A DNA stretch of 64,000 nucleotides from Candidatus Zhuqueibacterota bacterium (GTDB taxonomy: Bacteria > Zhuqueibacterota > Zhuqueibacteria > Thermofontimicrobiales > Thermofontimicrobiaceae). The DNA is taken from contig JBMOPW010000007.1 in assembly GCA_049322915.1 (NCBI GenBank), positions 276,246 through 340,245 of the forward strand, in the 5' to 3' direction. Under the pieces are notes generated by a model. That model worked only from the letters and a program-made list of their open reading frames with translations. It was not told where the DNA came from and ran no database searches. The position numbers were made by a program, and so were the translations under genes. Below are positions 1 to 64,000 of the stretch, piece by piece (position 1 is the first letter of the stretch; every line of letters starts with the position of its first letter).

Positions 1-2
1 TC

Positions 3-2660
3 TTCTGTTTCGACGGTAAAGGGACTCGCAAAATTGTTGAGATGGACAGTCTGAAATGCCATTATGTAACGGATATCAGTCAGCAACCGGATGGGACGCT
101 CTGGTTTGCCACCAATGTCGGACTGGTGCGATACGATACGCGGGGTATGCGGCTGTTCACTGAAAAAGATGGCCTGCCTGATCACTATATTTTCAGCGTT
201 CGTCCCGATTCCGCCGGCCAGGTGTGGATTGCCACCCGAAAAGGATTCAGCATTTACAGCGAAAGCCAGGGCATCCGTAACTTCGATTATTCCAACGGTC
301 TGTCCGATGACAACGTGTATTTCCTTCAGCACGATGGCAGGGGCAATTCATGGATAGGCACTGGCAAAGGAATTGATGTGTTCAGGGATGAAAAAATTGC
401 CAGTTTTACTATGGATCATGGACTGGTTGAAAACGAGACAAATGGCCGCGCCAGCCTGTTGGATTCCAAAGGCCGGCTGTGGTTCGGAACCGTGGAAGGC
501 CTTTCCTGTTATATCGCAGAGCATTATTTCCCGGTCCAGACGCAGCCTTTCGTTCATCTCGAAAAAGTGTGGATAGGCGACAGCCTGTTCGCCGGGGAAT
601 CGGCAGAAAATTTGCGCCACACATCCAATGAACTCACGTTTCAATTTAAAGGATTGTTTTTCAATAAAACTGCGAAAGTAAAATACACGTATCGACTGCT
701 GGGATTTCAGAGTGAGTGGTCCGAATTAACCTCGTATTCACGGACGCATTACACAAATCTATACCCCGGCAGCTACCGCTTCGAAGTGAAAGCCGTGACC
801 AGTACCGGCCTGGAGAGCGCCATGCCGGCTGCTTTTAATTTTGATATTTTGCAGCCATTCTGGAAGAAAATCTGGTTTGTGTTATTGATGATTTTTCTTG
901 GCGGTGTGTTACTTCACTTTTTATACCAATTGCGAGTGATCCAGATGAAGAAAAATCAGGAGCGACTTGAGTCAGAAGTGGCCAGGCGAACCGCCGAACT
1001 GGAAAATCAAAAGTCGCATCTGGAAATGACGCTGAATGAACTTCATCAAACCAAAGACAATCTGGAATCGGCCAATGAGAAATTGAAACAAGCGAACAAG
1101 TTCAAGAGCGAATTTCTGGCGAACATGAGCCACGAGATACGCACTCCTATGAACGGGGTGATTGGATTGACCGAGATTTTGATGGATACACCGCTCACGG
1201 ATCAGCAGCATCAATTTTTAGAAATGGTGAAGAGCAGCTCGGCGCAGCTTCTGACACTTCTCAATGACATCCTGGATTTATCGAAGATCGAAGCCGGCCA
1301 GGTGTTCCTCGAAAAAATCGAGTTCAGCTTGCGGCCAACCGTCGAAAATATTTCGGATGTGGTCATCAAACGGCTCGAAGATAAAAATATCGAGATGAAT
1401 GTGTTCATCCACAGCGATGTGCCAAATTACCTCATCGGCGATCCGGCGCGATTGAAACAGGTGCTGGTGAATCTAGTTGGGAATGCCATTAAATTCACGG
1501 AGAGCGGTGAGATCACGATTCAGGTGGCCCTGGAACTATTTCAGAAAGATGCCGCGATACTGCATTTTTCAGTGAAGGATTCGGGCATTGGAATTCCACC
1601 GGAGCGCCAGACCATGATTTTTGAGGCGTTCACCCAGGCAGACGCCTCGACGTCACGAAAATTTGGCGGCACCGGATTGGGTTTGACCATTTCGCGACAG
1701 TTGGTGAAAATGATGGGCGGTGACATCTGGCTGGATAGCGTGCCCGGGAAGGGAAGCACGTTTCATTTCACCGCGCAATTTTCAGTCCAGGTCGGCAACA
1801 TCGCCAGAGAAGAAGTGCTGCCCACGGACTTGCGTGGCCTGAAAGTCCTGGCCGTGGATGACAACGCCATGAACCGGGTTATCCTGGAAGAAATGCTCAC
1901 GTCATTCAAAGGTCTGCCCCGCATCGCGGAGAGTGGTCGCCAGGCGTTGAGTCTGCTGGATGAAATCGATGATTTTGAGCTGATCATTTCAGATTATTTC
2001 ATGCCTGAAATGGATGGCAGTGATCTGGTGAAAGAAATCCGCAGCCGGGAATCCTATCGACGAACACCGATCATCATGCTGACCTCTGTTGGAAAAAATC
2101 GCTGCCTCAAAGACCTCGAGAAGCTGGGAAATAGCTGGACAATCACCAAGCCGGTGAAAAAAAGTCAGTTGTTCGACGCAATGATGACAGCGCTTGGCGC
2201 GATGTTTCAGACAAAGACCATGAAACTGGAACGAACGAAACCGGAGAGCCTCAGCGAGAAGGTATTGAAGGTCGATAAAAAAGGCCGGATTTTACTGGCC
2301 GAGGATAACCTGGTCAATCAGCAGGTGACGCTGGAGTTTTTGAATCGCGTCGGCATGGTTACAGATATTGCTGAAAATGGAGAAAAGGCCATTGATGCGC
2401 TGAAGCGCCAGGCGTACGATCTGGTTTTGATGGATGTGCAAATGCCTGTGATGGATGGCTTCACCGCCACGCAGAAGATACGCGCGGAACTGGGCATGAC
2501 GCATATTCCCATCATTGCGTTGACAGCGCATGCGATGAAAGGCGACAAAGAGAAATGCTTCGACGCCGGGATGAATGACTATCTTGCCAAACCCATTGAG
2601 CCGAACGAACTGTATCGCGTGCTGCAAAAGTGGCTTGAAAGCAATGCGAATACCAATTAA
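3..2660 (+). CDS. Hybrid sensor histidine kinase (beta-propeller/Y_Y_Y sensor, TM, HisKA, HATPase, two receivers); 5' end outside window
   Basis: Frame is open from base 3 to the ATG at 42. Propeller repeats (GTLWFAT, GQVWIAT, GRLWFGT), Y_Y_Y motif ([15 protein letters not shown]), TM, H-box [16 protein letters not shown] boxes ([17 protein letters not shown]), two REC domains with Asp (IISD, VLMD). Confidence 0.95.
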
Positions 2661-2711
2661 CCCTACTACGACACATAGATTTTTTATCGTTCAATTTTGT
2701 ATTTTTGATAG

Positions 2712-2872
2712 CCTGCATTATTCATAGTATTTTTAGAGGAGGCTGGCTAACCTGAATGGTGCTCTTTTTGGAATAAACGTATAAAAACTGAGTTTCAAAA
2801 TAGCTTAGCCTTTAGCTAATTGAAAATCTCAATGTTGACTCAAATTCTGAGCAAGTTCATGAATAATTCAGG
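2712..2872. mobile_element. 161-bp MITE copy 1 (CCTG...CAGG ends, 4-bp TSD ATAG)
   Basis: 14-bp terminal inverted repeats CCTGCATTATTCAT / ATGAATAATTCAGG (13/14 match). ATAG direct repeat at 2708-2711 and 2873-2876. Second copy at 7728-7888. Confidence 0.9.
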
Positions 2873-3363
2873 ATAGATGAAAAACTCAACATAGTGTGAT
2901 AAATTTACTAAATGACGTTGTAGGGTTAAGTATTTCTTCGTTTCAGGTGACGGAGCGTCCACCTTTCAAAGTCTGGCGTGAATACCATTTTTTTATCCGC
3001 AAGAAAAGGGTATCCTTTCTTCGAACAGACAGGGGCGCTGTTGCCGGATAATTTCACTCCGGGAGTTACCTTCAAAACACCTTCCTGTAGAAACGCTCTC
3101 CCACCTAACCACTACCTACTCCAATACCCATTGGAAAAGAGCCGTCCGGCGAGATGCTTCCAGGATGCATGATCGCGCTGGATATTTATCCAGTGGGGGT
3201 AATAGATTGGAACGTATGTTCCCGAATAAATGAATTTATCGGGATGAATATCCCGAGCGATCGGTTGCTAGTCTTCGTGTCATGCACTTGACTTGACAGT
3301 TACCTTGTATGAGTCCACTTTGAAAAGGGGCGGAAGCCCAAAAATCAAAGGTAAATTTCTGTT

Positions 3364-3383
3364 CCCCGACTTAAAAGTCGGGG
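3364..3383. repeat. REP-like perfect hairpin CCCCGACT-TAAA-AGTCGGGG
   Basis: Perfect 8-bp stem in an intergenic region. Confidence 0.6.
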
Positions 3384-3392
3384 CTATTCAGG

Positions 3393-3531
3393 GTAGCTGT
3401 TCACAGGTTCCGGGTTCAGCGTTCCCTGTTGGGGTTTTGGATATGGTTGCGTGAAAGTCTTTTTCGCTCAAATAGTCCGTCATCAACTGTACGTTATTAT
3501 AGCCCCGAATAATGTAACTATGAACAGTTAC
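3393..3531. mobile_element. 139-bp MITE-like element with GTA(G/A)CTGTTCA ends and 8-bp TSD TATTCAGG
   Basis: GTAGCTGTTCA (3393-3403) and TGAACAGTTAC (3521-3531) are inverted repeats (10/11). TATTCAGG flanks both sides (3385-3392, 3532-3539). Confidence 0.7.
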
Positions 3532-3734
3532 TATTCAGGTTATCAAACTTTCAAATTCAATAGTCATGTCATTTATAACGCGGAAAAAATATTATACCCA
3601 GCGTCTCAAAGCCTTTTAAGGTTTGTCATTATCAACCCGTGTATAAAATTTAATATATTAAAACTAATGATCTTTGGCCGATGTGCGATACAATACATAG
3701 AGTCATCTAGTCAAAATTAAGTTGGACTGTATTG

Positions 3735-5417
3735 ATGAAAATGTCAATTGATAAACTCGGTAATTTGCTGCTGGAAGAAAATCGAATCAGTCGCAGTCAG
3801 CTCAATCTGGCGCTGGATATTCAGAAACAGACCGGCGAGGATCTGAGCGATGTGCTGATTAAAAAGAACTGGATCACAGAGGAAGCACTGTTCACCCTGA
3901 TCGGCAAATCGCTGAACATTCCCTTCACGCGGCTTTCGACCACGCCGATTGATAAAGCCATCATCGATACCATTCCGCTGTCTATGGCGCGAAAATACAA
4001 AGTTATTCCCATCATCAAAATCGAGAATGAGCTGGTGGTGGCTATGGCCGATCCTCTGAATTTGCCGGCCATTGATGCGATTAAATACTATACCGGCTGC
4101 AAGCTACTCCTTTCCATCGCCCGACCGAAAGAGATCGAGGAGGCGATCAACAGATATTACAGCCTGAAGGATTCCATGACAAAAGTCGTGGAGGACATGA
4201 AGGAGCCGGAGCGCGACCTTCATGAGATCGAAGATGTGAATATCAGTGAGGATTCCGACGAGACGTCTGTGATTAAATTGGTGAATCTCGTCATGTTGCA
4301 GGCGATCCGCGATCGGTCGAGCGATATCCATTTCGAGCCGGACGAAGGTGTGTTCCGAATCCGCTTCCGAACCGATGGCTTGCTTCACGAAGTCTTCACC
4401 CCGCCGAAAAATCTACAGGCTATGATCATTTCCCGAATAAAAATAATGGCGGACATGGATGTCTCTGAGCGACGCATCCCCCAGGATGGGCGATTCAGTC
4501 TGAGAGTGGACGGCAAAGAAATCGATATTCGCGCATCGGTCCTGCCCACGGTGGAGGGCGAAAAAGCAGTGCTGCGCATATTGGACAAAGCGAGTTCCCT
4601 TTTGAAATTGAGCGATATGGGATTCAATCCTGCCATTTTGAAGACATGGGAAGAGGCGATTAAAAAAACCGAGGGGATTTTGCTCATCACCGGGCCCACC
4701 GGCAGCGGTAAATCGACCACGCTGTACGCCGTGCTGAACGCCATTAATTCCAAAGACAAAAACATCGTCACGGTGGAAAATCCGGTGGAGTACCGGCTGC
4801 CGATCATCAACCAGGTGCATGTGAATACAAAAGCCGGCATGACCTTTGCCAACGCGCTGCGCTCCATTCTGCGCCAGGACCCGGATGTCATCATGATCGG
4901 TGAAATCCGCGATCAGGAAACTGCTGAGATTGCGATCCGTTCCGCGCTGACCGGCCACCTCGTTTTTTCCACGCTGCACACCAATGACGCGCCCGGCGCC
5001 ATCGCCCGGTTGATCGACATGGGATTGGAGCCATTCCTTGTAGAATCATCGCTCATTGCGGTACTGGCCCAACGCCTTGTCCGGCGCATTTGTCCCAACT
5101 GCAAGATCGAAATAAAAATCGAAGAAGAAGCATTGAAGAAATTAAAGGCGCCGGATTTCATTGATCTGAGCAAAGTGTACAGGGGCAGTGGTTGCGCCGA
5201 ATGCAACTACTCCGGCTATCGTAAGCGGAGCGCCATCCATGAATTGCTGGTGGCTGACGAGACCATTCGCCGGCAGATTATCACCGGCGCTTCGACCGAT
5301 GATATCCGAAAAAGGGCGCGTGAAAATGGAATGCTGACGCTGAAAGAGGATGGCTTGCTGAAAGTGTCGCAGGGCATTACAACCATCGAGGAAGTCCTCC
5401 GGGTCACGTCGATTTAG
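3735..5417 (+). CDS. pilB: Type IV pilus/T2SS assembly ATPase (PilB/GspE)
   Basis: MshEN-like N-terminus, SDIHFEP, RIPQDGR, Walker A GPTGSGKST, Walker B region LRQDPDVIMIGEIRD, His box TGHLVFSTLHTND, tetracysteine CPNC...CAEC. Confidence 0.95.
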   Translation: MKMSIDKLGNLLLEENRISRSQLNLALDIQKQTGEDLSDVLIKKNWITEEALFTLIGKSLNIPFTRLSTTPIDKAIIDTIPLSMARKYKVIPIIKIENELVVAMADPLNLPAIDAIKYYTGCKLLLSIARPKEIEEAINRYYSLKDSMTKVVEDMKEPERDLHEIEDVNISEDSDETSVIKLVNLVMLQAIRDRSSDIHFEPDEGVFRIRFRTDGLLHEVFTPPKNLQAMIISRIKIMADMDVSERRIPQDGRFSLRVDGKEIDIRASVLPTVEGEKAVLRILDKASSLLKLSDMGFNPAILKTWEEAIKKTEGILLITGPTGSGKSTTLYAVLNAINSKDKNIVTVENPVEYRLPIINQVHVNTKAGMTFANALRSILRQDPDVIMIGEIRDQETAEIAIRSALTGHLVFSTLHTNDAPGAIARLIDMGLEPFLVESSLIAVLAQRLVRRICPNCKIEIKIEEEALKKLKAPDFIDLSKVYRGSGCAECNYSGYRKRSAIHELLVADETIRRQIITGASTDDIRKRARENGMLTLKEDGLLKVSQGITTIEEVLRVTSI

Positions 5418-5453
5418 ACCGGTCGCGTCCGGGGAAGACGGGTGTAACTGAGT

Positions 5454-6665
5454 ATGGAAAAATATTCGTATATCGCCGCCGACGTCAATGGCCGCGAAGT
5501 GAAAGGTGTGGTCGAGGCAAAAACCCGGCAGGATGTGCTGATAAAAATCAAGGACCAGGGACATTTCCCGCTTGAAGTGGCGCTCGTCCGAAACAGGCAG
5601 AGTTCACTCAGCCGCCTGCGGATTTTTCGTCACGTCAGCCAGAAAGAAATTCTCGTCTTTGTCATGCAGCTTTCCACCATAGTAAAAGCCGGCATGTCGC
5701 TGATATTTGGTTTAAATGTCATCATCAATCAGGTCAAAAATAAAGAGTTCAAAAAAATATTGCAGGACATCCGTTCTGAGGTGGCCAAAGGCCGCAACTT
5801 TTCCGATGTCTGCACGCGGTATCCTAAAATATTTCCGACGCTGTTTTCCAATATCATCAAAGCCGGCGAAGAGAGCGGTAAACTGGAACTCGTGCTGGAT
5901 CGCTATGCTGCCTATGTGAAGAACAATCAAAAAATTCAGGCCGAGGTAAAAGGCGCGCTGGCGTATCCTGCCATTCTGATGGTTCTCAGCGTCGTCGTGA
6001 TGGTGTTTCTCACGACGTTCATTGTGCCGAAATTCGCTGAAATTTTAAAATCATCAGGAACCGAATTGCCGACAACGACCCGATTGCTACTGGATTTCAG
6101 CGCGTTCATGCAGGCAAATATTCTCTATGTTGTGGTTGGCCTGGCGGCGCTCTTTGTGGCCATCGTCAAATACGTGCATACCAACTCCGGCAGTTATTAC
6201 TTCGATGTCCTGAAATTAAAAATTCCTGTTCTGGGTGAATTGATTTATAAGACAACCGTGTCGCGGTTCGTGAGAACAATGGGGACGTTGTTGTCCAGCG
6301 GGATCCCGTTTTTAAAGAATTTGAAATTAGCGACAGATGTGTTAAATAACAAAGCTATGGCTAATAAATTTGAGAAGATGTACGATAATATTGCTATGGG
6401 TGAAAAAATCGGTGAGCAATTCGACCGCACTAAGTTGTTTTCACCCATGGTGATACAGTTGATCACCATCGGCGAAAACTCCGGCACCCTGGATAAGATG
6501 TTCGATGAAATATCGGAGATATACGATCGCGAGATAGAGAGCAGCGTGAAGAATCTCACCACATCGTTGGAGCCTATCGTGCTGATCATTGTGGCGACCG
6601 GGATTGGCTTTATTGCCGTGTCGTTAATTTCTGCCGTCATGAAAGCTGTGAGCAGCTTCAAATAG
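5454..6665 (+). CDS. pilC: Type IV pilus/T2SS inner-membrane platform protein (PilC/GspF)
   Basis: Two T2SSF repeats (AGEESGKL, IGENSGTL), ALAYP, LEP motif, three TM segments. Confidence 0.95.
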   Translation: MEKYSYIAADVNGREVKGVVEAKTRQDVLIKIKDQGHFPLEVALVRNRQSSLSRLRIFRHVSQKEILVFVMQLSTIVKAGMSLIFGLNVIINQVKNKEFKKILQDIRSEVAKGRNFSDVCTRYPKIFPTLFSNIIKAGEESGKLELVLDRYAAYVKNNQKIQAEVKGALAYPAILMVLSVVVMVFLTTFIVPKFAEILKSSGTELPTTTRLLLDFSAFMQANILYVVVGLAALFVAIVKYVHTNSGSYYFDVLKLKIPVLGELIYKTTVSRFVRTMGTLLSSGIPFLKNLKLATDVLNNKAMANKFEKMYDNIAMGEKIGEQFDRTKLFSPMVIQLITIGENSGTLDKMFDEISEIYDREIESSVKNLTTSLEPIVLIIVATGIGFIAVSLISAVMKAVSSFK

Positions 6666-6848
6666 AGAACAAGGCCTTCCTGTGGATTTCCAATGGCAAT
6701 GAGGCGCGGCAGGATGCCCGAAGTTTCAATGCATAGTCAGATTCCGGCAGAATGGTTGTGGCCTTGTCTCTCAAGCGATCGAGGTTTTGAACCGGTATCG
6801 TTTTTTAATTAACCACTTTTTCATTCACCAAATTAAGGAGTAACGACA

Positions 6849-7400
6849 ATGAGAAGACGATTTTTCAGAAGTGAAAAAGGTTTTTCATTGGTTGAACTGT
6901 TGATAGTCATTGGGATTATCGGAATCCTGGCGACCATTGTGATTATGAACATGAGAGGCTCAGAGACAGGGGCCAAAGAGACAAAGCTCAAGGCCAACCT
7001 GAATATTCTGAGACAGGCGCTGGTTGCTTATCACTCGGATCACGGTTTTTTTCCGTGCACCACGAATGATCATAACAGCAGTGGCAGTGAATTCACGTTT
7101 GTGCATCAGTTGACCTGGTATACCAATGCTGAAGGAAAACCCTCGCAGACAAAAGATGAGGAATATCGCTTCGGGCCGTACATTCAGGAATTCCCGGCCA
7201 ACCCATTCTTTGAAGGCGCGGATACAGATGTCGCAACCAAAGTGCAAATTGATGTCAAAGGCGAAGACATTCTGGAGGCCTTGAAAAAGAAAGTGGCCAG
7301 CGGAAACGGCAAGTCTGGCTGGTATTTTCAGGCAAGGAGCGGCAACGTCGTAGCAAATCTCGGCAGTGATGAATTCTCCGATAAATATGTCTACTTTTAA
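6849..7400 (+). CDS. Major pilin/pseudopilin (PilA/GspG-like)
   Basis: Class III signal peptide KG|FSLVELLIVIGIIGILA, GPYIQEFPANPF motif, strong RBS TAAGGAG. Confidence 0.9.
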   Translation: MRRRFFRSEKGFSLVELLIVIGIIGILATIVIMNMRGSETGAKETKLKANLNILRQALVAYHSDHGFFPCTTNDHNSSGSEFTFVHQLTWYTNAEGKPSQTKDEEYRFGPYIQEFPANPFFEGADTDVATKVQIDVKGEDILEALKKKVASGNGKSGWYFQARSGNVVANLGSDEFSDKYVYF

Positions 7401-7434
7401 TATGAGCAAAAAAGTTTGACACTACGAACGAAGT

Positions 7435-7524
7435 CAAAATCGGGAATAGTCCAATTTGGGTATTTCACCTTCAGTGAAAAGAGAGTCATCATTTCAAGTA
7501 CCATCATTGCTATTCCCGATTTTG
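7435..7524. repeat. Perfect 15-bp inverted repeat with 60-bp spacer, downstream of the pilin gene
   Basis: CAAAATCGGGAATAG (7435-7449) / CTATTCCCGATTTTG (7510-7524). Confidence 0.7.
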
Positions 7525-7727
7525 CTATTTGGAGTATCTGCTCAGGTTCCAGGTTTCAAGGATTCTGGTTCCGGGTTAATAATAATTTTCGTCGCTATTC
7601 AGGCAGGTAGTCTTGCCACGAAGTCGCCAAACTACAAGGCTACACGAAGATACCATTTTATTCATTCATATTTTGTGAGATTCAATTTTTTTAAATGAAG
7701 TACAGCTTTTCTGAATCGATAATTTAG

Positions 7728-7888
7728 CCTGCATTATTCATAGTATTTTTAAAGGAGGCTGGCTAACTTGAATGGTGCTCTTATTAGAATAAACGTACAA
7801 AAACCGAGTTTCAAAATAGCTTAGCCTTTAGCGAATTGAAAATCTGAATGTCGACTCAAATTCTGACCAAGTTCGTGAATGATTCAGG
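7728..7888. mobile_element. 161-bp MITE copy 2 (4-bp TSD TTAG)
   Basis: Colinear with 2712-2872 (about 12 substitutions by hand count, no indels). TTAG at 7724-7727 and 7889-7892. Confidence 0.9.
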
Positions 7889-8024
7889 TTAGATATATTT
7901 TTTTCTTCGTGCCTTTGAGGCTTTGTGGCTCGCCAGTTACGAATATTCATTTAAAAATATTCATAATGAAATGATTCTAACCTTGAACCCTGAACCAGCC
8001 AACCTGAGTAGTTGCTATCTGGAT

Positions 8025-8453
8025 ATGATAAGACAATATTTAAATAATTCGCGCCGGTTCAGCCATCATCAGGGAGCGATAGCGATCCGGCAAAGCGAGG
8101 CCGGATTTACGCTGGTTGAGGTGCTGGTGACCCTGGTCGTATTCGGGGTGCTGGCCGCGTCTGTCCTGTCGCTGTTCAAAGAGAGCTCCGTGAAACAGCG
8201 GCATGTTATGCACAAAGTGGTGGCCCTGAATTTTGCTCAGGCAGGGATGGAGGGAGTGTTCGCCGATAAATTTTCGCTGGGATTCGATGCGCTGAAAACG
8301 AATCGCTACACGACAGACAGATTCAATGGAGTGATGCGCGTGATTCACATCGATTCGCTGAGTCAGAACATGAAGAAAGTATGCGTCATGGTGGAATGGT
8401 TCGATCAGCGGGACAGCCTTGTGGCGTTAGTCGGGAGATATCAGGGTATATGA
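8025..8453 (+). CDS. Minor pilin (PilV/GspI-like)
   Basis: AG|FTLVEVLVTLVVFGVLA prepilin motif. Start placed at ATG 8025 because the upstream ORF extension lies in repeat DNA. Confidence 0.85.
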   Translation: MIRQYLNNSRRFSHHQGAIAIRQSEAGFTLVEVLVTLVVFGVLAASVLSLFKESSVKQRHVMHKVVALNFAQAGMEGVFADKFSLGFDALKTNRYTTDRFNGVMRVIHIDSLSQNMKKVCVMVEWFDQRDSLVALVGRYQGI

Positions 8454-8944
8454 AAAAGGCACGTGATCAGCGCGGTGTAACGCTCATCGAATTGCTCATC
8501 GCAGTGGCGCTCTTCGGAATCATATCGGTGGCCCTGGTTCAGTTATACCAGTCAGCGATGATGAACTGGGCCAGAACGACGTCGCAAGCGCAGTTGGCAG
8601 AAAATATCCTACGCCTGTCGCAATCCCTGAACGCCGACGTCCACGAGGCCAGTCGCTTCGTGCAGGTGGAAAAGAACGTCCTTGTGCTCGCGCGCGGAAG
8701 CGACCGCATCCGGTATTCTGTTGAGAACACGAAACAGGGGTTACAGATTGTCCGGGAAGTGCGAATGGAGGACTCGAAGTGGCGCCGGGAGCCCGGCTAT
8801 CCCGTGGCAGATTTTCAAACCGATCGTCAGGGCGGTGCGCCCGTTGTTCAATGGCAAAAGAGAGCTGCGCACTGTATCGATGTGGAGGTTTCCCAACCCG
8901 GTTTCCGATTTCAAACCACGATCACGAAAAGAAGCGCGCTGTGA
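8450..8944 (+). CDS. Minor pilin (PilW/GspJ-like)
   Basis: RG|VTLIELLIAVALFGII motif. ATGA overlap with the previous stop. Confidence 0.85.
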   Translation: MKKARDQRGVTLIELLIAVALFGIISVALVQLYQSAMMNWARTTSQAQLAENILRLSQSLNADVHEASRFVQVEKNVLVLARGSDRIRYSVENTKQGLQIVREVRMEDSKWRREPGYPVADFQTDRQGGAPVVQWQKRAAHCIDVEVSQPGFRFQTTITKRSAL

Positions 8945-9414
8945 ATCGAAGAATATTACCTGATAAAAAACAGGATCAACGCGGCGGGATATTAATACTC
9001 ACACTGATCCTCATGTCACTTTTAATGGTCTTTGGGATTTCCCTCGTCTCGATTTTGTCAGGCGAATATCGCCTGGCTTCTTCTGTGGAAGGTTCCATGA
9101 AAGCGTTCTACCTGGCGCAATCCGGCATCGACCGGGCGATTGTGAATTATCTGGCGCTGGACGAAAATGGCGCCTGGACAGATGATCAGAATCAGGAGTT
9201 GATTGTGAATGAAGAATTTGGCGATGGCCGCTACAGTGTTGTCTCGAAACAAGGACTGGAAAATGTGATAATTCTGAAAGCAGTGGGACGCTTTCGCGCC
9301 GTTGAAAAAACGGTGGAAGTGCTGGTTCATATCGATCGAACGAAGCAGCCTGCCGCCATCTCAATTTTAAAATGGCGCGAGCAGAAAACAGATTCACTCA
9401 CTATTGTTCCATAA
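8941..9414 (+). CDS. Minor pilin (PilX/GspK-like, lacks Glu5)
   Basis: RG|GILILTLILM and KAFYLAQSGI motifs typical of PilX. GTGA overlap with the previous stop. Confidence 0.8.
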   Translation: MNRRILPDKKQDQRGGILILTLILMSLLMVFGISLVSILSGEYRLASSVEGSMKAFYLAQSGIDRAIVNYLALDENGAWTDDQNQELIVNEEFGDGRYSVVSKQGLENVIILKAVGRFRAVEKTVEVLVHIDRTKQPAAISILKWREQKTDSLTIVP

Positions 9415-9429
9415 ACCGGTGGGATTTGA

Positions 9430-12400
9430 ATGCATGACCTGGATTTGAAAACAGCCGAGAAAGCTGCCTCAGCCGCAGAGGGCATTCGCTACTTCATTTT
9501 GAAGATTTCGGAATTGCTGCGGCGCTCAGCGGACGAGAAAGAATCCCTGAAAGTCAACCGTTTGATTTATGAAAGAATAAAACGGATCGAACTGTTAGGC
9601 GCGGTGCAGGGCAATCCGCAGATCGAAAATCTGGCTGTCAATACGTCCATTGCGCTGCAAAATATTTTCAAATATTCAAAGAATCTCCGTCGGGAATTTT
9701 TTTTGGAAGTCAAATATTTCCTCGCTGCAGTGCATGCGCTCATGCCGGATGCCGGTGATGGCGCAGAACCTGAATTACCGGATGAAAGTGACTTTTGTGA
9801 CCAGCCTTCAGATGGCGCGGCCGAAGCGTCTGCCATGCGCATTGACCCTGAGGGCCAGGTCCATGCCGATGTCAATTTTGATGATATTGAGATACTTGCT
9901 GCCACCGGCAGCGATGAAAATCGGCAGAATACCAGCGCTGAAATGGCGCGCAGCCCGGAAGTGAGATTGGCCGAAACGGATGCGGATTTGCCGGGCGATT
10001 CCGCAGCGGACGGTCGGGAAATGGCCGGAGGGCCGAAGGACAGTTCGCAATCGAAGTTAGCCAGTCAAATTCAGGAAATACCACAGAATGCCTCTCCTGC
10101 GTCAACGGACGAGCCGCCCGATGGTCAGGAAAAATTAAAGAATTCGCCTCAGACTGAAATTGAATATGGAACCCACCTCATTGAAAACAGAGTGGAGCCG
10201 GAACTGGATTCGATACTCAATGAGGTGAACTCATTTTTTACCGAACCGGGCCAGAGCGATTCAGAACTTCATCGATGCCACCCCGGGTCGGAGACAGAGA
10301 AATTGCCGGATCTGACCGACAGGGAGATGACGGAAGAAGAAGCCAATTGGTACGAGGCGTTGTTCAGCGGCGAGCCAGTCCCTGAACAGACGCAGCCCGG
10401 GGAGTTGAATCGGTCGGACGTCGATGCATCGGTTGATGAAATATTACAATCCGAATTGCTCTTTTCGGAACTGGATGAAATCGATGCCGGGTATGGCGAC
10501 GAGGAATCTGCCACGCCGGAGAAGGAACAAGGTGCTGTCCGAACGACCAGGCCGGCGGACGATGCGCTTTCTTGTCTCGACGGTCGAATCGTCGCTGCGC
10601 CGGCGGAAGAGGAACTGGTCCGAAAAGAGGCCGGGCCAGTCGGGATCGATGCTGCGTCTGAAGAAAAGGCGGCAAAGGCGGCGGATTGGCAGGAGGAGCT
10701 CGATGACCTCGAATTCCAGTTGTTGACGGTCGTTCAGCAGGGCGTCCCTGCACGGAGCGAATCGGCAGAGGCGATCAGCGGACGCTCGCCGGGACCGGAC
10801 ACGACCGATAGGGATGGGCGGCCGAACCGAAATGCTGCTGTGGTGGCAACGGCGCTGGCGGATGGTTCCGACGAAAAAAATGCCCACGAAGCCAGGCATG
10901 AACCTGGTGAGGCAGTGGTCAGGGAAGAAGCATCCGAACAGGTGCGGGAACGAAACCTGTCAGGGACCGATGCCGACGAAGCGCCGTCCTTTGCATTTGA
11001 TGAAGACCTGCGCCCTGATAATGCGGCCATCGGTCTCGACATCAGCACGGCGGCGCTCAAGATCGTCGTTCTGAAACATGAAAATGATGCGGTTGAACTG
11101 GTGCACTGGCGTATTTACGATCTGGATCCGGATGAATCGGACGACGAACGTCAGAAAAATATCAAGCACATCTGGGCCAGTTTTTTGACCAGCTACAGGC
11201 AACTCAGGAAACTGCCGGTCATTGCTTCGCTGATCAACAATTCCGTTCTCATTCGCTACCTGACTTTGCCGAATATGTCGGACGCCAATTTCATGAAATC
11301 GGCCACGCTGGAAATTCAATCGGAGCTGTTTTTCCCGGAAGATCAGGTTAAGATTTTCAGCTACCCGTATCGCGTCGCCGAAGGGAAGAAAAGCAAGCAC
11401 AAGACTGGAATTTTGTTGGCCATTGAACATCGGATTTTGGACGAGATAATGAATCTCATTAAAACCGCGAATATCAGGGTTGCCAGGCTTTGTATCGATT
11501 CATTGGCATTGACTCAATATTGCGCCGATGACTCGGCTGCTGCGCGCGCTATTATCGATCTCGGCGCGGAAAAGGTGAAGCTGGTGATTGTGCAGAACAA
11601 TGAGATACGGCTGGCGCGAAATATTGATAGCTATGAAAAAAGCATCACTACAGAAATCGCTGAGTTCATGGGCATCGACCTGAACGAGGCCGAGGCAGTG
11701 AAACGGAACCTGTGTTTTGTCGCAAGCGGGAGTGCCGGTAAAAAATACCAATTGGAATTGTCCACCGGAGAGGACATCAACATACAAAATGTCGTGTATC
11801 CGCTTTACAGCAAATTGGCCGATGAAATTCAACTGACTCTTCAATACTTCAATTCCAACAATGAGGAAAAGGTTGGGAGTGTGCAACTCACCGGCGGTGG
11901 GGCGCTCCTGCAGGGCATCGATGCTTACCTTGCTTACATTTTAAACCTGCCGGTGACTATTGCCGATATTAAAAGCAGCGTGCGGGTATCGGAACAGGCC
12001 TGGGCTTCGAACCTGTTGCGGCGTGTTTCGCCCAGATTGGCTGTGGCTGTGGGACTGGCTTTGTCCCACTTTCGACCGATAGATTTCTTGACAGATATCG
12101 ATCTTCGAAAAAATGTCAAAATCAAAAAGCCGGCAATCAAATTCGGGTCTGCCAGATGGCTCCTGCCCATTGCTGCATGCCTCCTTCTGCTCACGGCCAG
12201 TCCATTGACTTTTTTTAAAATTCAGACGATGAAATATCAGAAAAAGCTGGAAATGAAAAAGGCGATGGTCGGGGAAATGACGAGGGCGGTTGAATCGCTG
12301 AAAAGTTACGAAGGGATGAAGGAAAGGCTGGATACGCAGATTCAGAATATTCAATTGTTGAAAAAACAGCAGCCGCGCTGGTCCAATGTGCTGAAAATTT

Positions 12401-12738
12401 TGAGCCGGCATAGTCCCAATTCTCTCTGGCTCAATCTGTTCAATGGTCGTTACGAAATGATCGATGTGGAAATTGAAAAAAGCGAACTGGCACCTGGCGA
12501 AGATGCGCCGGTGGATTCCGATGAATCGCCCAAGCAAAAACTGCCCGTATTGAATCTGACATTGAAAGGTCTGACTCTCGATCAGTACCAAATTCAGGAT
12601 TTCATTTCCCGGGTCGAAAAAGATGATAGTTACCAGCCCATTCAATTCAGCAAAATAATAACCCGCGAAATTCCGGCTAGCAAGGTCACGCAGTTTGATG
12701 CAGACGGTCGGGTCAACATTTCTGGACATGGGAGATAA
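9430..12738 (+). CDS. PilM-PilN fusion with N-terminal helical (Hpt-like) domain and long acidic linker
   Basis: AIGLDISTAALKIV, IIDLGAE, LTGGGALLQGI and AVAVGLA are PilM/FtsA-like motifs. They are followed by a TM helix, a coiled coil and PilN-like WSNVLKILS..P..LWL...L.L.G. Gene lies before pilO. Confidence 0.85.
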   Translation: MHDLDLKTAEKAASAAEGIRYFILKISELLRRSADEKESLKVNRLIYERIKRIELLGAVQGNPQIENLAVNTSIALQNIFKYSKNLRREFFLEVKYFLAAVHALMPDAGDGAEPELPDESDFCDQPSDGAAEASAMRIDPEGQVHADVNFDDIEILAATGSDENRQNTSAEMARSPEVRLAETDADLPGDSAADGREMAGGPKDSSQSKLASQIQEIPQNASPASTDEPPDGQEKLKNSPQTEIEYGTHLIENRVEPELDSILNEVNSFFTEPGQSDSELHRCHPGSETEKLPDLTDREMTEEEANWYEALFSGEPVPEQTQPGELNRSDVDASVDEILQSELLFSELDEIDAGYGDEESATPEKEQGAVRTTRPADDALSCLDGRIVAAPAEEELVRKEAGPVGIDAASEEKAAKAADWQEELDDLEFQLLTVVQQGVPARSESAEAISGRSPGPDTTDRDGRPNRNAAVVATALADGSDEKNAHEARHEPGEAVVREEASEQVRERNLSGTDADEAPSFAFDEDLRPDNAAIGLDISTAALKIVVLKHENDAVELVHWRIYDLDPDESDDERQKNIKHIWASFLTSYRQLRKLPVIASLINNSVLIRYLTLPNMSDANFMKSATLEIQSELFFPEDQVKIFSYPYRVAEGKKSKHKTGILLAIEHRILDEIMNLIKTANIRVARLCIDSLALTQYCADDSAAARAIIDLGAEKVKLVIVQNNEIRLARNIDSYEKSITTEIAEFMGIDLNEAEAVKRNLCFVASGSAGKKYQLELSTGEDINIQNVVYPLYSKLADEIQLTLQYFNSNNEEKVGSVQLTGGGALLQGIDAYLAYILNLPVTIADIKSSVRVSEQAWASNLLRRVSPRLAVAVGLALSHFRPIDFLTDIDLRKNVKIKKPAIKFGSARWLLPIAACLLLLTASPLTFFKIQTMKYQKKLEMKKAMVGEMTRAVESLKSYEGMKERLDTQIQNIQLLKKQQPRWSNVLKILSRHSPNSLWLNLFNGRYEMIDVEIEKSELAPGEDAPVDSDESPKQKLPVLNLTLKGLTLDQYQIQDFISRVEKDDSYQPIQFSKIITREIPASKVTQFDADGRVNISGHGR

Positions 12739-13289
12739 TGGCGTCTGAATTTTTTAAATTGAATGCAACGAAAGAGCAAAAGATACTTCTGGCGATTTTG
12801 GGCAGTCTTATCATCGGCGTATTGGTGTTTCAGTTCCTGCTATTGCCGCCGTATCAGAATTACCGGCGCGTGCGGGCGGCGAATGCGGAGATGGATGACA
12901 AGCTCAATCATTATTACGGGCAGATCGTGCAAATGAAGCGCCTGCAGCGGCAGTATCAGGAAAGCGCCATATTCCTGGCAGGCACTAAATCTGAAATGTC
13001 AATGGACGGGTCCCAATTGTTGACCATGTTGACGAAAAATTCACCGGTTGAGAAGTTTTCGTACTCGTCAATCGAGATAAAAAATCCGGAAGTCCGCGCG
13101 GATAGTATTGTTCAATATCCCTTCGAGATTGGATTCGAGGATGATTACAGGGGCATTGTGCAGTATTTGCTCTACCAGGAATCGTGTCTGCCCATTTCGT
13201 TTATCAATGAAATTGAAATAAAAAATGACAAGAATGATCCTTCCAAATTAGAGACAAAAATTACCGGCGTTATTTACAAAGTGAATTGA
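12738..13289 (+). CDS. pilO: PilO-like alignment subunit
   Basis: N-terminal TM, coiled coil, YPFEIGFEDDY..IVQYL resembling the PilO P..I...G.Y motif; position in the cluster. Confidence 0.7.
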   Translation: MASEFFKLNATKEQKILLAILGSLIIGVLVFQFLLLPPYQNYRRVRAANAEMDDKLNHYYGQIVQMKRLQRQYQESAIFLAGTKSEMSMDGSQLLTMLTKNSPVEKFSYSSIEIKNPEVRADSIVQYPFEIGFEDDYRGIVQYLLYQESCLPISFINEIEIKNDKNDPSKLETKITGVIYKVN

Positions 13290-13292
13290 ATT

Positions 13293-13772
13293 ATGTTGCT
13301 TGTACGTATGATACTGGCAGGTCTTTGCGGGTGCCTCTGCTGCACTCAGTCTGAAAAAGAGCATGATGCGGAATTGGCCCGCTATAGCGCTTTGCTGAAC
13401 TCAGTCAATGACTCGACTCAGGTGATTCAGACTGACTCGGTGAAAGCGAATCCAATTTTGGCCAGCATCCGGGAGGGCAGCCCCGGAATTGGGGAAAATG
13501 AGGCTGTGGGACGTAATCCCTTTTCGCCGGCTCGCGCTGAAGTCCGCGTCGAAAAAGTGCGGGTCGAAGCGCCCAGGCCAGTCAGTGAAATTCGCGGATT
13601 GAAATTGACCGGAATCATTCACGCCGATGGCCGAAAGAAAGCGCTGGTCAATGGACTTTTGTATGAAGAGGGAGATCGGATTGGGGCGCTGGTGATTTCT
13701 TCCATTCGCACCGGCGAGATCACATTGACAGGTAAGACAGATGTGTACACACTTCACTTAAAAGAAAACTAA
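13293..13772 (+). CDS. PilP/GspC-like putative lipoprotein
   Basis: Cys-containing signal region, GRNPF, LKLTGII...ALVNG...EGDRI; sits between pilO and the secretin. Confidence 0.7.
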   Translation: MLLVRMILAGLCGCLCCTQSEKEHDAELARYSALLNSVNDSTQVIQTDSVKANPILASIREGSPGIGENEAVGRNPFSPARAEVRVEKVRVEAPRPVSEIRGLKLTGIIHADGRKKALVNGLLYEEGDRIGALVISSIRTGEITLTGKTDVYTLHLKEN

Positions 13773-13774
13773 TT

Positions 13775-15148
13775 ATGCCGAAATCTGATTGCACAATTTA
13801 CAACATACGACACGTGCGCGTCGCTGCGTTGGCGTTTATTGTCGCGATACTCCTCACGGCTTGCAGCCATCAGGCCACGAACTCTCGCCGAAGCACAGCG
13901 CTGGAGGAGAGCTACAGCCTTACCAGCCAGGCAGTGAATAAGCGCATTGACAAAGAAAATAACATTCAGGCGGACGATCCTTTCGACGATCTGAAAGTGA
14001 CCATGACGTTCAACAATGCGCGGCTGACAGATGTCCTTAGAATTGTCGCCCGTGAATTTAAGGCGAATCTGGCGATCCCCAGCGATGAGAATAGCAAAGT
14101 GACAGTCGCATTGCAGAATGCGAATCTCTACGAAGCGCTAGCAATGATCCTTTCTGCGACCGATTATGCCTATGTTAAAAAAGGACAGGTGTTCGTCATT
14201 AAAAAAAATACAGAGAAAATATCAAGTGTCTATGCATTGAAATTTGTCAAGGCTGGAAGCATTGCAGAGATACTGGCCGGCATTACTGAAACGGCGAAGA
14301 TCAGCGCCGACGAATTGACGAATTCGCTTCTCGTTACCGATGAAATTGTGAACATGGCCACCTTTGATGAGATCATCGATGAGTTGGACAAATTCCAGCC
14401 AGCGGTTTTGATCGAGGCGGATATTTTCGAGATTTCACTGGAGAACCTGAGAACCCTGGGTATCGAATGGGGGATTCATTATTTTCAAGATCCCAACGCG
14501 ATGGGCGCAGCTAGTCCAAAGGCGTTATCCGCGGAGGGGTTGGTCTTCAGCTACAGCAATTTAAAGGCGCCGCAGATCGAGTTGATGCTCAGAGCGTTGC
14601 GAGGCAGCAGCTATTCCGAATTGCTGTCCAAACCGCGAATCGTCACATTGAACGGCGAGGAAGCGAAGATGCTTGTGGGTGAACGCGTGCCGTACGTTAA
14701 AGCCTCGACAGCCACGGCAACCGGGAATGTGTTGCAGGAAGTGGAATTTGTCGATGTAGGCATTCTGCTGAAAGTGACGCCCAGGATCATTGCAGAGGAA
14801 AACATGGTCATCATTGATGTGCAGCCAGAAGTCAGCGAAGTGCTGGATAAAACCATCCAGGGCGTTCCGCGAATTGGCACCCGGGAAGCTAAAACGCGTG
14901 TGGCAGTTAAAAATGGCGAGACAGTTATTATTGGGGGACTGATAAAAAAGGATAAACTGTGGGCAGATTCGGGTACCCCTTTGTTAGAAAAAATACCACT
15001 GATCAACCTGTTTTTTAAAAACAGGACAGATAGTAAATCCGAACGGGAATTGATCGTTTTTATCACCCCGCACATTTTAACAAAGGAGCATTATGACATC
15101 ATGAAAGTTGAGCACAAAAGCGCCAAAAGCACTCATGATAACCGATGA
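13775..15148 (+). CDS. pilQ: Secretin (PilQ/GspD family), probably lipoprotein-type
   Basis: LTAC lipobox, STN/N domains, VLIEADIFE, LSKPRIVTLNGEEA, DVGILLKVTPRI, GETVIIGGL, P.L.KIPLI..FF, ELIVFITPHI. Confidence 0.93.
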   Translation: MPKSDCTIYNIRHVRVAALAFIVAILLTACSHQATNSRRSTALEESYSLTSQAVNKRIDKENNIQADDPFDDLKVTMTFNNARLTDVLRIVAREFKANLAIPSDENSKVTVALQNANLYEALAMILSATDYAYVKKGQVFVIKKNTEKISSVYALKFVKAGSIAEILAGITETAKISADELTNSLLVTDEIVNMATFDEIIDELDKFQPAVLIEADIFEISLENLRTLGIEWGIHYFQDPNAMGAASPKALSAEGLVFSYSNLKAPQIELMLRALRGSSYSELLSKPRIVTLNGEEAKMLVGERVPYVKASTATATGNVLQEVEFVDVGILLKVTPRIIAEENMVIIDVQPEVSEVLDKTIQGVPRIGTREAKTRVAVKNGETVIIGGLIKKDKLWADSGTPLLEKIPLINLFFKNRTDSKSERELIVFITPHILTKEHYDIMKVEHKSAKSTHDNR

Positions 15149-15532
15149 CCGCGACGAATCCCGCATGTTATCCGCCTGAACTTCACTCTGAGAGTTGCTC
15201 TTTTCTGCCGTCCATGTGAAACTGAATCGATGATATGAGACCAATTTGCTACGGATTTTTGGACAATATCTGGTCAGTTCATAGCAAAAATTAGCCCAGC
15301 CTCGGTCGGGTGCGGCTTCATTACCAAACTGTAATCCGATTATGTCTCTGAAATGTAATTTTTGCTGAAAGTTAAGCAATAAATCTGTGAAATCAATAGC
15401 AACACTCATGAATTCAAAAAGATAAAATGAAAAGTAGAAATACTGTTTCAAATATAAATAGTTATATGCAAATCGCATTTCGAAAAAGTAATTGCAGATA
15501 GAGTTAAATCTTTGAGTTACTTCAAAAAGTGC

Positions 15533-15561
15533 TTGATTGTTTTTTACTTGTTTTTTATTAT
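15533..15561 (+). promoter_or_regulatory. Putative sigma70 promoter TTGATT-N17-TATTAT
   Basis: Near-consensus boxes with 17-bp spacing in the AT-rich region upstream of 15966. Confidence 0.45.
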
Positions 15562-15830
15562 ATAATCGTTTTATGATGCATGTCTTATGTATTTATGAAG
15601 AATGCGTCCATCGAAATGCAGACCATCCATTGCTCAGGGGGAAAACCTGTCGGAACGATCTATCTTAGAAGATTGATTTTACGCTAAATACAGGTACTCT
15701 AATTTAACGGATGTCAGAGAGCTATTAGCGTGTCTCACGAGCAGTGTCCCGTTTCACAGTGATTTTCGCCCATTTCTGATCTTGATTATTAAAGGCATAG
15801 CCTGTTTTTCAAAAATGATAACGAGAATTT

Positions 15831-15846
15831 TGGAATGATAATTGCG
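15831..15846 (+). promoter_or_regulatory. Putative sigma54 -24/-12 promoter TGGAATGATAATTGCG
   Basis: GG-N10-GC spacing, resembles TGGCACG-N4-TTGC; about 120 bp upstream of the adhesin ATG. Confidence 0.45.
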
Positions 15847-15965
15847 TTCTATTTGGTTGTGTTGATTTTGAAGTAAGTTTTGCAATTCGCTAATTTAATG
15901 AAGTCCATTGAGCTACTTTCTTATTTTTTTAATTGACAACTTAGGTCTACAACTGCAGGTGATGC

Positions 15966-18900
15966 ATGAACTGGCAACGGACAAAAAGATTATCTTATTT
16001 ATTTTTCCTCGGATTTATCCTTTCTATTCGACCCTCTGTCGCTTTGCTATTCGGCCAGCAAGCTGGAACCAGCAGAATATCCGGTTATATTTTCAATAAA
16101 TTTGGTCAGCCGCTTTCCGGCGTAGAAGTGCGGGCAATCATCTCCAGCGGCTCCTACTACGACCGCATTGTTTACTCATCCGCCGACGGTAGTTTTGACA
16201 TTCAGTCCCTGCCAGTCGGGCAATATTATCTCCGAATTTTCAACAAGCTGGGGTATTTAGATGTCTATTATGAAAATGCCCTCAATAAAGAAGACGCCAC
16301 GCTCATCAAGTTGAATTATGATCAGCATGTTCAGGATGTCAATTTCTACCTTGAAAGCGGCGGATTTATCAGCGGCACGATTTTCGATGAAGCGGGGGCG
16401 CCCATTACGTCGAGCAGTTCAATCGTTTTTTTCGAGGCGGAAAACAACAATCCCCGGGGTGTCATTAACAGTATGAAAGATGGCAGTTATGTCAGCCCTG
16501 CGCTTCCAAGCGGACCTCATATTTTAAAAGCCTCTTCATTCCCGTCAGGTTATATTTTGACATATTATCAAAACGTCAGCACTCAGGATAGCGCGACGGT
16601 CGTCCATGTGACCCAGGGAGATACCGTGAAAAACATCGATTTCTACCTGCGAAAAGGCGGTGCAATTTCCGGTTTCGTGAGAGGCGATACCCCGGAAAAT
16701 GAGCCGGTATTCAATGCCTGGGTTGTGGTGACTGACTGGGATAATGGTGAATGGAGCTCGGAATGCAAGACGGACTCGGACGGATATTACCGCGCCGCTG
16801 GTCTCAGGCCGGGAAATTACCGGGTCCTGGTTTACAGCGTTGATCCATTGCTATATCACACTGAATTTTATCGTGATACGCCGCAGCGGGAAAATGCAAT
16901 ACCGGTCACTGTGATCGGGGAGGAAACGACCAGCGACATCAATTTCAATCTTCAGCCGGTGAGAAGGCTGGTGACCGGGAACGAGTTCATTGAGTTTTGC
17001 GTCAGCGACCGTTACCCTGGAACCAATCTCTCCTTATGGATTACCGGCGGGCTGCCGGAAAGTAACACCGATAACGACAAGCCGCTTCTATTCGGCCATC
17101 CCTACCCGTACACGTCGTTCACGACCGTTCGGATCGATGGCGAGGATATCATTTTTGGATCCGAGAAGGGCGACATGGTCGGCAACGTTTACATCAAACC
17201 GGATGGAAAAAGTATTGAACGTACCTGGAAGTATAAGAAAATCTCCATTGTGCAGAAAATAACGTTGACGGTGAGCGAATGGTCCGAGACGAAATATGAA
17301 GACACCGCCCAGATCCAATACGTCATCACCAATGACGACGGGATAAGTCATCAGGTTGGGTTGCGCATTTTGCTTGATACCATGCTGGGGGATAATGACG
17401 CTGCTCCGATTCGTACTTCGGATTTTACTTATTCGAATTACGAGCGCTCGTTCAATTCGCACAATATGCCTGACTGGTGGGCTGCGATGGAGGGCGACAA
17501 AAGGAAGACGATTTTTTCCGCCCAGGGCACTTTGGTCGGTTACGGAGCGACGGCGCCGAATCAATTCTCAACCGTCAATTGGAGCAATGCGTTCAAAACG
17601 CTGTGGGATTATCGGACCAGCGGCGATGTCGGCGTGATTTACGACAGCGGTGTGGCCATGTGGTGGAACCCGGAACCCATTGCGCCGGGCAACACAAAGA
17701 TCGTCTGTACCTATCTGGGATTGGGAGAGATGTTCCCTGATAATTCACCCCCGTATACCGCGCACCACAGCCCGGCCAGGGACAGCAGCTATGTGGCGCT
17801 TCATTCGAATATTCAGGTGGATATTCTGGACGATTACATGGGCGTGGATTCGACGACAATCGTCATGACCGTGAATGGGCAGGTAGTAAATCCTACCATC
17901 AGCGGCAGCCTGTCTCAGTTCACGGTCAGTTTTGATCCGGAAGAGAATTTTAACTACAATGACACGGTGCGGATTAAAATCGATGCTTCCGATTTGGCTA
18001 TTGAGCCCAATATTATGCCGACCGACGAGTACGTCTTTTACGCAGTCAGGGATACGCTCCCTCCCTACGTGAAAGATGTATATCCGCTTGCCGGACTATC
18101 CCGGGTGAAATCCGATACCAGCCTGTCCCTTACCATTTGTGATGACCATTCCGGCGTGGATTCTGCCTCGATAGAAATCCGAATGGACGGCGAGGTCATT
18201 CGTCCGAACATTACAGGCTCTCCGCAGCAGTATTTCATTCGCCATCCGTTTGAACCTCCTTTTGGCGAAATGGACACGGTCATGGTCTTCATCCGGGCGA
18301 AAGATAGAGTGGCGCCGGCAAATCCGGTCACCATGCAATATCTGTTTGTGACGGAAAGGGATTCCCTGTCGCCGCGGATCACTTTTACCTATCCGTCAAA
18401 TAACCAGGTGCATATCCCACGCGATACCACGATCACAATTCGTTTGGAGGATGATTACACCGGCATTGACCTGCAATCGATTCGCATGATGGTGAACGGA
18501 ACGTTGGTTGAACATGAATTGCGCGTTTCAGATTCGCGACATGTAGAGATTGCTTATAGACCGGACCACGGGTTTCGATTTAACGATCGGATTTCAGTGC
18601 AGATCGAGGCGCGCGATCTGGCGCGGCACCCAAACGCAATGCCGCCGTTCGGATTTAACTTCAGCGTGGTGACTGATGTGGAGCCGCCATTCATTACCAG
18701 CCAGACGCCGGTTCCGAATGATACGACTGTTGTGCCCAGCCCTCAAATCGTGATCGGGATAGCGGATGAAAAAGCCGGGGTGGATTCTCTTTCCATCCGG
18801 CTATGGCTGAATGAAAATTCTGTCCCATTTCAACTGACCGGAAATAAATTTCAGTATCTGGTAAATTACCAGATCCCATCTCCATTGAATTATCTCGAGT

Positions 18901-20549
18901 GGGTGCAGGTGACTTTTGTCGCTGCCGATTTAAGCAGTCCGGCCAACGCAATGGATACGCTCCGCTATCAATTCCGAATCACGCGCGAGAAAGATGTCAC
19001 GTCGCCCTATGTGGTGCAATGGCAGCCAGTTCCTGATGCGGATGATGTTTTACCAGATTGTATTATTTCTTTCCATATCAGGGATGACATGGCCGGAGTG
19101 GATAGTAGTTCGGTTATATTAAAAATTAATAATAAATTGACAACGACGCGGCCAAAAATTACCGGTGGTTTACATGATTATCTGGTTCAATATCAGCCAC
19201 CTGAGCCATTTCAGTATGGACAAAGCATTGTGCTGCATGTCGATGCTCAGGATCTGGCGGTTGATGCACCAAACAAAATGAAAACAGACAGTTGTCATTT
19301 TTCAGTGCTGCCCGATATCGCGCCGCCAAAAGTGGAGTGGATTTCACCGGGCCTGCCTGGCACGCATATTGCATTAAATTCACATTTTACTTTCGAAATT
19401 TTCGATGAGCTGACTGGCGTCGATATTCGGTCCCTTCGATTTACGTTTCAGGATGAAGAAGTAGAGCCTGACCTGTCGGGCGAGCGTGGCCGAATTCGCG
19501 TGGAGTTCACTCCGGAAAGCCCATTGAATTACAATCAGCAGATTAAATGGGTCGTTACGGGGCGCGATCTTGCTTCGCCATCCAACCGGATGACGGATAC
19601 ATTGTTTTATTTCTATTCATTGGAAGATCACGACGCGCCGTATACGATGAACCATCAACCGGCAAAAAATCAACCCGACGTCAGATTTGATAGTGGAATA
19701 CGCGTTGATGTCTGCGATGATATTGCCGGTGTGAATTTAAGCTCGATTCGGATGACTGTAGAGGGGGATACAGTTCCTCCTCTCATTACAGGAACGTCCC
19801 AGTGTTACCAGCTCTTCTTTCAGCCTGAGCCACCTGGCTTCCGGCCGGGTCAGCGCGTGCGGGTAACTCTTGGCTGTTCCGACCTATCCAATCCACCGCT
19901 TAAAATGGACACAGACAGCTATGAGTTTTTCATTAAAGATGTCTATCCTGATTTTTATTTCGATTCCTTCAATTCAGATAATGCAAAAATATTGGTTCAT
20001 CAACCGATAACATTCTCAGGGGTCTTCCGGGTTGCAGTGGCTCCGACATTTGATTCGGTCATTGTTAAAGTCTGGGACAATAATCGGCCCGTTTTATCCG
20101 AGGCTTTTCCTCCGCTCCCGATTGATGCGGAGATGGAGATCGCCGGCAATGTCGCTTTTCAAACCAGTGGCTCGCATCGGTTACGAGTGACAGTGGATCC
20201 GGATAACAAGATAAGAGAGGCGGATGAAAGTAATAACAGCGCTGAAATCGTGATCAATGTAATTGAAGGGGAACTCATCGTCCGGTCCAATCCGTTTACT
20301 CCGAACGGCGACGGCATAAATGACGAGGTGGCATTCAATTTCGAAAAAATCGCGGTGACGAAACCATCGCTGACATTGTTCGATGTTTCCGGCCGATCGA
20401 TAACGGCGCTGACAGAATACCACAGCTATAAATTTACCTGGGACGGCAGAGATCGGTACGGCAACCAGACGCAACCTGGTGTTTACTTATACCTGCTCAA
20501 AGACGGCGAAAAAGTCGTGGCTAACGGCTACGTCGTGATTGCACGCTAA
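15966..20549 (+). CDS. Large secreted Ig-repeat surface protein with CARDB and T9SS type-B-like C-terminal domain
   Basis: Signal peptide, 3 carboxypeptidase-regulatory-like repeats (ISG..), a central unique domain, 7 tandem ~100-aa Ig-like repeats (D..PP...P...GVD..SI...A.DLA..PN.M), CARDB (VDPDNKIREADESNN), and C-terminal NPFTPNGDGIND...WDG......PGVYLY....GYVVIAR. Confidence 0.88.
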   Translation: MNWQRTKRLSYLFFLGFILSIRPSVALLFGQQAGTSRISGYIFNKFGQPLSGVEVRAIISSGSYYDRIVYSSADGSFDIQSLPVGQYYLRIFNKLGYLDVYYENALNKEDATLIKLNYDQHVQDVNFYLESGGFISGTIFDEAGAPITSSSSIVFFEAENNNPRGVINSMKDGSYVSPALPSGPHILKASSFPSGYILTYYQNVSTQDSATVVHVTQGDTVKNIDFYLRKGGAISGFVRGDTPENEPVFNAWVVVTDWDNGEWSSECKTDSDGYYRAAGLRPGNYRVLVYSVDPLLYHTEFYRDTPQRENAIPVTVIGEETTSDINFNLQPVRRLVTGNEFIEFCVSDRYPGTNLSLWITGGLPESNTDNDKPLLFGHPYPYTSFTTVRIDGEDIIFGSEKGDMVGNVYIKPDGKSIERTWKYKKISIVQKITLTVSEWSETKYEDTAQIQYVITNDDGISHQVGLRILLDTMLGDNDAAPIRTSDFTYSNYERSFNSHNMPDWWAAMEGDKRKTIFSAQGTLVGYGATAPNQFSTVNWSNAFKTLWDYRTSGDVGVIYDSGVAMWWNPEPIAPGNTKIVCTYLGLGEMFPDNSPPYTAHHSPARDSSYVALHSNIQVDILDDYMGVDSTTIVMTVNGQVVNPTISGSLSQFTVSFDPEENFNYNDTVRIKIDASDLAIEPNIMPTDEYVFYAVRDTLPPYVKDVYPLAGLSRVKSDTSLSLTICDDHSGVDSASIEIRMDGEVIRPNITGSPQQYFIRHPFEPPFGEMDTVMVFIRAKDRVAPANPVTMQYLFVTERDSLSPRITFTYPSNNQVHIPRDTTITIRLEDDYTGIDLQSIRMMVNGTLVEHELRVSDSRHVEIAYRPDHGFRFNDRISVQIEARDLARHPNAMPPFGFNFSVVTDVEPPFITSQTPVPNDTTVVPSPQIVIGIADEKAGVDSLSIRLWLNENSVPFQLTGNKFQYLVNYQIPSPLNYLEWVQVTFVAADLSSPANAMDTLRYQFRITREKDVTSPYVVQWQPVPDADDVLPDCIISFHIRDDMAGVDSSSVILKINNKLTTTRPKITGGLHDYLVQYQPPEPFQYGQSIVLHVDAQDLAVDAPNKMKTDSCHFSVLPDIAPPKVEWISPGLPGTHIALNSHFTFEIFDELTGVDIRSLRFTFQDEEVEPDLSGERGRIRVEFTPESPLNYNQQIKWVVTGRDLASPSNRMTDTLFYFYSLEDHDAPYTMNHQPAKNQPDVRFDSGIRVDVCDDIAGVNLSSIRMTVEGDTVPPLITGTSQCYQLFFQPEPPGFRPGQRVRVTLGCSDLSNPPLKMDTDSYEFFIKDVYPDFYFDSFNSDNAKILVHQPITFSGVFRVAVAPTFDSVIVKVWDNNRPVLSEAFPPLPIDAEMEIAGNVAFQTSGSHRLRVTVDPDNKIREADESNNSAEIVINVIEGELIVRSNPFTPNGDGINDEVAFNFEKIAVTKPSLTLFDVSGRSITALTEYHSYKFTWDGRDRYGNQTQPGVYLYLLKDGEKVVANGYVVIAR

Positions 20550-20560
20550 ATGGAAAAATT

Positions 20561-22333
20561 ATGATCGCCTGGAAAAAAATACTGATCGGGATTGTCATTA
20601 TTTCCGGAATTCTGGACGGCGGGAATCCTCGTTCCTGCGTCTCGCAGAATATTCTCACAGCCGACCCTGCCGATATCTTTGATTCAAAAGCGATTTTTTT
20701 GAACTCGGCTGTGATTCCTTTTCAGAGACGCCATGTTGCGCTGGGAATGCAAGTGTATCAGATGGGTTTTATGAAAAGCAATGAATTGGGTTTGAATACC
20801 GGCTATTTCAGTCTTTCCCTGGCTGAGTCGCTTCCGTTGTATCTGAATTTCGGATTGTCCGGACAAAATTTTTCAACGCCGTTGTACGATCAGACAAATT
20901 TTTCATTACATTTCGCCGCCAGGCCAATGGAGCGGATATCCGTAGGGATTAAGTACAATGTGTTCACCAAATCGTATCACCAGAGGTATTTCGACCTGGT
21001 GGATATCAACGATCCTGTCTTTGCGAATGGCACGACCAAGTTTGCCCAGAGTATCGGCGCCGGGGTGCTGTTTTTCCCGCTGTCTGAGCTTGCGCTGGGT
21101 CTGGCAGTTGATCATATCAATCGGCCGGATGTTTCTCTTTCCGATGACGTGTTCCGGCAACCTCTGGCGTACGACATGGGGATTCGGTATTCGTACAGAC
21201 ACTTTAGTAGTTCCATTCATCTGAATTATATGCAGGAACACTGGCAGTTCAATTGGATGCTGGAAACGCGGCCGACGTCCATAAGCTCATTCAGGCTGGG
21301 CTTGATTCAGAAGGCTGCGGATTTTCAGGTCGAGTTGAGCGTGCTGGATGGTTTTTCAATCAACTATGTTTTTAATTACCCGCTTTACGAGGTAAGCCAG
21401 ATTAGCAGTGGCAGTCATCAGATTAACTTCATTTATGAGTTGGGACGGAGAACTCCGCTGGATGAGTTTCAATACACCAGGTATGATGAAGGCAAATCAC
21501 CCATTTTCGACCTGCCGTCTCAATTCTTTGTTGAACTGAATGATGCGACCCTTGAAGTTCAGTCACAAAAAATTCTTCGCCGGATTGAAAATGATGTGCC
21601 CGGTAATGCGCTTGCAAATCTGACTGAAATGGAATTGGCTCTCAATGATTCCATCAGCCATCCGCAGGATTTTTTTCAGCACGGACAGGTGGAAGAGCCG
21701 TTGGATCGTTTGAGCGGGAAGCCAAAATATTCGACTAAGTATGATAATTATTTAGCAGAATTGGCCGATATTTTTTCCGGAGATGGGGATGAGTCCATCA
21801 AAATCCTGACCGAAACTGCATCTCGAACACGAGCGGAAGATTTGCTTCGGGACAAAATCTACAATGCGACCAAATTGGCGGCCACAGAAAAGGTTGTCCA
21901 GTTAAATGAAACCGAAGCCACCCGCAAAGTGAAACCGGGCGATGTACCAAAAAGCAGCTATGCCTCGGCGATTGAACTCAATCCGGAAAAGGCTGTCTTT
22001 TCTGTCACATCGCTCAAAATGAGGGCGTATCGGCGAGAATGGCGGCTTGTCATACTGGACGGAGATGAAAAGGAAGTCAAAAACTTTTCCGGAAAAAACG
22101 ATGTTCCGGAAACAATTGAGTGGGATTGGAGGAACCAAAACGGCAGGTTGCTTCAGCCGGGCGTCTATGTGTACCGCCTCGAATGGTTCGATAACGAGGG
22201 CAAGTTGCGACAATCGCGAGCGGCGTCGTTCAGCGTTGAAAAGCGCTCGCGCACATTTTACATTGATGTGTGCGCATCGCCCAGGAAAATCGAGCCCGAA
22301 GGAACCCACGTTGAAATTAAACTGACGCAATAG
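20561..22333 (+). CDS. PorP/SprF-like outer-membrane beta-barrel with C-terminal FlgD-Ig-like domain
   Basis: Signal peptide, alternating beta strands, LGLAVDHINRPDVS and SGSHQINFIY motifs as in the PorP/SprF family, C-terminal WDWRNQNG..LQPGVYVY; directly follows a type-B CTD gene. Confidence 0.75.
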   Translation: MIAWKKILIGIVIISGILDGGNPRSCVSQNILTADPADIFDSKAIFLNSAVIPFQRRHVALGMQVYQMGFMKSNELGLNTGYFSLSLAESLPLYLNFGLSGQNFSTPLYDQTNFSLHFAARPMERISVGIKYNVFTKSYHQRYFDLVDINDPVFANGTTKFAQSIGAGVLFFPLSELALGLAVDHINRPDVSLSDDVFRQPLAYDMGIRYSYRHFSSSIHLNYMQEHWQFNWMLETRPTSISSFRLGLIQKAADFQVELSVLDGFSINYVFNYPLYEVSQISSGSHQINFIYELGRRTPLDEFQYTRYDEGKSPIFDLPSQFFVELNDATLEVQSQKILRRIENDVPGNALANLTEMELALNDSISHPQDFFQHGQVEEPLDRLSGKPKYSTKYDNYLAELADIFSGDGDESIKILTETASRTRAEDLLRDKIYNATKLAATEKVVQLNETEATRKVKPGDVPKSSYASAIELNPEKAVFSVTSLKMRAYRREWRLVILDGDEKEVKNFSGKNDVPETIEWDWRNQNGRLLQPGVYVYRLEWFDNEGKLRQSRAASFSVEKRSRTFYIDVCASPRKIEPEGTHVEIKLTQ

Positions 22334-22545
22334 CGTTGCTCGTCTGGTTGATGAAACTCATTCAAAAACCATTAGGTAACAGAAAATAGTCCTCGACACA
22401 AGAGGCGATTTCGATGAGAGGGAAGTTCATGATGTAGCGAACGTGCGCTGAAGGTCGGAACACGTTTTGCCCGTCCGAAACGGAGACGGACAATACACTA
22501 CACGGGTAACAGGAGTTTTAATGCGATAGTTGAAGGAGCATTCCG

Positions 22546-24123
22546 ATGTTTTTAAAGAAGAAAACAATTTTGTTGATGCTGATTTTTTTGTTATTGCCGG
22601 GCGCGGAATTCATCTGGGCCGTTCCGCAGACGGCGCAGCCAGATTCAATAATGAACAGTAATGCCAATACTGCGTTAGATCCAGCAACTCTGACGCAGAT
22701 CAATGGCCTGCAATCCCTCTGGGATATAACGCTCCTGGCTGGATTCTTTCGTTGGTTTATCAACGGGACATTTATTATTGGTATGCTTCTCATTATGTAT
22801 AAAGTCTCGGAGTTGGTCCTGGATTCCAGGCATTCCCGTGATCTGGAGAAATTGAATTTGCGCCGGGCATCGCTGGTAGATGTGATGCGTGTTATTAAGA
22901 ATAACAAGCAAAGTATGTTGAGTCAATTGTTCAAATATATGATGGACCTGTATCAGACCAGACGATCGGCTGAGGGATTCAATAGTGAGATCAGCGATTT
23001 TGTCCAGATCCAGCAGGAGCGATTTCAGGCAGTGCAAACAAAAGTGGCTTTTTTCTCGGAGGCAGCCGGGGCGCTGGGATTGTTAGGTACGGTATGGGGG
23101 ATGTTCATCACCTTCTTTGGCGGGGATCTGGAAAAGCAGAAAATCCTGAGCGGAATGGGTGTGGCCCTGGTTACCACCATTATGGGATTGATTGTGAGCC
23201 TTATTCTCAATTTATTCATGATGCAAACCTTTAGCTATTTCAGAAGACGGATCGATAAAGTTTCGGATCTGGGAAATCAATTCCGGCTGAGATTGCATCA
23301 GTTGGAACAGACCCTGGACAATTCCATTCCTGATAATGGCGAAGATTCCGATAATGGTGATTCAATCAACAAGTCCAATTATGAAATTTCAAAAGCTGTA
23401 ATTGATGCAGTGGATCGACAGCTTAAAAGACCGGATCCAATTTTCGATTTTGTGAGCGATGCGGGCGCGAAGACGGCTGCCGAAAATGGCGGATTTAAAA
23501 TCGTTCCGATTTCAGGTGATAATCAGTCGGTGCGCGTGAATTCACGTCTGGAAAAACCGTTTGTTGTACAAATTTCATCCAACAACGGGAATGGATTATC
23601 GGACCAACCAATCCTTTTTGAAGTCGTGGAAGGTAATGGTAAATTTAGCTCTGGCCGAAAGCAGGAGGAGGTCCTCAGCGATGCCAGTGGATTGGCCCAG
23701 TCGCATCTCATCCTGGGCAGCTTGTCTGGTGAAAATAAAGTGAAAGTGAAAGTGAAAGGCAGTTCCAATTCGGACTTTTATTTCAAGGCATGGGGAGAAC
23801 CAACGGAGCCGGATCAATTGGTCTATGTGTCCGGCAATCATCAAAACGGACCGTGCGGCGCTGAGTTGAAAGAACCTTTTGCGGTGAAAGTCATTGACAA
23901 ATTCAATAATCCGATTCCGGATTGGATCGTATCGTTCAAGGTCGAGGACGGCAAGGGATTTTTCCCTGAGAAAAAGAGCGAGTTTCAGACCCGCACCGAT
24001 CAGAATGGGCTTGCAGAAGTCTACTTTACATTGGGTAAAAAGCCCGGGTTCAATTCGGTGAAGGCATCATTGAAAGGACTGAAGAAATCCAAAATTTATT
24101 TTGAAGCTCTTGGACAGGGATGA
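22546..24123 (+). CDS. MotA/TolQ/ExbB proton-channel subunit fused to two C-terminal bacterial Ig-like (Big_1-type) domains
   Basis: LGLLGTVWGM and GMGVALVTTIMGL channel motifs, then two repeats starting SGDNQ / SGNHQ with PF.V.V.D..NP.....V.F.V..G.G.....TD..GLA. Confidence 0.88.
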   Translation: MFLKKKTILLMLIFLLLPGAEFIWAVPQTAQPDSIMNSNANTALDPATLTQINGLQSLWDITLLAGFFRWFINGTFIIGMLLIMYKVSELVLDSRHSRDLEKLNLRRASLVDVMRVIKNNKQSMLSQLFKYMMDLYQTRRSAEGFNSEISDFVQIQQERFQAVQTKVAFFSEAAGALGLLGTVWGMFITFFGGDLEKQKILSGMGVALVTTIMGLIVSLILNLFMMQTFSYFRRRIDKVSDLGNQFRLRLHQLEQTLDNSIPDNGEDSDNGDSINKSNYEISKAVIDAVDRQLKRPDPIFDFVSDAGAKTAAENGGFKIVPISGDNQSVRVNSRLEKPFVVQISSNNGNGLSDQPILFEVVEGNGKFSSGRKQEEVLSDASGLAQSHLILGSLSGENKVKVKVKGSSNSDFYFKAWGEPTEPDQLVYVSGNHQNGPCGAELKEPFAVKVIDKFNNPIPDWIVSFKVEDGKGFFPEKKSEFQTRTDQNGLAEVYFTLGKKPGFNSVKASLKGLKKSKIYFEALGQG

Positions 24124-24146
24124 GAGCGCGGGAGAAATACTAATTT

Positions 24147-24560
24147 ATGATGAACCAGGGTGGAGTAATACTTCGACTCATCGATGTCACGCTTCTTTTG
24201 TTGTTCAGTTTTATTTCGGTCAGTGAAATAAGTGAGAGAAGTTTCATTAAACTACCGAAAAGCACTCAGACGTTGCCAACCCTTCCCGATAAAGAGGATC
24301 TATTGGTTGTTGGGATAACGCCGCAGGGGACATTTCTTGTCGAGGACGAAACCCGGGTGCTCAATAATTTTCAGGCTTTGGAAGAGTATATTATCAATAA
24401 GAACAATAAAAATTTACGCGAAAATATTGCAACCCGTGTTCGCATTCGCGCTAACTGGAACACTCACATGAAATACGTGGTCGCGCTGGTCAATTTGTGC
24501 GATAGTCTGAAAATACCCAAAGGTCTGGATGTCGTTCTCAAGGAAGGCAATACATTATAA
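24147..24560 (+). CDS. ExbD/TolR-family subunit 1
   Basis: LIDVTLLLLFSF TM with the conserved Asp, IKLPKS, and VRIRA...V.LV periplasmic fold pattern. Confidence 0.85.
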   Translation: MMNQGGVILRLIDVTLLLLFSFISVSEISERSFIKLPKSTQTLPTLPDKEDLLVVGITPQGTFLVEDETRVLNNFQALEEYIINKNNKNLRENIATRVRIRANWNTHMKYVVALVNLCDSLKIPKGLDVVLKEGNTL

Positions 24561-24576
24561 TGTGTGAGTTATTATC

Positions 24577-24987
24577 ATGGTAAAAGGTGGTTTAATCATT
24601 CGCCTTATTGATGTGGTGTTAATTGTCTTATTCAGTTTTTTGAACATCACTGATATTGACCGTAAAGGTCAAATTAAATTACCGTCGATTGGACCGAGCA
24701 AAAGTCAGAAAGTAGCACAGCAACTTCTGTTTCTCACCATTGAAAACGGGAATACGTTTGTATTAACGGACGGCCAGCAAGCCATTGCCCAATTGGACAG
24801 TCTCCCAAAGCTGGAGCGAATGATAGCAAATCTGAATGACCAGTATAAACTGGAACAACGGCGGATGGTTCTGGTGATTGAGCCAGCTATGGAATCAATC
24901 ATACAGTCCACGATCGACGTCATGGATATCTGTGAGAAATACAATATCCCAAAAAGTGTATCCTATTCAAAAATTGAACTCAATTAG
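24577..24987 (+). CDS. ExbD/TolR-family subunit 2
   Basis: LIDVVLIVLFSF TM with the conserved Asp, IKLPS, IDVMDIC. Confidence 0.85.
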   Translation: MVKGGLIIRLIDVVLIVLFSFLNITDIDRKGQIKLPSIGPSKSQKVAQQLLFLTIENGNTFVLTDGQQAIAQLDSLPKLERMIANLNDQYKLEQRRMVLVIEPAMESIIQSTIDVMDICEKYNIPKSVSYSKIELN

Positions 24988-24999
24988 GTCAGGACGCTC

Positions 25000-26208
25000 A
25001 TGGATTGGATTCTGGAAAAAAGTAGTGAGTTTAATTTCAGAGCAAAGCTCTTGAATTATCGTCGAGTGAGCGAATTGCTCGTTATTATATTCTTGATTGG
25101 AATGTACGTCTATCTGGAACATGCCGCTGTCCCTAATTTTGGGTATCAATTTGCCAGAGCTTATAAAGAGATCGATTGGGTCAAGTTTTCAGAGGATGTG
25201 ATGCCACCGGTGCAGCGACAGATCATCCCAATCCCGACAACTCCCGGCGAAACGACTCTCATGACACCTGAGCTTTCAACTACTCTGACCAAATCGGAGT
25301 GGTCGGAGATATCGGATTTATTAAAAAATGATATCAGTAGTGTTTTGAATTCAAAGGAATCAGCTTCGTTGGTGCAACCGCCTGATGAGAAGTTTGAGTA
25401 TTCTCAACTGAAAAATCTGTATGCGGATCCGTCGATGAAAGAAGGACAAACGAGGGTTCAGGACAATCAGGCAGAATTGCATAAAATCAGTTCTCCGATT
25501 TCACTGCTTTCATCAGTAAAGACGAACGCGAGTCAGGCGAATGAATTACCAATCGACGATTATGATATTGCCATTCCGGTTGATCGGGATCGCTACAGTG
25601 AATCGGATAGACCCCAAATTCTTACAACGACCACCACAGCAGCGACGATTGGAATTCCCTCGACTGGCGCTCCGGGTGTGACAATTGGGAAGTCAGCATT
25701 CGCGTCTAATAGACGTTCGACGATTGGAACGGACAAAGTGATACCTGAGACAGGTCCGGGGGGCGGCCAGGTCAGCAGCAAATACACCACATACGTCAAG
25801 CAAAATATGGCCATCATTATCGACGATCTGATGAAGTGGATGAACAGCAACAAGGGATCATTTAACCGGGTGACTGAAAGTTTTATGATGTATGAAAGCG
25901 GTGACCTCACATCGAAAACTGATTATGTTTATAATGGCCGTAAATTTGAGTTATACTTGCTGTACAAGCCCAATGTGAAAGAGATTCGAATTTGTATGGT
26001 GGAGGGAAATCGTTCTACCATGCTCATAGATGATGGGTTCAAAAAGCAAAGCAATTATCTCAGAACTGGCGATGTCTCACGTGATGGAAATGATTCCATT
26101 GTTTTGTTCAGCACCAGTCAGCATCCGGCCTCCGAACAGATGACAAATGAATTTTATCAGATCTTTCTAATGTGGTGGGAAAAAGCAAAGAAATCCATTG
26201 GCTTGTAA
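25000..26208 (+). CDS. Bitopic membrane protein with TonB/TolA-like architecture (TM, S/T/P-rich linker, C-terminal globular domain)
   Basis: Single N-terminal TM LLVIIFLIGMYVYL, long low-complexity region, ~135-aa C-terminal domain; 12 bp after the second exbD. Confidence 0.6.
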   Translation: MDWILEKSSEFNFRAKLLNYRRVSELLVIIFLIGMYVYLEHAAVPNFGYQFARAYKEIDWVKFSEDVMPPVQRQIIPIPTTPGETTLMTPELSTTLTKSEWSEISDLLKNDISSVLNSKESASLVQPPDEKFEYSQLKNLYADPSMKEGQTRVQDNQAELHKISSPISLLSSVKTNASQANELPIDDYDIAIPVDRDRYSESDRPQILTTTTTAATIGIPSTGAPGVTIGKSAFASNRRSTIGTDKVIPETGPGGGQVSSKYTTYVKQNMAIIIDDLMKWMNSNKGSFNRVTESFMMYESGDLTSKTDYVYNGRKFELYLLYKPNVKEIRICMVEGNRSTMLIDDGFKKQSNYLRTGDVSRDGNDSIVLFSTSQHPASEQMTNEFYQIFLMWWEKAKKSIGL

Positions 26209-26285
26209 TTGCGTCGGCAATAATTTGGCTTCAGTATGATGTTCCATTTCGTATCGAACGATTCATACAGGATTGCACGAAAATT

Positions 26286-26963
26286 ATGAAATTAAAATTT
26301 CTCATATTTCTATTATGTTTCTGGGCGATGTATGCGTCAGGGCAGAGCGTCGATAATGGCCAGGGCAAAGTGTCCCAAATTTCTGTGCCGGTTATGAGCA
26401 TCACAGATACTAAATTGATGACCATGTTGATGGATGAATTTTTCATCCCGGAAACATTGGTGACCCGGATGGAGATAATCGATGTGGGGCTCAACGGATT
26501 TGGCGCGCGAGATCTGGTTAAAGTCTACCCTTCAGCCGAAATTTATTTCATCGAATTCATCTCCAATAAAGCCCAGCAAGTAATGAACGACTGGAAGTTT
26601 CGAGCTAATTTTCAAATAGTCACCCAAAATGCGGACGCCAGCGTTTTGTCCAACTACGGCGAAAACAAACCGGCATACAATATTTTCATCTCGTTGCTGA
26701 GGAGCATGGAGCGAAATTACAGTGATTATCCCATCAAAATTAAATTGGAGCGGGATTCTTCCACTGTTAAATTCGAGATGTGGGAATATAACGAAACAAA
26801 GCTGAAGTTCGATCCCCGGTCTACACCCCTGGAGAATGATATTTTGACCAGGCAAGCCAAATCCATTGTCGATAGTACCTACTATGACTGCATTTTTATA
26901 TACAAAACAGTTGTCGATACTGTATACCTACCACAACGCAGATTAGAAACCGTTGCCAAGTGA
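26286..26963 (+). CDS. Hypothetical secreted/periplasmic protein
   Basis: MKLKFLIFLLCFWAMYASGQ is a Sec signal peptide, so the start is placed at ATG 26286; last gene of the run. Confidence 0.75.
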   Translation: MKLKFLIFLLCFWAMYASGQSVDNGQGKVSQISVPVMSITDTKLMTMLMDEFFIPETLVTRMEIIDVGLNGFGARDLVKVYPSAEIYFIEFISNKAQQVMNDWKFRANFQIVTQNADASVLSNYGENKPAYNIFISLLRSMERNYSDYPIKIKLERDSSTVKFEMWEYNETKLKFDPRSTPLENDILTRQAKSIVDSTYYDCIFIYKTVVDTVYLPQRRLETVAK

Positions 26964-27529
26964 CGGAGAAAATTTTAGAGCCAAATGAATTGCATCAAAG
27001 GAAGAGCAGGGTGTGATTAAAAACACCCCGAATCAACTGGTGCGATTGTATTTTTAATGAGATACAACTGTCATTTTTAAAGTGCTCAGTTGGAGCGAAA
27101 TTCAGGCGTGTTTGCCAATTGTATTTCGCTATCCAGGGTTCTGTCTGCAAATGACCAATGTAGAAAAGATCGGCTATTATTAAAATCCATGAAACAAACA
27201 TTGTGATTTCGTTGTTTATATTGTACCAAATTCATTGCATGTCAGGCCGAATTGAACGCTGGCAGTGACTCTGTATTTTCGATGCTATCGCATGAAAGAG
27301 AACAGCGCACAGCCATCCATCGAAAGGAGGCGTATCGAGTCTATTTTGGATAGCGAGCCTGGATAGGGACATCAGCGAATTGAGTCGAGATTGCTGATGA
27401 GGTATTCTTTCTGCAAATTTTACTTTGACTTAATTTATCTCGTAGTTGTTAAAGTTATTTAATCAAAGTGACGATTAATAAAATAGGCAACTTGATTGTA
27501 AATAATCTTTAACAAACAATGAGAAAAAT

Positions 27530-28171
27530 ATGGTAGTCATTGAATCCCAATACGCGCTATTCCAGGAAATCGATCATCTCAATACGAACTTCATTCCCGG
27601 AATACATAAAATGAGGCTGACGATTGATACCATATCGTCGGAGGATAATTACAGACGGGCTTATCCAGCCATTGTGAAACAGTTTGTCCACCTTTTCCCT
27701 AGACTGAAGCAACATTCCTGCTGCTATTCGAAAATCGGCCAGAGTGATCTGATTCATGGCGATTTGATTCCCATGATCAACGAAGGAAATTGTATCTTGG
27801 ATATCATCCATATTGTGGAACATGTCATTATTGATTTGCAGTGCTCGTTATCCGGAATGAAAATATGCAGTGGTATTACATGCAATTATAAAGAGCCGAG
27901 AACTCGCTACGATATTTTTGTAGAATGTATCGATCAAAAAGTGGGATTGAGCGCTGCGCTTACGGCAGTGGAAATGGTCCAAAAAATTCTGGCGTGCGAT
28001 TATTTGAAATACCCATTTGACGAATTCATTTCGGTCAATGACCTTCTGCGAGATCAGAGCCCGGAGCAGATTCAACTGAATTCCATCGTGGAAAGCTGTG
28101 AGCCATATATCTTTGATTTTGGTAAAGATTTAATCAGACGAGTGTTAAATTTCTCCATGTCTAAAAATTGA
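27530..28171 (+). CDS. Stand-alone cyanophycin synthetase N-terminal-like domain protein
   Basis: LFPRLKQHSC...HIVEHVIIDLQ..SGM...G.T....Y.I..E matches the CphA1 N-domain pattern LP.L.EH.C...GH..EHVALELQ..AG. Confidence 0.7.
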   Translation: MVVIESQYALFQEIDHLNTNFIPGIHKMRLTIDTISSEDNYRRAYPAIVKQFVHLFPRLKQHSCCYSKIGQSDLIHGDLIPMINEGNCILDIIHIVEHVIIDLQCSLSGMKICSGITCNYKEPRTRYDIFVECIDQKVGLSAALTAVEMVQKILACDYLKYPFDEFISVNDLLRDQSPEQIQLNSIVESCEPYIFDFGKDLIRRVLNFSMSKN

Positions 28172-28262
28172 CACAAATTTAATATTCAGCTACTGGTGTA
28201 AATAACAAAATTATCCACGCCATAATCTAATATTTTTCATACATAAAAGGTTAAAAAAAACC

Positions 28263-28291
28263 TTGACATACTTTTAAAATATGATTATATT
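28263..28291 (+). promoter_or_regulatory. Sigma70 promoter TTGACA-N17-TATATT
   Basis: Consensus -35, 17-bp spacer, 5/6 -10, about 60 bp before ATG 28354. Confidence 0.7.
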
Positions 28292-28353
28292 GGAAATATC
28301 TAAATTTGTAAAGAGTAAAAACCAGATCAGTTGCGATATTGAGAGAAGACTGT

Positions 28354-30420
28354 ATGAGTAATCCATTAGTTTTGGTGGCCGATGGAGACCCCAAAAACCT
28401 CCAGATTCTGAAAGAGAATCTTGAAGCGTCTGGATTCATTGTCATCACTGTTTCCACCGGAAATCGAGCCTGGGAAGAAATACAGCGCACTCCGCCTAAG
28501 CTTATCCTGAGTGAGTTGAATCTTCCTGGCATGACCGGCTATCAATTACTCGAACGGTTACAGGCCGATCCCAATACTGCATCCATTCCTTTGATTTTTT
28601 TAACCAACCAGCGTGAAATTCAGCAGCGAGTCCGCAGTTTCGAATTGGGCGCCAAGGACTATCTCGTAAAACCCCTCCATGTGAAAGAAGTGATCGCTCA
28701 CATCCGAATGGTGTTGCGCCGACTGGAACGCCGCAAGGTAGAACAATTAGAGACATACATGAAATTTTCCGGTCGTCTCGATCAGTTGAATCTCGCCGAT
28801 CTGATTGAGAGTTTCGGCGTGGAGCGAAAGACTGGTGTTTTGACGTTGAGTAATGGACGCCGGACAGGCCAGGTGTATTTCCGCGAAGGAACGGTTGTAA
28901 ACGCCAGCCTCGGTGATGTGAAACTGGAACAAGCTGTCTACCAAATGTTTTCCTGGAAACATGGATTTTTTAACATGGTTTTTCGCGATGTCGATGTGCC
29001 GGACGGCATCTCAATCAGCAACCTGGGCCTGCTGCTTCAAGGCATGAAGCGGATGGAAACCCGCGAAAATTTGATTGCTCAACTCTCTTCGCCGAAAACA
29101 GCTTTTATCATCACTCCGACATTTAAGAACATTGTCGAACGCAAGAAAGTCGGCGATGCAGTCTCCTCATTCATCCAATTGCTGGATGGTAAACGGGATG
29201 TGGAACAAATAATCGACGATAGCGGTGCAGATGACCTGGTGACGCTCAAGAGAATTATACGACTGTATCAACAGGGATTCATCAAAGCGACGATCCCGCC
29301 GGCGAAAAAAGAGGTGACGCAGCAGCAGCCCGTTATTGAGCCGAAGAAAATTGAGCCTCGAAAACCTGTCGAGACCGCTGAGGAGATACTGCGTCGAATG
29401 GAAAAACCTGTAGCGCCTGATGAGGCCACCCCGGCCATTCCGGACGACAACGTGTTTGAAGTCGCTCCTCGCAAAGAGCGTAAAAATTTAGAGGACGAGA
29501 TCAAGCCGATTGTGGAGCGAATTCAGGCGGAGCGCCGGGAAGTCTACATTCCAGAGACTGAAGAAGAATCAGAAGAACAGTTGATTCAGCAGGATGAGCC
29601 ACCGACAACCGGATACGCTCGGTTTGCAGAGGAAGACGTGCAGGACTCATTCCCTGTTTCCCATACAGAAGATGTTCATGCACCTGTAGCCGAAGTCGAA
29701 GAAGAAATTCTGGCCAAGGCTGAAAAGCAGGAAACGTTTGTCGATGAAGAATTGCTGCAACAGCCGATCGAGGAGAATATTGAGGCAGAGCCTGTTGTTA
29801 ATCTTCCAAAGAAAGAAAAAATCCCGGTTGCCATGTCAGATACCAGCCGAACGGTGGCTTCCCGAGCACCTACTGACAGGAATAATATCATGCTCATCAG
29901 CGTCGATGAGGATTGCAAAGATGAGTTGATGGATGTTCTCACCGGGAATAAATTCCAGTCGAAGTCCATCAAAGAGCTGGAAGATTTACGGCTGGAAATT
30001 GGCAAGATTAATTTTGAAAAATTCCCGGCCTATAATCTGATCGCTATTTCTTTGGATAAACAATTTAATATATTCCTGGAGTCGGTTAAAAACAGCATCA
30101 TTGGCAATGTTTTCACATTCGATTGCTCCCGTCAGGAAACCTGGGAATACACAAATTATCTGATCCATTCGATCTGGCATAAATTTAAAATTCCCTATGT
30201 GATTGCAGTCATCAATCTGCATGAGCACAATTCTATTTCCATGGACGTAATTCGGTATCAATTGAATCTCGATATGGATGTGGCGCTCATCGCATGGGAC
30301 CCTGTGGATAAATCCTCGATTCGGAAAGTGATGTCCACAGTGATAAAAGGCGACCTGCGAAAGGAACAAAATAAAACAGCAGTCATGTTGGATTCTTTGG
30401 TAGAAAAAATGATGATGTAA
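28354..30420 (+). CDS. REC-DUF4388 protein with acidic linker and C-terminal degenerate small-GTPase-like domain
   Basis: Receiver (VLVADGD, LILSE, GAKDYLVKP), DUF4388 (FSGRLDQLNLADLIE...KTGVL...GQVYFREG..V.A), E/P-rich linker, C-terminal alpha/beta domain resembling 31780-32277. Confidence 0.8.
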   Translation: MSNPLVLVADGDPKNLQILKENLEASGFIVITVSTGNRAWEEIQRTPPKLILSELNLPGMTGYQLLERLQADPNTASIPLIFLTNQREIQQRVRSFELGAKDYLVKPLHVKEVIAHIRMVLRRLERRKVEQLETYMKFSGRLDQLNLADLIESFGVERKTGVLTLSNGRRTGQVYFREGTVVNASLGDVKLEQAVYQMFSWKHGFFNMVFRDVDVPDGISISNLGLLLQGMKRMETRENLIAQLSSPKTAFIITPTFKNIVERKKVGDAVSSFIQLLDGKRDVEQIIDDSGADDLVTLKRIIRLYQQGFIKATIPPAKKEVTQQQPVIEPKKIEPRKPVETAEEILRRMEKPVAPDEATPAIPDDNVFEVAPRKERKNLEDEIKPIVERIQAERREVYIPETEEESEEQLIQQDEPPTTGYARFAEEDVQDSFPVSHTEDVHAPVAEVEEEILAKAEKQETFVDEELLQQPIEENIEAEPVVNLPKKEKIPVAMSDTSRTVASRAPTDRNNIMLISVDEDCKDELMDVLTGNKFQSKSIKELEDLRLEIGKINFEKFPAYNLIAISLDKQFNIFLESVKNSIIGNVFTFDCSRQETWEYTNYLIHSIWHKFKIPYVIAVINLHEHNSISMDVIRYQLNLDMDVALIAWDPVDKSSIRKVMSTVIKGDLRKEQNKTAVMLDSLVEKMMM

Positions 30421-30516
30421 TTGCAGCACCTGCTGGCATTGTCTCAGCAGTTAGAAACAGAGAGAGCGCCTTGCGATGCAATTTTCGAATCGCAAGGTTT
30501 TTTACTCAATCAGGTG

Positions 30517-31728
30517 ATGATGAAAAAGACGAGAAAAATTCTGATTGTTGATAGCGACACAAACTACATAATCCCTTTGCGCAACTCGCTATCAAAAGTC
30601 GGTTATGAGGTAGTCTGTTGGGATGACGGACAAAAGGCATTGGAACTGGCGAAGAGTTTTCAGGCGGATATGATTATTTCTGAAGTGGAATTGCCCAAAG
30701 TTTCTGGCCATGTATTATTCAAGGAGTTGCGATCAGTGCCGGCGTGCAAAACTACGCCTTTCATTTTTCTGAGTAGTCAGAAGCGCGTGGATGACCGCAT
30801 TAAAAGTATGGAATTGGGCGTGGACGATTATATCACCAAACCGTTTTACGTGGAAGAAGTGGTCGCTCGCGTCGAAGCCCTGTTCAAGGAAGTGTCGAAA
30901 TTGAATGACGGACACGGTCCATCCGAGAAAGGCTTTTCCGGAAATTTATCCGAAATGAATCTGGTCGATCTGATACAGACGCTGGAACTGGGCAAAAAAT
31001 CGGCAATTTTAAAATTGAAACATAATGCTGCTGTCGGTCTTGTGTATGTCAAAGACGGGGAAGTGATTGATGCATCCTTAGCTGACCTTTCACCGGACAT
31101 GGCGCTGCTGCGCATGTTCACCTGGACGATTGGCAATTTTTTAGTGGACATCGCACCTGTCGAACGCGAAAAACGGGTTCAAACCTCGAATAAGGAACTG
31201 GTCAATATGGGTTTGCGACGCATCAATGAATGGAATCAGATAAAAGAAGGGCTGCCCCCGATCAATTCAGCGGTGATGAAAACTCAGATTAACAGCTACG
31301 ATGAGCTCAGCAACGAAGAACGCGCCATGATTACCAATATCAATGAGAAGAAATTCATTTATGAGATCATCGAAAAGAGTGAATTAGACGATTTAAAGGC
31401 TCTGGAAGTGATGCGGAGCCTGTATCAAAAAGGATATTTGCAGGAGATAGAAGATAGCTCCGTCCCTTATATGGATGACTATGTGACCAAGCTAAAGCAG
31501 AACGTTTCAACCACTCGTTCGACCACAGAGCGCGTGCTTTCCATTGTATCCAACGTTTTCAAAAAGCAGGAGGAGGACAGAGAGGAACAGTTGGATCCGC
31601 AAAATGATAGAAGGCAAATTCCGGATCGCCGGAAAGGAGATCGCCGACGCTTTGATCGCCTGCGGGGAGCGAACCAGATTTATCTGACAAAAACTGAACT
31701 GTTGATGATTCGAGAGCGATTGTCCTGA
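30517..31728 (+). CDS. REC-DUF4388 protein with Arg/Asp-rich (DRR) tail
   Basis: Receiver (ILIVDSD, MIISE, GVDDYITKPF), DUF4388 (FSGNLSEMNLVDLIQTLE..KKS), tail DRRQIPDRRKGDRRRFDR. Start at ATG 30517 or 30520. Confidence 0.85.
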   Translation: MMKKTRKILIVDSDTNYIIPLRNSLSKVGYEVVCWDDGQKALELAKSFQADMIISEVELPKVSGHVLFKELRSVPACKTTPFIFLSSQKRVDDRIKSMELGVDDYITKPFYVEEVVARVEALFKEVSKLNDGHGPSEKGFSGNLSEMNLVDLIQTLELGKKSAILKLKHNAAVGLVYVKDGEVIDASLADLSPDMALLRMFTWTIGNFLVDIAPVEREKRVQTSNKELVNMGLRRINEWNQIKEGLPPINSAVMKTQINSYDELSNEERAMITNINEKKFIYEIIEKSELDDLKALEVMRSLYQKGYLQEIEDSSVPYMDDYVTKLKQNVSTTRSTTERVLSIVSNVFKKQEEDREEQLDPQNDRRQIPDRRKGDRRRFDRLRGANQIYLTKTELLMIRERLS

Positions 31729-31779
31729 TTGAAGAATGAAAGGTACACGAGTGAGTTGGATTGTTTCTGAAGCAGGGAG

Positions 31780-32277
31780 GTGTTGCTGGTGAGAATTGGT
31801 GAAGTGGCTGTTATCAGTCAAGATGGATATGAGAAAGAGACGTTTATCCGTTCCATCTGCGCAAAAATCGATATTAAAAATGAGACCATTAGTTTCGGCC
31901 GATTCGAAGTGAACGACCAGCTATCGCTTCATTTGTATGGTATCAGCGTGCAGAATGGCGAGAGCACAATGTCGTGGGACCTCATATCCCACAAAGCCCT
32001 GGGTTACATCATTATCTTCGACTGGGACAGACCTGATATGCTGGAGGCAACGAACAATGTCTTAGATTATTTTGCCACCAACTCTGATGTGCCCATCATT
32101 GTCGTTGCCAATATCAGGACAAAAAAAGAACCACCAATTCCAAAAAAGTTTTTTCATCAAAATGGAATTCAGCTTTCTGCAAACGCCCGATTCACCTTCG
32201 GCCATGTGGATGATGCACAGAGCGCCAAAAAGATCCTGAAACTACTCGTGAATATGCTCATCGACAGACTCTCGTAA
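31780..32277 (+). CDS. MglA/CvnD (ATP_bind_1)-like small GTPase homolog with degenerate P-loop
   Basis: SFGRFEVNDQLSLHLYG...WDLISHKALGYIIIFD...PIIVVAN parallels the conservon GTPase pattern DFGRI.L.....LYLFGTPGQ..F..MWD....GALG.VVLVD. RBS GGGAGG. Confidence 0.7.
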   Translation: MLLVRIGEVAVISQDGYEKETFIRSICAKIDIKNETISFGRFEVNDQLSLHLYGISVQNGESTMSWDLISHKALGYIIIFDWDRPDMLEATNNVLDYFATNSDVPIIVVANIRTKKEPPIPKKFFHQNGIQLSANARFTFGHVDDAQSAKKILKLLVNMLIDRLS

Positions 32278-32436
32278 CGTGCATCAATCCTGTATTTTTC
32301 AACACGATGATTTTTGAACAGGTCATCCGCTGCAACATACTTGCAGTGAAAATATATGTGTGAAGGAATTGGAAACGCATTTTGGAGTGCAGGTTTTGAA
32401 TTCTGATGATGATTGAAATGTAGGAGTCGAAAGCCA

Positions 32437-32832
32437 ATGATTACCGAGACGAGCGCGGGTTTGAAACTCAGCGACAGGGTGAAAATTTTATACCATTTAT
32501 TTCATAATGAAAAAATCAGTAAATTGATCGATGATCTGGACAACCGCGACGTTGTGGCGTTCCAGAAATATGTCTGGGAAAAGACTGTTGAATTCGGTAT
32601 CGTGTGCCGCGGAAAACATTTCGATCGCAAGGAAGTAACCCGCAACATGACTCCAACGCCCAATTATCAACGCCAGCAAGGTTGTTCTGAACGAATTTAC
32701 TATTGCAAAGGTACGCATTGCATTCACTCCAATCCGAATTGTGCGCGCAAAAAAATCAAAGAGCATGTGGATGTCATGTCCAATGCGATCAAGGAATACA
32801 TCCTCATTGAGCGTCAAAGGGAGTTAAAATAA
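32437..32832 (+). CDS. Hypothetical protein with a Cys cluster
   Basis: ORF in operon orientation; GCSERIYYCKGTHCIHSNPNC. Confidence 0.6.
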   Translation: MITETSAGLKLSDRVKILYHLFHNEKISKLIDDLDNRDVVAFQKYVWEKTVEFGIVCRGKHFDRKEVTRNMTPTPNYQRQQGCSERIYYCKGTHCIHSNPNCARKKIKEHVDVMSNAIKEYILIERQRELK

Positions 32833-32839
32833 CTGTGCA

Positions 32840-33751
32840 ATGCTGAAGAAAACGCGTGCGGTACTGCCATTCCTGATCCTCCTGTTCACCCCCATTTTTT
32901 CATACACTCAACGCATTGATTGGCGCGTCAAATCGGTGGTCCCGTTTTATGTCTACTTCCAGGAAAATGACCAGGCCAATGCTGATTTTGTCCTGAAAAC
33001 CTGCGTCAGCGCTCAGCAGAAGTTAGCCGCTGAGTTACAGACTCAACTCGACGATTCCATCACCATTTTTTTATCGCCATCGCAGCAAATATTCCAACAA
33101 ATGGTCGGCCAGCATATCCCGAAGTGGAGCAATGGTCTGGCTGCGCCTTTTTTCAATGTGATTGTTTTGAAGTCGCCCTCCTGGCTTTCCCCTGAAAATG
33201 ATATTCGCGCAATCATTGTTCACGAGTTGACCCATCTATTCGTCAACAAAGCAGCCGGTAGTCAACCGGTGCCGCGTTGGCTGAACGAAGGCCTGGCGAT
33301 TTATTATTCCGGCGAAAAAGCCTATGCCTCCGGTTCTCAGGTTTCGAAGGCGCTGTTGACGGGATCGCTCGTCGAGCTCAGCGACATCGACGATGTGCTT
33401 GAATTCCATCAGGAAAAAGCGCAGTTGGCGTACCAGCAGAGCTATCTGGCGGTTGTTTATTTGATCGGTCAGTATCAACTGCCTGCCGTGATGCGCATCC
33501 TCTCCGAAATCTCTTCAGGTAAAACCGGCAACGATGCCTTTCTGACCGCCATCGGAATAGACCTCTGGGATTTTGAGGACGATTGGGTCGAGTATGTCCG
33601 GAGCAAATTTCGGTGGAATTTTTTAATCGACTTCGATACTTATTTCTGGATTTTGTTATTATTATTGTTTATATTAGTCCTCGTTTTTATCAGGCGGAGA
33701 AATAGAAAAACTCTTCAACGGTGGGAATCGGAAGACTCGGATCTGGAATGA
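32840..33751 (+). CDS. Peptidase MA-like (gluzincin) metallopeptidase with C-terminal membrane anchor
   Basis: Signal peptide, HELTH...PRWLNEGLA, AYQQS, C-terminal TM plus RRRNRK. Confidence 0.85.
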   Translation: MLKKTRAVLPFLILLFTPIFSYTQRIDWRVKSVVPFYVYFQENDQANADFVLKTCVSAQQKLAAELQTQLDDSITIFLSPSQQIFQQMVGQHIPKWSNGLAAPFFNVIVLKSPSWLSPENDIRAIIVHELTHLFVNKAAGSQPVPRWLNEGLAIYYSGEKAYASGSQVSKALLTGSLVELSDIDDVLEFHQEKAQLAYQQSYLAVVYLIGQYQLPAVMRILSEISSGKTGNDAFLTAIGIDLWDFEDDWVEYVRSKFRWNFLIDFDTYFWILLLLLFILVLVFIRRRNRKTLQRWESEDSDLE

Positions 33752-34665
33752 GGCAATCGTTAAAATATCGCGTCGAATACCTTCTCTCAAAATCGCTGGC
33801 GTTTTTTGGCAAGATAATACCGCACCCCCTGGCTCTCTTAATGGGAAAAGGGATCGGCGACCTTTTCTATTTTGTCATCGGAATTAGAAAACGTGTCGCA
33901 CTGGAAAATATGAACCGCGCGTTTCAGTCCAAAAGGACAGAGCAAGAAATACGGCATATTCTTCGGAACCACTATCAGCATATGGGCAAGGTGCTCATGG
34001 AATTTGCCTGCATTCCCAAATTGAATCGGGAGAACATTGCCGAAACCGTCGCAATTCACAATGCCGAAATATTGACCGACGCAAATGCCCGGGGCCACGG
34101 CGCCATTGTGCTTTCTGCTCATTTCGGGAACTGGGAGTATCTGGCAATGAGTCTGGCTAATTTGCCGACTCCGTTTTACGCTGTGTTCATGGAGCAGAAA
34201 AATTTAGCAGTCGATCAAATCATCAAAGAATATCGGATGAAGACAGGACTTCGTCCGCTGAAAGTGGGGGGAGCCGCTCGCGGCGTGATCATGGCGCTGC
34301 GGGAGGGCAGCAATGTGTTGACGCTGCTGGACCAGGATGGCGGCTGGGATGGCAAATTTGTAAAATTTTTTGGCGCGCCGGCTTCTACTTCGACAGGTCC
34401 CATTTCCATAGCACTTCGCTACAAGGCGCCCATCCTGTTAGCCATGAGCGCGCGGGAGAAGGATAACAGGATTCACATCTATCTCGAAAAAATTTTAGAA
34501 ATAGGCGCCCTGCCTGACTCGGATGAAAGCGTTGAATGGGTACTCCATCAGTACCATGCAAAGCTCGAACACTACATCGACCGCTACCCGGAACAATGGT
34601 TCTGGATGCACCGCCGCTGGAAAACGCCGCCGCCTGAATCCCGTCACGCACGCACCAGGGAATAG
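33748..34665 (+). CDS. lpxL: Lipid A late acyltransferase (LpxL/HtrB family)
   Basis: AHFGNWE, LLDQD, FFG.PA, PEQWFWMHRRWK. Confidence 0.88.
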   Translation: MRQSLKYRVEYLLSKSLAFFGKIIPHPLALLMGKGIGDLFYFVIGIRKRVALENMNRAFQSKRTEQEIRHILRNHYQHMGKVLMEFACIPKLNRENIAETVAIHNAEILTDANARGHGAIVLSAHFGNWEYLAMSLANLPTPFYAVFMEQKNLAVDQIIKEYRMKTGLRPLKVGGAARGVIMALREGSNVLTLLDQDGGWDGKFVKFFGAPASTSTGPISIALRYKAPILLAMSAREKDNRIHIYLEKILEIGALPDSDESVEWVLHQYHAKLEHYIDRYPEQWFWMHRRWKTPPPESRHARTRE

Positions 34666-34705
34666 GTGTGATTTTCCCGCCTGTTCGTTATTGAGTGTAT
34701 ACCGC

Positions 34706-35764
34706 ATGAAAAAAATTCTGATCGTACATACTGCATTTATTGGCGATATCATTTTAGCGACGCCGCTCATTGAAGCTGTCAAAGATCGCTTCGCGGATGC
34801 GCAGATCGATTTTGTGGCGATCCCGGCCACGGCCAATCTGCTGGAGACGAATCCCTTTTTGCGGGAAGTGATTGTCTACGACAAAAAAAATCGGGATAAG
34901 GGATTTCGGCGCGCCGCTCAACTGGCGCAACGTCTGCGACGCACAGCCTACGACCTGGCAATTGTGCCGCATCGGTCGTTGCGCAGCGCTTTGATCGTGT
35001 TCAGCGCCGGCATCCGGAAACGAATTGGCTTCGACAGGAGCGCCGGAGCGTTTTTGTTCACCGAGCGGGTTCGTTACAACAGGGACGCGCACGAGGTGGA
35101 GCGGAATCTGGCTTTGGTCGGATTGAGTGAATCTGAAATCAAAAAATATTCGCCGCGAATTTTTCTGGATGAATCGGACAAGGCCGGTGTTGATCTGTTC
35201 CTTGAGAAATTTGCATTGGCCGGGAAAAGCGCATTTGTGGCGATGGCGCCGGGTTCGGTCTGGCTAACAAAGCGCTGGACTGAAGACGGTTTTGCCGACG
35301 TCATTCACAAGCTCGTCGAATCGGAAGATTCGCTGCGCGTCATTTTGATCGGCGGGAAACAGGATGGCGAAGTGTGTCGGCGGCTGACCGACAGATTTCC
35401 CGACCACGTCATCAATACTGCCGGTCAATTCAGCTTGCGACAGTCGGCCTATCTCATATCACGCTGCCGGGCGCTGATCTGCAATGACAGCGGCCCCATG
35501 CATCTGGGCGTTGCTGTCGGGACCAGAGTGATTGCCATTTTTGGTCCAACCGTGCCGGCGTTTGGATTCGCACCCTACGGCGACGGGCATATTGTGGTGG
35601 AGCATCCTGGACTGTATTGCCGACCCTGTCATATTCACGGGCCGAGCAAATGCCCGGAAAAACATTTTCGATGTATGAAAGAAATCTCCGGCGACGATGT
35701 ATTGCGCGCAGTCCGCGCTGCGACTGGCCCTGTTGCCACGAACTCGCTGGATAGCAGCCGATGA
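34706..35764 (+). CDS. waaF: LPS heptosyltransferase II (GT9)
   Basis: TAFIGDIILATP, APGSVWLTKRW, NDSGPMHL, AIFGPT, CRPC..HG...C. Confidence 0.85.
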   Translation: MKKILIVHTAFIGDIILATPLIEAVKDRFADAQIDFVAIPATANLLETNPFLREVIVYDKKNRDKGFRRAAQLAQRLRRTAYDLAIVPHRSLRSALIVFSAGIRKRIGFDRSAGAFLFTERVRYNRDAHEVERNLALVGLSESEIKKYSPRIFLDESDKAGVDLFLEKFALAGKSAFVAMAPGSVWLTKRWTEDGFADVIHKLVESEDSLRVILIGGKQDGEVCRRLTDRFPDHVINTAGQFSLRQSAYLISRCRALICNDSGPMHLGVAVGTRVIAIFGPTVPAFGFAPYGDGHIVVEHPGLYCRPCHIHGPSKCPEKHFRCMKEISGDDVLRAVRAATGPVATNSLDSSR

Positions 35765-35942
35765 GCGACTGTGCCCGGCGCCCGCGCTTTCGATGCGCAT
35801 TGCGACAGCGCAGAGAGTCGCTCGAAATTCCGGACGATAGCAGATGCGCTCTGAATGAATCAATGGCTCTGGCCGTACAGTCTCGAGCGGCAGTACCCCG
35901 GCTGTCGTTGTTCACGTTCATTTGTCCGAGGCGGAGCGAACC

Positions 35943-36581
35943 ATGATGATGCTGAAAATCAATCCGGTTCATCCTGAATCCGAACGAATTCACCGCGCGG
36001 CTGAAATTATTATGAGCGGCGGCGTAATTGGCTACCCCACGGAAACGGTGTACGGACTGGGCGCTAACGCCTTCCTGCCCGACGCAGTTGAGAGAATCTT
36101 CACGCTCAAACAGCGCGTTGCCTCTCAGGCCATTCTGTTGATTGCAGCCGATCTGGATCAGGTGGCGCAACTCGTGTCGGAAATACCGAATGTTGCACTG
36201 AGGTTGGCCGAGTCTTTCTGGCCCGGGCCGCTCACGCTCATATTCAATGCCGGGCCAAAAGTCATCCCTGAATTGACCGGCGCATCCGGCACGGTGGGCG
36301 TGCGCATTCCGGGCAATGCCATTTGTCTTGAGCTATTGAAGGCAACCGGCATTCCCATCACATCCACCAGCGCCAATATTTCAGGGCAACAAAATCCAAT
36401 TTCGGCGGAGGAAGTGTTAAAGTATTTTGGCGAAAGGCTCGATTTAATAATTGACGGTGGAAAGACCCCGTCGCGCGTTCCTTCGACCGTGCTGTCGCTC
36501 GTGGACAGCAGGCCTGTGCTGATTCGCGAGGGCGCGATTCAGAAATCTGACATCGAAAAAATCATAGGGATCAAATTTTGA
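35943..36581 (+). CDS. tsaC: L-threonylcarbamoyladenylate synthase (TsaC/Sua5)
   Basis: YPTETVYGLG, FWPGPLT, VGVRIP, TSTSANISG, PSTV. Confidence 0.95.
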   Translation: MMMLKINPVHPESERIHRAAEIIMSGGVIGYPTETVYGLGANAFLPDAVERIFTLKQRVASQAILLIAADLDQVAQLVSEIPNVALRLAESFWPGPLTLIFNAGPKVIPELTGASGTVGVRIPGNAICLELLKATGIPITSTSANISGQQNPISAEEVLKYFGERLDLIIDGGKTPSRVPSTVLSLVDSRPVLIREGAIQKSDIEKIIGIKF

Positions 36582-37099
36582 AGACTCCAAAGATGAATGA
36601 ACCGGAAAATTACACCATCCTGTTTGTCTGCTCCGGAAATAGCTGCCGAAGTCCCATTGCCGAAGGGCTGCTGAAGAAGAAATTGTATCCGGACTATGGC
36701 AGTCAACTGAAGGTGAAATCGGCTGGTACGCTGGGAATAAACGGGAATCCGGCCACATTGCACGCCATCGCAGTGGCCAAAGAGAACGGCGTGGATATTT
36801 CCAGCCATGTCTCGCGGGGAGTGACAGAGCAATTGCTGGCCGAAGCGGATCTGGTGATTGTCATGGCCGAACACCACAAAGAATATCTGGATCGCCACTT
36901 TCCCCGGTACCAGGAAAATGTTTTTCTGCTCAAATTATTTGGCCTCAAAGGAGATAAGCCTGAAAAGATCAATATCAAAGATCCCATCGGCGAAAACCTG
37001 TCATTCTATCGACGCGTTCTCAGCGACATCGATCGCGAGCTGGATCGAGCCATTCCTCAGATAAAATTATTCATTGATGACAAAATCAAGAAAAATTAA
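36578..37099 (+). CDS. Low-molecular-weight protein Tyr/Arg phosphatase
   Basis: LFVCSGNSCRSPIAE, SAG, ADLVIVM, IKDPIG. Confidence 0.9.
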   Translation: MKTPKMNEPENYTILFVCSGNSCRSPIAEGLLKKKLYPDYGSQLKVKSAGTLGINGNPATLHAIAVAKENGVDISSHVSRGVTEQLLAEADLVIVMAEHHKEYLDRHFPRYQENVFLLKLFGLKGDKPEKINIKDPIGENLSFYRRVLSDIDRELDRAIPQIKLFIDDKIKKN

Positions 37100-37123
37100 C
37101 CGCTGTAACCTTGCAAGGGAACT

Positions 37124-38176
37124 TTGGATTTATTGGATTTAAAAAAGATATTGGTGATTCGTACTGACCGTATCGGCGATGTGGTCCTGTCAACGCCGGT
37201 GTTGACTGCCCTGAAATCGCGCTACCCGCAGAGTCACGTGACCATGATGGTTCGCCCCTACACCCGGGAAATTGTCGAAGGCCACCCGGATGTGGATGAA
37301 ATTCTTGTCTTCGATGAACGCGTGTTGTCGGATAAAGTCGCCTACCGTTCATTCGTCCGGGAGATTCGGAATCGGCGTTTCGACGCGGCAATCACGGTGT
37401 ACCCCACGTTTCGGTTGGCCCGGCTCATTTACGCCAGCAAAATTCCGGTCCGATTGGGCACCGGCTATCGCTGGTATTCGATCCTTTTCAACAGGCGGGT
37501 GTACGAACACAGGAAACTCTCACTGCGTCACGAGCTTGAATACAATTTGCGAATGCTGCAAAAAATCGGGGTGCCCTACCCGGAGATGATCGATTTCAAG
37601 TTTAACGTCCCTGAATCTGCGTTGCAACGGGCGCGCGACTGGTTTACCTCGAATTCAATCGATCCGACAAGAGACAAAATTGTGCTAGTTCATCCTGGCA
37701 GCGGCGGTTCCGCGCTGGACTGGCCATTGGAGAAATTCGCGGCGTTCAGCGATGCATTGAACCAAATCCGGGACGTGAAAGTCATACTGACGGGCGGTCC
37801 CAATGAGCACGAGGTTGTGGACAAAGTGTACCAATTGACCCAGTCCCGGCCGATGCGCGCGGTGGGGATTTTTTCCATCAAGGAAATGGCAGCGTTCATC
37901 AGACTGTCACATTTGTTTGTGGCCAACAGCACCGGCCCGCTGCACATCGCTGTGGCAGTGGGCACTGAAGTGATTGGCTTTTTTTGTCCGCTGGTTCCGT
38001 GTCTGCCGCAACGGTGGGGGCCCTATGGCCGGATTGCGGATTCGGTTTTAATGCCGGAGGTGGATGCCTGTAAAAAATGCACGCGCAAAGGCTGCAAAAA
38101 CTGGAACTGTATGGAAATGATATCCGTAGAAAATGCCATGCACATGGCGAAAAATAAACTGAAGGTTGAAGCATGA
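37124..38176 (+). CDS. GT9 family LPS heptosyltransferase
   Basis: RTDRIGDVVLSTP, HPGSGGS..DWP, NSTGPLHIA, RWGP. Confidence 0.9.
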   Translation: MDLLDLKKILVIRTDRIGDVVLSTPVLTALKSRYPQSHVTMMVRPYTREIVEGHPDVDEILVFDERVLSDKVAYRSFVREIRNRRFDAAITVYPTFRLARLIYASKIPVRLGTGYRWYSILFNRRVYEHRKLSLRHELEYNLRMLQKIGVPYPEMIDFKFNVPESALQRARDWFTSNSIDPTRDKIVLVHPGSGGSALDWPLEKFAAFSDALNQIRDVKVILTGGPNEHEVVDKVYQLTQSRPMRAVGIFSIKEMAAFIRLSHLFVANSTGPLHIAVAVGTEVIGFFCPLVPCLPQRWGPYGRIADSVLMPEVDACKKCTRKGCKNWNCMEMISVENAMHMAKNKLKVEA

Positions 38177-39255
38177 AGAAGTACCCGGGACGCGCGAATG
38201 CATCCATGAAAGAAAAGCGCCGCCTGCAGGGAAACATTATCCTGGGCATCAGTCTGGTATGTCTATTCCAGGCGTGGGCGCAACAGGGACAGAAGTCAGC
38301 GGCGGACACGACCAAAGCGAAAGAGGCAGCCACGGCGATTCCGGCTTTGGAATATGCAGCCCTGCCGGACTCGGTTATTCCGGACAGCACGGTTCACCTG
38401 CTGGATTCTTTGAAAAATATATCGGACGTAGATGAAATTCTGGAGAATGAAAATTATATCATTCCCACGCCTGAGGATACGGTTGGTAAAATTAAGCTGC
38501 CCGTCAACGTGAAGAAAGACCAGTTCGCCTGGTTCGACGCAATGCAGTCCATCGATCGCGTTGTTGACAATGAGGCGTTTCAGGTCGGCGAGAAATTGAC
38601 ATTCACCATTCGGTATGGCATCATCAAAGCCGGTTCAGCCACCATGGGCATCCCGGATGAGGTGAAAGTACGGGGAAATAAAAGCTATAAAATTGTCACC
38701 GAAGCGCGATCCAGCAACTTTTTCTCAGCATTTTACAAAGTGCGCGACCGCGTTGAGTCCATCATGGATAAGGATGGATTATTTACGTGGCATTTCAAGA
38801 AGCAGCTTCGCGAGGGCAAGTATCGCGCGGAGCAATCGGTGGAGTACAACCAGGTCGCTGGTTGGGCAGTCACCAATAAAAAGGATAGCCTGCGCATTCC
38901 GCCCTGCGTCCAGGACATTCTCACGTCGTTCTATTACATCCGCACAAAAAACCTGGAGGTGGGAAAATCGCATTACATCGACAACCATGCCGACAATCGG
39001 CTCTATCCCCTCGAAGTGAAAGTGCATAAAAAAGAGCGCGTCAAGGTGGGCGCCGGGGAGTTCAACTGCATTGTCGTGGAGCCCATTATTCGCGCGAGCG
39101 GATTGTTCAAACAAAAAGGCCGGCTGCTGGTTTGGCTTTCGGATGATGAACGCAAGGTTCCGGTGCAGATGAAGAGCAAAATTATCATCGGTTACATCAC
39201 CGCCGAACTGATGAAAATGGAAGGAGTGAAAAAGCCGAACCATGCCCAATTATGA
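38173..39255 (+). CDS. DUF3108 family exported protein
   Basis: GEKLTFTIRYGIIKAG, FYKVRD, QDILTSFYYIR, VWLSDDERKVPV. Confidence 0.8.
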   Translation: MKKYPGRANASMKEKRRLQGNIILGISLVCLFQAWAQQGQKSAADTTKAKEAATAIPALEYAALPDSVIPDSTVHLLDSLKNISDVDEILENENYIIPTPEDTVGKIKLPVNVKKDQFAWFDAMQSIDRVVDNEAFQVGEKLTFTIRYGIIKAGSATMGIPDEVKVRGNKSYKIVTEARSSNFFSAFYKVRDRVESIMDKDGLFTWHFKKQLREGKYRAEQSVEYNQVAGWAVTNKKDSLRIPPCVQDILTSFYYIRTKNLEVGKSHYIDNHADNRLYPLEVKVHKKERVKVGAGEFNCIVVEPIIRASGLFKQKGRLLVWLSDDERKVPVQMKSKIIIGYITAELMKMEGVKKPNHAQL

Positions 39256-40207
39256 AAAAATTGATCTCTCGAAAATAACCACCTATTCGATACAAGACCG
39301 TCCCAGTAAAGTCGCTATTGCCACCTTTGCCCGACGCTATCAACCTGGCGCCGGTTTCGCTAATTTCATTGACAACCTGCCGCAAATTCTCATCGGCGCT
39401 GATTTCAAAGAACTCGTCGAACGGATCGTTCAGGCGCGAAGGGCGAACAAGCAGATCATCGCCATGATGGGCGCGCATGTCATCAAATGCGGCCTCAGCC
39501 CGCTCATCATTCAATTGATGGAGGAAGGCGTCATCCACGCGCTGGCGCTGAACGGCGCAGGGGTGATTCACGATACTGAAATCGCCAACTGGGGATATAC
39601 GTCCGAAGACGTGGCCGAAGCGCTCAACAACGGCAGCTTCGGCATGGTGCGCGAGACCGCCGATTTTATCAATGGTGCGCTGGAATCAGGTCGCGCTCAG
39701 GGATTGGGACTTGGCGAGTCGGTTGGCAAGCGAATTCTGGAAGCGAACAGCCGGAACGCCCATTTGAGCGTATTGGCCAATGGCTATAAAAACAATGTCC
39801 CGGTGACGGTGCACGTGGCAATTGGGACGGATATCATTCATCAGCACCCAAATACCAACGGCGCCACTGTGGGGGAGTTGAGCTTCCGCGATTTCCAGAT
39901 TTTTGCGCATCAGGTCAGTCGATTGGAACCTGGCAGTGTGGTGCTCAATCTGGGCTCCGCTGTCATTCTGCCTGAAGTTTTTCTCAAAGCGCTCACCGTT
40001 GCCCGCAATCTGGGACACAACGCCCATGGGTTTTTCACAGCAAATTTTGATATGCTCCGCCACTACCGGCCCCTGGTCAATGTCGTGCAGCGTCCGACCC
40101 AGACCGGCGGCAAAGGGTATCAGTTCACCGGCCATCATGAAATCATGATTCCGCTGCTGGCGGCTGCGGTGCTGGAAAAACTGGCATCTTCGGATACACC
40201 GCAATAG
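39242..40207 (+). CDS. Conserved hypothetical protein, deoxyhypusine-synthase-like fold
   Basis: MGAHVIKCGLSP, NGAGVIHD, PVTVHVAIGTDIIH, GSAVILPEVFLKA, GHHEIMIPLL. Confidence 0.7.
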   Translation: MPNYEKIDLSKITTYSIQDRPSKVAIATFARRYQPGAGFANFIDNLPQILIGADFKELVERIVQARRANKQIIAMMGAHVIKCGLSPLIIQLMEEGVIHALALNGAGVIHDTEIANWGYTSEDVAEALNNGSFGMVRETADFINGALESGRAQGLGLGESVGKRILEANSRNAHLSVLANGYKNNVPVTVHVAIGTDIIHQHPNTNGATVGELSFRDFQIFAHQVSRLEPGSVVLNLGSAVILPEVFLKALTVARNLGHNAHGFFTANFDMLRHYRPLVNVVQRPTQTGGKGYQFTGHHEIMIPLLAAAVLEKLASSDTPQ

Positions 40208-40501
40208 CGACTTCACCATCCCGCCGACGACATGCCGGCAAGGCGCATGGCGAGGCAAACTCCCTATTCCGCACAATGTAAACAAATGGTTATTTATCTG
40301 TAACGACTGTGTAATATGAAATGATTATCATATCCTGCAACCGATTGAAATGCTTCACAGGGTAAGAAGCAATTTCAGCGACAGGCCAGGTTTTGTTCTT
40401 TCTTATACTCTATTGCCTGAGGCGTATCCTTCAAGTTTACCTGGCCTGACGCATTTTTAACCCATCTGAGAATTGACACCTGCCAACGAAAGGATTCGGG
40501 G

Positions 40502-40756
40502 ATGAAGACTGAGGAAGAACTTGCACTGGAATTTTTTAATACGGTACGTGGCAAATACATCATTTCAAAAGCGCTGTTTCTGGCGATCGAGCACCTGGAG
40601 TCTCAGAAAGAAAACAACACCAACGCCAATCTCATCTTCGAGATGAAATATCTGATGGATAATTTATTCCCTCTGTGCAAAAAGCTTTACGAAACAAACG
40701 CGCCCGGACAAGCGAAACAGCAGCGCCTGTCAGCGTCGCCTCATTTCGAAAAGTAA
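40502..40756 (+). CDS. Small hypothetical protein
   Basis: 84-aa helical-looking ORF with upstream AAAGGA. Confidence 0.55.
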   Translation: MKTEEELALEFFNTVRGKYIISKALFLAIEHLESQKENNTNANLIFEMKYLMDNLFPLCKKLYETNAPGQAKQQRLSASPHFEK

Positions 40757-40929
40757 TTTGCTGAAGCCAGATGGGCGCCATCGCAACGATCGCAGTTATG
40801 TTCTAGAGAGCAGACATCAGGGCAGCAATAGAGACGTCCGCGGTTGAACATTCTCGCTGCTCCGATTCCAGTGAAATCAAGTGGAAATGACATACATAAT
40901 TCATTGTTCGAGAATTCAATTACAACCAA

Positions 40930-41751
40930 ATGCAAAAAATGGTTCGAAAAATAAACCACACAACACGACTGGCATGGCTTCTGTTCCTGGCCATCATTTC
41001 TCTGCCAGCCCTATCATTCGGCCAGGACGCATCGCCGCTGTTTGTCGTCGGCCAGAAATTGCAGTACCGGGTACACTGGATGCACATTCATCTGGGGACG
41101 GTCACGTTTCACATCAGCGACAGCCTGCAGATGCACGACGAGACTGTCTATCGGGTTCGATTCGATATCGATTCCAATCCGATGCTCTTCTTTGTCGACA
41201 TCCACAATCACTACGAAAGCTACGTGGACGCCCAATACCGGCCTCATCTCTACGTTTCAAATGAGCATGAAGAAGAGGTTGTGAAGCAGTTGCGCTACGA
41301 GTTCAATTACGCGCAACGCCAAATATCAGCCCGAAAAGAGATTCTGGCCGACAGCCTGGAAAGGTATGAAACGACCATCCCATTGCAGCAGCCGGTGTTC
41401 GAGGGAATGTCGCTGCTTTTTTATCTCCGCAACCAGGTGCATCAGAAAAAGGCCGATGAACTCAGTATCATTGAAAATTGTGAACTGAAAACGCTCACCA
41501 TTGAAAACACCCTGGCGCTGAAGAGAATGCCGTCCGTGACTGACGGTGCGGCGATTGAAGCCTATGAGCTGTTAGGCCATGCAAAATTCGCCTCGACCGC
41601 CGGACTGTCCGGAAAATTCCGCATCTGGGTGTCGAACGATGCGCATCGCATCCCGTTGAAGATCGAACTGAACGTGTTCCTCGGAAAGATAAAGATGGTG
41701 CTGGAACACTGGCATGATCCCAATGTCCTGGCGGCTAAGTTCGCGGAGTGA
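40930..41751 (+). CDS. DUF3108 family exported protein (second paralog)
   Basis: Signal peptide, GQKLQYRVHWMHIHLG, SLLFYLR, IWVSNDAHRIPLK. Confidence 0.75.
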   Translation: MQKMVRKINHTTRLAWLLFLAIISLPALSFGQDASPLFVVGQKLQYRVHWMHIHLGTVTFHISDSLQMHDETVYRVRFDIDSNPMLFFVDIHNHYESYVDAQYRPHLYVSNEHEEEVVKQLRYEFNYAQRQISARKEILADSLERYETTIPLQQPVFEGMSLLFYLRNQVHQKKADELSIIENCELKTLTIENTLALKRMPSVTDGAAIEAYELLGHAKFASTAGLSGKFRIWVSNDAHRIPLKIELNVFLGKIKMVLEHWHDPNVLAAKFAE

Positions 41752-41769
41752 TGCGGACAGCCGTTGCGG

Positions 41770-43647
41770 CTATTCGAATCGGAAAGTGAACAGTGGGTAA
41801 TTGCCCGATTCCGTCGAGACTTCAACCGCAAGATCGCGCTGCCCCTCAGACGCCGGCGCTGGATTGTCAATGAAGAGCGCGTCGCAAATCACGGCATTGA
41901 CAGGCCAATCTTGCAGGGCGAATCGGCCAAACACCGGCTGATGCGTCAACTCGTGGCTCCTGCCATCCATCGTAACGACCAGTTGAATACCCCTACCTGA
42001 TCTCCATGTCTCAGATTTTTCCCAATAGATGCGAAAATACGCTTGCCGGGAGTCAATGTAAATCGGCTTCCAGCCGCGACATGTGATGCCGTCGCCCAAA
42101 TCGCTGGTGACTACCGGACGTGTCTCTTGCGGCAATTCATCGGAAATCGCCCATTGCGCGAAGCTTTCCCGGGGATCGACATGCCGCTGCATGCAGAAAA
42201 TATCATCCTGCTCAAAGAGCAATCCCAACGAGGTATCGCTGAGGGCGGAGCGAGTGTGGGCGTTCATCGCCGGAACTTTAGCGGTTGGAAATTTCCCCGC
42301 CGGATTCCTGATCTCGACTCCGGGCCGATTCAGTTCAATGCACACGATGTCGACGCTGTCGGCGTGCTGCGGAAAGTGATAGAGATTTTGTCGGGCCGCC
42401 AGGTGCGGTCCCAGACGGGCTGTGGCTGAGACCGAGTGCTCCGGCGCAATGGAACGCAGCTTGCCCGAGAGCGCGATCTGATTTTCCGCGGGCTGCCAGG
42501 TGCGATGAAAGCGCAGAATGGAGTAGTGCCCGGTAGCAAACATCGACGCGACAAGGATTGCGCCTGAAGCGACGAGCAAAATCCGGTGTTTCTTTTCCCC
42601 TGACAGGGAGGGTCGATTCAGTCGCTTCGTGAGATGGGCCAATCCCTGAACTGCGGCTAAAAACAGGAATGGGGTGATGGCTGCCGTGTATTGATATTCG
42701 ATCTGGCGCATGGGCGACCAGTCGCTGAGCAGGTTCAGCAGCAATGTGGGAAGGCAAATCATGAGAATGGCAGGCGCCAGCAGGCACATCCCCAAAAGCG
42801 GCAGGAGCAGTTTGATCAGATACAGCATATTCTCCGCGCTGAACAGCGTGTGCAGGAAATACGCCGGCCGCAGCAGGGGCGCTGTGAACAGCGAGAAAAT
42901 GCCATGGTCGCCCAAATGGCTCCAATTGGATGCCGCGCTTGTCTCACTTAATATTTCCGTCGTCGCAAACAGGTGTCCGCGCAGATAAAATAACATGAGC
43001 CAGATAGCGCCCAGGCTGATGAGCGGCAGACCAATGCGCTTCATCTTTTTGAAAAGAATGGCGTACACGCCCAGCATGAAAACGGCGATGGCGACGTCTT
43101 CGCGGCAGGAGATGGACAACAGCGCGAAGATGATGGTTCCGGATACCGAGCCGCGATCCAGAAAATAAAACGCGTAGAGAAGAAAGGTCGAGGCAAATGT
43201 CAGTCCGTGCAGATCGAATAAATTCGCCCCGTGCAGCGCCGGGTAAAACAGGTAGGCGATGGCGATCAGCACGCCGGACGTTTCGGAAGCAAGCCGTTTT
43301 CGCGCAAAAAGATAAATGGGAAAAACGCCCAGCGCCAGCGTGGCCGTTTGAATGTGCAGCAACAATGGGACAGAATGGAACAGTCGGAAGATCAACGCCA
43401 GCGGCAGGTAAATGAATTCCCAATGAGCCACGGCAATCCGCGACGTGGAAATTCCCATATTAATGCTTTCGTGCAGCACTCGGCCGTGGGCAGTGTTCCA
43501 GATGGACTGGATCATGATGCCGAGGTCCCAAAACGTGGCGTTGAAGCTGAAAAAACGATTGCCCGCCCAGTGGCCAATAATTGCAGTGTAGGCGATGGCG
43601 CTGGCTGAAAGGCCGATCCGCGGGAGCATATTTGTATTTCGTTGCAT
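41770..43647 (-). CDS. DUF2079 multi-pass membrane protein (GT-C-like)
   Basis: WDLGIMIQSIWN, H.E.I..PLA, LFDLH, CRED, YQYTA. Start uncertain (43647 or 43629). Confidence 0.8.
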   Translation of the reverse strand: MQRNTNMLPRIGLSASAIAYTAIIGHWAGNRFFSFNATFWDLGIMIQSIWNTAHGRVLHESINMGISTSRIAVAHWEFIYLPLALIFRLFHSVPLLLHIQTATLALGVFPIYLFARKRLASETSGVLIAIAYLFYPALHGANLFDLHGLTFASTFLLYAFYFLDRGSVSGTIIFALLSISCREDVAIAVFMLGVYAILFKKMKRIGLPLISLGAIWLMLFYLRGHLFATTEILSETSAASNWSHLGDHGIFSLFTAPLLRPAYFLHTLFSAENMLYLIKLLLPLLGMCLLAPAILMICLPTLLLNLLSDWSPMRQIEYQYTAAITPFLFLAAVQGLAHLTKRLNRPSLSGEKKHRILLVASGAILVASMFATGHYSILRFHRTWQPAENQIALSGKLRSIAPEHSVSATARLGPHLAARQNLYHFPQHADSVDIVCIELNRPGVEIRNPAGKFPTAKVPAMNAHTRSALSDTSLGLLFEQDDIFCMQRHVDPRESFAQWAISDELPQETRPVVTSDLGDGITCRGWKPIYIDSRQAYFRIYWEKSETWRSGRGIQLVVTMDGRSHELTHQPVFGRFALQDWPVNAVICDALFIDNPAPASEGQRDLAVEVSTESGNYPLFTFRFE

Positions 43648-43700
43648 GGCATTCCTGAAAGTGTGTGAAAGACAAGCGGCCGGAACATCTGCCGGTGCGT

Positions 43701-46019
43701 TCAATGATGCAGGCGAATCCATTTTTGCAGCCGCGTGGGACTCATGACGCCCCATTCGACAAAATACAGCCGGCGTCCGCCCGGCTCGACCGCGATCCCT
43801 TTGATGATGCGCTGCGGCGCCGCAGTGTCGTACAGGTAGTCGATATTATTTCGCCGGGGATCGAATCGGGCCACGGTGTTTTTATCATGCAGCGAGATGA
43901 AAACCCTGCCGGAATCGTCGGTGGCAACCAGCCCCATTCCCACGCCGGATATGGGCAAATCGTCTTTTTTGCGATAGTCCGCCCGCGCGTTCGCCGCAGT
44001 TCCCTGCCAGCAATGCACGGTTCCCTCGGCCTGACAGGCAATGTACACCCGGTCCCCGGCCGGACTCACCGCTATGCCCTGGTTGAGATGGCCGCCGAAA
44101 ATCGGGCTGCCCGATAGCTCATCGAGTCGCGAATTAAAAACATGCCAGGCAGGGCCATCCTGTTCAATGACGAAAATCGTCCCGGCAGAATCGACGTCCA
44201 ATTCGCCAGGGAAAAAGGTAACCTGTTTCACAAGTTCGGCTTTACCGGTGAAACTGTTTATTTTGGCCAGGAGCCCTTTGTTGGCGTACAGCGCGAGCCA
44301 GATCGCGCCGGTCGCATCGCAGGCAATCCCGGTCACATTCGTGACCGGAATGGGCGCATTGCCCGGGACGTACAACTGCCGGATCGGCGAGATGGCGGAT
44401 TCCCTTCCGTTCGGGTCAATAATCCGCACCTGATTGCTGCCGCGCTCTGCCACCCAGATTCTATTCTGCAAATCGACATCCGCATATTCAGCATTCTGCA
44501 ACAGCGGCCCCCATGACTCGAAAAATCGATAGCGCTGCTCCTTCGGCAAAATGGGCATCCGCTGCATCGGGGATAACGCTATCGCAGAATCGGACCCACT
44601 GTGCGACAGCACTTTTATTTGAAAATAAATTTCTTGTATTTCGTCGGGATTGGGAACAGGCAGCGTGGTTTTCCAGTCCGTACTATTTCGTTCGAACAGC
44701 GATTGCCGGATACTGTTGTTCGGGAACGGCCGGTCGCTCCACAGCAACCACGGTTGAATGAGCTGTTGCGCAGGAAGGTCTGAGCCGATCAGGGTGCACG
44801 TCACGGTCGCTGTCTGGCCCGGCGCTGGCAGGTCCGGAAGCCAGGCAATGCTGTCGATTCTCACCTCAGCCATGTGATTTTCCGGCCAGGTCAATTTCGG
44901 TGCAGTCTGACGGTAAATCTGATTCTTCAGAATTCTGACCGACTGAGTGTTGCCGTTATCGAAAAGATCTTTCCAGGCGAAAAGACAATGGCCGTTCAGC
45001 CCAGCCTGGCGGGAGTAATAGACCTGCTCCAGCAGCGCAGCGTTATTCGCCACAATCATTCCGGGGTAGACAGGGATGGCGCCGGCAAGATCGGAATAGC
45101 TTTTCACGAGGCGCCGGAACAGCGTCATGTGTGGTGTGTAAATCATGGGCACGATGAAATCGACGATGCCCTGTCTGAGCCATGTTTCCACGTCCTGGAA
45201 ATAGAGAAATTTTCCCATGTGTAAATTTTTGACTACAGCGCAGGAAACGGCAATGTCCTTTGGTCCGGCGTGGGCGAGCGAGTAAATTTTTGTCAGCAAC
45301 TCCGTGATGGCGTCGCGGCGGAAGTCATCCCATGCGTCCGAATCCGCCCGGGGATCGGATCCGTGGCGCTGGAGAAAGCGGAGGATCGATTCCTCGTCAT
45401 AGGAATAGCCCGGCCCGGGATAGCGGATGTAATCCAGATGCAGCCCATCAATGGCATAGCCGTCGATGATCTCCTCCACTAATTTCAGCAAATGCGCCTG
45501 CACCCGGGGATGCGTGGGCGAGAGCCAGAAATAATGATCATGGCCCGCCTGCGGCCGCTGTTCTTCATCGATGACGAACCATTCCGGATGGGCTCGATAC
45601 AGGGATGAAGCGTTCTCAGCGAGGGAATTGCCATTGCTGCCGGGATAGACGTTCATCCAGGCGTGAAGCTGCAAGCCCAGTTCGCGCGCGTAATGGACGG
45701 CTGTCGCCAATGGGTCCCATGAGGAATCGGAGCGGCTGTTCAACCAGCCAGAGGGCTCAATCGTCGAGCGAAAATAGACCGAGCCGGCCCCGCGGATTTG
45801 AAAGAAAATCGTATTGAAGTGATGCTCCCGGGCCAGGGCGAAAATGCGGGCAATGTCGCCGGGCGAAGAAAAATCCCAGCGGGTGACCCAGAGACCGCGG
45901 AGTTCCGCGTCCCCGGCATCGGTTTCCCGGCAGAATCCCGGCGTTTGCGGAAACGGGCCGGGAAGTAATGCGATTGACAGTAACAGTGCCAGGAAGAGAG
46001 ACTGATTCTTTGTGTTCAT
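43701..46019 (-). CDS. GHL10 (DUF187) glycosyl hydrolase with C-terminal beta-propeller
   Basis: ELRGLWV, FNTIFFQIRG, WDPL, LHAWMN, DGLHLDYIRYP, DFIVPMIY; NHL-like repeats at the C-terminus; signal peptide from ATG 46019. Confidence 0.85.
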   Translation of the reverse strand: MNTKNQSLFLALLLSIALLPGPFPQTPGFCRETDAGDAELRGLWVTRWDFSSPGDIARIFALAREHHFNTIFFQIRGAGSVYFRSTIEPSGWLNSRSDSSWDPLATAVHYARELGLQLHAWMNVYPGSNGNSLAENASSLYRAHPEWFVIDEEQRPQAGHDHYFWLSPTHPRVQAHLLKLVEEIIDGYAIDGLHLDYIRYPGPGYSYDEESILRFLQRHGSDPRADSDAWDDFRRDAITELLTKIYSLAHAGPKDIAVSCAVVKNLHMGKFLYFQDVETWLRQGIVDFIVPMIYTPHMTLFRRLVKSYSDLAGAIPVYPGMIVANNAALLEQVYYSRQAGLNGHCLFAWKDLFDNGNTQSVRILKNQIYRQTAPKLTWPENHMAEVRIDSIAWLPDLPAPGQTATVTCTLIGSDLPAQQLIQPWLLWSDRPFPNNSIRQSLFERNSTDWKTTLPVPNPDEIQEIYFQIKVLSHSGSDSAIALSPMQRMPILPKEQRYRFFESWGPLLQNAEYADVDLQNRIWVAERGSNQVRIIDPNGRESAISPIRQLYVPGNAPIPVTNVTGIACDATGAIWLALYANKGLLAKINSFTGKAELVKQVTFFPGELDVDSAGTIFVIEQDGPAWHVFNSRLDELSGSPIFGGHLNQGIAVSPAGDRVYIACQAEGTVHCWQGTAANARADYRKKDDLPISGVGMGLVATDDSGRVFISLHDKNTVARFDPRRNNIDYLYDTAAPQRIIKGIAVEPGGRRLYFVEWGVMSPTRLQKWIRLHH

Positions 46020-46142
46020 ACTGAATTCCAGGGTGCGATAATGTCTTCGGAGACAATTCAGGCTGCCGAATGGGAGGATGACCGCCGTCGCCCGTGACAG
46101 CCTGCTCACTGCGTCAATGTCTCCCAATTAGTGGGCATCGTC

Positions 46143-48026
46143 TCAGGCGTTGCTCTTTTTTCTGCCGAATTCCGGATCAATGGGGAGCAGTTTCGCCAAC
46201 ACAATGCCGGGGATGGTCGAAATGCACACCCAGATGAAAAAGTTGGTGTACCCGATCAACTCCTGAATCCAGCCGCTGATCATGCCGGGAATCATCATGC
46301 CCAGCGCCATGAACCCGGTTGTGATGGCGAAGTGCGCCGTTTTAAATTCGCCCTCGGAGACAAGGATCATGTACAGCATGTAGGCGGCAAATCCGAATCC
46401 GTAGCCAATTTGCTCAATGCCGACGCAGAGATTGATGATGTACAGATTGGCGGTTTGCGTGTAAGCCATATAAATGTAAACCGCGTCCGGGATGTTGATG
46501 GCGAGCGCCATCCACACGATCCATCGCTTCAAGCCATGTCTTGCGGCTAAGAATCCGCCCAGCAGGCCGCCCACAGTCAGCATCAAAATGCCGACGGTGC
46601 CATAAATGAAACCGACCTGTCCGGTGGTGAGCCCTAAACCACCGGTCTCCTGAGAGTCCAGTAAAAAAGGCGAGGCCAACTTGATGAGCTGGGATTCGCC
46701 CAACCGGTAGAGCAGCAGAAAGGCGATGGATAAGCCGATATGTTTTTTCTTGAAAAACAACACAAAGGTATTGCCGAAATCTTTAAAAAAAGAGGACAGG
46801 GATTCGTGTTTGCGGGGCACGTCCGTGGCTGGTCGCGGCAGAACGAAATGATGGTACAGGGAGAAAAGGACGAATAATGCAGCCATGAAGAAAAATGTCA
46901 CCATCCACGACAGGGGGATATTGCCGGCTCTGGCTGCGAAGGACGCGGATGTCTGAGATTTCAATTTTGGATCCAACTGAATGACGGCCATGAGTGGCTT
47001 ATTCCAGTTGGCCTCAGTGAACGTCGCGCGGGTGCCTTCTTTCAGCTCGATGCTTTTGTCGCCGGCCTCCCGGCCAAAATTGACGACGATCTGTTCCCCC
47101 GGTTTCGGCTGTCTGGAAAGATGCAAATACATGACAGCGACATTGCCGGCCGCGGCGTCTGTCACGATGGCCGGCTGCTTTTCGCCAAATGCCTGGCGAA
47201 TGAATGTTTCGATCTTTGTGACAACCACGCGCTGCCACCAGGATTGCTCTGAAGGTGATTGTTTTTTCTGCGCTGCATGATGCTGGCTGTTCGGGAAATT
47301 GGCCGCGTTCCATTCCCGGGCATACGCGACGATGGAATCGGCTTCAGCCCGTGTTCTTTTAACGATTGGAATTTCCAGTTTCTCGGGATGCAGTACCAGC
47401 CGCAGGTCACCATCCAGCGGTTGAAAAGTCAGTCTATCCGGCGCGATGGGCTGTTGAACAACAGTCTGCTGGACGGATTCGACGCGCAGGTTGACGCCGG
47501 GCAGGCCACTGTGGCTTTCGAGATAGCCGGCGAGAATGACCAGAAGTCCCTGGCCGGTCAACATGGCGAATCGGTAAAATGTGCTGCGCACGCCGACGAA
47601 CCAGGCCTGTTGGTGCTGGGTCAATCCCAGCATGTAAAATCCATCGGCGGCGATATCGTGCGTCGCTGAACTGAACGCCATCAGCCAGAAAAATGCCAGC
47701 GTGAACTGGAAGAAGCGGGCGACCGGAATGGTGAACGCGACGCAGGCCAGGCAGGCGCCAATGAAAAGCTGCATGCCTATGATCCAGAGCCGTTTGGTTC
47801 GGAACAGGTCGACAATGGGACTCCAGATCGGTTTGATGACCCACGGCAGGTAAAGCCAGCTTGTGTACAGTGCAATATCCGTATTGGAAATTCCCATGCG
47901 TTTGTACATGATCACTGAGATAGTCATGACGACAATGTAGGGTATTCCTTCGGCATAATAGAGGCTCGGTACCCAGACCCACGGAGATAACGAGTTTGAA
48001 GCTTTTTGAGTTGCGGTTTTCGCCAT
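46143..48026 (-). CDS. ampG: AmpG-like muropeptide MFS permease with a ~195-aa inserted domain
   Basis: WVPSLYYAEGIP, LPWVIKPIWSP, SATHDIAADGFY, YRLGESQL, YGFGFAAYM, TAHFAITTGFMA. Confidence 0.85.
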   Translation of the reverse strand: MAKTATQKASNSLSPWVWVPSLYYAEGIPYIVVMTISVIMYKRMGISNTDIALYTSWLYLPWVIKPIWSPIVDLFRTKRLWIIGMQLFIGACLACVAFTIPVARFFQFTLAFFWLMAFSSATHDIAADGFYMLGLTQHQQAWFVGVRSTFYRFAMLTGQGLLVILAGYLESHSGLPGVNLRVESVQQTVVQQPIAPDRLTFQPLDGDLRLVLHPEKLEIPIVKRTRAEADSIVAYAREWNAANFPNSQHHAAQKKQSPSEQSWWQRVVVTKIETFIRQAFGEKQPAIVTDAAAGNVAVMYLHLSRQPKPGEQIVVNFGREAGDKSIELKEGTRATFTEANWNKPLMAVIQLDPKLKSQTSASFAARAGNIPLSWMVTFFFMAALFVLFSLYHHFVLPRPATDVPRKHESLSSFFKDFGNTFVLFFKKKHIGLSIAFLLLYRLGESQLIKLASPFLLDSQETGGLGLTTGQVGFIYGTVGILMLTVGGLLGGFLAARHGLKRWIVWMALAINIPDAVYIYMAYTQTANLYIINLCVGIEQIGYGFGFAAYMLYMILVSEGEFKTAHFAITTGFMALGMMIPGMISGWIQELIGYTNFFIWVCISTIPGIVLAKLLPIDPEFGRKKSNA

Positions 48027-48104
48027 TTCAGCTCTCCGATCTGCCAGTTTAATGAGATGTATTTTCGATGGGAAGTAATTTGTTCGCTGCGAAAAAGAAG
48101 TCTG

Positions 48105-48133
48105 AATATAGTAGATTCTATTAAATTATGCAA
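48105..48133 (-). promoter_or_regulatory. Putative sigma70 promoter TTGCAT-N17-TATATT for the ampG-like gene
   Basis: 17-bp spacing, about 80 bp upstream of the start. Confidence 0.5.
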
Positions 48134-48274
48134 GAGAATTGTCAGTGTTCACGAAGCGGCTGGTGAGAGATTTGGTATGCGCCGGCTGCTTCCGGACTTT
48201 GCGCAATAATAGGGGAGAACGGTTGGCAATAAATTTTCGGAATGCGACGAGTTCGACAGGCATGATTATAAACG

Positions 48275-48307
48275 AAAAAGACCGCAGGCGATGGGCCCAT
48301 GCGGTCT
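48275..48307 (-). terminator. Intrinsic terminator after the DUF151 gene
   Basis: AGACCGCA/TGCGGTCT stem followed by a T-run on the minus strand. Confidence 0.7.
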
Positions 48308-48339
48308 GAATATATTTTCACGTCATTGACGAAAGTGGG

Positions 48340-48912
48340 TTATGTCTGGTGTCGCTCGTTTTTCAGTCCGATAATTTCGTCGCGAATTCGCGCGGCATCT
48401 TCGAATCGTTCTTCGCGTACTGCTTTTTGAAGCAGGATGTTCAACTCTTCTAACTGGTCGACATCGCTGATCGGCCGCTCCACTTCGCCGATGATATCTT
48501 CCTCTGAAGGCTGTTCCAGCACGGCGGCGCGTTTCATCACGCTCTCCTCGACGTAGATCGGCGCCTGCATTCGCAGGGCCAGGGCGATGGCGTCGCTGGG
48601 ACGCGCGTCGATGTCCTGGGAAGCGCCGTTGCTCTTCAGGCTGATGGATGCATAATAGGTATTTTCACGCAAATCATTGACGACAATTCGGGTCACCTGG
48701 ACTTTGATGGAATTGAGCAGGTTCTTCATCAGGTCATGTGTCAGGGGACGAGGCGGGCTAATTTTTTCAAGCTGTAATGCAATCGCCTGGGCCTCTGTCG
48801 ATCCTACCACAATCGGGAGCCAACGACCATGGATGTCGTCTTTGAGAATGACGACAAATCGGTTGGTGGATGTGTCTAAGGTGACTCTATCTACTCTGAC
48901 TGCAACCAGCAT
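48340..48912 (-). CDS. Bifunctional nuclease (DUF151) with UVR domain
   Basis: LPIVVG..EAQAIA, RPLTHDL, DARPSDAIALALR, EERFEDAARIRDEI. Confidence 0.92.
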   Translation of the reverse strand: MLVAVRVDRVTLDTSTNRFVVILKDDIHGRWLPIVVGSTEAQAIALQLEKISPPRPLTHDLMKNLLNSIKVQVTRIVVNDLRENTYYASISLKSNGASQDIDARPSDAIALALRMQAPIYVEESVMKRAAVLEQPSEEDIIGEVERPISDVDQLEELNILLQKAVREERFEDAARIRDEIIGLKNERHQT

Positions 48913-48999
48913 GTGATGATTCCCTCCTCTCCTGTAAAAGGATACTCTCAGGCCCAAAAGTGCGGCATGCCCACGAATTTCCAGCTTTTTGGTTACTTA

Positions 49000-49028
49000 A
49001 TTATATAAAATTAATTGGCAACTGTCAA
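49000..49028 (-). promoter_or_regulatory. Perfect consensus sigma70 promoter TTGACA-N17-TATAAT
   Basis: Minus strand reads TTGACA gttgccaattaatttta TATAAT, upstream of the DUF151 gene. Confidence 0.85.
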
Positions 49029-49223
49029 GTGAAATTTTAAAAAAGTTTTGACATAAACCGGTGATAATTTTTTTGAAAAATGATCAGTTTGCACACCGGA
49101 GGGCTGACGATCCCCAACCAGGGAGAACTGTTTTTCAATTGTAAACAATGTCATTGCCAGGCACACGGGAAATGCCGGTACGTTCATCAGTTCGGGACGC
49201 TGCCAGCCCAACATCGCGGAGGA

Positions 49224-50123
49224 TTATTTCTCTTTTTTGGCGATTGAAACCAGCGTTGGCGTCACATCCACCAGCGAGTTGATGGGCTCAATGATTTTCT
49301 CTTTCAGCGGTCCCCAAACCATGAGAGGCACCTTGTTGTTAGTGTGCGTTTTGACGCTCAGATCTTCGATATTGCCGTGATCGCTGGTGATGAGCACCGT
49401 GGTGGTTGTCAAATCGGTATGGTTGAAAAAGGCGTGAAGAAATTGTTCAATTTCAAAAAGCAGCGTCACTGATTTGGACCTGTGCTGGGCATGCCCGGCT
49501 GTATCGGTCTTGAAATATTCATACAGGCAGAAATCGTACTGCTGGCTGCATTGAACCAGTATTCTTCCGGCGGTTTCAGGCGTGAATTCGGGTACATTGA
49601 ATCCTTTGCGGAGCAACTCGTGATTGGTAAAATCATGATAGATTGCCCGCTTGGCGCGCAAATCATCGAAGCTGAAGAAGGGCAGACCGGCTTTCCAGTT
49701 CGCAATGCTGGTTGTGGAAAGAAACCGCAGCAGCGCATCCGGACCCATCTTAAAAAAAATCGGTCGATAGACATTGATGAATGCCGCGCGCTTTCCCTGG
49801 TCTTTGAACTGTTTCAGAATGGAGTGTTCCGCCAGCACGGCGCGAAGCTGGTTATTGGGGAAACCGCTCAAATGTTTCCCGATGAGGCGGGATGCATTTT
49901 TTCCGGTGAACAGGGCTGTTTGTCCTGTGGCGCTTTGGGGTAAACCATCGACACCCAATTGCGCATCGATTGGCTTCACCAGCCCGCTGTAAATGGTCGC
50001 TTTGGGATAGGAGTCGGTGGTGAAATGATTGAAAAATTGCAAGCCGGGAACGGCGCAGGGATTTTTCGCGTTATCGTCAGCGCCGATTCCGAGTCCGTCA
50101 ATGAAAATGAATACGATCCGCAA
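49224..50123 (-). CDS. Alkaline-phosphatase-superfamily metalloenzyme (phosphoglycerate mutase/phosphopentomutase-like)
   Basis: FIDGLG, GLPQSATGQT, TDTAGH, TSDHGNIED, HT.N.VP. Confidence 0.85.
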   Translation of the reverse strand: MRIVFIFIDGLGIGADDNAKNPCAVPGLQFFNHFTTDSYPKATIYSGLVKPIDAQLGVDGLPQSATGQTALFTGKNASRLIGKHLSGFPNNQLRAVLAEHSILKQFKDQGKRAAFINVYRPIFFKMGPDALLRFLSTTSIANWKAGLPFFSFDDLRAKRAIYHDFTNHELLRKGFNVPEFTPETAGRILVQCSQQYDFCLYEYFKTDTAGHAQHRSKSVTLLFEIEQFLHAFFNHTDLTTTTVLITSDHGNIEDLSVKTHTNNKVPLMVWGPLKEKIIEPINSLVDVTPTLVSIAKKEK

Positions 50124-50288
50124 GAATTATCCGTCGTTTTGTGTGATGTTGATTCAGGATCCGATTTGTTTGGGAATGAATAGTTCATTAACGTTGAGCG
50201 CAGCGGACCGAGCTATATGAAGCAAGGGCGGCAGGTCATCCCCCCGGACCAGGCAGCCTGCACTCAAACGCATGCCGGACATTGTCCG

Positions 50289-51899
50289 TCAATACAGCGA
50301 CTGAATCGATGTATTTTGATAATAGTGGTTGAGTATCTGTTTATAGTTCTGGCCTTTGAGCGCCATCATGGCCGCGCCGGTCTGGCACATTCCGACACCG
50401 TGTCCCCAGCCGGCGCCTTTGAAAATAAAGTCGTTTCCGTCCCTGTCCACGACGAAACAGGAACTGTACAAATAGGTGGGGGAGAGCGCTCGCCGAATTT
50501 CCAGTTCCTTTTCGATGACGATGGTCCTGACCGAACCGCGAATCTCTATTTTTTTCAGTCGTCCCGAAACACCCCGTTCCAGCGGGACGATCTGATTGAC
50601 GCTGCCGATGGTCTGGCCGGTTTTCTCGGCGATGATGCGACTCAATTCATCCCGTGTATATCGCGCCTGCCAGCGAAAATATTTTTTGGTGTAATTGAGA
50701 ACTTCGGGCACTTCGCCTCTGGTGGTGTTGCAATAGACATCCGGGCTGCTTTCGATCCACTGGCGGACACGGTTTTCGTCCTGCAGAAAATCCACCGGCA
50801 GCCGGCCGCTATAGGGCGAATCAAACACGCCGCGCAGGAAAGGCTGCGCATCGCCGTTCCACACATTTTCGTTGTGCTCGGAATGACCACCGCAGACGCC
50901 GGCGTAGAACGCTTCGCAAATGGCGCCCTCGAACATCAGCACCTGGCCTCGCGTTTGGGCCACGGCTTCATTGATCAACGGCGATTCCTTTTTCACGCCG
51001 CCATACACATGGCAGTGAACTTCGTCGCAGAGATCAAATGGCTCCAGCCGATGCTGTTTGCCGATCCGGGACAGGGAAAAGCCACGGGCGGTGACGGCCT
51101 GTGCTTTCAACGCTTCCAATGGAAATTCCGGATGCATTTCCGAACCGACCACGCCCTTCAAATATTCCTCCATCGGGAGGATGTTGACGACGGTGATTTT
51201 CCCGAAACGATCGAGCCAGAATTCTAACTGCCCCTTGTAGCTGCGCTCGGCATCGCCCTCGAAATGATAGCCTTCGCCGGTCTTGACCTGAATGGTGAAG
51301 AGGTTGCCCCGAATGCGGATGAATCCCTGGGACGAGAAGCGCTGGCCAGTCGCGTCATTGGTCAGGACGATTTCGCCAGCCGGCCGTTTTTCGAGGAAGA
51401 TGAGAATGGTCGTGGCCACCTTGTTTTGAATCGATTGCTGGTAGCTTTTAGCCGCGGGCTCAGAATCGAATACCGTGTTCAGCAGAACCTGATACGAGGT
51501 GACCGGGCCAAATTTCCCCTCGCGGAAAATGTGTTTGGTCACCGTATGGGTGATGGACGCGAAGCCAAGCTGCTTTAGCTCCGCGACCAGCCGCTCAGCC
51601 ACTTCAGGATAGAACACTTCGCGATACAGCAGGCCGTAGCGGAGATTGGTTGGCGTTGCATTTTCAACGGAGACATGCCATTTTGCGGCGTTCTGACCCT
51701 GGCTGATTTCCTGTTCGTATTGATCGAAAATGTCGATTGGGCCATCCGAGATGAGCGAGATGCCATCCTGCTTTTCGACAATGCCGACTCGAATCGTCGG
51801 GCCTTTGTCGGAGATGTAGGTGGGCAGGGGACCGATGGCGCACTGAAGCAGAATTGCCAGCAGCGCGTAGCCGATGAATAGGATGTATTTTGTTTTCAC
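50289..51899 (-). CDS. SpoIID/LytB domain protein (lytic transglycosylase)
   Basis: EEYLKGVVGSEM, EALKAQAV.AR, FDLCDEVHCHVYGG, GAGWGHGVGMCQ.GA, ILNHYY. Confidence 0.92.
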   Translation of the reverse strand: MKTKYILFIGYALLAILLQCAIGPLPTYISDKGPTIRVGIVEKQDGISLISDGPIDIFDQYEQEISQGQNAAKWHVSVENATPTNLRYGLLYREVFYPEVAERLVAELKQLGFASITHTVTKHIFREGKFGPVTSYQVLLNTVFDSEPAAKSYQQSIQNKVATTILIFLEKRPAGEIVLTNDATGQRFSSQGFIRIRGNLFTIQVKTGEGYHFEGDAERSYKGQLEFWLDRFGKITVVNILPMEEYLKGVVGSEMHPEFPLEALKAQAVTARGFSLSRIGKQHRLEPFDLCDEVHCHVYGGVKKESPLINEAVAQTRGQVLMFEGAICEAFYAGVCGGHSEHNENVWNGDAQPFLRGVFDSPYSGRLPVDFLQDENRVRQWIESSPDVYCNTTRGEVPEVLNYTKKYFRWQARYTRDELSRIIAEKTGQTIGSVNQIVPLERGVSGRLKKIEIRGSVRTIVIEKELEIRRALSPTYLYSSCFVVDRDGNDFIFKGAGWGHGVGMCQTGAAMMALKGQNYKQILNHYYQNTSIQSLY

Positions 51900-51918
51900 T
51901 TCATTCCTCTCACTGAAT

Positions 51919-52845
51919 TTATTTGTAACCGAATTGCCGCAGGTCCGAATCGTTGGTGCGCCACTTCTCTTTCACTTTGACGTACAGTTCCAAAAATACC
52001 GGCCGATCGAGCATTTCTTCAATTTCCTTGCGGGCCAACTGCCCCACCTGTTTGAGCGCAGCCCCTTTTTTGCCGATGAGTATTCCCTTCTGGGAGTTCC
52101 GCTCCACGATGATGGTTGCGCTGATGAAATCCTTCCCGGCTTCGCGCTCTTTGAATTCCTCCACCACGACTGTCGTGGAATAGGGTATCTCAGCGCTGAA
52201 TCGCTGGAACACTTTTTCGCGAATGATTTCAGCGACGAAGAATCGCTCCGGATGCTCCGTGACCATATCCATCGGGTAAAAGGGCAGGCCAGGCAACAGA
52301 TTCTGAATGAGCACTTGTTTCAACTCATCCAGCCCGTCCAGTTTGAGCGCAGAAATAGGCACGATGGTTTGCAGTGAAAATCGGGTCGAATATTCCTGCA
52401 TCAGCGGCAGCAACCTGTCTTTCTCGATGGCATCGACCTTGTTGATGACCAAAACCACTGGCTTCCTAGCGGCGATCAGGTCGGTCAGGATCGACGCATT
52501 GGCCGACGAAACCTTCGCTTCCGGTTCGACAAGAAATAGCAGCACATCGGATTCTTCAATGGCTGATTTGGCCGCCTGAACCATGGTTTCCTGCAATTTA
52601 TATTTTGGAATGAGCAGTCCCGGCGTATCGAGGAAAATCATCTGAAAATTCTCCTCGCTCAAAATGCCCAACACCCGATGCCGCGTCGTCTGCGGTTTGG
52701 GCGTGACGATGGATAGCTTTTGCCCCAACAGCGCGTTCATCAGGGTGGACTTGCCCACATTGGGTCTGCCGATGAGCGCAATGTACCCGGATTTGAACGC
52801 GGCCGGATCGATGGCGGCTGATGGTGTCATGTGATCATCATTCAT
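51919..52845 (-). CDS. era: GTPase Era
   Basis: GRPNVGKST, PQTTR, DTPG, NKVD, KH domain IGKKG. Confidence 0.97.
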   Translation of the reverse strand: MNDDHMTPSAAIDPAAFKSGYIALIGRPNVGKSTLMNALLGQKLSIVTPKPQTTRHRVLGILSEENFQMIFLDTPGLLIPKYKLQETMVQAAKSAIEESDVLLFLVEPEAKVSSANASILTDLIAARKPVVLVINKVDAIEKDRLLPLMQEYSTRFSLQTIVPISALKLDGLDELKQVLIQNLLPGLPFYPMDMVTEHPERFFVAEIIREKVFQRFSAEIPYSTTVVVEEFKEREAGKDFISATIIVERNSQKGILIGKKGAALKQVGQLARKEIEEMLDRPVFLELYVKVKEKWRTNDSDLRQFGYK

Positions 52846-52902
52846 AGCAATTGAGTCTCTCGAATTTTGTGCGAACCAGGCGCGTGCAGCGCGCCAACGC
52901 CG

Positions 52903-54336
52903 TCAATAGGCTTTGGCGCATATCACCCGCTGTTTTGAGGGCGCGCCACAGATCAGGCATGTGCCATTTTCCCTGTAAGGATTATTGAGCGGAATGCCGC
53001 GAATGGTCGCTTTGGTCTCTTCCTGCATCTGCTCTTCGCAGCGCGTTTCACCGCACCAGTGAACCCAGTAAAAACCGCCGGGCTCCTCAATCTTGGTTTT
53101 GAATTCCGCGTAGTCGTCAATCAGATGCGTGTTCTCGTCGCGGAATTTCAACGCCTTTTTGTACAGGTTGAATTGAATGGCATCCAGGGTCTTTTCGATA
53201 GTCGCTGTCAACTCGCCCACAGGCACGGCGGACTTTTCACCGGTGTCGCGCCGAACCATCGTGACCTGCTTTTTCTCGAAATCTTTGGGGCCGATTTCCA
53301 ACCGAAGCGGCACACCGCGCTGCTCCCATTCATTGAATTTCCAGCCGGGACGATAACCTTCGCGATCGTCAACTCGGAAGGAGAATTTTCCATTCCACGA
53401 GATGGTGATCTGTTCCACAAAAGCCAGAATGTCGTTGCGCTCCTGATCGCCTTTGAAAATGGGCACGACGACGACCTGAATGGGCGCCAGTTTCGGCGGG
53501 AGCACGAGACCGCTGTCATCGCTGTGGGTCATGATAATGCCCCCAATCAGTCGGGTGGACACGCCCCAGCTTGTAGCGTAGACATATTTGAGTTTTTCAT
53601 CTTCATCCTGAAACGTCACATCGAACGCCTTGGCAAAATTCTGTCCCAGGTTGTGGGACGTGCCGGCCTGCAGCGCCTTACCATCCTGCATCATCGCTTC
53701 GATGGAGTAGGTATGGACTGCGCCGGCGAATTTCTCCCGCTCGGTCTTTCGTCCCTGAATCACCGGCATGGCCATAAAATCTTCCGCGAATCGGGTGTAG
53801 ACGTTCAAAATTTTGAGCGTCTCTTCTTCGGCCTGTTCCGCTGTGGCGTGGGCGGTATGGCCCTCCTGCCAGAGGAATTCGGTCGTGCGCAGGAAAAGCC
53901 TTGTTCGCATTTCCCAGCGCACCACATTGGCCCACTGGTTGATCAAAATTGGCAGGTCGCGATACGATTGAATCCACTTTTTGTACATGCTCCAGATGAT
54001 CGTCTCCGAAGTCGGCCGAATCATCAGCGGTTCCTCCAGCTTCTTGCCGCCGCCGTGAGTGACGACAGCGCACTCAGGGGCAAAGCCCTCCACATGCTCG
54101 GCCTCCTTTTTCATGAAGCTTTCCGGAATGAACAGCGGAAAATATGCATTTTCATGGCCGGTGGCTTTGAACATTTTATCCAGTTGCGATTGTATGTTTT
54201 CCCAGAGTGCGTATCCATTGGGACGAATCACCATGCAGCCCTTGACCGGTGAATAATCAGCCAACTGGCCGGCGGCAATCACATCCGTGTACCATCGTGA
54301 ATAATCTTCCTCGCGTGTCGTAAGTCGGTTTGCCAT
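52903..54336 (-). CDS. proS: Proline--tRNA ligase (eukaryote/archaeal-like type)
   Basis: [45 protein letters not shown]-terminal AKAY. Confidence 0.97.
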
Positions 54337-54390
54337 AATACCTTTCTATCCTCCATTTGCTATTTTAATTGGGCCTGATTTCCTGAAAGG

Positions 54391-54524
54391 GTAACGATTC
54401 AGGTGACCTAGCTGAAGCATGGCGCTGGTTTAAAATTGTACTAACACCACGAGTTGTCGGGGTGTTCAAAAATCAACCAGCCAGCTAACCAGCCGCTTCC
54501 GGAATACGTGAACTGAGTCGTTAC
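54391..54524. mobile_element. 134-bp MITE-like element with GTAAC...GTTAC ends upstream of proS
   Basis: GTAACGATTCAGGTGAC / GTGAACTGAGTCGTTAC imperfect inverted repeats; flanks CTGAAAGG and CTGAAAGT (7/8 direct repeat). Confidence 0.55.
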
Positions 54525-54552
54525 CTGAAAGTAATAATTTCTCTGCGACTCT

Positions 54553-55422
54553 TCACTGCGGGCAAAATTGGGTCTCTTCAATTTGAGTTGTCTCTGTCGA
54601 ATAAATGCAATCATTAGGATCGGCGTAGTTTTTCAGGCAGAACAACTGGCGTCGGCGCTCCAACTGTGGCTTTGTCCTGTCGATGACATCCACCAGCATC
54701 CCCTGGTCGCAGTGATAACATTTCTGCGGCTGACGATCGAATGGAATCAGCGTATGCTGAATCACCAGTGCTTCGCTATTGGACCAGGCCGGGCGATTCG
54801 AGCGAAAGGAAAAGTCAATGGAATTCAGCTTTTTGAAAACGAGCCGCCCCTGATCCAGCGTCACTCGGGCGCGGAAATCCAATTCGTCCCCGGCTGCGAA
54901 GTTGAACCGCTGCTGCTGATCCGGGTAGATCACGGCGTAGCAATGATCTTCCCAATGGCTGCGGTCAATGAACGACTCGTTGAAATGCAGGAGATAGCCC
55001 TTCAGTTCCAGCCGCTCGCTGCGGTGCGTGATGATCTTTGTCAGCGCTGGCTTCACCGATGCGATTCTGCCCTGTATATCGATATTCCGATCGTGCAATT
55101 GTTCCAGCCAATCTTCGAACTCTCCCAACTGCTCCAGAAATTTTTCGTACTCCGCTTCGGTGATCAAAAGCACCGGCTGGCTGTGAATTTTAATATCAAA
55201 AAACTCGCGACAGCCGAAGCACTTTCGCCCAACGTGCTTGAACCCGCGGGTACAGCGCTTGCCCTTGTTGAGCAGATGGCAGCGCCACAGGAATTGGATG
55301 CATCCCTGGGGATAGCAATTCTTCTGTCGCAGCACATGAAAAACGGACACCCTGTTCTCGAATTTGGCATGCCCGATGGATTTGCACCTGAATATATTGA
55401 GTCGTTTGTATGGATTCAACAT
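54553..55422 (-). CDS. Hypothetical Cys-rich protein with a possible central OB-fold
   Basis: Co-oriented between hemW and proS; CxxC pairs (CFGC, CYHC) among 13 Cys; start at ATG 55422 inferred. Confidence 0.7.
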   Translation of the reverse strand: MLNPYKRLNIFRCKSIGHAKFENRVSVFHVLRQKNCYPQGCIQFLWRCHLLNKGKRCTRGFKHVGRKCFGCREFFDIKIHSQPVLLITEAEYEKFLEQLGEFEDWLEQLHDRNIDIQGRIASVKPALTKIITHRSERLELKGYLLHFNESFIDRSHWEDHCYAVIYPDQQQRFNFAAGDELDFRARVTLDQGRLVFKKLNSIDFSFRSNRPAWSNSEALVIQHTLIPFDRQPQKCYHCDQGMLVDVIDRTKPQLERRRQLFCLKNYADPNDCIYSTETTQIEETQFCPQ

Positions 55423-55537
55423 AGAAGCGATATTCAAAATATTCTTTTGGAAGTTGGCCGAAAAAATACAAAATATTTTTAAATAAATCAATCAAAATAA
55501 TGAACGGATGGGTCTCGCGCTGCCGGGGCGACCCATT

Positions 55538-56689
55538 TCATGGCGTCACAAATCGGCTGCAAATTTCATCGTACAGCACCAGCCCTTCCGGAGTCAGTGA
55601 AAAATGCTGAGGATCGAGCCGAAACAGAGGCGTCGGCGCATCAGCCCGGAGCGTTTCGATTGTTGTTTTGTACGCCGATTCAAATTCAATGCCGAACCGG
55701 CGCTTGAATTCCGGCAGATCGACGCCGTCTGTGGTGCGCAGGGACAGCATGATGCATTCGAATTGCTGCTGCTCCCGGGTCAATATTTCAGCCCCGTCAA
55801 CTGGGCGCACTCCTTGTTCAATCAGCGCGAAGTATTTCGGCACATCCGCGACATTCCACTGGCGCGTTGCCTGCCAGAACGAATGGGCCGAAGGACCCAG
55901 TCCCAGATACGGCGAGCCATCCCAGTATTTTTTATTGTGCCGGCACTCCTGTCCCGGTCGGGCAAAATTGGAAATTTCGTACTGGCGATAGCCCTGGGCA
56001 CTGAGCCGTTCGATACTGGTCAGATACATGGCGCGCTCCATTTCCTCGCTGGCTTTGTGCAGTTTCCCTGAATGAATTCGTCGGTGAAGCGCCGTGCCCG
56101 GTTCAACAGTCAGACAGTAAATCGACAGATGCTCCGGCGAAAATGTCACCGCGCGGTCGAGATTGGCCTGCCAGGAAGAGAGACTTTGCCCGGGAAGGGC
56201 GAAAATTAAATCCAGACTCAGGTTCTCAAAACCCGCCTGTCGCGCCCGGCCAATGGCTTGTTGCGCCCGGTCGCTATCGTGAATTCGTCCCAGCAGTTTC
56301 AACTCAATATCAGAAAAAGATTGCACGCCGATGCTCAACCGGTTCACGCCCATAGAACGGAGCGATTGCAGGTAATTCAAATCCACGGTCTCAGGGTTCA
56401 CTTCGAGCGTGATTTCGCCGGATTGAAGTGTGGGAAAACTCTCGTGAATCCGGGCGAGCATCGCCTCGATGGCGCGCGCCGGCAACACCGACGGAGTTCC
56501 GCCGCCGAAGTAGATCGTGCTCACCGGGGTTGCAGAAAAAACAGGGTGATTCTGATTCAACGCCATCTCCTGCATGACGGCGGCCAGATATATGTCGCTA
56601 TATTCCGGCAGAAATTTCTTCGAGAAAAAATCACAGTAGGCGCACTTTTTCAAACAATAGGGAATATGAATATAGAGCGCAGCTGACAT
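55538..56689 (-). CDS. hemW: Radical SAM heme chaperone HemW
   Basis: LYIHIPYCLKKCAYCDF, YFGGGTPS, YEISNFA, HNKKYW, YLGLGPSAH. Confidence 0.95.
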   Translation of the reverse strand: MSAALYIHIPYCLKKCAYCDFFSKKFLPEYSDIYLAAVMQEMALNQNHPVFSATPVSTIYFGGGTPSVLPARAIEAMLARIHESFPTLQSGEITLEVNPETVDLNYLQSLRSMGVNRLSIGVQSFSDIELKLLGRIHDSDRAQQAIGRARQAGFENLSLDLIFALPGQSLSSWQANLDRAVTFSPEHLSIYCLTVEPGTALHRRIHSGKLHKASEEMERAMYLTSIERLSAQGYRQYEISNFARPGQECRHNKKYWDGSPYLGLGPSAHSFWQATRQWNVADVPKYFALIEQGVRPVDGAEILTREQQQFECIMLSLRTTDGVDLPEFKRRFGIEFESAYKTTIETLRADAPTPLFRLDPQHFSLTPEGLVLYDEICSRFVTP

Positions 56690-56791
56690 GGGTCAAATAA
56701 AAGCCACGACTTGCCGCACAACCGGGACAAGCGTGGCATCTATCCTCATTCAAAATTCTTGGGTGCAGAAAAGCGACGACAACCAGATCCG

Positions 56792-57526
56792 TCAGCGAAT
56801 GATGTCTCCAATTCTCGTCCAGCGGATTTTTTTGTAGATTTTATAGAGCGGCACATTGCTATTCCACGACCAGTAAATGATCAGCGCCTGTCCCACCAGA
56901 TTTTCCTGCGGGAGAAATCCCCAGACGCGACTGTCGGCGCTGTTATCCCGGTTATCGCCCATGGCGAAAAGATGATCTTTGGGAACGGTGACCGGCCCAT
57001 AATTATCAAAATCCCGATTGAAATCTTCATAGCGGCGAATCACGTAGGATTTGCCGTTGTCCTTCGTGATGCGATAGTGAAGCACGTAATGCCCCTCGGC
57101 AGCATCGTACTCCTTCTTGACGAATTCGGATTTTCCCTCCGGTTTGCCATCGATAAACACCTCGCCACGCCGCACTTCCACAGTCTGGCCTTCCAGCGCC
57201 ATACAGCGTTTGATGTAATCCAGCTTTTCGTCCAATGGGTATTTGAAAACAATGATTTCCCCTTGCTTCGGTTCCTTGAATGACGGCAGTCTGAAATGGG
57301 GGATATTTACATCGATCAACGGAATGCGGTCCGGGGTTCGAACGCCATAAATGAATTTATTCACTAATAGAAAATCTCCGACAAGCAGGGTATCTTTCAT
57401 GGACCCGGTTGGGATGCGAAAGGCCTGGACAACCAGAATTCTCAGAATCATTGCAGCGATCAAAGCCACTAAAATAGCCTCCACGTATTCTCGGACGATG
57501 TTTTTCTGGCGCGGTTTTTTGGTCAT
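56792..57526 (-). CDS. lepB: Signal peptidase I
   Basis: IPTGSM.DTL..GD, DYIKRC, MGDNRDNSADSR.WG. Confidence 0.96.
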   Translation of the reverse strand: MTKKPRQKNIVREYVEAILVALIAAMILRILVVQAFRIPTGSMKDTLLVGDFLLVNKFIYGVRTPDRIPLIDVNIPHFRLPSFKEPKQGEIIVFKYPLDEKLDYIKRCMALEGQTVEVRRGEVFIDGKPEGKSEFVKKEYDAAEGHYVLHYRITKDNGKSYVIRRYEDFNRDFDNYGPVTVPKDHLFAMGDNRDNSADSRVWGFLPQENLVGQALIIYWSWNSNVPLYKIYKKIRWTRIGDIIR

Positions 57527-57601
57527 GTTTTACTCCGTAATAGTTCAATTTCCAAGTCAATCGAAACGATATAATGTCTGTCCGAAAACTGCTACTATTG
57601 A

Positions 57602-57633
57602 CCTCACCCCAACCCTCTCTTAAAAGGAGAGGG
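57602..57633. repeat. Palindromic intergenic repeat CCTCACCCCAACCCTCTC...GAGAGGG
   Basis: CCCTCTC/GAGAGGG stem preceded by CCTCACCCCAA, a widespread REP-like motif. Confidence 0.6.
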
Positions 57634-57862
57634 CGGACAGACTCGAAATAAATTCGGTGAAAAGACGAAATTGTGGTCAAAGAATGCTGGCTGAAATTGC
57701 CGAACGATTGTTTGGGAGGCCTGTTCGGAAACATACGTTCCAATCCATTCCCGGCGCTGGATGAATATCCAGCGCAATCGTGTGGCTATATAGTAACAGG
57801 CGATTTATTTCAACTAACAATGATATTTAAACTTTACTTCATGTTTTTTGTTCACGAAAAAA

Positions 57863-59545
57863 TCACAACTCCCACTCCATGTGGCTGAATCGATGCACAG
57901 CCAGCATTGTCATGATGATGGCGATGATAGCGGACGCAATGAGCGCAACTCCAGCGGCCAGCAATTCGAGACTGGCAGTCGCCATCTCCAGGCTTTTGCC
58001 GATGTAAAAAAGCCCGACAGCGAATCCGCCTATGATGCCGATGAGCACCATCGATGAAATGGACATTAAAAAGGAGCCCGATTGTTTGATCATTCGTTTG
58101 GGGTGGTCCCACGAAAAATTGGCGAAGGACACTCCGAAAAATAGGCCATGGGCGGACAGGGCGCCTGAGATCGCCAGCGAGATCACCAGGGCTAACACGG
58201 TGATCCGGAAAGGGTGGTGAAAATAGATGCCGATTGTGATCACGGCGATCCAGGCCAACAGCGTGTTGAACAGAAATGCGACGAGAAGTTTGCCTGAGAG
58301 GAGCCTGAAAGGCGACTGCGGGAGCAACCTGGTAATCCAGAATGAACCGGCTTCGATGGGTATCAGTCGGGAACTGATTTGCGCTGCAATGATGGCGTTG
58401 AACAGGAAAATGAACATGTACGGGAAATACACGCTGAAAGCCGGGTCCATGTTCTCCGGGCGCTGAATGAGCGGGAAAACAATCATCATGGCGGTGAACA
58501 TCAGCAAATTGACCAACTGTCTGCTATCGCGGGTGAACAGCTTTGTGTCGCGAAGCAGCATGGACGCGGCCGGACCGGAGAAGAGAGTCTCCGCGAACGA
58601 ATGCCGGGTCGCGGGTTCCTGTTTCGCACGACTTTTCTTTTTAATAGTGACTGACTGGTTGTTGCTGATGAGGCCGTTTTTGAAGGCGGCCCGACTCAAT
58701 GCAATGCTGGCGTACACCATCAATGCGGTCAATGCCAGCAGCGGCAAAAAATTGTCCCGGATGAGCGCGAAATTCCCATGAGCAAATCCAGCGAGCGACT
58801 TTGCCGCCCAGGTCGAAGGCAGCAAATTGAGCCAGGCAGTGCGAGAGATGTGCTCCAGTCGCTCAATGGATTTGGGATTGAAATCCGAAGACGACCGATC
58901 GAATTGGGAGGCGCGAACGAGTTGCAACGCCAGCCAGATGCCCAGCGACACAGCCCCGAGCAGGATGCTCATAAATTCTTTGGCGCGCGCCGGCGGTATC
59001 AGCCGGATGACGAGGAGCGCGCCCAGGAAAGAGAGCGTAATGGGAGTCGCTAAAAAACAAAACGCGTTGATCAGCATGAGTGGATAATAGAGCCAACCTG
59101 CGTGATTCATCAGCCCGAAGGCGATGAACGTGGGCATGCCCAGGAAGAAGAAAAACGTGGAGTTGGCGAAAATAGCCTCGATCAATTTGAAGCTGAAAAT
59201 TGTCTGGTTGGAAATGGGCATCGTCATCAACAGCGGCAGGTCGCTGGAAATGAACAGGTAGTGGATGGAGATGGTGATACCGCTGGCGAAGAGAAAGATG
59301 AAAAATCCGAAAAAGATGACAGCCAGCGAATTGTTCATCAGCGTCATTCCCAAGCCGGAATCCTCTCCCAGGACGGTGAAGATTTCAAATATCCATTTAT
59401 AGATGAGAAAGAAAATGACGCATCCGCCGATGAGCGCCGCGAATTTCCGGAAGCGTTTCTTTGCCGGACCTCTGCGGAACCCGTTCAGCAGGATCGCGAA
59501 CTTGACGTTCAGGAGAAGGATAAGATGCTTCAGGCCCCGTGTCAT
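57863..59545 (-). CDS. Putative ABC-2-type exporter permease
   Basis: Many TM helices, SSDLPLLMTMPI, RD.KLF.RD; overlaps the ABC ATPase stop. Confidence 0.85.
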   Translation of the reverse strand: MTRGLKHLILLLNVKFAILLNGFRRGPAKKRFRKFAALIGGCVIFFLIYKWIFEIFTVLGEDSGLGMTLMNNSLAVIFFGFFIFLFASGITISIHYLFISSDLPLLMTMPISNQTIFSFKLIEAIFANSTFFFFLGMPTFIAFGLMNHAGWLYYPLMLINAFCFLATPITLSFLGALLVIRLIPPARAKEFMSILLGAVSLGIWLALQLVRASQFDRSSSDFNPKSIERLEHISRTAWLNLLPSTWAAKSLAGFAHGNFALIRDNFLPLLALTALMVYASIALSRAAFKNGLISNNQSVTIKKKSRAKQEPATRHSFAETLFSGPAASMLLRDTKLFTRDSRQLVNLLMFTAMMIVFPLIQRPENMDPAFSVYFPYMFIFLFNAIIAAQISSRLIPIEAGSFWITRLLPQSPFRLLSGKLLVAFLFNTLLAWIAVITIGIYFHHPFRITVLALVISLAISGALSAHGLFFGVSFANFSWDHPKRMIKQSGSFLMSISSMVLIGIIGGFAVGLFYIGKSLEMATASLELLAAGVALIASAIIAIIMTMLAVHRFSHMEWEL

Positions 59546-60300
59546 CGATCCTCCAGATATTTCAGGACTTCGTCGTATTCGCTGCCGCCGGTGATCTCCA
59601 GAAAAATCTCCTCGAGGCTCTTGTCTTTCTGTTTCGAATGGCGACGCATTTCTTCCATGGTGCCGCAGGCGATGATTTTCCCTTTATCGATGATCGCCAC
59701 CCGGTCGCACATGGCTTCAGCAATTTCGAGAATGTGGGTGGACATGAATACGGTGGCGCCTTTGTCCACCAGTCCGCGCAGGATATCTTTCAAATTGCGC
59801 GCACTCTTGGGATCCAGGCCCACAGTGGGTTCATCCAAAAATAGCACGCTGGGATCGTGGATGAGGGCGGCAGCCAGAATGGCCTTTTGTTTCATACCGT
59901 GAGAAAAATTTTGAATCAGATCGTCGAGTCGTTTCTCCAGGTCGAACAGCTCAATGAGATTGGTGAATCGCCGTTTGAATACCGCGCGGTCCACCTCATA
60001 CATATTGGCGATGAACTGGATGAATTCTTTCAGGGTGAGCTTTTCGTAGAGCACAGGCGTGTCCGGGACCAGTCCGAATAATCGTTTCGCTTCAATGGGC
60101 TGTTCGAATACATCATACCCCTGAATGGTCACGCTGCCGGAACTTGGTCTGATCAGGCCGGTCATCATTTTGATCGTGGTCGTCTTGCCGGCGCCATTGG
60201 GCCCGAGAAAGACGAAGAGCTCCTTCGACACAGTGAGATTCAGGTCGTCGACAGCAATGAGATTATCATAGGTTTTTGTGAGATGATCCGCAACGATCAC
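59542..60300 (-). CDS. ABC transporter ATP-binding protein
   Basis: GPNGAGKTT, FSHGMKQK, LFLDEPTVGLDP, STH. Confidence 0.95.
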   Translation of the reverse strand: MIVADHLTKTYDNLIAVDDLNLTVSKELFVFLGPNGAGKTTTIKMMTGLIRPSSGSVTIQGYDVFEQPIEAKRLFGLVPDTPVLYEKLTLKEFIQFIANMYEVDRAVFKRRFTNLIELFDLEKRLDDLIQNFSHGMKQKAILAAALIHDPSVLFLDEPTVGLDPKSARNLKDILRGLVDKGATVFMSTHILEIAEAMCDRVAIIDKGKIIACGTMEEMRRHSKQKDKSLEEIFLEITGGSEYDEVLKYLEDR

Positions 60301-60366
60301 AATCGCGCTCCTTTCGCAACCGGGAAAATCGACAGCAGTGAGTTTAGCTGACAGAATTGCTATATT

Positions 60367-62163
60367 TTAATCAACGCGCAGCACGGCTAAAAACGCTTCC
60401 TGCGGCACCTGAACGTGGCCCAACTGCTTCATGCGTTTCTTGCCTTCTTTCTGTTTCTCCAATAATTTCCGCTTTCGGGTGATATCGCCGCCGTAGCATT
60501 TGGCAGTCACGTTCTTTCTCATGGGCCGAATGGTTTCGCGGGCGATGATTTTGCTGCCGATGGCCGATTGAATCATCACTTCGAACATCTGGCGGGGAAT
60601 GATCTCCTTGAGTTTCTGGCAAATTTTCCGGCCCCAATCATACCCTTTGGAACGATGGACAATGATGGATAACGCATCCACCTGTTCTTTGTTGATGAGT
60701 ATATCCAGTTTGATCATGTCGCCTTTTATATAGTCCATGAATTCATAATCCAGAGACGCATATCCTTTGGAGACCGACTTCAATTTGTCATAGAAATCAT
60801 AAATGATTTCCGCCAGGGGGAATTCATAATGGAGGTCTGCCCGGTTGGGATCAATATAGTCGGTGTTGATGTAAACGCCGCGTTTGTCCTGAGCGATTTT
60901 CATGATATTGCCGATGAATTCGGTCGGCGTGAGGATGCTGGCTCTCACATACGGCTCTTCGATGATGTCAATATTGCCCTGGGGCGGAAGATTGACCGGA
61001 TTGTCCACCATGATCACTTCGCCGCTGGTCTTGGTCACGCGGAATTCCACGCTGGGAAGTGTGGTCACCAGGTTCAAATCGTATTCGCGCTCCAGCCGTT
61101 CCTGTACAATTTCCATGTGCAACAGGCCCAGGAAACCGCAGCGAAAACCGAAGCCCAGTGCGAGCGAATTTTCCGGCTCGTACATGAGCGAAGCGTCGTT
61201 CAGCTTGAGTCGCTCCAGCGCATCGCGCAGATCCTCGTAATCGTCATTGTCCGCCGGGAACAGGCTGCTGAAGACCATGGGTTTCACGTCCCGGTAGCCG
61301 GGCAGCGGTTTGGGCGCCGGATTGGCGACCGAGGTGATGGTATCCCCGACTTTTGTGTCCTTCACCTCTTTGGCGCCGGCGATGACATAGCCGACCTCGC
61401 CTACTGAGAGTTTATCGTGCGGTACATTTTTCAATCGGAGAATGCCCACCTCGGTGACGTCATAGGTTTTATTGTGTGCGAAGAACTTCACCGGCATGCC
61501 GGTTTTTATTTCTCCCTGAAAAATTCGAATATAGGCAACGGCGCCGCGATAGCTGTTGAACATGGAATCAAAAATCAACGCCTGCAGCGGGGCCGAGTTA
61601 TCTCCTTTGGGCGCGGGCACCCGATGGACAACAGCTTCCAGCACATCCTTGATGCCAATCCCGGCGCGGGCGCTGCACAGCACAATTTCATTTTCGTCCA
61701 CCCCCATTATTTCGACAATCTGATGTTTGACCAATTCCACCTGTGCGCTGGGCATATCGATTTTATTGATGACCGGGATAATTTCCAGATTGTTTTCCAG
61801 CGCCAGGTACAGGTTGCTGATGGTCTGAGCCTCAATCCCCTGAGACGCATCCACAACCAGCAGCGCGCCTTCGCACGCGGCCAGGCTTCGCGAAACTTCA
61901 TAGGAAAAATCAACGTGACCCGGCGTGTCGATGAGATTGAGAATATATTGCTTGCCATCCATTGCGCTGTAGTTCATGGTGATCGCGTGCGATTTGATCG
62001 TGATGCCGCGTTCACGTTCCAGATCCATGCTGTCCAAAATTTGATCCACCATCTCTTCTTTTTGAAACGTGCCGGTCACTTCCAGCAGCCGGTCGGCTAG
62101 TGTTGATTTTCCATGATCAATATGGGCGATGATGCAAAAATTTCTGATAAGTTCTGTTTTCAT
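60367..62163 (-). CDS. lepA: Elongation factor 4 (LepA)
   Basis: [67 protein letters not shown]. Confidence 0.98.
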
Positions 62164-62654
62164 ATAAAAAAAGCCTCGAATGTTCCGTGTAAAAAATTTA
62201 AAATTTAACGCAATCGGCTCGCTATTGTTTCGGAGGTTGCGCTGCTGAATTCAGCATGCCTCGATCAAAGACCGTAGTCCGTGCCTGGATTCTTTGTCCA
62301 TCAAACGAAAAAACATCAGGCATCCGGCTGGTGAAATTAAAACTGATAATTATATGAAATTTTTTATAATTAATCAACATAAAAATATTCCAAATTCGGC
62401 TGGCGCGGGGCAGGCGTCCGGAGCGGGCGCCGCATGGCAATTGTTCACGAGGGCGAGGGACGTCTGACTGTTGGCGAGGAGGCATCGCTGCCAGTGGTTC
62501 AACCAGATCGCCGGGCGATTTTGGGGCGGGTAGTCGTTCGAGTGCGCCGGTCAACAGTTTCAGGGAGAGAGGCGAGCGATGAAAAATCTGTCTATGAGTC
62601 GCGCCAGGGTGAGATTCAACGGAGCGTTGTCGTTTTGCGGTAGAGCGCCGATGT

Positions 62655-62690
62655 AAAAAGCCATAATGATTGCATCATCACAATGGCTTT
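62655..62690 (-). terminator. Probable intrinsic terminator after dedA
   Basis: AAAGCCAT/ATGGCTTT stem with a T-run on the minus strand. Confidence 0.55.
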
Positions 62691-62754
62691 GAAATACATC
62701 GGCCAAAAGCTCGATGTGAAGAAGATGTATCCGTGTCGGAGGCTGGTCGTCATA

Positions 62755-63426
62755 TCAGGCAATGTCGCGCACGCTCTTTCGTGAGCGGGATCGTTCTCTG
62801 AAAAACTCGATCACGCCCGGCAGCACGGAGATCAGGATGATCGCCACGATGACCAGGGAAAAATTTCGTTTCACAACCGGCAGGTTGCCGAAGAAATAGC
62901 CCCCAAGCGTGAACAGCAACACCCAGAGCAAGCCGCCAGCGACATTGAAAACAATGAACCTTCCGTAGGACATGGCTCCAACGCCGGCCACGAACGGCGC
63001 AAAAGTACGGATGATGGGGATGAACCGCGCGATGACGATGGTCTTGCCGCCGTGGCGTTCGTAGAATGCGTGGGTTTTTTCCAGGTATTCTTTCTTGAGA
63101 AAGCGAACGCTGCCGCTGAAGGCGCGCGGGCCGATATAGTTGCCGATCCAGTAATTGACCGTGTCGCCCAGAATCGCTGCGATGGATAATAGAATAAGGA
63201 GCTGTTCAACGCCAAGAGACCCCAGCGCGGCAAAGGTGCCGGCTGCAAACAGGAGCGAATCGCCTGGCAGGAACGGCGTGACAACCAGTCCTGTCTCACA
63301 GAAAATGATCACAAATAAAATGAGATAGGTCCACACGCCATAGTTGCTGATGATTTCGTTCAGATGTTTGTCCAGATGCAGAAACAGCTCGAATAATGAT
63401 TTGCCCAGTTCCAACAAGGCGTCCAT
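62755..63426 (-). CDS. dedA: DedA family membrane protein
   Basis: [43 protein letters not shown]. Confidence 0.96.
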
Positions 63427-63622
63427 GTAGCCGGTTCCTTTAAGATAGAGTGAGGATTCAGAGAATTCGCTTTGTCAAACGTTCAACGCGAGCGCGGAGT
63501 TCCAATTGTTTAAAAATTGTGATGAAAAAAACGACCGCGGCGAGCGGGAATTCCCGGGTCCCAATACGTGAACGGCGATGGAGCGGCCGCCCCGTTTAGC
63601 GCCGAAATGACTAAAAAAAATC

Positions 63623-63651
63623 TTGATATTTATCGGTGAGATAAGTATAAT
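63623..63651 (+). promoter_or_regulatory. Sigma70 promoter TTGATA-N17-TATAAT
   Basis: Near-consensus, 80 bp upstream of ATG 63732. Confidence 0.7.
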
Positions 63652-63731
63652 ACAGCCGCGAAGTAATCGGGCTTTCTGGTGAATTCATCCGAACGATGTG
63701 GCGCAGCGTAACCTCATTCCATTTCATAAAT

Positions 63732-64000
63732 ATGGCTGACGAAAATAAAACCATCAGACTGGGCATTGTGACAGTCATTTTGAATGTTGCATTGATGGCT
63801 GTAAAAATTGCGACCGGCATTCTCGGCAACTCCTACGCCCTCATCGCCGATGGCATTGAATCGGCGACGGATATTTTTACTTCGCTCATCACCTGGGTAG
63901 GATTCCAGCTGTCGCTGCGTCCGCCTGATAGCAAGCATCCCTTCGGTCACGGCAAAATAGAGTCGTTGGCCGGAATTTTTTCAGGACTGGCGCTGTTCTT
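63732..64000 (+). CDS. Cation diffusion facilitator (FieF-like) transporter, truncated by the window end
   Basis: Manual translation (absent from the ORF track because there is no stop): MADENKTIRLGIVTVILN...GNSYALIADGIESATD...PPDSKHPFGHGKIESLAG. Confidence 0.9.
   Translation, partial: MADENKTIRLGIVTVILNVALMAVKIATGILGNSYALIADGIESATDIFTSLITWVGFQLSLRPPDSKHPFGHGKIESLAGIFSGLALF

Follow-up and report, generated by a model that had tools for sequence, protein, structure and literature searches.

The window, a 64,000-nucleotide stretch of DNA from Candidatus Zhuqueibacterota bacterium, carries a set of seven co-oriented plus strand open reading frames at 15966–26963. A sequence-only reading had proposed these genes as an adhesin-export or motility machine, and their number, direction, content and coordinates agreed with our ORF listing, in which starts were set by a simple longest-ORF rule. 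The first gene (15966–20549, 1527 aa) encodes the cargo, with a signal peptide (hydrophobic N-terminus at residues 12–30), CarboxypepD_reg-like domains, approximately seven Big_5-like repeats of ~105 aa each (spaced 103–106 aa apart), CARDB, and a C-terminal type-B CTD. The proposal of a surface protein with Ig-like repeats and a type-B-like CTD was borne out by Pfam, which placed CHU_C at residues 1441–1525 (40.4 bits, cut-off 27) and also matched CarboxypepD_reg, Big_5 and CARDB; the NCBIfam model TIGR04131 stayed below its own cut-off (25.2 vs 35). The FTPNGDGIND motif was invariant across 15 aligned cargo tails. As a T9SS type-B substrate, the cargo thus has a CHU_C domain, a Sec signal peptide, an adjoining PorP/SprF gene and SprA in the same genome.

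Eleven nucleotides downstream, as had been noted, begins a gene for a long PorP/SprF-family carrier (20561–22333, 590 aa). PorP_SprF (PF11751) matched residues 112–292 (30.7 bits, cut-off 22.3) and was found in 24/26 carrier homologues; the narrower TIGR03519 scored 29 against a cut-off of 90.55, hence we regard the carrier as a distant member of the family. A structure model (mean pLDDT 75) predicted a 14-stranded barrel at ~58–293, after a signal peptide, and a C-terminal arm of ~290 aa with a hairpin, helices and a FlgD-Ig/CTD-like beta-sandwich (~465–570). Given the 14 strands of the modelled barrel, both termini are predicted to be periplasmic. Foldseek matched the model to FadL/TodX (E about 1e-7) and to the PorV chains 8gl6_F and 6h3i_F (target-normalised TM-score 0.54–0.55), and hhalign aligned the carrier tail with the cargo CTDs (probability 97.9%, E 6e-13, 52 columns). 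A short Cys-x-Cys tail of the SprF type was not found: the tail is ~290 aa long and folded in the model, the only cysteines are C26 and C571, and the alignment of carrier homologues has no conserved Cys column. In this genome, only the two motor-adjacent PorP genes have long open frames (602 and 625 aa); the frames that contain the other two PorP matches measure 314 and 356 aa.

The next three genes encode a motor. After a gap of 212 nt follows a divergent ExbB/TolQ-type stator subunit (22546–24123, 525 aa) with a signal-peptide-like N-terminus, a MotA_ExbB match (PF01618, residues 122–232, 54.9 bits) and three TM segments (~66–92, 173–191 and 206–224), as expected of the one TolQ/ExbB-like subunit that had been called. 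Its C-terminal tail of ~290 aa, with Big_1 Ig-like domains (445–513, 38.4 bits, cut-off 34.9), is predicted to be cytoplasmic; in loci where a separate ORF encodes the tail, that ORF lacks a signal peptide. A search of ExbB against PDB sequences returned nothing significant. Two small proteins, paralog 1 (24147–24560, 137 aa) and paralog 2 (24577–24987, 136 aa), both matched ExbD (PF02472; 39.6 and 41.0 bits). The catalytic residues are conserved: the TM pairs R10 and D13 of paralog 1 and R9 and D12 of paralog 2 are each kept in 63/63 sequences, in keeping with the earlier remark that both subunits retain the TM Asp, and G175-ALGLLGTVWG, T182, T211, G214, S218 and N222 of ExbB are invariant in 60/60. 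T182 and T211 probably correspond to the Thr ring of E. coli ExbB. The equivalog models were far below cut-off (tolQ 28.1 vs 221, exbB2 23.3 vs 135.35, tolR 33.9 vs 127.3); since the NCBIfam equivalog and subfamily models all fell short, we regard the cargo, the PorP and the motor proteins as divergent members of their families.

The sixth gene (25000–26208, 402 aa) encodes a protein with a single hydrophobic segment (residues 26–44), which we therefore consider bitopic. In the structure model, residues 48–267 (~220 aa) form a disordered Ser/Thr-rich linker (7.7% Pro, 11.8% Ser, 10.5% Thr), followed by a conserved head (268–402, ~135 aa; pLDDT above 90) of two helices, six strands and one long helix. 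The label "TonB-like" given to this protein holds for its topology, that is, a single TM helix, a long linker and a globular head as in TonB and TolA, and for topology only, because no TonB_C match was found. Pfam and NCBIfam returned no match at E≤0.01, TonB_C and TolA_III included. Neither a Pro-rich linker nor a conserved TM histidine of the SHLS type (motif defined in the available text of PMC12204202) was found; a TM His occurs in 2/16 aligned sequences, and no TM column has an invariant one. Owing to the absence of this motif, gene adjacency is what ties the bitopic protein to ExbB. Among structural comparisons of the head, Foldseek gave no match at E≤0.001, and the best VIA-align rows were TipC2 (Z 7.5) and FcpB (Z 6.9), a range that the tool calls common. 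For the whole protein, ESM Atlas offered no feature hits of use and its TM-scores all stayed below 0.3, and a profile of 16 homologues matched nothing significantly among PDB sequences (TonB linker region, E 0.64). Homologues number 279 cluster representatives (E≤0.001) in a collection of 1.84 billion; wherever the source gives a name, it is "hypothetical protein". We propose that the protein is a candidate force transducer, whose head appears from its sequence to belong to no named family.

The last ORF is listed from a GTG at 26172 (263 aa), but a signal-peptide-like stretch (MKLKFLIFLL...) begins at residue 39, so the true start is probably the ATG at 26286, giving a secreted protein at 26286–26963. 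It had no Pfam match, its profile hit nothing significant among PDB sequences, and the best ESM Atlas score (0.89) is a lead only and comes without a model. The call of a secreted protein at the end of the set held nevertheless, as the signal peptide is seen. In 42 related loci, a homologue is encoded after the bitopic gene.

A scan of 15000–27700 returned 32 promoter-like sites (22.9 expected) and 15 terminator-like sites (12.1 expected), with no plus strand terminator-like site in the gap at 22334–22545, a result that carries little information. No TonB-dependent receptor, TolB, Pal or OmpA-family protein was found among the larger ORFs of the window (26 + 18 ORFs, three of them repeated), which agrees with the sequence-only reading. 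The sole related match in that scan was an STN domain within a secretin.

Conservation and limits of the module

Related loci were found through the bitopic protein, and linkage was thus counted only where this protein exists. A search with the bitopic motif yielded 57 loci, 47 of which have enough upstream sequence to be informative, and in 42 of these the order cargo-PorP-ExbB-ExbD1-ExbD2-bitopic is kept. The same order was seen in 11/14 loci from a first set of relatives. The full conserved series runs from a type-B-CTD cargo through a long PorP/SprF, ExbB, ExbD, ExbD and the bitopic gene, usually to a TPR gene, and then to the secreted protein, with one gene of each ExbD type kept per locus. 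By their record titles, the loci belong to KSB1/Zhuqueibacter, Calditrichota, Balneolales/Rhodothermales and Melioribacteraceae. The genes lie close together: from PorP to ExbB the median distance is 12 nt (≤50 nt in 34/45 loci, overlapping in 11), and from ExbD2 to the bitopic gene it is 0 nt (overlapping in 23/50). The gene-order check that had been suggested therefore came out in favor of the proposal, with the adhesin/PorP pair and the motor genes syntenic across phyla. On sequence grounds, the cargo/PorP pair belongs with the ExbB-ExbD-ExbD-bitopic set in a single conserved unit. A second, paralogous copy in the same genome has the same parts and a different CTD cargo.

The module varies in three respects. 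In most loci a TPR gene follows the bitopic gene (TPR matches in 4/4 intervening ORFs tested and in the paralogous locus), and the locus in the window lacks it. About 43 of 59 module ExbBs are longer than 360 aa, and ExbBs without the tail occur in the paralogous copy and in many relatives. Lastly, in eight loci (L018, L025, L034, L037, L049, L052, L053 and the counterpart of L025) the bitopic gene directly follows PorP with no ExbB or ExbD between them, and the PorP-bitopic pair can therefore occur without an adjacent motor.

A tree placed 24 module ExbBs apart from the seven canonical MotA/ExbB paralogs of the genome, across a branch with SH-aLRT 100. A grouping with ordinary nutrient-uptake ExbBDs, the placement against which the sequence-only reading had cautioned, was not seen, and the module ExbB forms a separate clade.

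Three further candidates were considered and set aside. The type II secretion/type IV pilus-like cluster upstream (3732–15148) was rejected as part of the unit on weak evidence: its 10 proteins had no homologue in the 14 or the 57 loci (E≤1e-10 in the 57), many of which include little upstream DNA. Two response regulators with DUF4388 are encoded downstream of the module, both in the window and in its closest relatives; they were rejected as members, being adjacent only in those relatives (2/14 and 2/57 loci). A Zorya (ZorAB) assignment, which calls for ZorB and ZorC/D beside ZorA, was dropped: PADLOC hit the MotA/ExbB core only weakly and with a generic ZorA model (24 bits), and the remaining six proteins had no hit.

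Secretion context and known systems

SprA was found in 5/5 module-bearing genomes, including this one, where it scored above cut-off and where PorV was found as well. With TIGRFAM models, GldL, GldM and GldN were found in 0/5 of these genomes, and GldK above cut-off in 0/5; GldL and GldM (TIGR03513 and TIGR03517) gave no match in this genome, which is 96% complete, or in any of the four further carriers. The combination of sprA and porV without gldLM, which had been named as a check, was thus what the models returned for this genome. As a positive control for GldM alone, its model matched 30/121 genomes of a Bacteroidota sample. GldM was above cut-off in 0/101 sampled genomes of the Rhodothermia class, and since the TIGRFAM models miss it in all 101, divergent GldKLMN homologues may exist. 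Among 41 relatives, 40 have SprA and 21 have the module, which argues that the module is an accessory rather than a general T9SS engine. The bitopic protein occurs in 2/121 Bacteroidota genomes, both GldM-negative, and in 20/101 Rhodothermia-class genomes; we rejected this anticorrelation with GldM as an independent test, because the pattern tracks phylogeny. Elsewhere in this genome, a canonical ExbB-ExbD-TonB set with TonB_C follows SprA. It was rejected as a conserved T9SS motor, since it does not lie beside SprA in the four other carriers checked.

The pair at the start of the module resembles SprB/SprF of Flavobacterium johnsoniae and PG1035/PorP of Porphyromonas gingivalis, in which a CHU_C-type adhesin likewise precedes a PorP/SprF 14-strand barrel, and type-B cargo binds to PorP-like carriers (PMC9143113, in part); hosts of SprB/SprF also have the SprA translocon. 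In F. johnsoniae, the periplasmic C-tail of SprF is described as the coupling point to a moving GldK track driven by GldLM (excerpts of PMC12635249), and by analogy the periplasmic C-terminus of the barrel here is where an inner-membrane proton motor would most likely couple. Unlike SprF, the carrier here is ~590 aa long with a folded arm in place of a short tail and without Cys-x-Cys, and unlike the SprB/SprF system, GldK, GldL, GldM and GldN went undetected and the co-encoded motor is of the ExbB/ExbD type.

The motor shares with Ton and Tol a three-TM MotA/ExbB protein, ExbD/TolR proteins with a TM Asp and a downstream bitopic protein with a long linker and a head. It departs from them in that the head is not TonB_C, the linker is Ser/Thr-rich, no TM His is conserved, there are two distinct ExbDs, and ExbB has a signal peptide and a predicted cytoplasmic Ig tail; moreover, the outer-membrane partner would be a PorP carrier, not a TonB-dependent transporter or Pal. 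The Agl-Glt core complex of Myxococcus xanthus (aglR, aglQ, aglS, gltD, gltE, gltG, gltC; available text of PMC3169522) likewise clusters one TolQ-like and two TolR-like genes with a bitopic transducer and one or more TPR proteins. It has ties to a surface adhesin as well as to outer-membrane proteins, and a genome may contain several copies. However, GltG has TonB_C (PF03544) and FHA domains (same excerpt) and the bitopic protein here has neither, and in the outer membrane the module here has a T9SS carrier. The systems were compared by composition, and the resemblance to AglRQS/GltG that had been drawn would be one of operon logic only. Similar in layout are periplasmic force transducers with vWA heads, whose genes neighbor a TPR gene, a single tolQ-like gene and two tolR-like genes that differ from each other (PMC12204202, in part); in these proteins a disordered linker joins the TM helix to a head that is not of the TonB kind. 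The head here, by contrast, has no VWA match and no clear fold match, the SHLS/His is not conserved, and the vWA-headed family is not tied to PorP or type-B cargo in the available text of that source.

Readings of the mechanism

We favor, at slightly better than even odds (roughly 0.55), a cargo-dedicated accessory machine of the T9SS that is driven by the PMF and pulls on the periplasmic arm of the carrier. The type-B CTD would take the adhesin across the outer membrane through SprA, after which the cognate PorP/SprF-type 14-stranded barrel would hold it, its ~290-residue arm ending in the CTD-like beta-sandwich in the periplasm. A 5:2-type stator, made of five ExbB subunits that surround an ExbD1/ExbD2 heterodimer, would sit in the inner membrane and drive the bitopic protein, whose long disordered linker would span the periplasm so that the head engages the carrier arm, either directly or via the TPR protein and the secreted protein. 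Force on the arm would then pull the loaded carrier off the translocon, or move or tension it in the outer membrane. We infer every protein contact in this scheme, as well as the stoichiometry, the output and which way the force acts; export, anchoring and movement of the adhesin are not separated by sequence. Complex prediction for mature PorP (29–590) and the bitopic head (255–402) gave an ipSAE of 0.00 in both runs, which speaks neither for nor against contact. Against the scheme stand the eight loci with no motor between PorP and the bitopic gene, the lack of a conserved TM histidine, the 212-nt gap ahead of ExbB and the missing TPR gene in the window. Nor does the model give a function to the Ig tail of ExbB, predicted to be cytoplasmic. 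The machine appears to occur in lineages of the Bacteroidota-related superphylum with SprA and without recognizable GldKLMN. Of the original proposal of an undescribed PMF-driven system for an adhesin, the conserved unit, the separate motor clade and SprA without detected GldLM stand, and the TonB likeness of the bitopic protein does not extend beyond topology.

A bolder version, to which we give an outside chance, is that T9SS carriers are energized independently of GldLM: an ExbB5-ExbD1/ExbD2 rotary stator and a new transducer family would drag the PorP carrier with its adhesin, making an adhesin-moving machine, for gliding or surface tensioning, in KSB1, Calditrichota, Balneolales and Ignavibacteriota. 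Such a machine would be convergent with SprF-GldK and Agl-Glt, and the Ig tail of ExbB would link it to an intracellular platform.

Instead of pulling, the proteins might form a static envelope tether, PorE- or Tol-Pal-like, that fastens the PorP-adhesin complex to the cell wall or the inner membrane and lets a very large adhesin withstand load, with the motor serving only tether assembly or positioning. P. gingivalis PorP binds PorE, a periplasmic TPR/beta-propeller/OmpA protein, and PorE-like genes adjoin six porP-like genes of F. johnsoniae (both in the available text of PMC9143113); one published interpretation makes PorE a compact counterpart of Tol-Pal, possibly working with a TolA/TonB-like transducer (PMC12204202, in part), and the TPR gene that follows the bitopic gene in most loci would fit such a tether. 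Nevertheless, no module protein has an OmpA-like or other peptidoglycan-binding domain, the copy in the window lacks the TPR gene, and invariant proton-path residues in two distinct ExbDs argue for an active motor rather than a passive strut, so that we hold a tether to be unlikely. Trans-envelope signaling, in which surface contact of the adhesin is sensed via the PorP arm and the bitopic protein and relayed through the Ig tail of ExbB, as in TonB-dependent transducers, seems less likely still. The predicted cytoplasmic Big_1 tail in most module ExbBs and the two DUF4388 response regulators after the module here and in its closest relatives are consistent with a relay; however, the regulators adjoin the module only in those few loci, the paralogous copy and many relatives manage with a tail-less ExbB, and the module has no sigma or anti-sigma gene. 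Finally, an ordinary nutrient-uptake Ton or Tol system might lie beside a T9SS cargo/PorP pair by chance. Pfam does place the three motor proteins in MotA_ExbB and ExbD, and exbB-exbD-exbD-tonB operons are common in the Bacteroidota-related superphylum. Synteny and the tree contradict chance proximity, which we regard as very improbable: the adjacency is conserved in several phyla with genes that often overlap, and the module ExbB clade lies apart from the seven other paralogs. Moreover, TonB_C is missing from the module, no TonB-dependent receptor, TolB or Pal is nearby, and the genome has its canonical ExbB-ExbD-TonB set elsewhere.

The literature searched, with supplementary files outside its scope, held no description of a PorP/SprF-ExbB/ExbD module, and in the Zhuqueibacterota paper PMC11683472 the terms secretion, motility, gliding, ExbB, TonB and pili do not occur.

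To our knowledge, how T9SS outer-membrane carriers are energized has been worked out only for Bacteroidota with GldLM and a GldK/N track. The lineages described here have SprA and many CTD proteins with no detectable GldKLMN, and the module is a candidate power source for some of this cargo. It adds two nameless protein families (the transducer head and the secreted partner), a long-armed form of PorP, and an ExbB with a predicted cytoplasmic Ig tail. If the motor truly pulls the PorP carrier, this would be the first link between the Ton/Tol motor class and the T9SS, it would add to the known non-TonB force transducers, and several uncultured phyla would have a possible route to surface-adhesin movement. 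This conserved set in an uncultured KSB1-type bacterium and related phyla suggests that surface proteins can be powered in a way not yet described.

Gene content and conserved order of the module

The seven co-oriented genes that the sequence-only reading had claimed are present in the window as plus-strand ORFs at 15966..26963, with exact coordinates. The first encodes a 1527-aa cargo protein that has CarboxypepD_reg, Big_5 and CARDB domains and ends in a CHU_C sorting domain (Pfam; CHU_C 40.4 bits, cut-off 27), its Big_5-like repeats numbering about seven at ~105 aa each. The ORF of the 590-aa carrier starts 11 nt 3' of the cargo ORF and matches PorP_SprF at residues 112–292 only (Pfam; 30.7 bits, cut-off 22.3). 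It is followed by a 525-aa protein with a MotA_ExbB domain (Pfam; 54.9 bits) and an unexpected C-terminal Big_1 Ig-like domain, by 137-aa and 136-aa proteins (ExbD1 and ExbD2) with a Pfam ExbD domain in each, and by a 402-aa bitopic protein (25000..26208) and a 263-aa secreted protein, neither of which matched a Pfam family. The NCBIfam models TIGR04131, TIGR03519, tolQ and tolR all matched below threshold only; the members of the module are therefore all divergent. Topologies were taken from a hydropathy scan and the translations. The cargo, the barrel and the last, secreted protein have signal peptides, and the true start of the last is most likely the ATG at 26286. ExbB has a signal-peptide-like N-terminus plus three TM segments, each ExbD has a single TM segment containing Arg and Asp, and the hydropathy scan placed a single TM segment at residues 26–44 of the bitopic protein.

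Of the module's proteins, the bitopic one marks it most specifically. Among the window's relatives it turned up in 21 of 41 genomes and in six of ten family-level groups, the four groups without it comprising 12 genomes in total. Of 14 loci surrounding these matches, 11 had the full order cargo-PorP-ExbB-ExbD1-ExbD2-bitopic; in two, PorP was followed directly by the bitopic gene, and one had the motor set with no PorP in the piece examined. When a motif drawn from the bitopic alignment was run against one genome per species, it gave 57 loci, whose record titles (the source of the taxon labels, a few of them doubtful) name candidate division KSB1 / Zhuqueibacter / Coneutiohabitans, Calditrichota, Balneolales, Balneolaceae, Cyclonatronaceae, Rhodothermales and Melioribacteraceae. 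The bitopic ORF was present in 56 of the 57, and 47 had at least 5.6 kb of upstream sequence. The synteny in relatives on which the sequence-only reading depended was borne out: PorP, ExbB and ExbD accompany the bitopic gene on the same strand in 42 of these 47 loci, with PorP only in three and ExbB/ExbD only in two, although all loci were found via the bitopic protein and the 14-locus and 57-locus sets probably share contigs, so that their counts are not independent. With ORF starts set by a simple rule, the median gap was 12 nt from PorP to ExbB (11 of 45 overlapping) and 0 nt from ExbD2 to the bitopic gene (23 of 50 overlapping). We also noted a motorless variant, in which PorP is directly followed by the bitopic gene and the intervening ExbB/ExbD genes are missing, at loci L018, L025, L034, L037, L049, L052 and L053.

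The cargo differs among loci (Big_5 repeats, FG-GAP plus Ig domains, HYDIN/ASH Ig arrays, or VWA), and the cargos tested all end in CARDB and CHU_C. Most loci have a ~500-aa TPR gene between the bitopic and secreted-protein genes (median gap 1550 nt); TPR matches were obtained for four of four intervening ORFs tested and for the one in locus L013, and the gene is missing from the window's copy and those of its nearest relatives.

Whole-genome profile searches of the window's own genome with PorP_SprF and MotA_ExbB revealed a second adjacency of the two, on contig C32. This paralogous module (L013; C32:80000-99999, locus positions ~2562-13058, minus strand) encodes a long PorP with a FlgD_ig tail, a 310-aa ExbB without an Ig tail, a VWA+CHU_C protein, an SdrD_B+Por_Secre_tail protein, two ExbDs, a 382-aa bitopic homologue, a TPR protein and a homologue of the secreted protein, both CTD cargos sitting between ExbB and the ExbD pair. 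The motor-adjacent PorP open frames in this genome are 602 and 625 aa long, against 314 and 356 aa for the other two PorP matches. In a maximum-likelihood tree, window-type and C32-type ExbB copies form separate sub-clades.

Directly upstream of the module lies a plus-strand type II secretion / type IV pilus-like cluster (window 3732-15148), which encodes a T2SSE ATPase, a T2SSF platform protein, a secretin, four N_methyl/PilX pseudopilins, a 1102-aa PilM fusion with a PilM-like C-terminal half and two small family-less proteins; it was not seen beside the module in relatives' loci. Downstream on the same strand are two adjacent response regulators with a DUF4388 domain in each (28339-31728), which, together with the next three genes, accompany the module in its closest relatives only (L014, L026, L030 and L031). 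Because neither the pilus-like cluster nor the regulators are generally beside the module in relatives, the seven genes were taken as the unit. The regulators are followed by a plus-strand LPS-core gene block (33721-41751) encoding a lipid A acyltransferase, two family-9 heptosyltransferases, Sua5/YrdC, a low-molecular-weight phosphatase and two DUF3108 proteins.

The stator and its candidate transducer

Both ExbD subunits had been said to keep the TM Asp, and the TM Arg and Asp are indeed invariant in 63 sequences of each ExbD type. Every complete locus has one ExbD of each type, a pattern that an ExbD1/ExbD2 heterodimer would fit. Across 60 module ExbBs, the TM2 motif GALGLLGTVWG and residues T211, G214, S218 and N222 of TM3 are invariant. 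The proposal would have been weakened by a grouping of these ExbBs with ordinary nutrient-uptake ExbB. Instead, 24 module ExbBs from several phyla split from the seven other MotA/ExbB paralogs of the window's genome in a maximum-likelihood tree (branch SH-aLRT 100), the module rows having been picked by similarity to the window's ExbB and the ordinary paralogs all coming from one genome. Consistent with the earlier claim, no TonB-dependent receptor, TolB or Pal, nor any OmpA-type protein, was found among the window's larger ORFs.

The ExbB tail (~290 aa, residues about 235-525; gene 22546-24123) contains Big_1 Ig-like domains and is predicted to be cytoplasmic because it comes after TM3 and a series of basic residues. 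Several Balneolales loci encode the tail as an ORF of its own, without a signal peptide. ExbB is split in two ORFs at the same place, just past a Lys-rich, A-rich stretch, in L072, L073, L074, L078, L079 and L085; these loci are from Balneolales and Melioribacteraceae, and the Ig tail resumes in another frame. The split could reflect two genes, a recurrent homopolymer assembly error or a programmed frameshift. It is unusual for a stator to carry Ig-like domains on its cytoplasmic side, and the ExbB tail is so far not explained by any model.

The description of the bitopic protein as TonB-like stood in part. Its single TM segment, long linker and globular head were supported by the predicted structure: in the AlphaFold model, a TM helix is followed by a disordered stretch (48 to 267) and a confidently predicted head (pLDDT mostly >90), whose fold combines two helices with an antiparallel sheet of six strands and, at the C-terminal end, a long helix. 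By contrast, no TonB_C domain was found by Pfam, NCBIfam or PDB profile search, and 16 aligned homologues have no conserved TM histidine. In that alignment the N-terminus and TM helix are variable, the linker is unalignable, and the C-terminal ~135 aa are well conserved, ending in FYQIFLSWW; the linker is Ser/Thr-rich, not Pro-rich. A TM histidine is present in the sequences from the motorless loci L018 and L025 and lacking from the other 14. A Foldseek search of the PDB with the model returned nothing at E<=0.001, and the best VIA-align matches among 48,161 chains were TipC2 (Z 7.5) and FcpB (Z 6.9), in a range common for models without a true match. The family is small, numbering 279 representatives at E<=0.001 in a set of 1.84 billion proteins; every relative with a source name is labelled hypothetical, and Pfam domains are absent from all of them. 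One 1330-aa representative-library protein (P0058) carries the head domain at 1144-1323, perhaps as a fusion or through a gene-calling error.

The carrier and the type IX secretion context

The carrier model (mean pLDDT 75) comprises a 14-stranded barrel at 58-293, after which come a hairpin, a pair of helices and, at 465-570, a beta-sandwich. Foldseek matched it to FadL-family barrels and to PorV chains of solved T9SS translocon complexes. An outer-membrane barrel of 14 strands has both termini in the periplasm, and the arm that follows the predicted barrel is thus probably periplasmic. A profile of the arm sandwich aligned with a cargo-CTD profile (hhalign probability 97.9%, E 6e-13, 52 columns), the match being confined to the FlgD-Ig-like core, with the FTPNGDGIND motif outside it.

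The sequence-only reading had asked whether related genomes have sprA/porV but lack gldLM, and the searches pointed that way. The window's genome (96% complete) has SprA, and its PorV model search gave 32 matches, of which one passed the curated cut-off and about 30 were weaker, mostly N-terminal and in frames of 320-370 aa, which suggests a large PorV/FadL-like barrel family; models for GldM and GldL found no match there. Five module carriers were compared, namely this genome, a Balneolaceae isolate record and one genome each of Rhodothermales, Calditrichota and Melioribacteraceae. SprA was above cut-off in all five, model searches found GldM, GldL and GldN in none, and GldK was above cut-off in none, with partial matches to its sulfatase-modifying-factor region only. 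The GldM model matched 30 of 121 sampled genomes of the phylum to which the Rhodothermales genome belongs; the GldM search therefore works, this control covering GldM alone among GldM, GldL and GldN. At the SprA locus of the window's genome (L028; C4:86000-105999), the gene for SprA (2034 aa) precedes one for an M28 peptidase, after which comes a canonical ExbB-ExbD-TonB set that includes a TonB_C domain. This adjacency was not found in the four other carriers; the Calditrichota genome has just the M28 gene after SprA.

A candidate cargo-dedicated machine

Elements of the module have published counterparts. Proteins with a type-B CTD bind the PorP-like carriers cognate to them, and the periplasmic protein PorE is a binding partner of PorP (PMC9143113); PorE has been interpreted as a CpoB-TolB-Pal fusion, possibly working with a TolA/TonB-like transducer (PMC12204202). 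The periplasmic C-tail of SprF is joined by a disulfide bond to GldK, coupling the carrier to a moving GldLM-powered track (PMC12635249). Genes for vWA-headed, non-TonB motor-linked transducers adjoin a TPR gene, one tolQ-like and two tolR-like genes (PMC12204202). The Myxococcus Agl-Glt core complex is encoded by aglR, aglQ, aglS, gltD, gltE, gltG and gltC, and GltG has a TonB_C domain (PMC3169522). Our literature searches found no published account of a PorP/SprF carrier encoded with an ExbB/ExbD motor.

The best-supported reading is that the module encodes a putative cargo-dedicated, PMF-driven machine, with all protein contacts suggested by conserved adjacency. The motorless PorP-bitopic loci, the missing TM histidine of the bitopic protein and the predicted cytoplasmic Ig tail of ExbB do not fit this model. 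In the proposed machine, a divergent ExbB-ExbD1/ExbD2 stator would drive a new type of periplasm-spanning transducer, the bitopic protein, and the transducer would act on the periplasmic arm of a PorP-type carrier holding a type-B adhesin. By analogy with the SprF-GldK coupling, the machine may serve to pull the loaded carrier out of the SprA translocon, or to move the adhesin laterally or put it under tension. Since SprA is more widespread than the module (40 of 41 relatives, versus 21 of 41 for the bitopic protein) and is present in 12 of 12 genomes of the four family groups without the module, the module is an accessory system rather than the general secretion engine of these bacteria.

Follow-up and report, generated by a model that had tools for sequence, protein, structure and literature searches.

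A diverged ExbB/TolQ-type motor subunit with a predicted cytoplasmic pair of Big_1-type Ig domains in a conserved PorP/SprF-linked gene module

The question raised by this locus is what 2 Ig-like domains are doing at the end of a motor subunit of the ExbB/TolQ type, and on which side of the membrane they lie. The gene, here called ExbB-Ig, is at 22546-24123 of the forward strand of the window, meaning the whole 64,000-nucleotide stretch of DNA that was analysed. ORF calling and translation give a single uninterrupted frame of 525 aa plus stop, with an AAGGAG-like ribosome-binding motif 8 nt 5' of the ATG. The feature singled out by an earlier note, at 23485-24123, is residues 314-525 of this ORF. 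The parts of the gene are as follows.

22546..24123, + strand: complete gene, an ExbB/TolQ-type subunit that ends in the Ig pair (ORF; Pfam MotA_ExbB and Big_1).
22546..22620, + strand: signal-peptide-like N-terminus, residues 1-25, ending ...FIWA (hydropathy, conservation).
22621..22731, + strand: acidic mature N-terminus, predicted periplasmic, residues 26-62 (pLDDT, charge).
22732..22800, + strand: TM1, about residues 63-85 (hydropathy; AF2 helix 68-102; aligned with the TM1 region of Serratia ExbB 6ye4).
22801..23043, + strand: TM1-TM2 helical loop, predicted cytoplasmic, residues 86-166 (AF2 helices 110-119, 124-139, and 145 onward).
23044..23124, + strand: TM2, about residues 167-193, with the invariant motif S171..GAxGLLGTVxG (hydropathy, alignment).
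23137..23229, + strand: TM3, about residues 198-228 (hydropathy, alignment, Pfam MotA_ExbB 122-232).
23230..23322, + strand: basic continuation of the TM3 helix, predicted cytoplasmic, residues 229-259 (AF2 helix 197-259).
23323..23493, + strand: acidic linker with one short helix, residues 260-316 (pLDDT, alignment).
23494..23802, + strand: Ig-like domain 1 (Ig1), residues 317-419 (internal repeat, beta-sandwich with pLDDT >90, weak Big_1/MG4 matches).
23806..24120, + strand: Ig-like domain 2 (Ig2), residues 421-525, Big_1, with the conserved ending ...ALGQ(G) (Pfam, Foldseek).

Pfam aligns MotA_ExbB to residues 122-232 with 54.9 bits against a cut-off of 22.9, and a search of the whole genome with the MotA_ExbB profile gave 58.5 bits at this gene. 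A profile of 43 relatives has its best PDB match in Serratia ExbB (6ye4/7ajq) at E = 4.5e-4 over positions 57-226, which spans TM1 to TM3, with further matches to MotA (8ucs/6ysf) and to E. coli ExbB (5sv0). The strict equivalogs score far below their thresholds, with 28.1 bits against 221 for TolQ (TIGR02796) and 23.3 bits against 135.35 for ExbB (TIGR02805). Hydropathy gives 3 TM helices, and conserved polar residues are present in both TM2 and TM3: across the 43 sequences the invariant columns are S171, G175, A176, G178-V183, and G185 in TM2, and G203, M204, G205, A207, T211, G214, and L215 in TM3. T182 and T211 are invariant and T210 is nearly so; we take T182/T211 to be equivalent to the E. 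coli ExbB Thr residues. Judged by its sequence, the core is a diverged one of the MotA/TolQ/ExbB type with 3 TM helices.

An N-terminal signal-like peptide had been proposed from the letters alone, and it is there by hydropathy as a hydrophobic window across residues 5-30; 39 of the 43 aligned relatives keep a hydrophobic run of at least 10 residues within their first 45. Residues 24-55 have low pLDDT in the AF2 model. A similar beginning is described for the "long" ExbB of Serratia marcescens (6YE4, 7AJQ), where a signal peptide and a periplasmic N-terminal stretch precede the 3-TM core and the chain ends about 10 residues past helix alpha-8 with no C-terminal domain (PMC9008036). ExbB-Ig has the signal peptide, the periplasmic stretch, the 3-TM core, and an adjacent ExbD in common with this protein, but the Serratia ExbB works with TonB/HasB and TonB-dependent receptors, and the match to it is weak at the above E-value of 4.5e-4.

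The main point of interest is the side on which the C-terminus lies. The earlier note expected it in the cytoplasm as in ExbB, unless an additional TM segment intervened. By hydropathy none does: past residue 235 the best 19-residue Kyte-Doolittle window scores 0.86, and the complete tails of 76 out of 76 homologs likewise have no further hydrophobic segment, the maximum window being 1.52. The content of K+R per 100 residues is 6.8 in the mature N-terminus, where the net charge is -2, 15.2 in the TM1-TM2 loop, and 19.5 in the stretch right after TM3, a gradient that agrees with the positive-inside rule for an ExbB topology. As the tail lacks another hydrophobic stretch and the charges are distributed as expected for ExbB, the Ig pair is predicted to be on the cytoplasmic side, with homology, hydropathy, and charge bias as the basis. 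In other proteins Big_1 domains are extracytoplasmic, and the predicted site departs from that usual location.

That the tail consists of 2 Big_1/invasin-type repeats of about 100 aa is confirmed by the internal repeat, Pfam, the model, and Foldseek. Residues 318-418 and 427-525 align gap-free over 101 columns at 32% identity (E = 2e-18). Ig2 matches Big_1 (PF02369) at residues 445-513 with 38.4-41.9 bits against a cut-off of 34.9, and Ig1 taken alone matches Big_1 weakly (13.7 bits, E = 0.068). The model of the C-terminal part has both repeats as confident beta-sandwiches (pLDDT 94.2, pTM 0.82), for which Foldseek gives intimin D0-D1 (6tpl, E = 2.9e-10) as the top match, followed by InvE (5n40), FdeC (4e9l), InvD (5ldy, TMq 0.58), and invasin (1cwv). 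The fold, the tandem layout, and the Pfam family of Ig2 are those of the invasin/intimin Big_1 arrays (6TPL, 5N40, 5LDY, 4E9L, 1CWV), but those arrays are extracellular stalks, whereas this pair follows the last inner-membrane TM and is predicted cytoplasmic. Within the best 150 matches, the closest relatives of the pair are repeats that share 26-40% identity with it where they match and that belong to proteins 741-5780 aa long. Seven of these proteins, hand-picked among the shorter ones (741-1323 aa), were scanned and have 5-10 Big_1 stretches each; some add FlgD_ig, FG-GAP, or dockerin domains.

Between the core and the pair, pLDDT is below 50 at 260-282 and 295-314, on either side of a helix at 283-294, and in the model residues 260-316 are probably a disordered linker. 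Its length in the alignment is 16-89 aa; Rhodothermales relatives have longer tails, and the tethers across relatives span 16-190 residues. Mean pairwise identity is 0.43 in the core, 0.39 in Ig2, 0.28 in Ig1, and 0.13 in the linker. The full-length model, with a pTM of 0.42, does not fix where the Ig pair lies with respect to the core.

ExbB-Ig has 122 database relatives at E <= 0.001. The search for the combined MotA_ExbB and Big_1 architecture that had been proposed finds both PF01618 and PF02369 in 94 of 120 relatives, among the matches listed. As a separate observation, PF26198 is listed for most of the database relatives. To count the domains locus by locus, we use 80 related loci from KSB1, Calditrichota, Balneolales/Rhodothermales, and Gemmatimonadota, which hold 76 complete ExbB ORFs. 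One or two Ig domains are in the ExbB frame in 68 of the 76, with two in 54 (2 of which scored as three matches), one in 14, and none in 8. On the core tree the number of Ig domains changes 6 times or more, with Ig-less forms nested inside Ig-bearing clades, and the source genome itself also holds a paralogous module without Ig. Since natural forms have 0 or 1 Ig, the motor can work without the pair. The Ig pair behaves as a selected, dosage-variable accessory and would lie outside the proton path.

Homologs present as 2 separate genes had been named in the earlier note as a sign of an assembly artefact. That layout exists in form in 5 Balneolales loci of one clade, in which the Ig part is out of frame; in most relatives there is a single ORF. 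The out-of-frame part begins at an A10 run that is conserved in all 5 loci, and none of the 5 Ig ORFs has its own start codon or its own signal peptide. These ORFs have dN/dS of 0.15-0.30 in 6 of 6 pairs, at dS of 0.9 or more, which indicates purifying selection. Because the Ig part is start-less, sits at the A10 run, and is under purifying selection, recoding into the fusion is the better explanation than an artefact, and the sequence pattern suggests programmed slippage at the A10 run in this clade. At one of the split loci, RNA-library contigs from one study cover both parts, one of them ending at base 7072 with the A10 run at 7073-7082; none crosses the run, and contigs cannot show minor variants. 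Recoding at A-runs occurs in dnaX (tau/gamma) and in IS elements, and as in those cases the A run of the split genes would yield two products, a short one read in frame and a longer one made by frame-shifting. The likeness is confined to the Balneolales relatives; the ExbB-Ig gene of the window has no A run of 7 or more.

The genes around ExbB-Ig belong to a module, of which the members in the window are the following.

15966..20549, + strand: surface protein, 1527 aa, containing Ig-like repeats and ending in a T9SS type-B (CHU_C) sorting domain (Pfam).
20561..22333, + strand: PorP/SprF-like outer-membrane protein, 590 aa, extended by an additional C-terminal half (Pfam PorP_SprF).
24147..24560, + strand: ExbD/TolR paralogue 1, 137 aa, TM Asp in RLIDV (Pfam ExbD, 39.6 bits).
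24577..24987, + strand: ExbD/TolR paralogue 2, 136 aa, TM Asp in RLIDV (Pfam ExbD, 41 bits).
25000..26208, + strand: protein with TonB/TolA-like anatomy and no family match (alignment of 28 sequences).
26277..26963, + strand: small signal-peptide protein, the last conserved module gene (tblastn in 54/80 loci).

Both ExbD paralogues exceed the Pfam cut-off of 25.4 bits, and they provide the adjacent ExbD/TolR/MotB-type partner with an acidic TM residue; the pair is found in 75 of the 80 loci. Directly after the second one, in 65 of 80 loci, comes the TonB-like protein, laid out as a short N-terminus, one TM, a low-complexity linker, and a conserved C-terminal domain of about 130 aa with L277, W280, D344, G357, F385, Y386, F389, W392, and W393 invariant in 28 sequences. 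Pfam, NCBIfam, and PDB sequence searches give no match to it and no TonB_C domain, and a profile search of the PDB gives low-complexity matches only. By contrast, TonB_C is found in an ordinary ExbB-ExbD-TonB cluster that the genome holds at another place. With no detectable TonB_C and no TonB-dependent transporter in the module, "Ton-like" describes the anatomy only, and membership in the Ton system was rejected for the same two absences. The small secreted protein has no Pfam or NCBIfam match, and ESM Atlas searches with it and with the TonB-like protein returned nothing usable, apart from leads for the small protein.

On the upstream side, the PorP_SprF match scores 30.7 bits against a cut-off of 22.3, with TIGR03519 at 29 bits, under its cut-off of 90.55. 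A homolog of this protein is in 59 of 80 loci, in 55 of them directly upstream of the ExbB gene. The surface protein has Pfam matches to CarboxypepD_reg, Big_5, CARDB, and CHU_C (40.4 bits), with TIGR04131 at 25.2 bits, under its cut-off of 35, and type-B C-terminal domain matches are also found upstream of PorP in related loci. A TPR lipoprotein is in 4 of the 4 module loci scanned. Among the 80 loci, those of Gemmatimonadota have no PorP or cargo match beside the motor, and synteny over all 80 finds no cytoplasmic partner encoded in the conserved module. The conserved module is a T9SS type-B cargo, a PorP/SprF-like protein, ExbB-Ig, two ExbD, the TonB-like protein, often a TPR lipoprotein, and the small secreted protein. 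The numbers of promoter-like sites (35 vs 25.1 +/- 6.0 in shuffled sequence) and terminator-like sites (15 vs 12.5 +/- 3.5) do not stand out from the shuffled expectation.

Among the closest known organizations is that of TolQ-TolR-TolA and ExbB-ExbD-TonB, in which the same gene order is seen: a channel subunit, an ExbD/TolR, and a protein built of one TM, a long linker, and a C-terminal domain; and the Thr of TM2/TM3 and the TM Asp of ExbD are kept in the ExbB-Ig module. The module differs in having 2 ExbD paralogues, a third protein without a TonB_C or TolA match, PorP/SprF-like and T9SS cargo neighbors in place of TolB/Pal or a TonB-dependent transporter, and the added Ig tail, predicted cytoplasmic. 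ZorA of Zorya is a MotA-like subunit with a long helical cytoplasmic tail, and both it and ExbB-Ig are MotA/ExbB-type channel subunits with a large C-terminal extension on the cytoplasmic side (predicted for ExbB-Ig), but the tail of ExbB-Ig is a flexible tether with Ig domains. An identity with ZorA was rejected: PADLOC models match the core only and weakly (24.1 bits, residues 158-285), there are no ZorB/C/D-like genes nearby, and the 4 neighbors scanned have no PADLOC match.

GldL/PorL, a subunit of a 5:2 motor, has a functionally important cytoplasmic C-terminal region, and it resembles ExbB-Ig in its link to T9SS genes and in coming from the same superphylum, but the fold class of ExbB-Ig is ExbB-like with 3 TM, and its partner is ExbD, not GldM. 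A GldL/GldM identity was rejected as well, the source genome having no match to the GldL, GldM, or GldN models (TIGR03513, TIGR03517, and PF12081 included); the GldK model finds partial generic matches only, at 128 bits against a cut-off of 350. Five further module-bearing genomes all lack GldM above cut-off, and GldL likewise, and SprA is found in 6 of 6 module-bearing genomes. A control for these models used 61 genomes of one phylum. SprA is in 49 of them, GldL, GldM, and PF12081 are all in the same 14 only, and the TonB-like marker of the module is strong in 2; 35 of the 49 SprA-bearing genomes have no GldL/GldM matches, and 33 of those 35 have no module either. The idea that the module replaces the T9SS motor was dropped, as GldL/GldM absence is common in control genomes without the module and, being unspecific, says nothing on replacement. 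In the open-access literature covered, which included PMC9389320, PMC6851124, PMC9008036, and PMC5445135, neither an ExbB/TolQ-Ig fusion nor a PorP-ExbB module was found. The ExbB-Ig arrangement is conserved yet, within that literature, undescribed.

In the mechanism that we propose, ExbB-Ig would form the channel of a diverged proton motor of the ExbB/TolQ type. The signal peptide would be cleaved, and the chain would then cross the membrane 3 times as ExbB does, which would leave the C-terminus in the cytoplasm. By homology, a pentamer would surround an ExbD dimer, probably a heterodimer of the 2 adjacent paralogues; the count of ten Ig domains per pentamer in the earlier note would hold only if the 5:2 stoichiometry of the solved ExbB/TolQ/MotA complexes applies. 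On the cytoplasmic side, a helix would lead into a flexible, length-variable, poorly conserved tether and on to 2 rigid Big_1-type Ig domains, which may have come from repeat arrays in giant surface adhesins. Tethered in this way, the pair would bind proteins and so position, cluster, or regulate the motor, and the gene module would pass proton-motive force to the PorP-anchored surface protein. We give slightly better than even chances to this reading, of a motor subunit with a tethered cytoplasmic Ig pair as a protein-binding module and a motor that drives the PorP-anchored surface protein. Weighing against it are the undefined placement of the pair in the full-length model, the absence of a cytoplasmic partner from the conserved module, the extracytoplasmic habit of Big_1, the forms with 0 or 1 Ig, the missing TonB_C and TonB-dependent transporter, and the Gemmatimonadota loci with neither PorP nor cargo. 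A docking scaffold for cytoskeletal or polarity proteins, as the earlier note supposed, is a conjecture within this reading.

The Ig pair might instead act within or between motors, either by self-association that clusters complexes or by folding back onto the pentamer to plug or brake it from the cytoplasmic side. Five tethered tails per complex on long, flexible tethers would give a high local concentration, the module conserves no gene for a cytoplasmic partner, and slippage-controlled dosage in one clade would fit a limit on crowding. However, nothing in the analysis shows self-association, and invasin/intimin-type Big_1 arrays are generally rod-like spacers. The complex prediction for 2 copies of the Ig pair scored 0.00 against a mark of 0.42 and speaks neither for nor against it. 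We regard such self-acting Ig domains as unlikely.

Turning of the central dimer has been proposed for GldLM, and a further possibility is that the tails are torque-reaction arms anchoring the pentamer to a static cytoplasmic structure while the central ExbD dimer turns. 5:2 motors need one part held still, and the module adjoins T9SS-type genes (PorP/SprF-like, type-B cargo), but flexible tethers of 16-190 residues would be poor torque arms that wind up, Ig-less and one-Ig forms occur within the same module, and no anchor candidate is known. This makes the idea quite improbable.

A departure of the ExbB-Ig subfamily from ExbB topology, with the pair in the periplasm, would agree with the extracytoplasmic location of Big_1 elsewhere and with the nearest relatives being repeats of giant surface proteins. 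It would have to contend with 76 of 76 complete tails free of a further hydrophobic segment, the strongly basic stretch after TM3, an invariant TM2-TM3 hairpin, a family profile that aligns with solved ExbB from TM1 through TM3, and, in the split Balneolales genes, an Ig ORF lacking a start codon or signal peptide of its own, and we consider it very unlikely. Even less credible is a functionless tail, the neutral or decaying remnant of a chance fusion: reduction or loss has happened several times, but the tail is kept in at least 4 phylum-level groups, Ig2 comes close to the motor core in its conservation, and where the Ig ORF is out of frame its low dN/dS and the A10 run in 5 of 5 loci point the other way. 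As to an assembly or gene-calling artefact joining 2 genes, the different frames of the 2 parts in 5 related loci are outweighed by the uninterrupted ORF in the window and in 68 of 76 homologous ORFs from many independent assemblies, the fusion in about 94 database clusters, and an A10 junction bridged unchanged by independent contigs, leaving it a negligible chance.

Returning to the motor with a tethered, protein-binding Ig pair, a wider proposal can be built on it. Known 5:2 proton motors (MotAB, ExbBD, TolQR, GldLM, ZorAB) differ mainly in the force recipient. ExbB-Ig might drive an undescribed machine that spans the envelope in KSB1, Calditrichota, Balneolales/Rhodothermales, and Gemmatimonadota, in which a 5:2 ExbB-ExbD1/ExbD2 complex and the TonB-like protein would pull, move, or release a type-B surface protein held by the PorP/SprF-like protein, the cytoplasmic Ig pairs would couple the motor to cues of position or regulation inside the cell, and A10 slippage would set the Ig-bearing share in one clade. 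We put this forward tentatively, as a possibility on the doubtful side. Because there is a cultured relative carrying ExbB-Ig, Rhodohalobacter sp. 8-1, these questions are testable at the bench, and in one clade nature itself, through the A10 junction, offers an experiment on the number of subunits that need the tail. If the proposal is true, tethered adhesin-type Ig domains would wire a 5:2 proton motor to the cytoplasm in a new way, and Big_1 domains would, as they rarely do, work intracellularly. The constant company of a PorP/SprF-like protein, a type-B cargo, and a TonB-like protein with a new end domain suggests a further force-transducing envelope system beyond Ton, Tol, and GldLM.

The protein studied here joins a MotA/TolQ/ExbB core to two Ig-like domains, Ig1 (residues 317-419) and Ig2 (421-525).

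22546-24123, plus strand: ExbB-Ig gene, a single ORF of 525 aa with a good ribosome-binding motif

Pfam assigns residues 122-232 to MotA_ExbB (54.9 bits) and residues 445-513 to Big_1 (38.4 bits), and hydropathy marks four hydrophobic segments, a signal-like peptide (5-30), TM1 (63-85), TM2 (173-193) and TM3 (198-232). The invariant TM2/TM3 motifs are present, T182 and T211 among them, and ExbB-Ig is a diverged yet intact ExbB-type channel subunit. An AlphaFold2 model (pLDDT 79.5, pTM 0.42), for which 43 relatives were used, shows long helices at 68-102, 145-191 and 197-259, then a short helix flanked by low-confidence stretches (260-282 and 295-314), and finally two all-beta domains at 317-418 and 422-524. 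Ig1 and Ig2 are 32% identical (E = 2 × 10−18). Modelled by itself, the pair reaches a pLDDT of 94.2 and a pTM of 0.82, with top Foldseek matches to intimin D0-D1, InvE, FdeC, InvD and invasin. Because Pfam, hydropathy, internal repeat, model and Foldseek agree, the two Ig-like repeats behind an ExbB core and the N-terminal signal-like peptide claimed in the earlier note are confirmed. As for named relatives, NCBI equivalog models rule out a TolQ or ExbB orthologue, a GldL model search rules out GldL, and ZorA, with weak core matches only, is ruled out as well.

A point of interest is on which side of the membrane the tail lies, since an additional TM would put the repeats in the periplasm. No hydrophobic segment is seen by hydropathy downstream of TM3, the maximum beyond residue 235 being 0.86, and none of the 76 complete homologous tails exceeds 1.52 in a 19-residue window; judged from sequence, a further TM is excluded. 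The family profile aligns with solved Serratia ExbB over TM1-TM3 (6ye4/7ajq, E = 4.5 × 10−4), and with MotA and E. coli ExbB over TM2-TM3. Counted over the 43 relatives, the mature N-terminus has 6.8 K+R per 100 residues, the TM1-TM2 loop 15.2, the TM2-TM3 turn of 12 residues 10.2 and the stretch directly past TM3 19.5. Because of this distribution, we predict the ExbB orientation, hence that the tail should be cytoplasmic. Serratia ExbB, as described in PMC9008036, shares the signal peptide and the extension of the N-terminus into the periplasm, so the N-terminal architecture of ExbB-Ig is a known variant.

The fusion is widespread. A word-indexed protein search finds 122 relatives at E ≤ 0.001, and in the precomputed domain column PF01618 and PF02369 occur together in 94 of the 120 relatives among the matches listed, PF01618 alone in 24 (mostly 300-430 aa), the other 2 being fragments or different proteins. 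Scanning species-representative genomes gave 159 confirmed stretches, from which 80 loci were kept, titled in their records as KSB1, Calditrichota, Balneolales (including the cultured Rhodohalobacter sp. 8-1), Rhodothermales and Gemmatimonadota/Longimicrobiales. Scored with an Ig profile from the alignment of ExbB-Ig relatives, the 76 ExbB ORFs uncut by contig ends hold two Ig domains in 52 cases, one in 14 and none in 8; in 2 (L022, L023) three matches are scored, Ig2 being split in two. The possibility that the ExbB and Ig parts are separate genes, joined by an assembly or gene-calling artefact, is excluded by the fusion in most complete ORFs and by the domain pairing in listed relatives.

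Mean pairwise identity is 0.43 in the motor core, 0.39 in Ig2, 0.28 in Ig1 and 0.13 in the linker, whose aligned length is 16-89 residues; Rhodothermales linkers are far longer, with post-core tails of up to 385 residues. The conservation of the Ig pair shows that the cell uses it. A quick IQ-TREE phylogeny of the core alone (79 rows, 204 columns) recovers Balneolota (95) and Gemmatimonadota (100) as starred clades. It also groups the one-Ig forms in a single starred clade (99), inside which two Ig-less forms fall, and it requires Ig number to have changed at least 6 times. The sole Ig of the one-Ig clade is a slightly better match to Ig1 and has a short tail behind it, and three other single-domain forms retain Ig2. 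Outside the family, the best 150 matches place the Ig pair closest to repeats within proteins 741-5780 aa long, at 26-40% identity over the stretches that match. Among the shorter of these 150 proteins, 7 (741-1323 aa) were scanned against Pfam, and each is an array of 5-10 Big_1 stretches, some also with FlgD_ig, FG-GAP or dockerin domains. From this, the Ig pair is a recruit from surface-protein repeats.

Five of the eight ORFs scored as Ig-less group in a starred clade (100) with L082, which truly lacks Ig domains. In each of the five, the ExbB frame ends 3-5 codons past a run of exactly ten A, and an Ig-domain ORF begins inside that run in a different frame (−1 in four, +1 in L077); this ORF has neither its own start codon nor its own signal peptide in these loci.

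Conserved A10 runs in five Balneolales species, each joining the core ORF to an out-of-frame Ig ORF
L066:7073-7082
L069:5705-5714
L076:4553-4562
L077:8740-8749
L085:3001-3010

Runs of at least nine A are rare, with 8 in total across the 80 loci, and 5 of them are these junctions. The shifted Ig ORF has a dN/dS of 0.15-0.30 in 6 of 6 pairs (dS 0.9-2.3) and is evidently under purifying selection; the core of the same genes has 0.04-0.09 in 5 pairs, one pair being saturated. DNA contigs of two samples, one of which may be the source of the locus, cross the run unchanged. The run looks like a programmed slippage site that would let one gene produce both a short ExbB and a long ExbB-Ig. A comparison resting on dnaX and IS elements favours RNA polymerase slippage over ribosomal −1 frameshifting, because sister species use both shifted frames. 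The A10 junction is absent from the window's own ExbB-Ig gene. The varying Ig number, an Ig-less paralogue (309 aa) on another contig of the window's genome, and the putative slippage site together mark the Ig pair as an accessory whose dose matters.

Related loci keep the order CHU_C/type-B cargo, PorP/SprF-like protein, ExbB-Ig, ExbD, ExbD, a ~350-aa protein and a small secreted protein.

Module genes matched in the 80 loci by tblastn with the window's proteins
ExbD pair: 75 of 80
~350-aa protein: 65 of 80
PorP-like protein: 59 of 80 (55 directly upstream, 4 a few kb downstream)
Small secreted protein: 54 of 80

Many misses are loci with short flanks; in Gemmatimonadota loci with full flanks, tblastn gives no PorP or cargo matches. 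A TPR lipoprotein of ~505 aa often sits between the last two genes (the intervening gene in 4 of 4 loci scanned) and is missing from the window and its closest relatives. Both ExbD paralogues retain the TM Asp. The ~350-aa family (window 25000-26208; 28 aligned sequences), whose gene always comes right after the second ExbD, has a short N-terminus, one TM, a low-complexity stretch rich in proline and charged residues, and a C-terminal domain of ~130 residues that is conserved and W/F/Y-rich, with invariant L277, W280, D344, G357, F385, Y386, F389, W392 and W393. Its anatomy is like that of TonB/TolA, but it has no match in Pfam, NCBIfam or PDB sequences. The small secreted protein (window 26172-26963) has its longest ORF from a GTG at 26172, overlapping the preceding gene; translation more probably starts at the ATG at 26277, the first codon of the signal peptide (MKLKFLIFLL...).

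Window 28339-30420 and 30421-31728, just downstream of the module: two response regulators with DUF4388
L098:562-11055, minus strand, contig C32 of the window's genome: paralogous module

The regulators are kept in the closest relatives (L011-L013) only and are absent from more distant loci. Between them and the module lies a 213-aa protein (27530-28171) with a cyanophycin-synthase-like N-terminal domain alone (PF18921, 51.9 bits). Upstream, a type IV pilus-like cluster (3732-15148) encodes a PilB-like ATPase, a PilC-like protein, three pilin-like genes, PilX_N, a PilM fusion and a secretin; with the module and regulators it may form a surface-motility supercluster. Besides the Ig-less ExbB-like protein and two ExbD, the paralogous module encodes a 598-aa PorP/SprF-like protein, two T9SS cargo proteins (one VWA-CHU_C, one SdrD_B-Por_Secre_tail), a 381-aa TonB-like family member, a 489-aa TPR protein and a small protein of 223 aa. 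On contig C4 of this genome (L097:2551-11574), an M28 peptidase and then an ordinary ExbB-ExbD-TonB cluster with a TonB_C match come after a SprA gene (2034 aa).

That the module is a stand-in for GldLM is not supported. SprA (TIGR04189) scores above cut-off in 49 of 61 sampled genomes of the phylum of genome G001, and the GldL, GldM and GldM_1st models match in the same 14 only, missing 35 of the 49 SprA-bearing genomes; either these models are narrow, or many lineages may use something else. No paper on the ExbB-Ig fusion or its module was found in the full-text literature available outside subscription journals. ExbB-Ig has two ExbD as partners, and their module also includes an outer-membrane PorP/SprF-like protein and T9SS type-B cargo. 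With ExbD it would form a 5:2 motor, whose force may pass through the TonB-like protein to a PorP-anchored surface protein. On their flexible tethers, the Ig pairs would extend into the cytoplasm, where they may serve as a binding module to position, cluster or regulate the motor.
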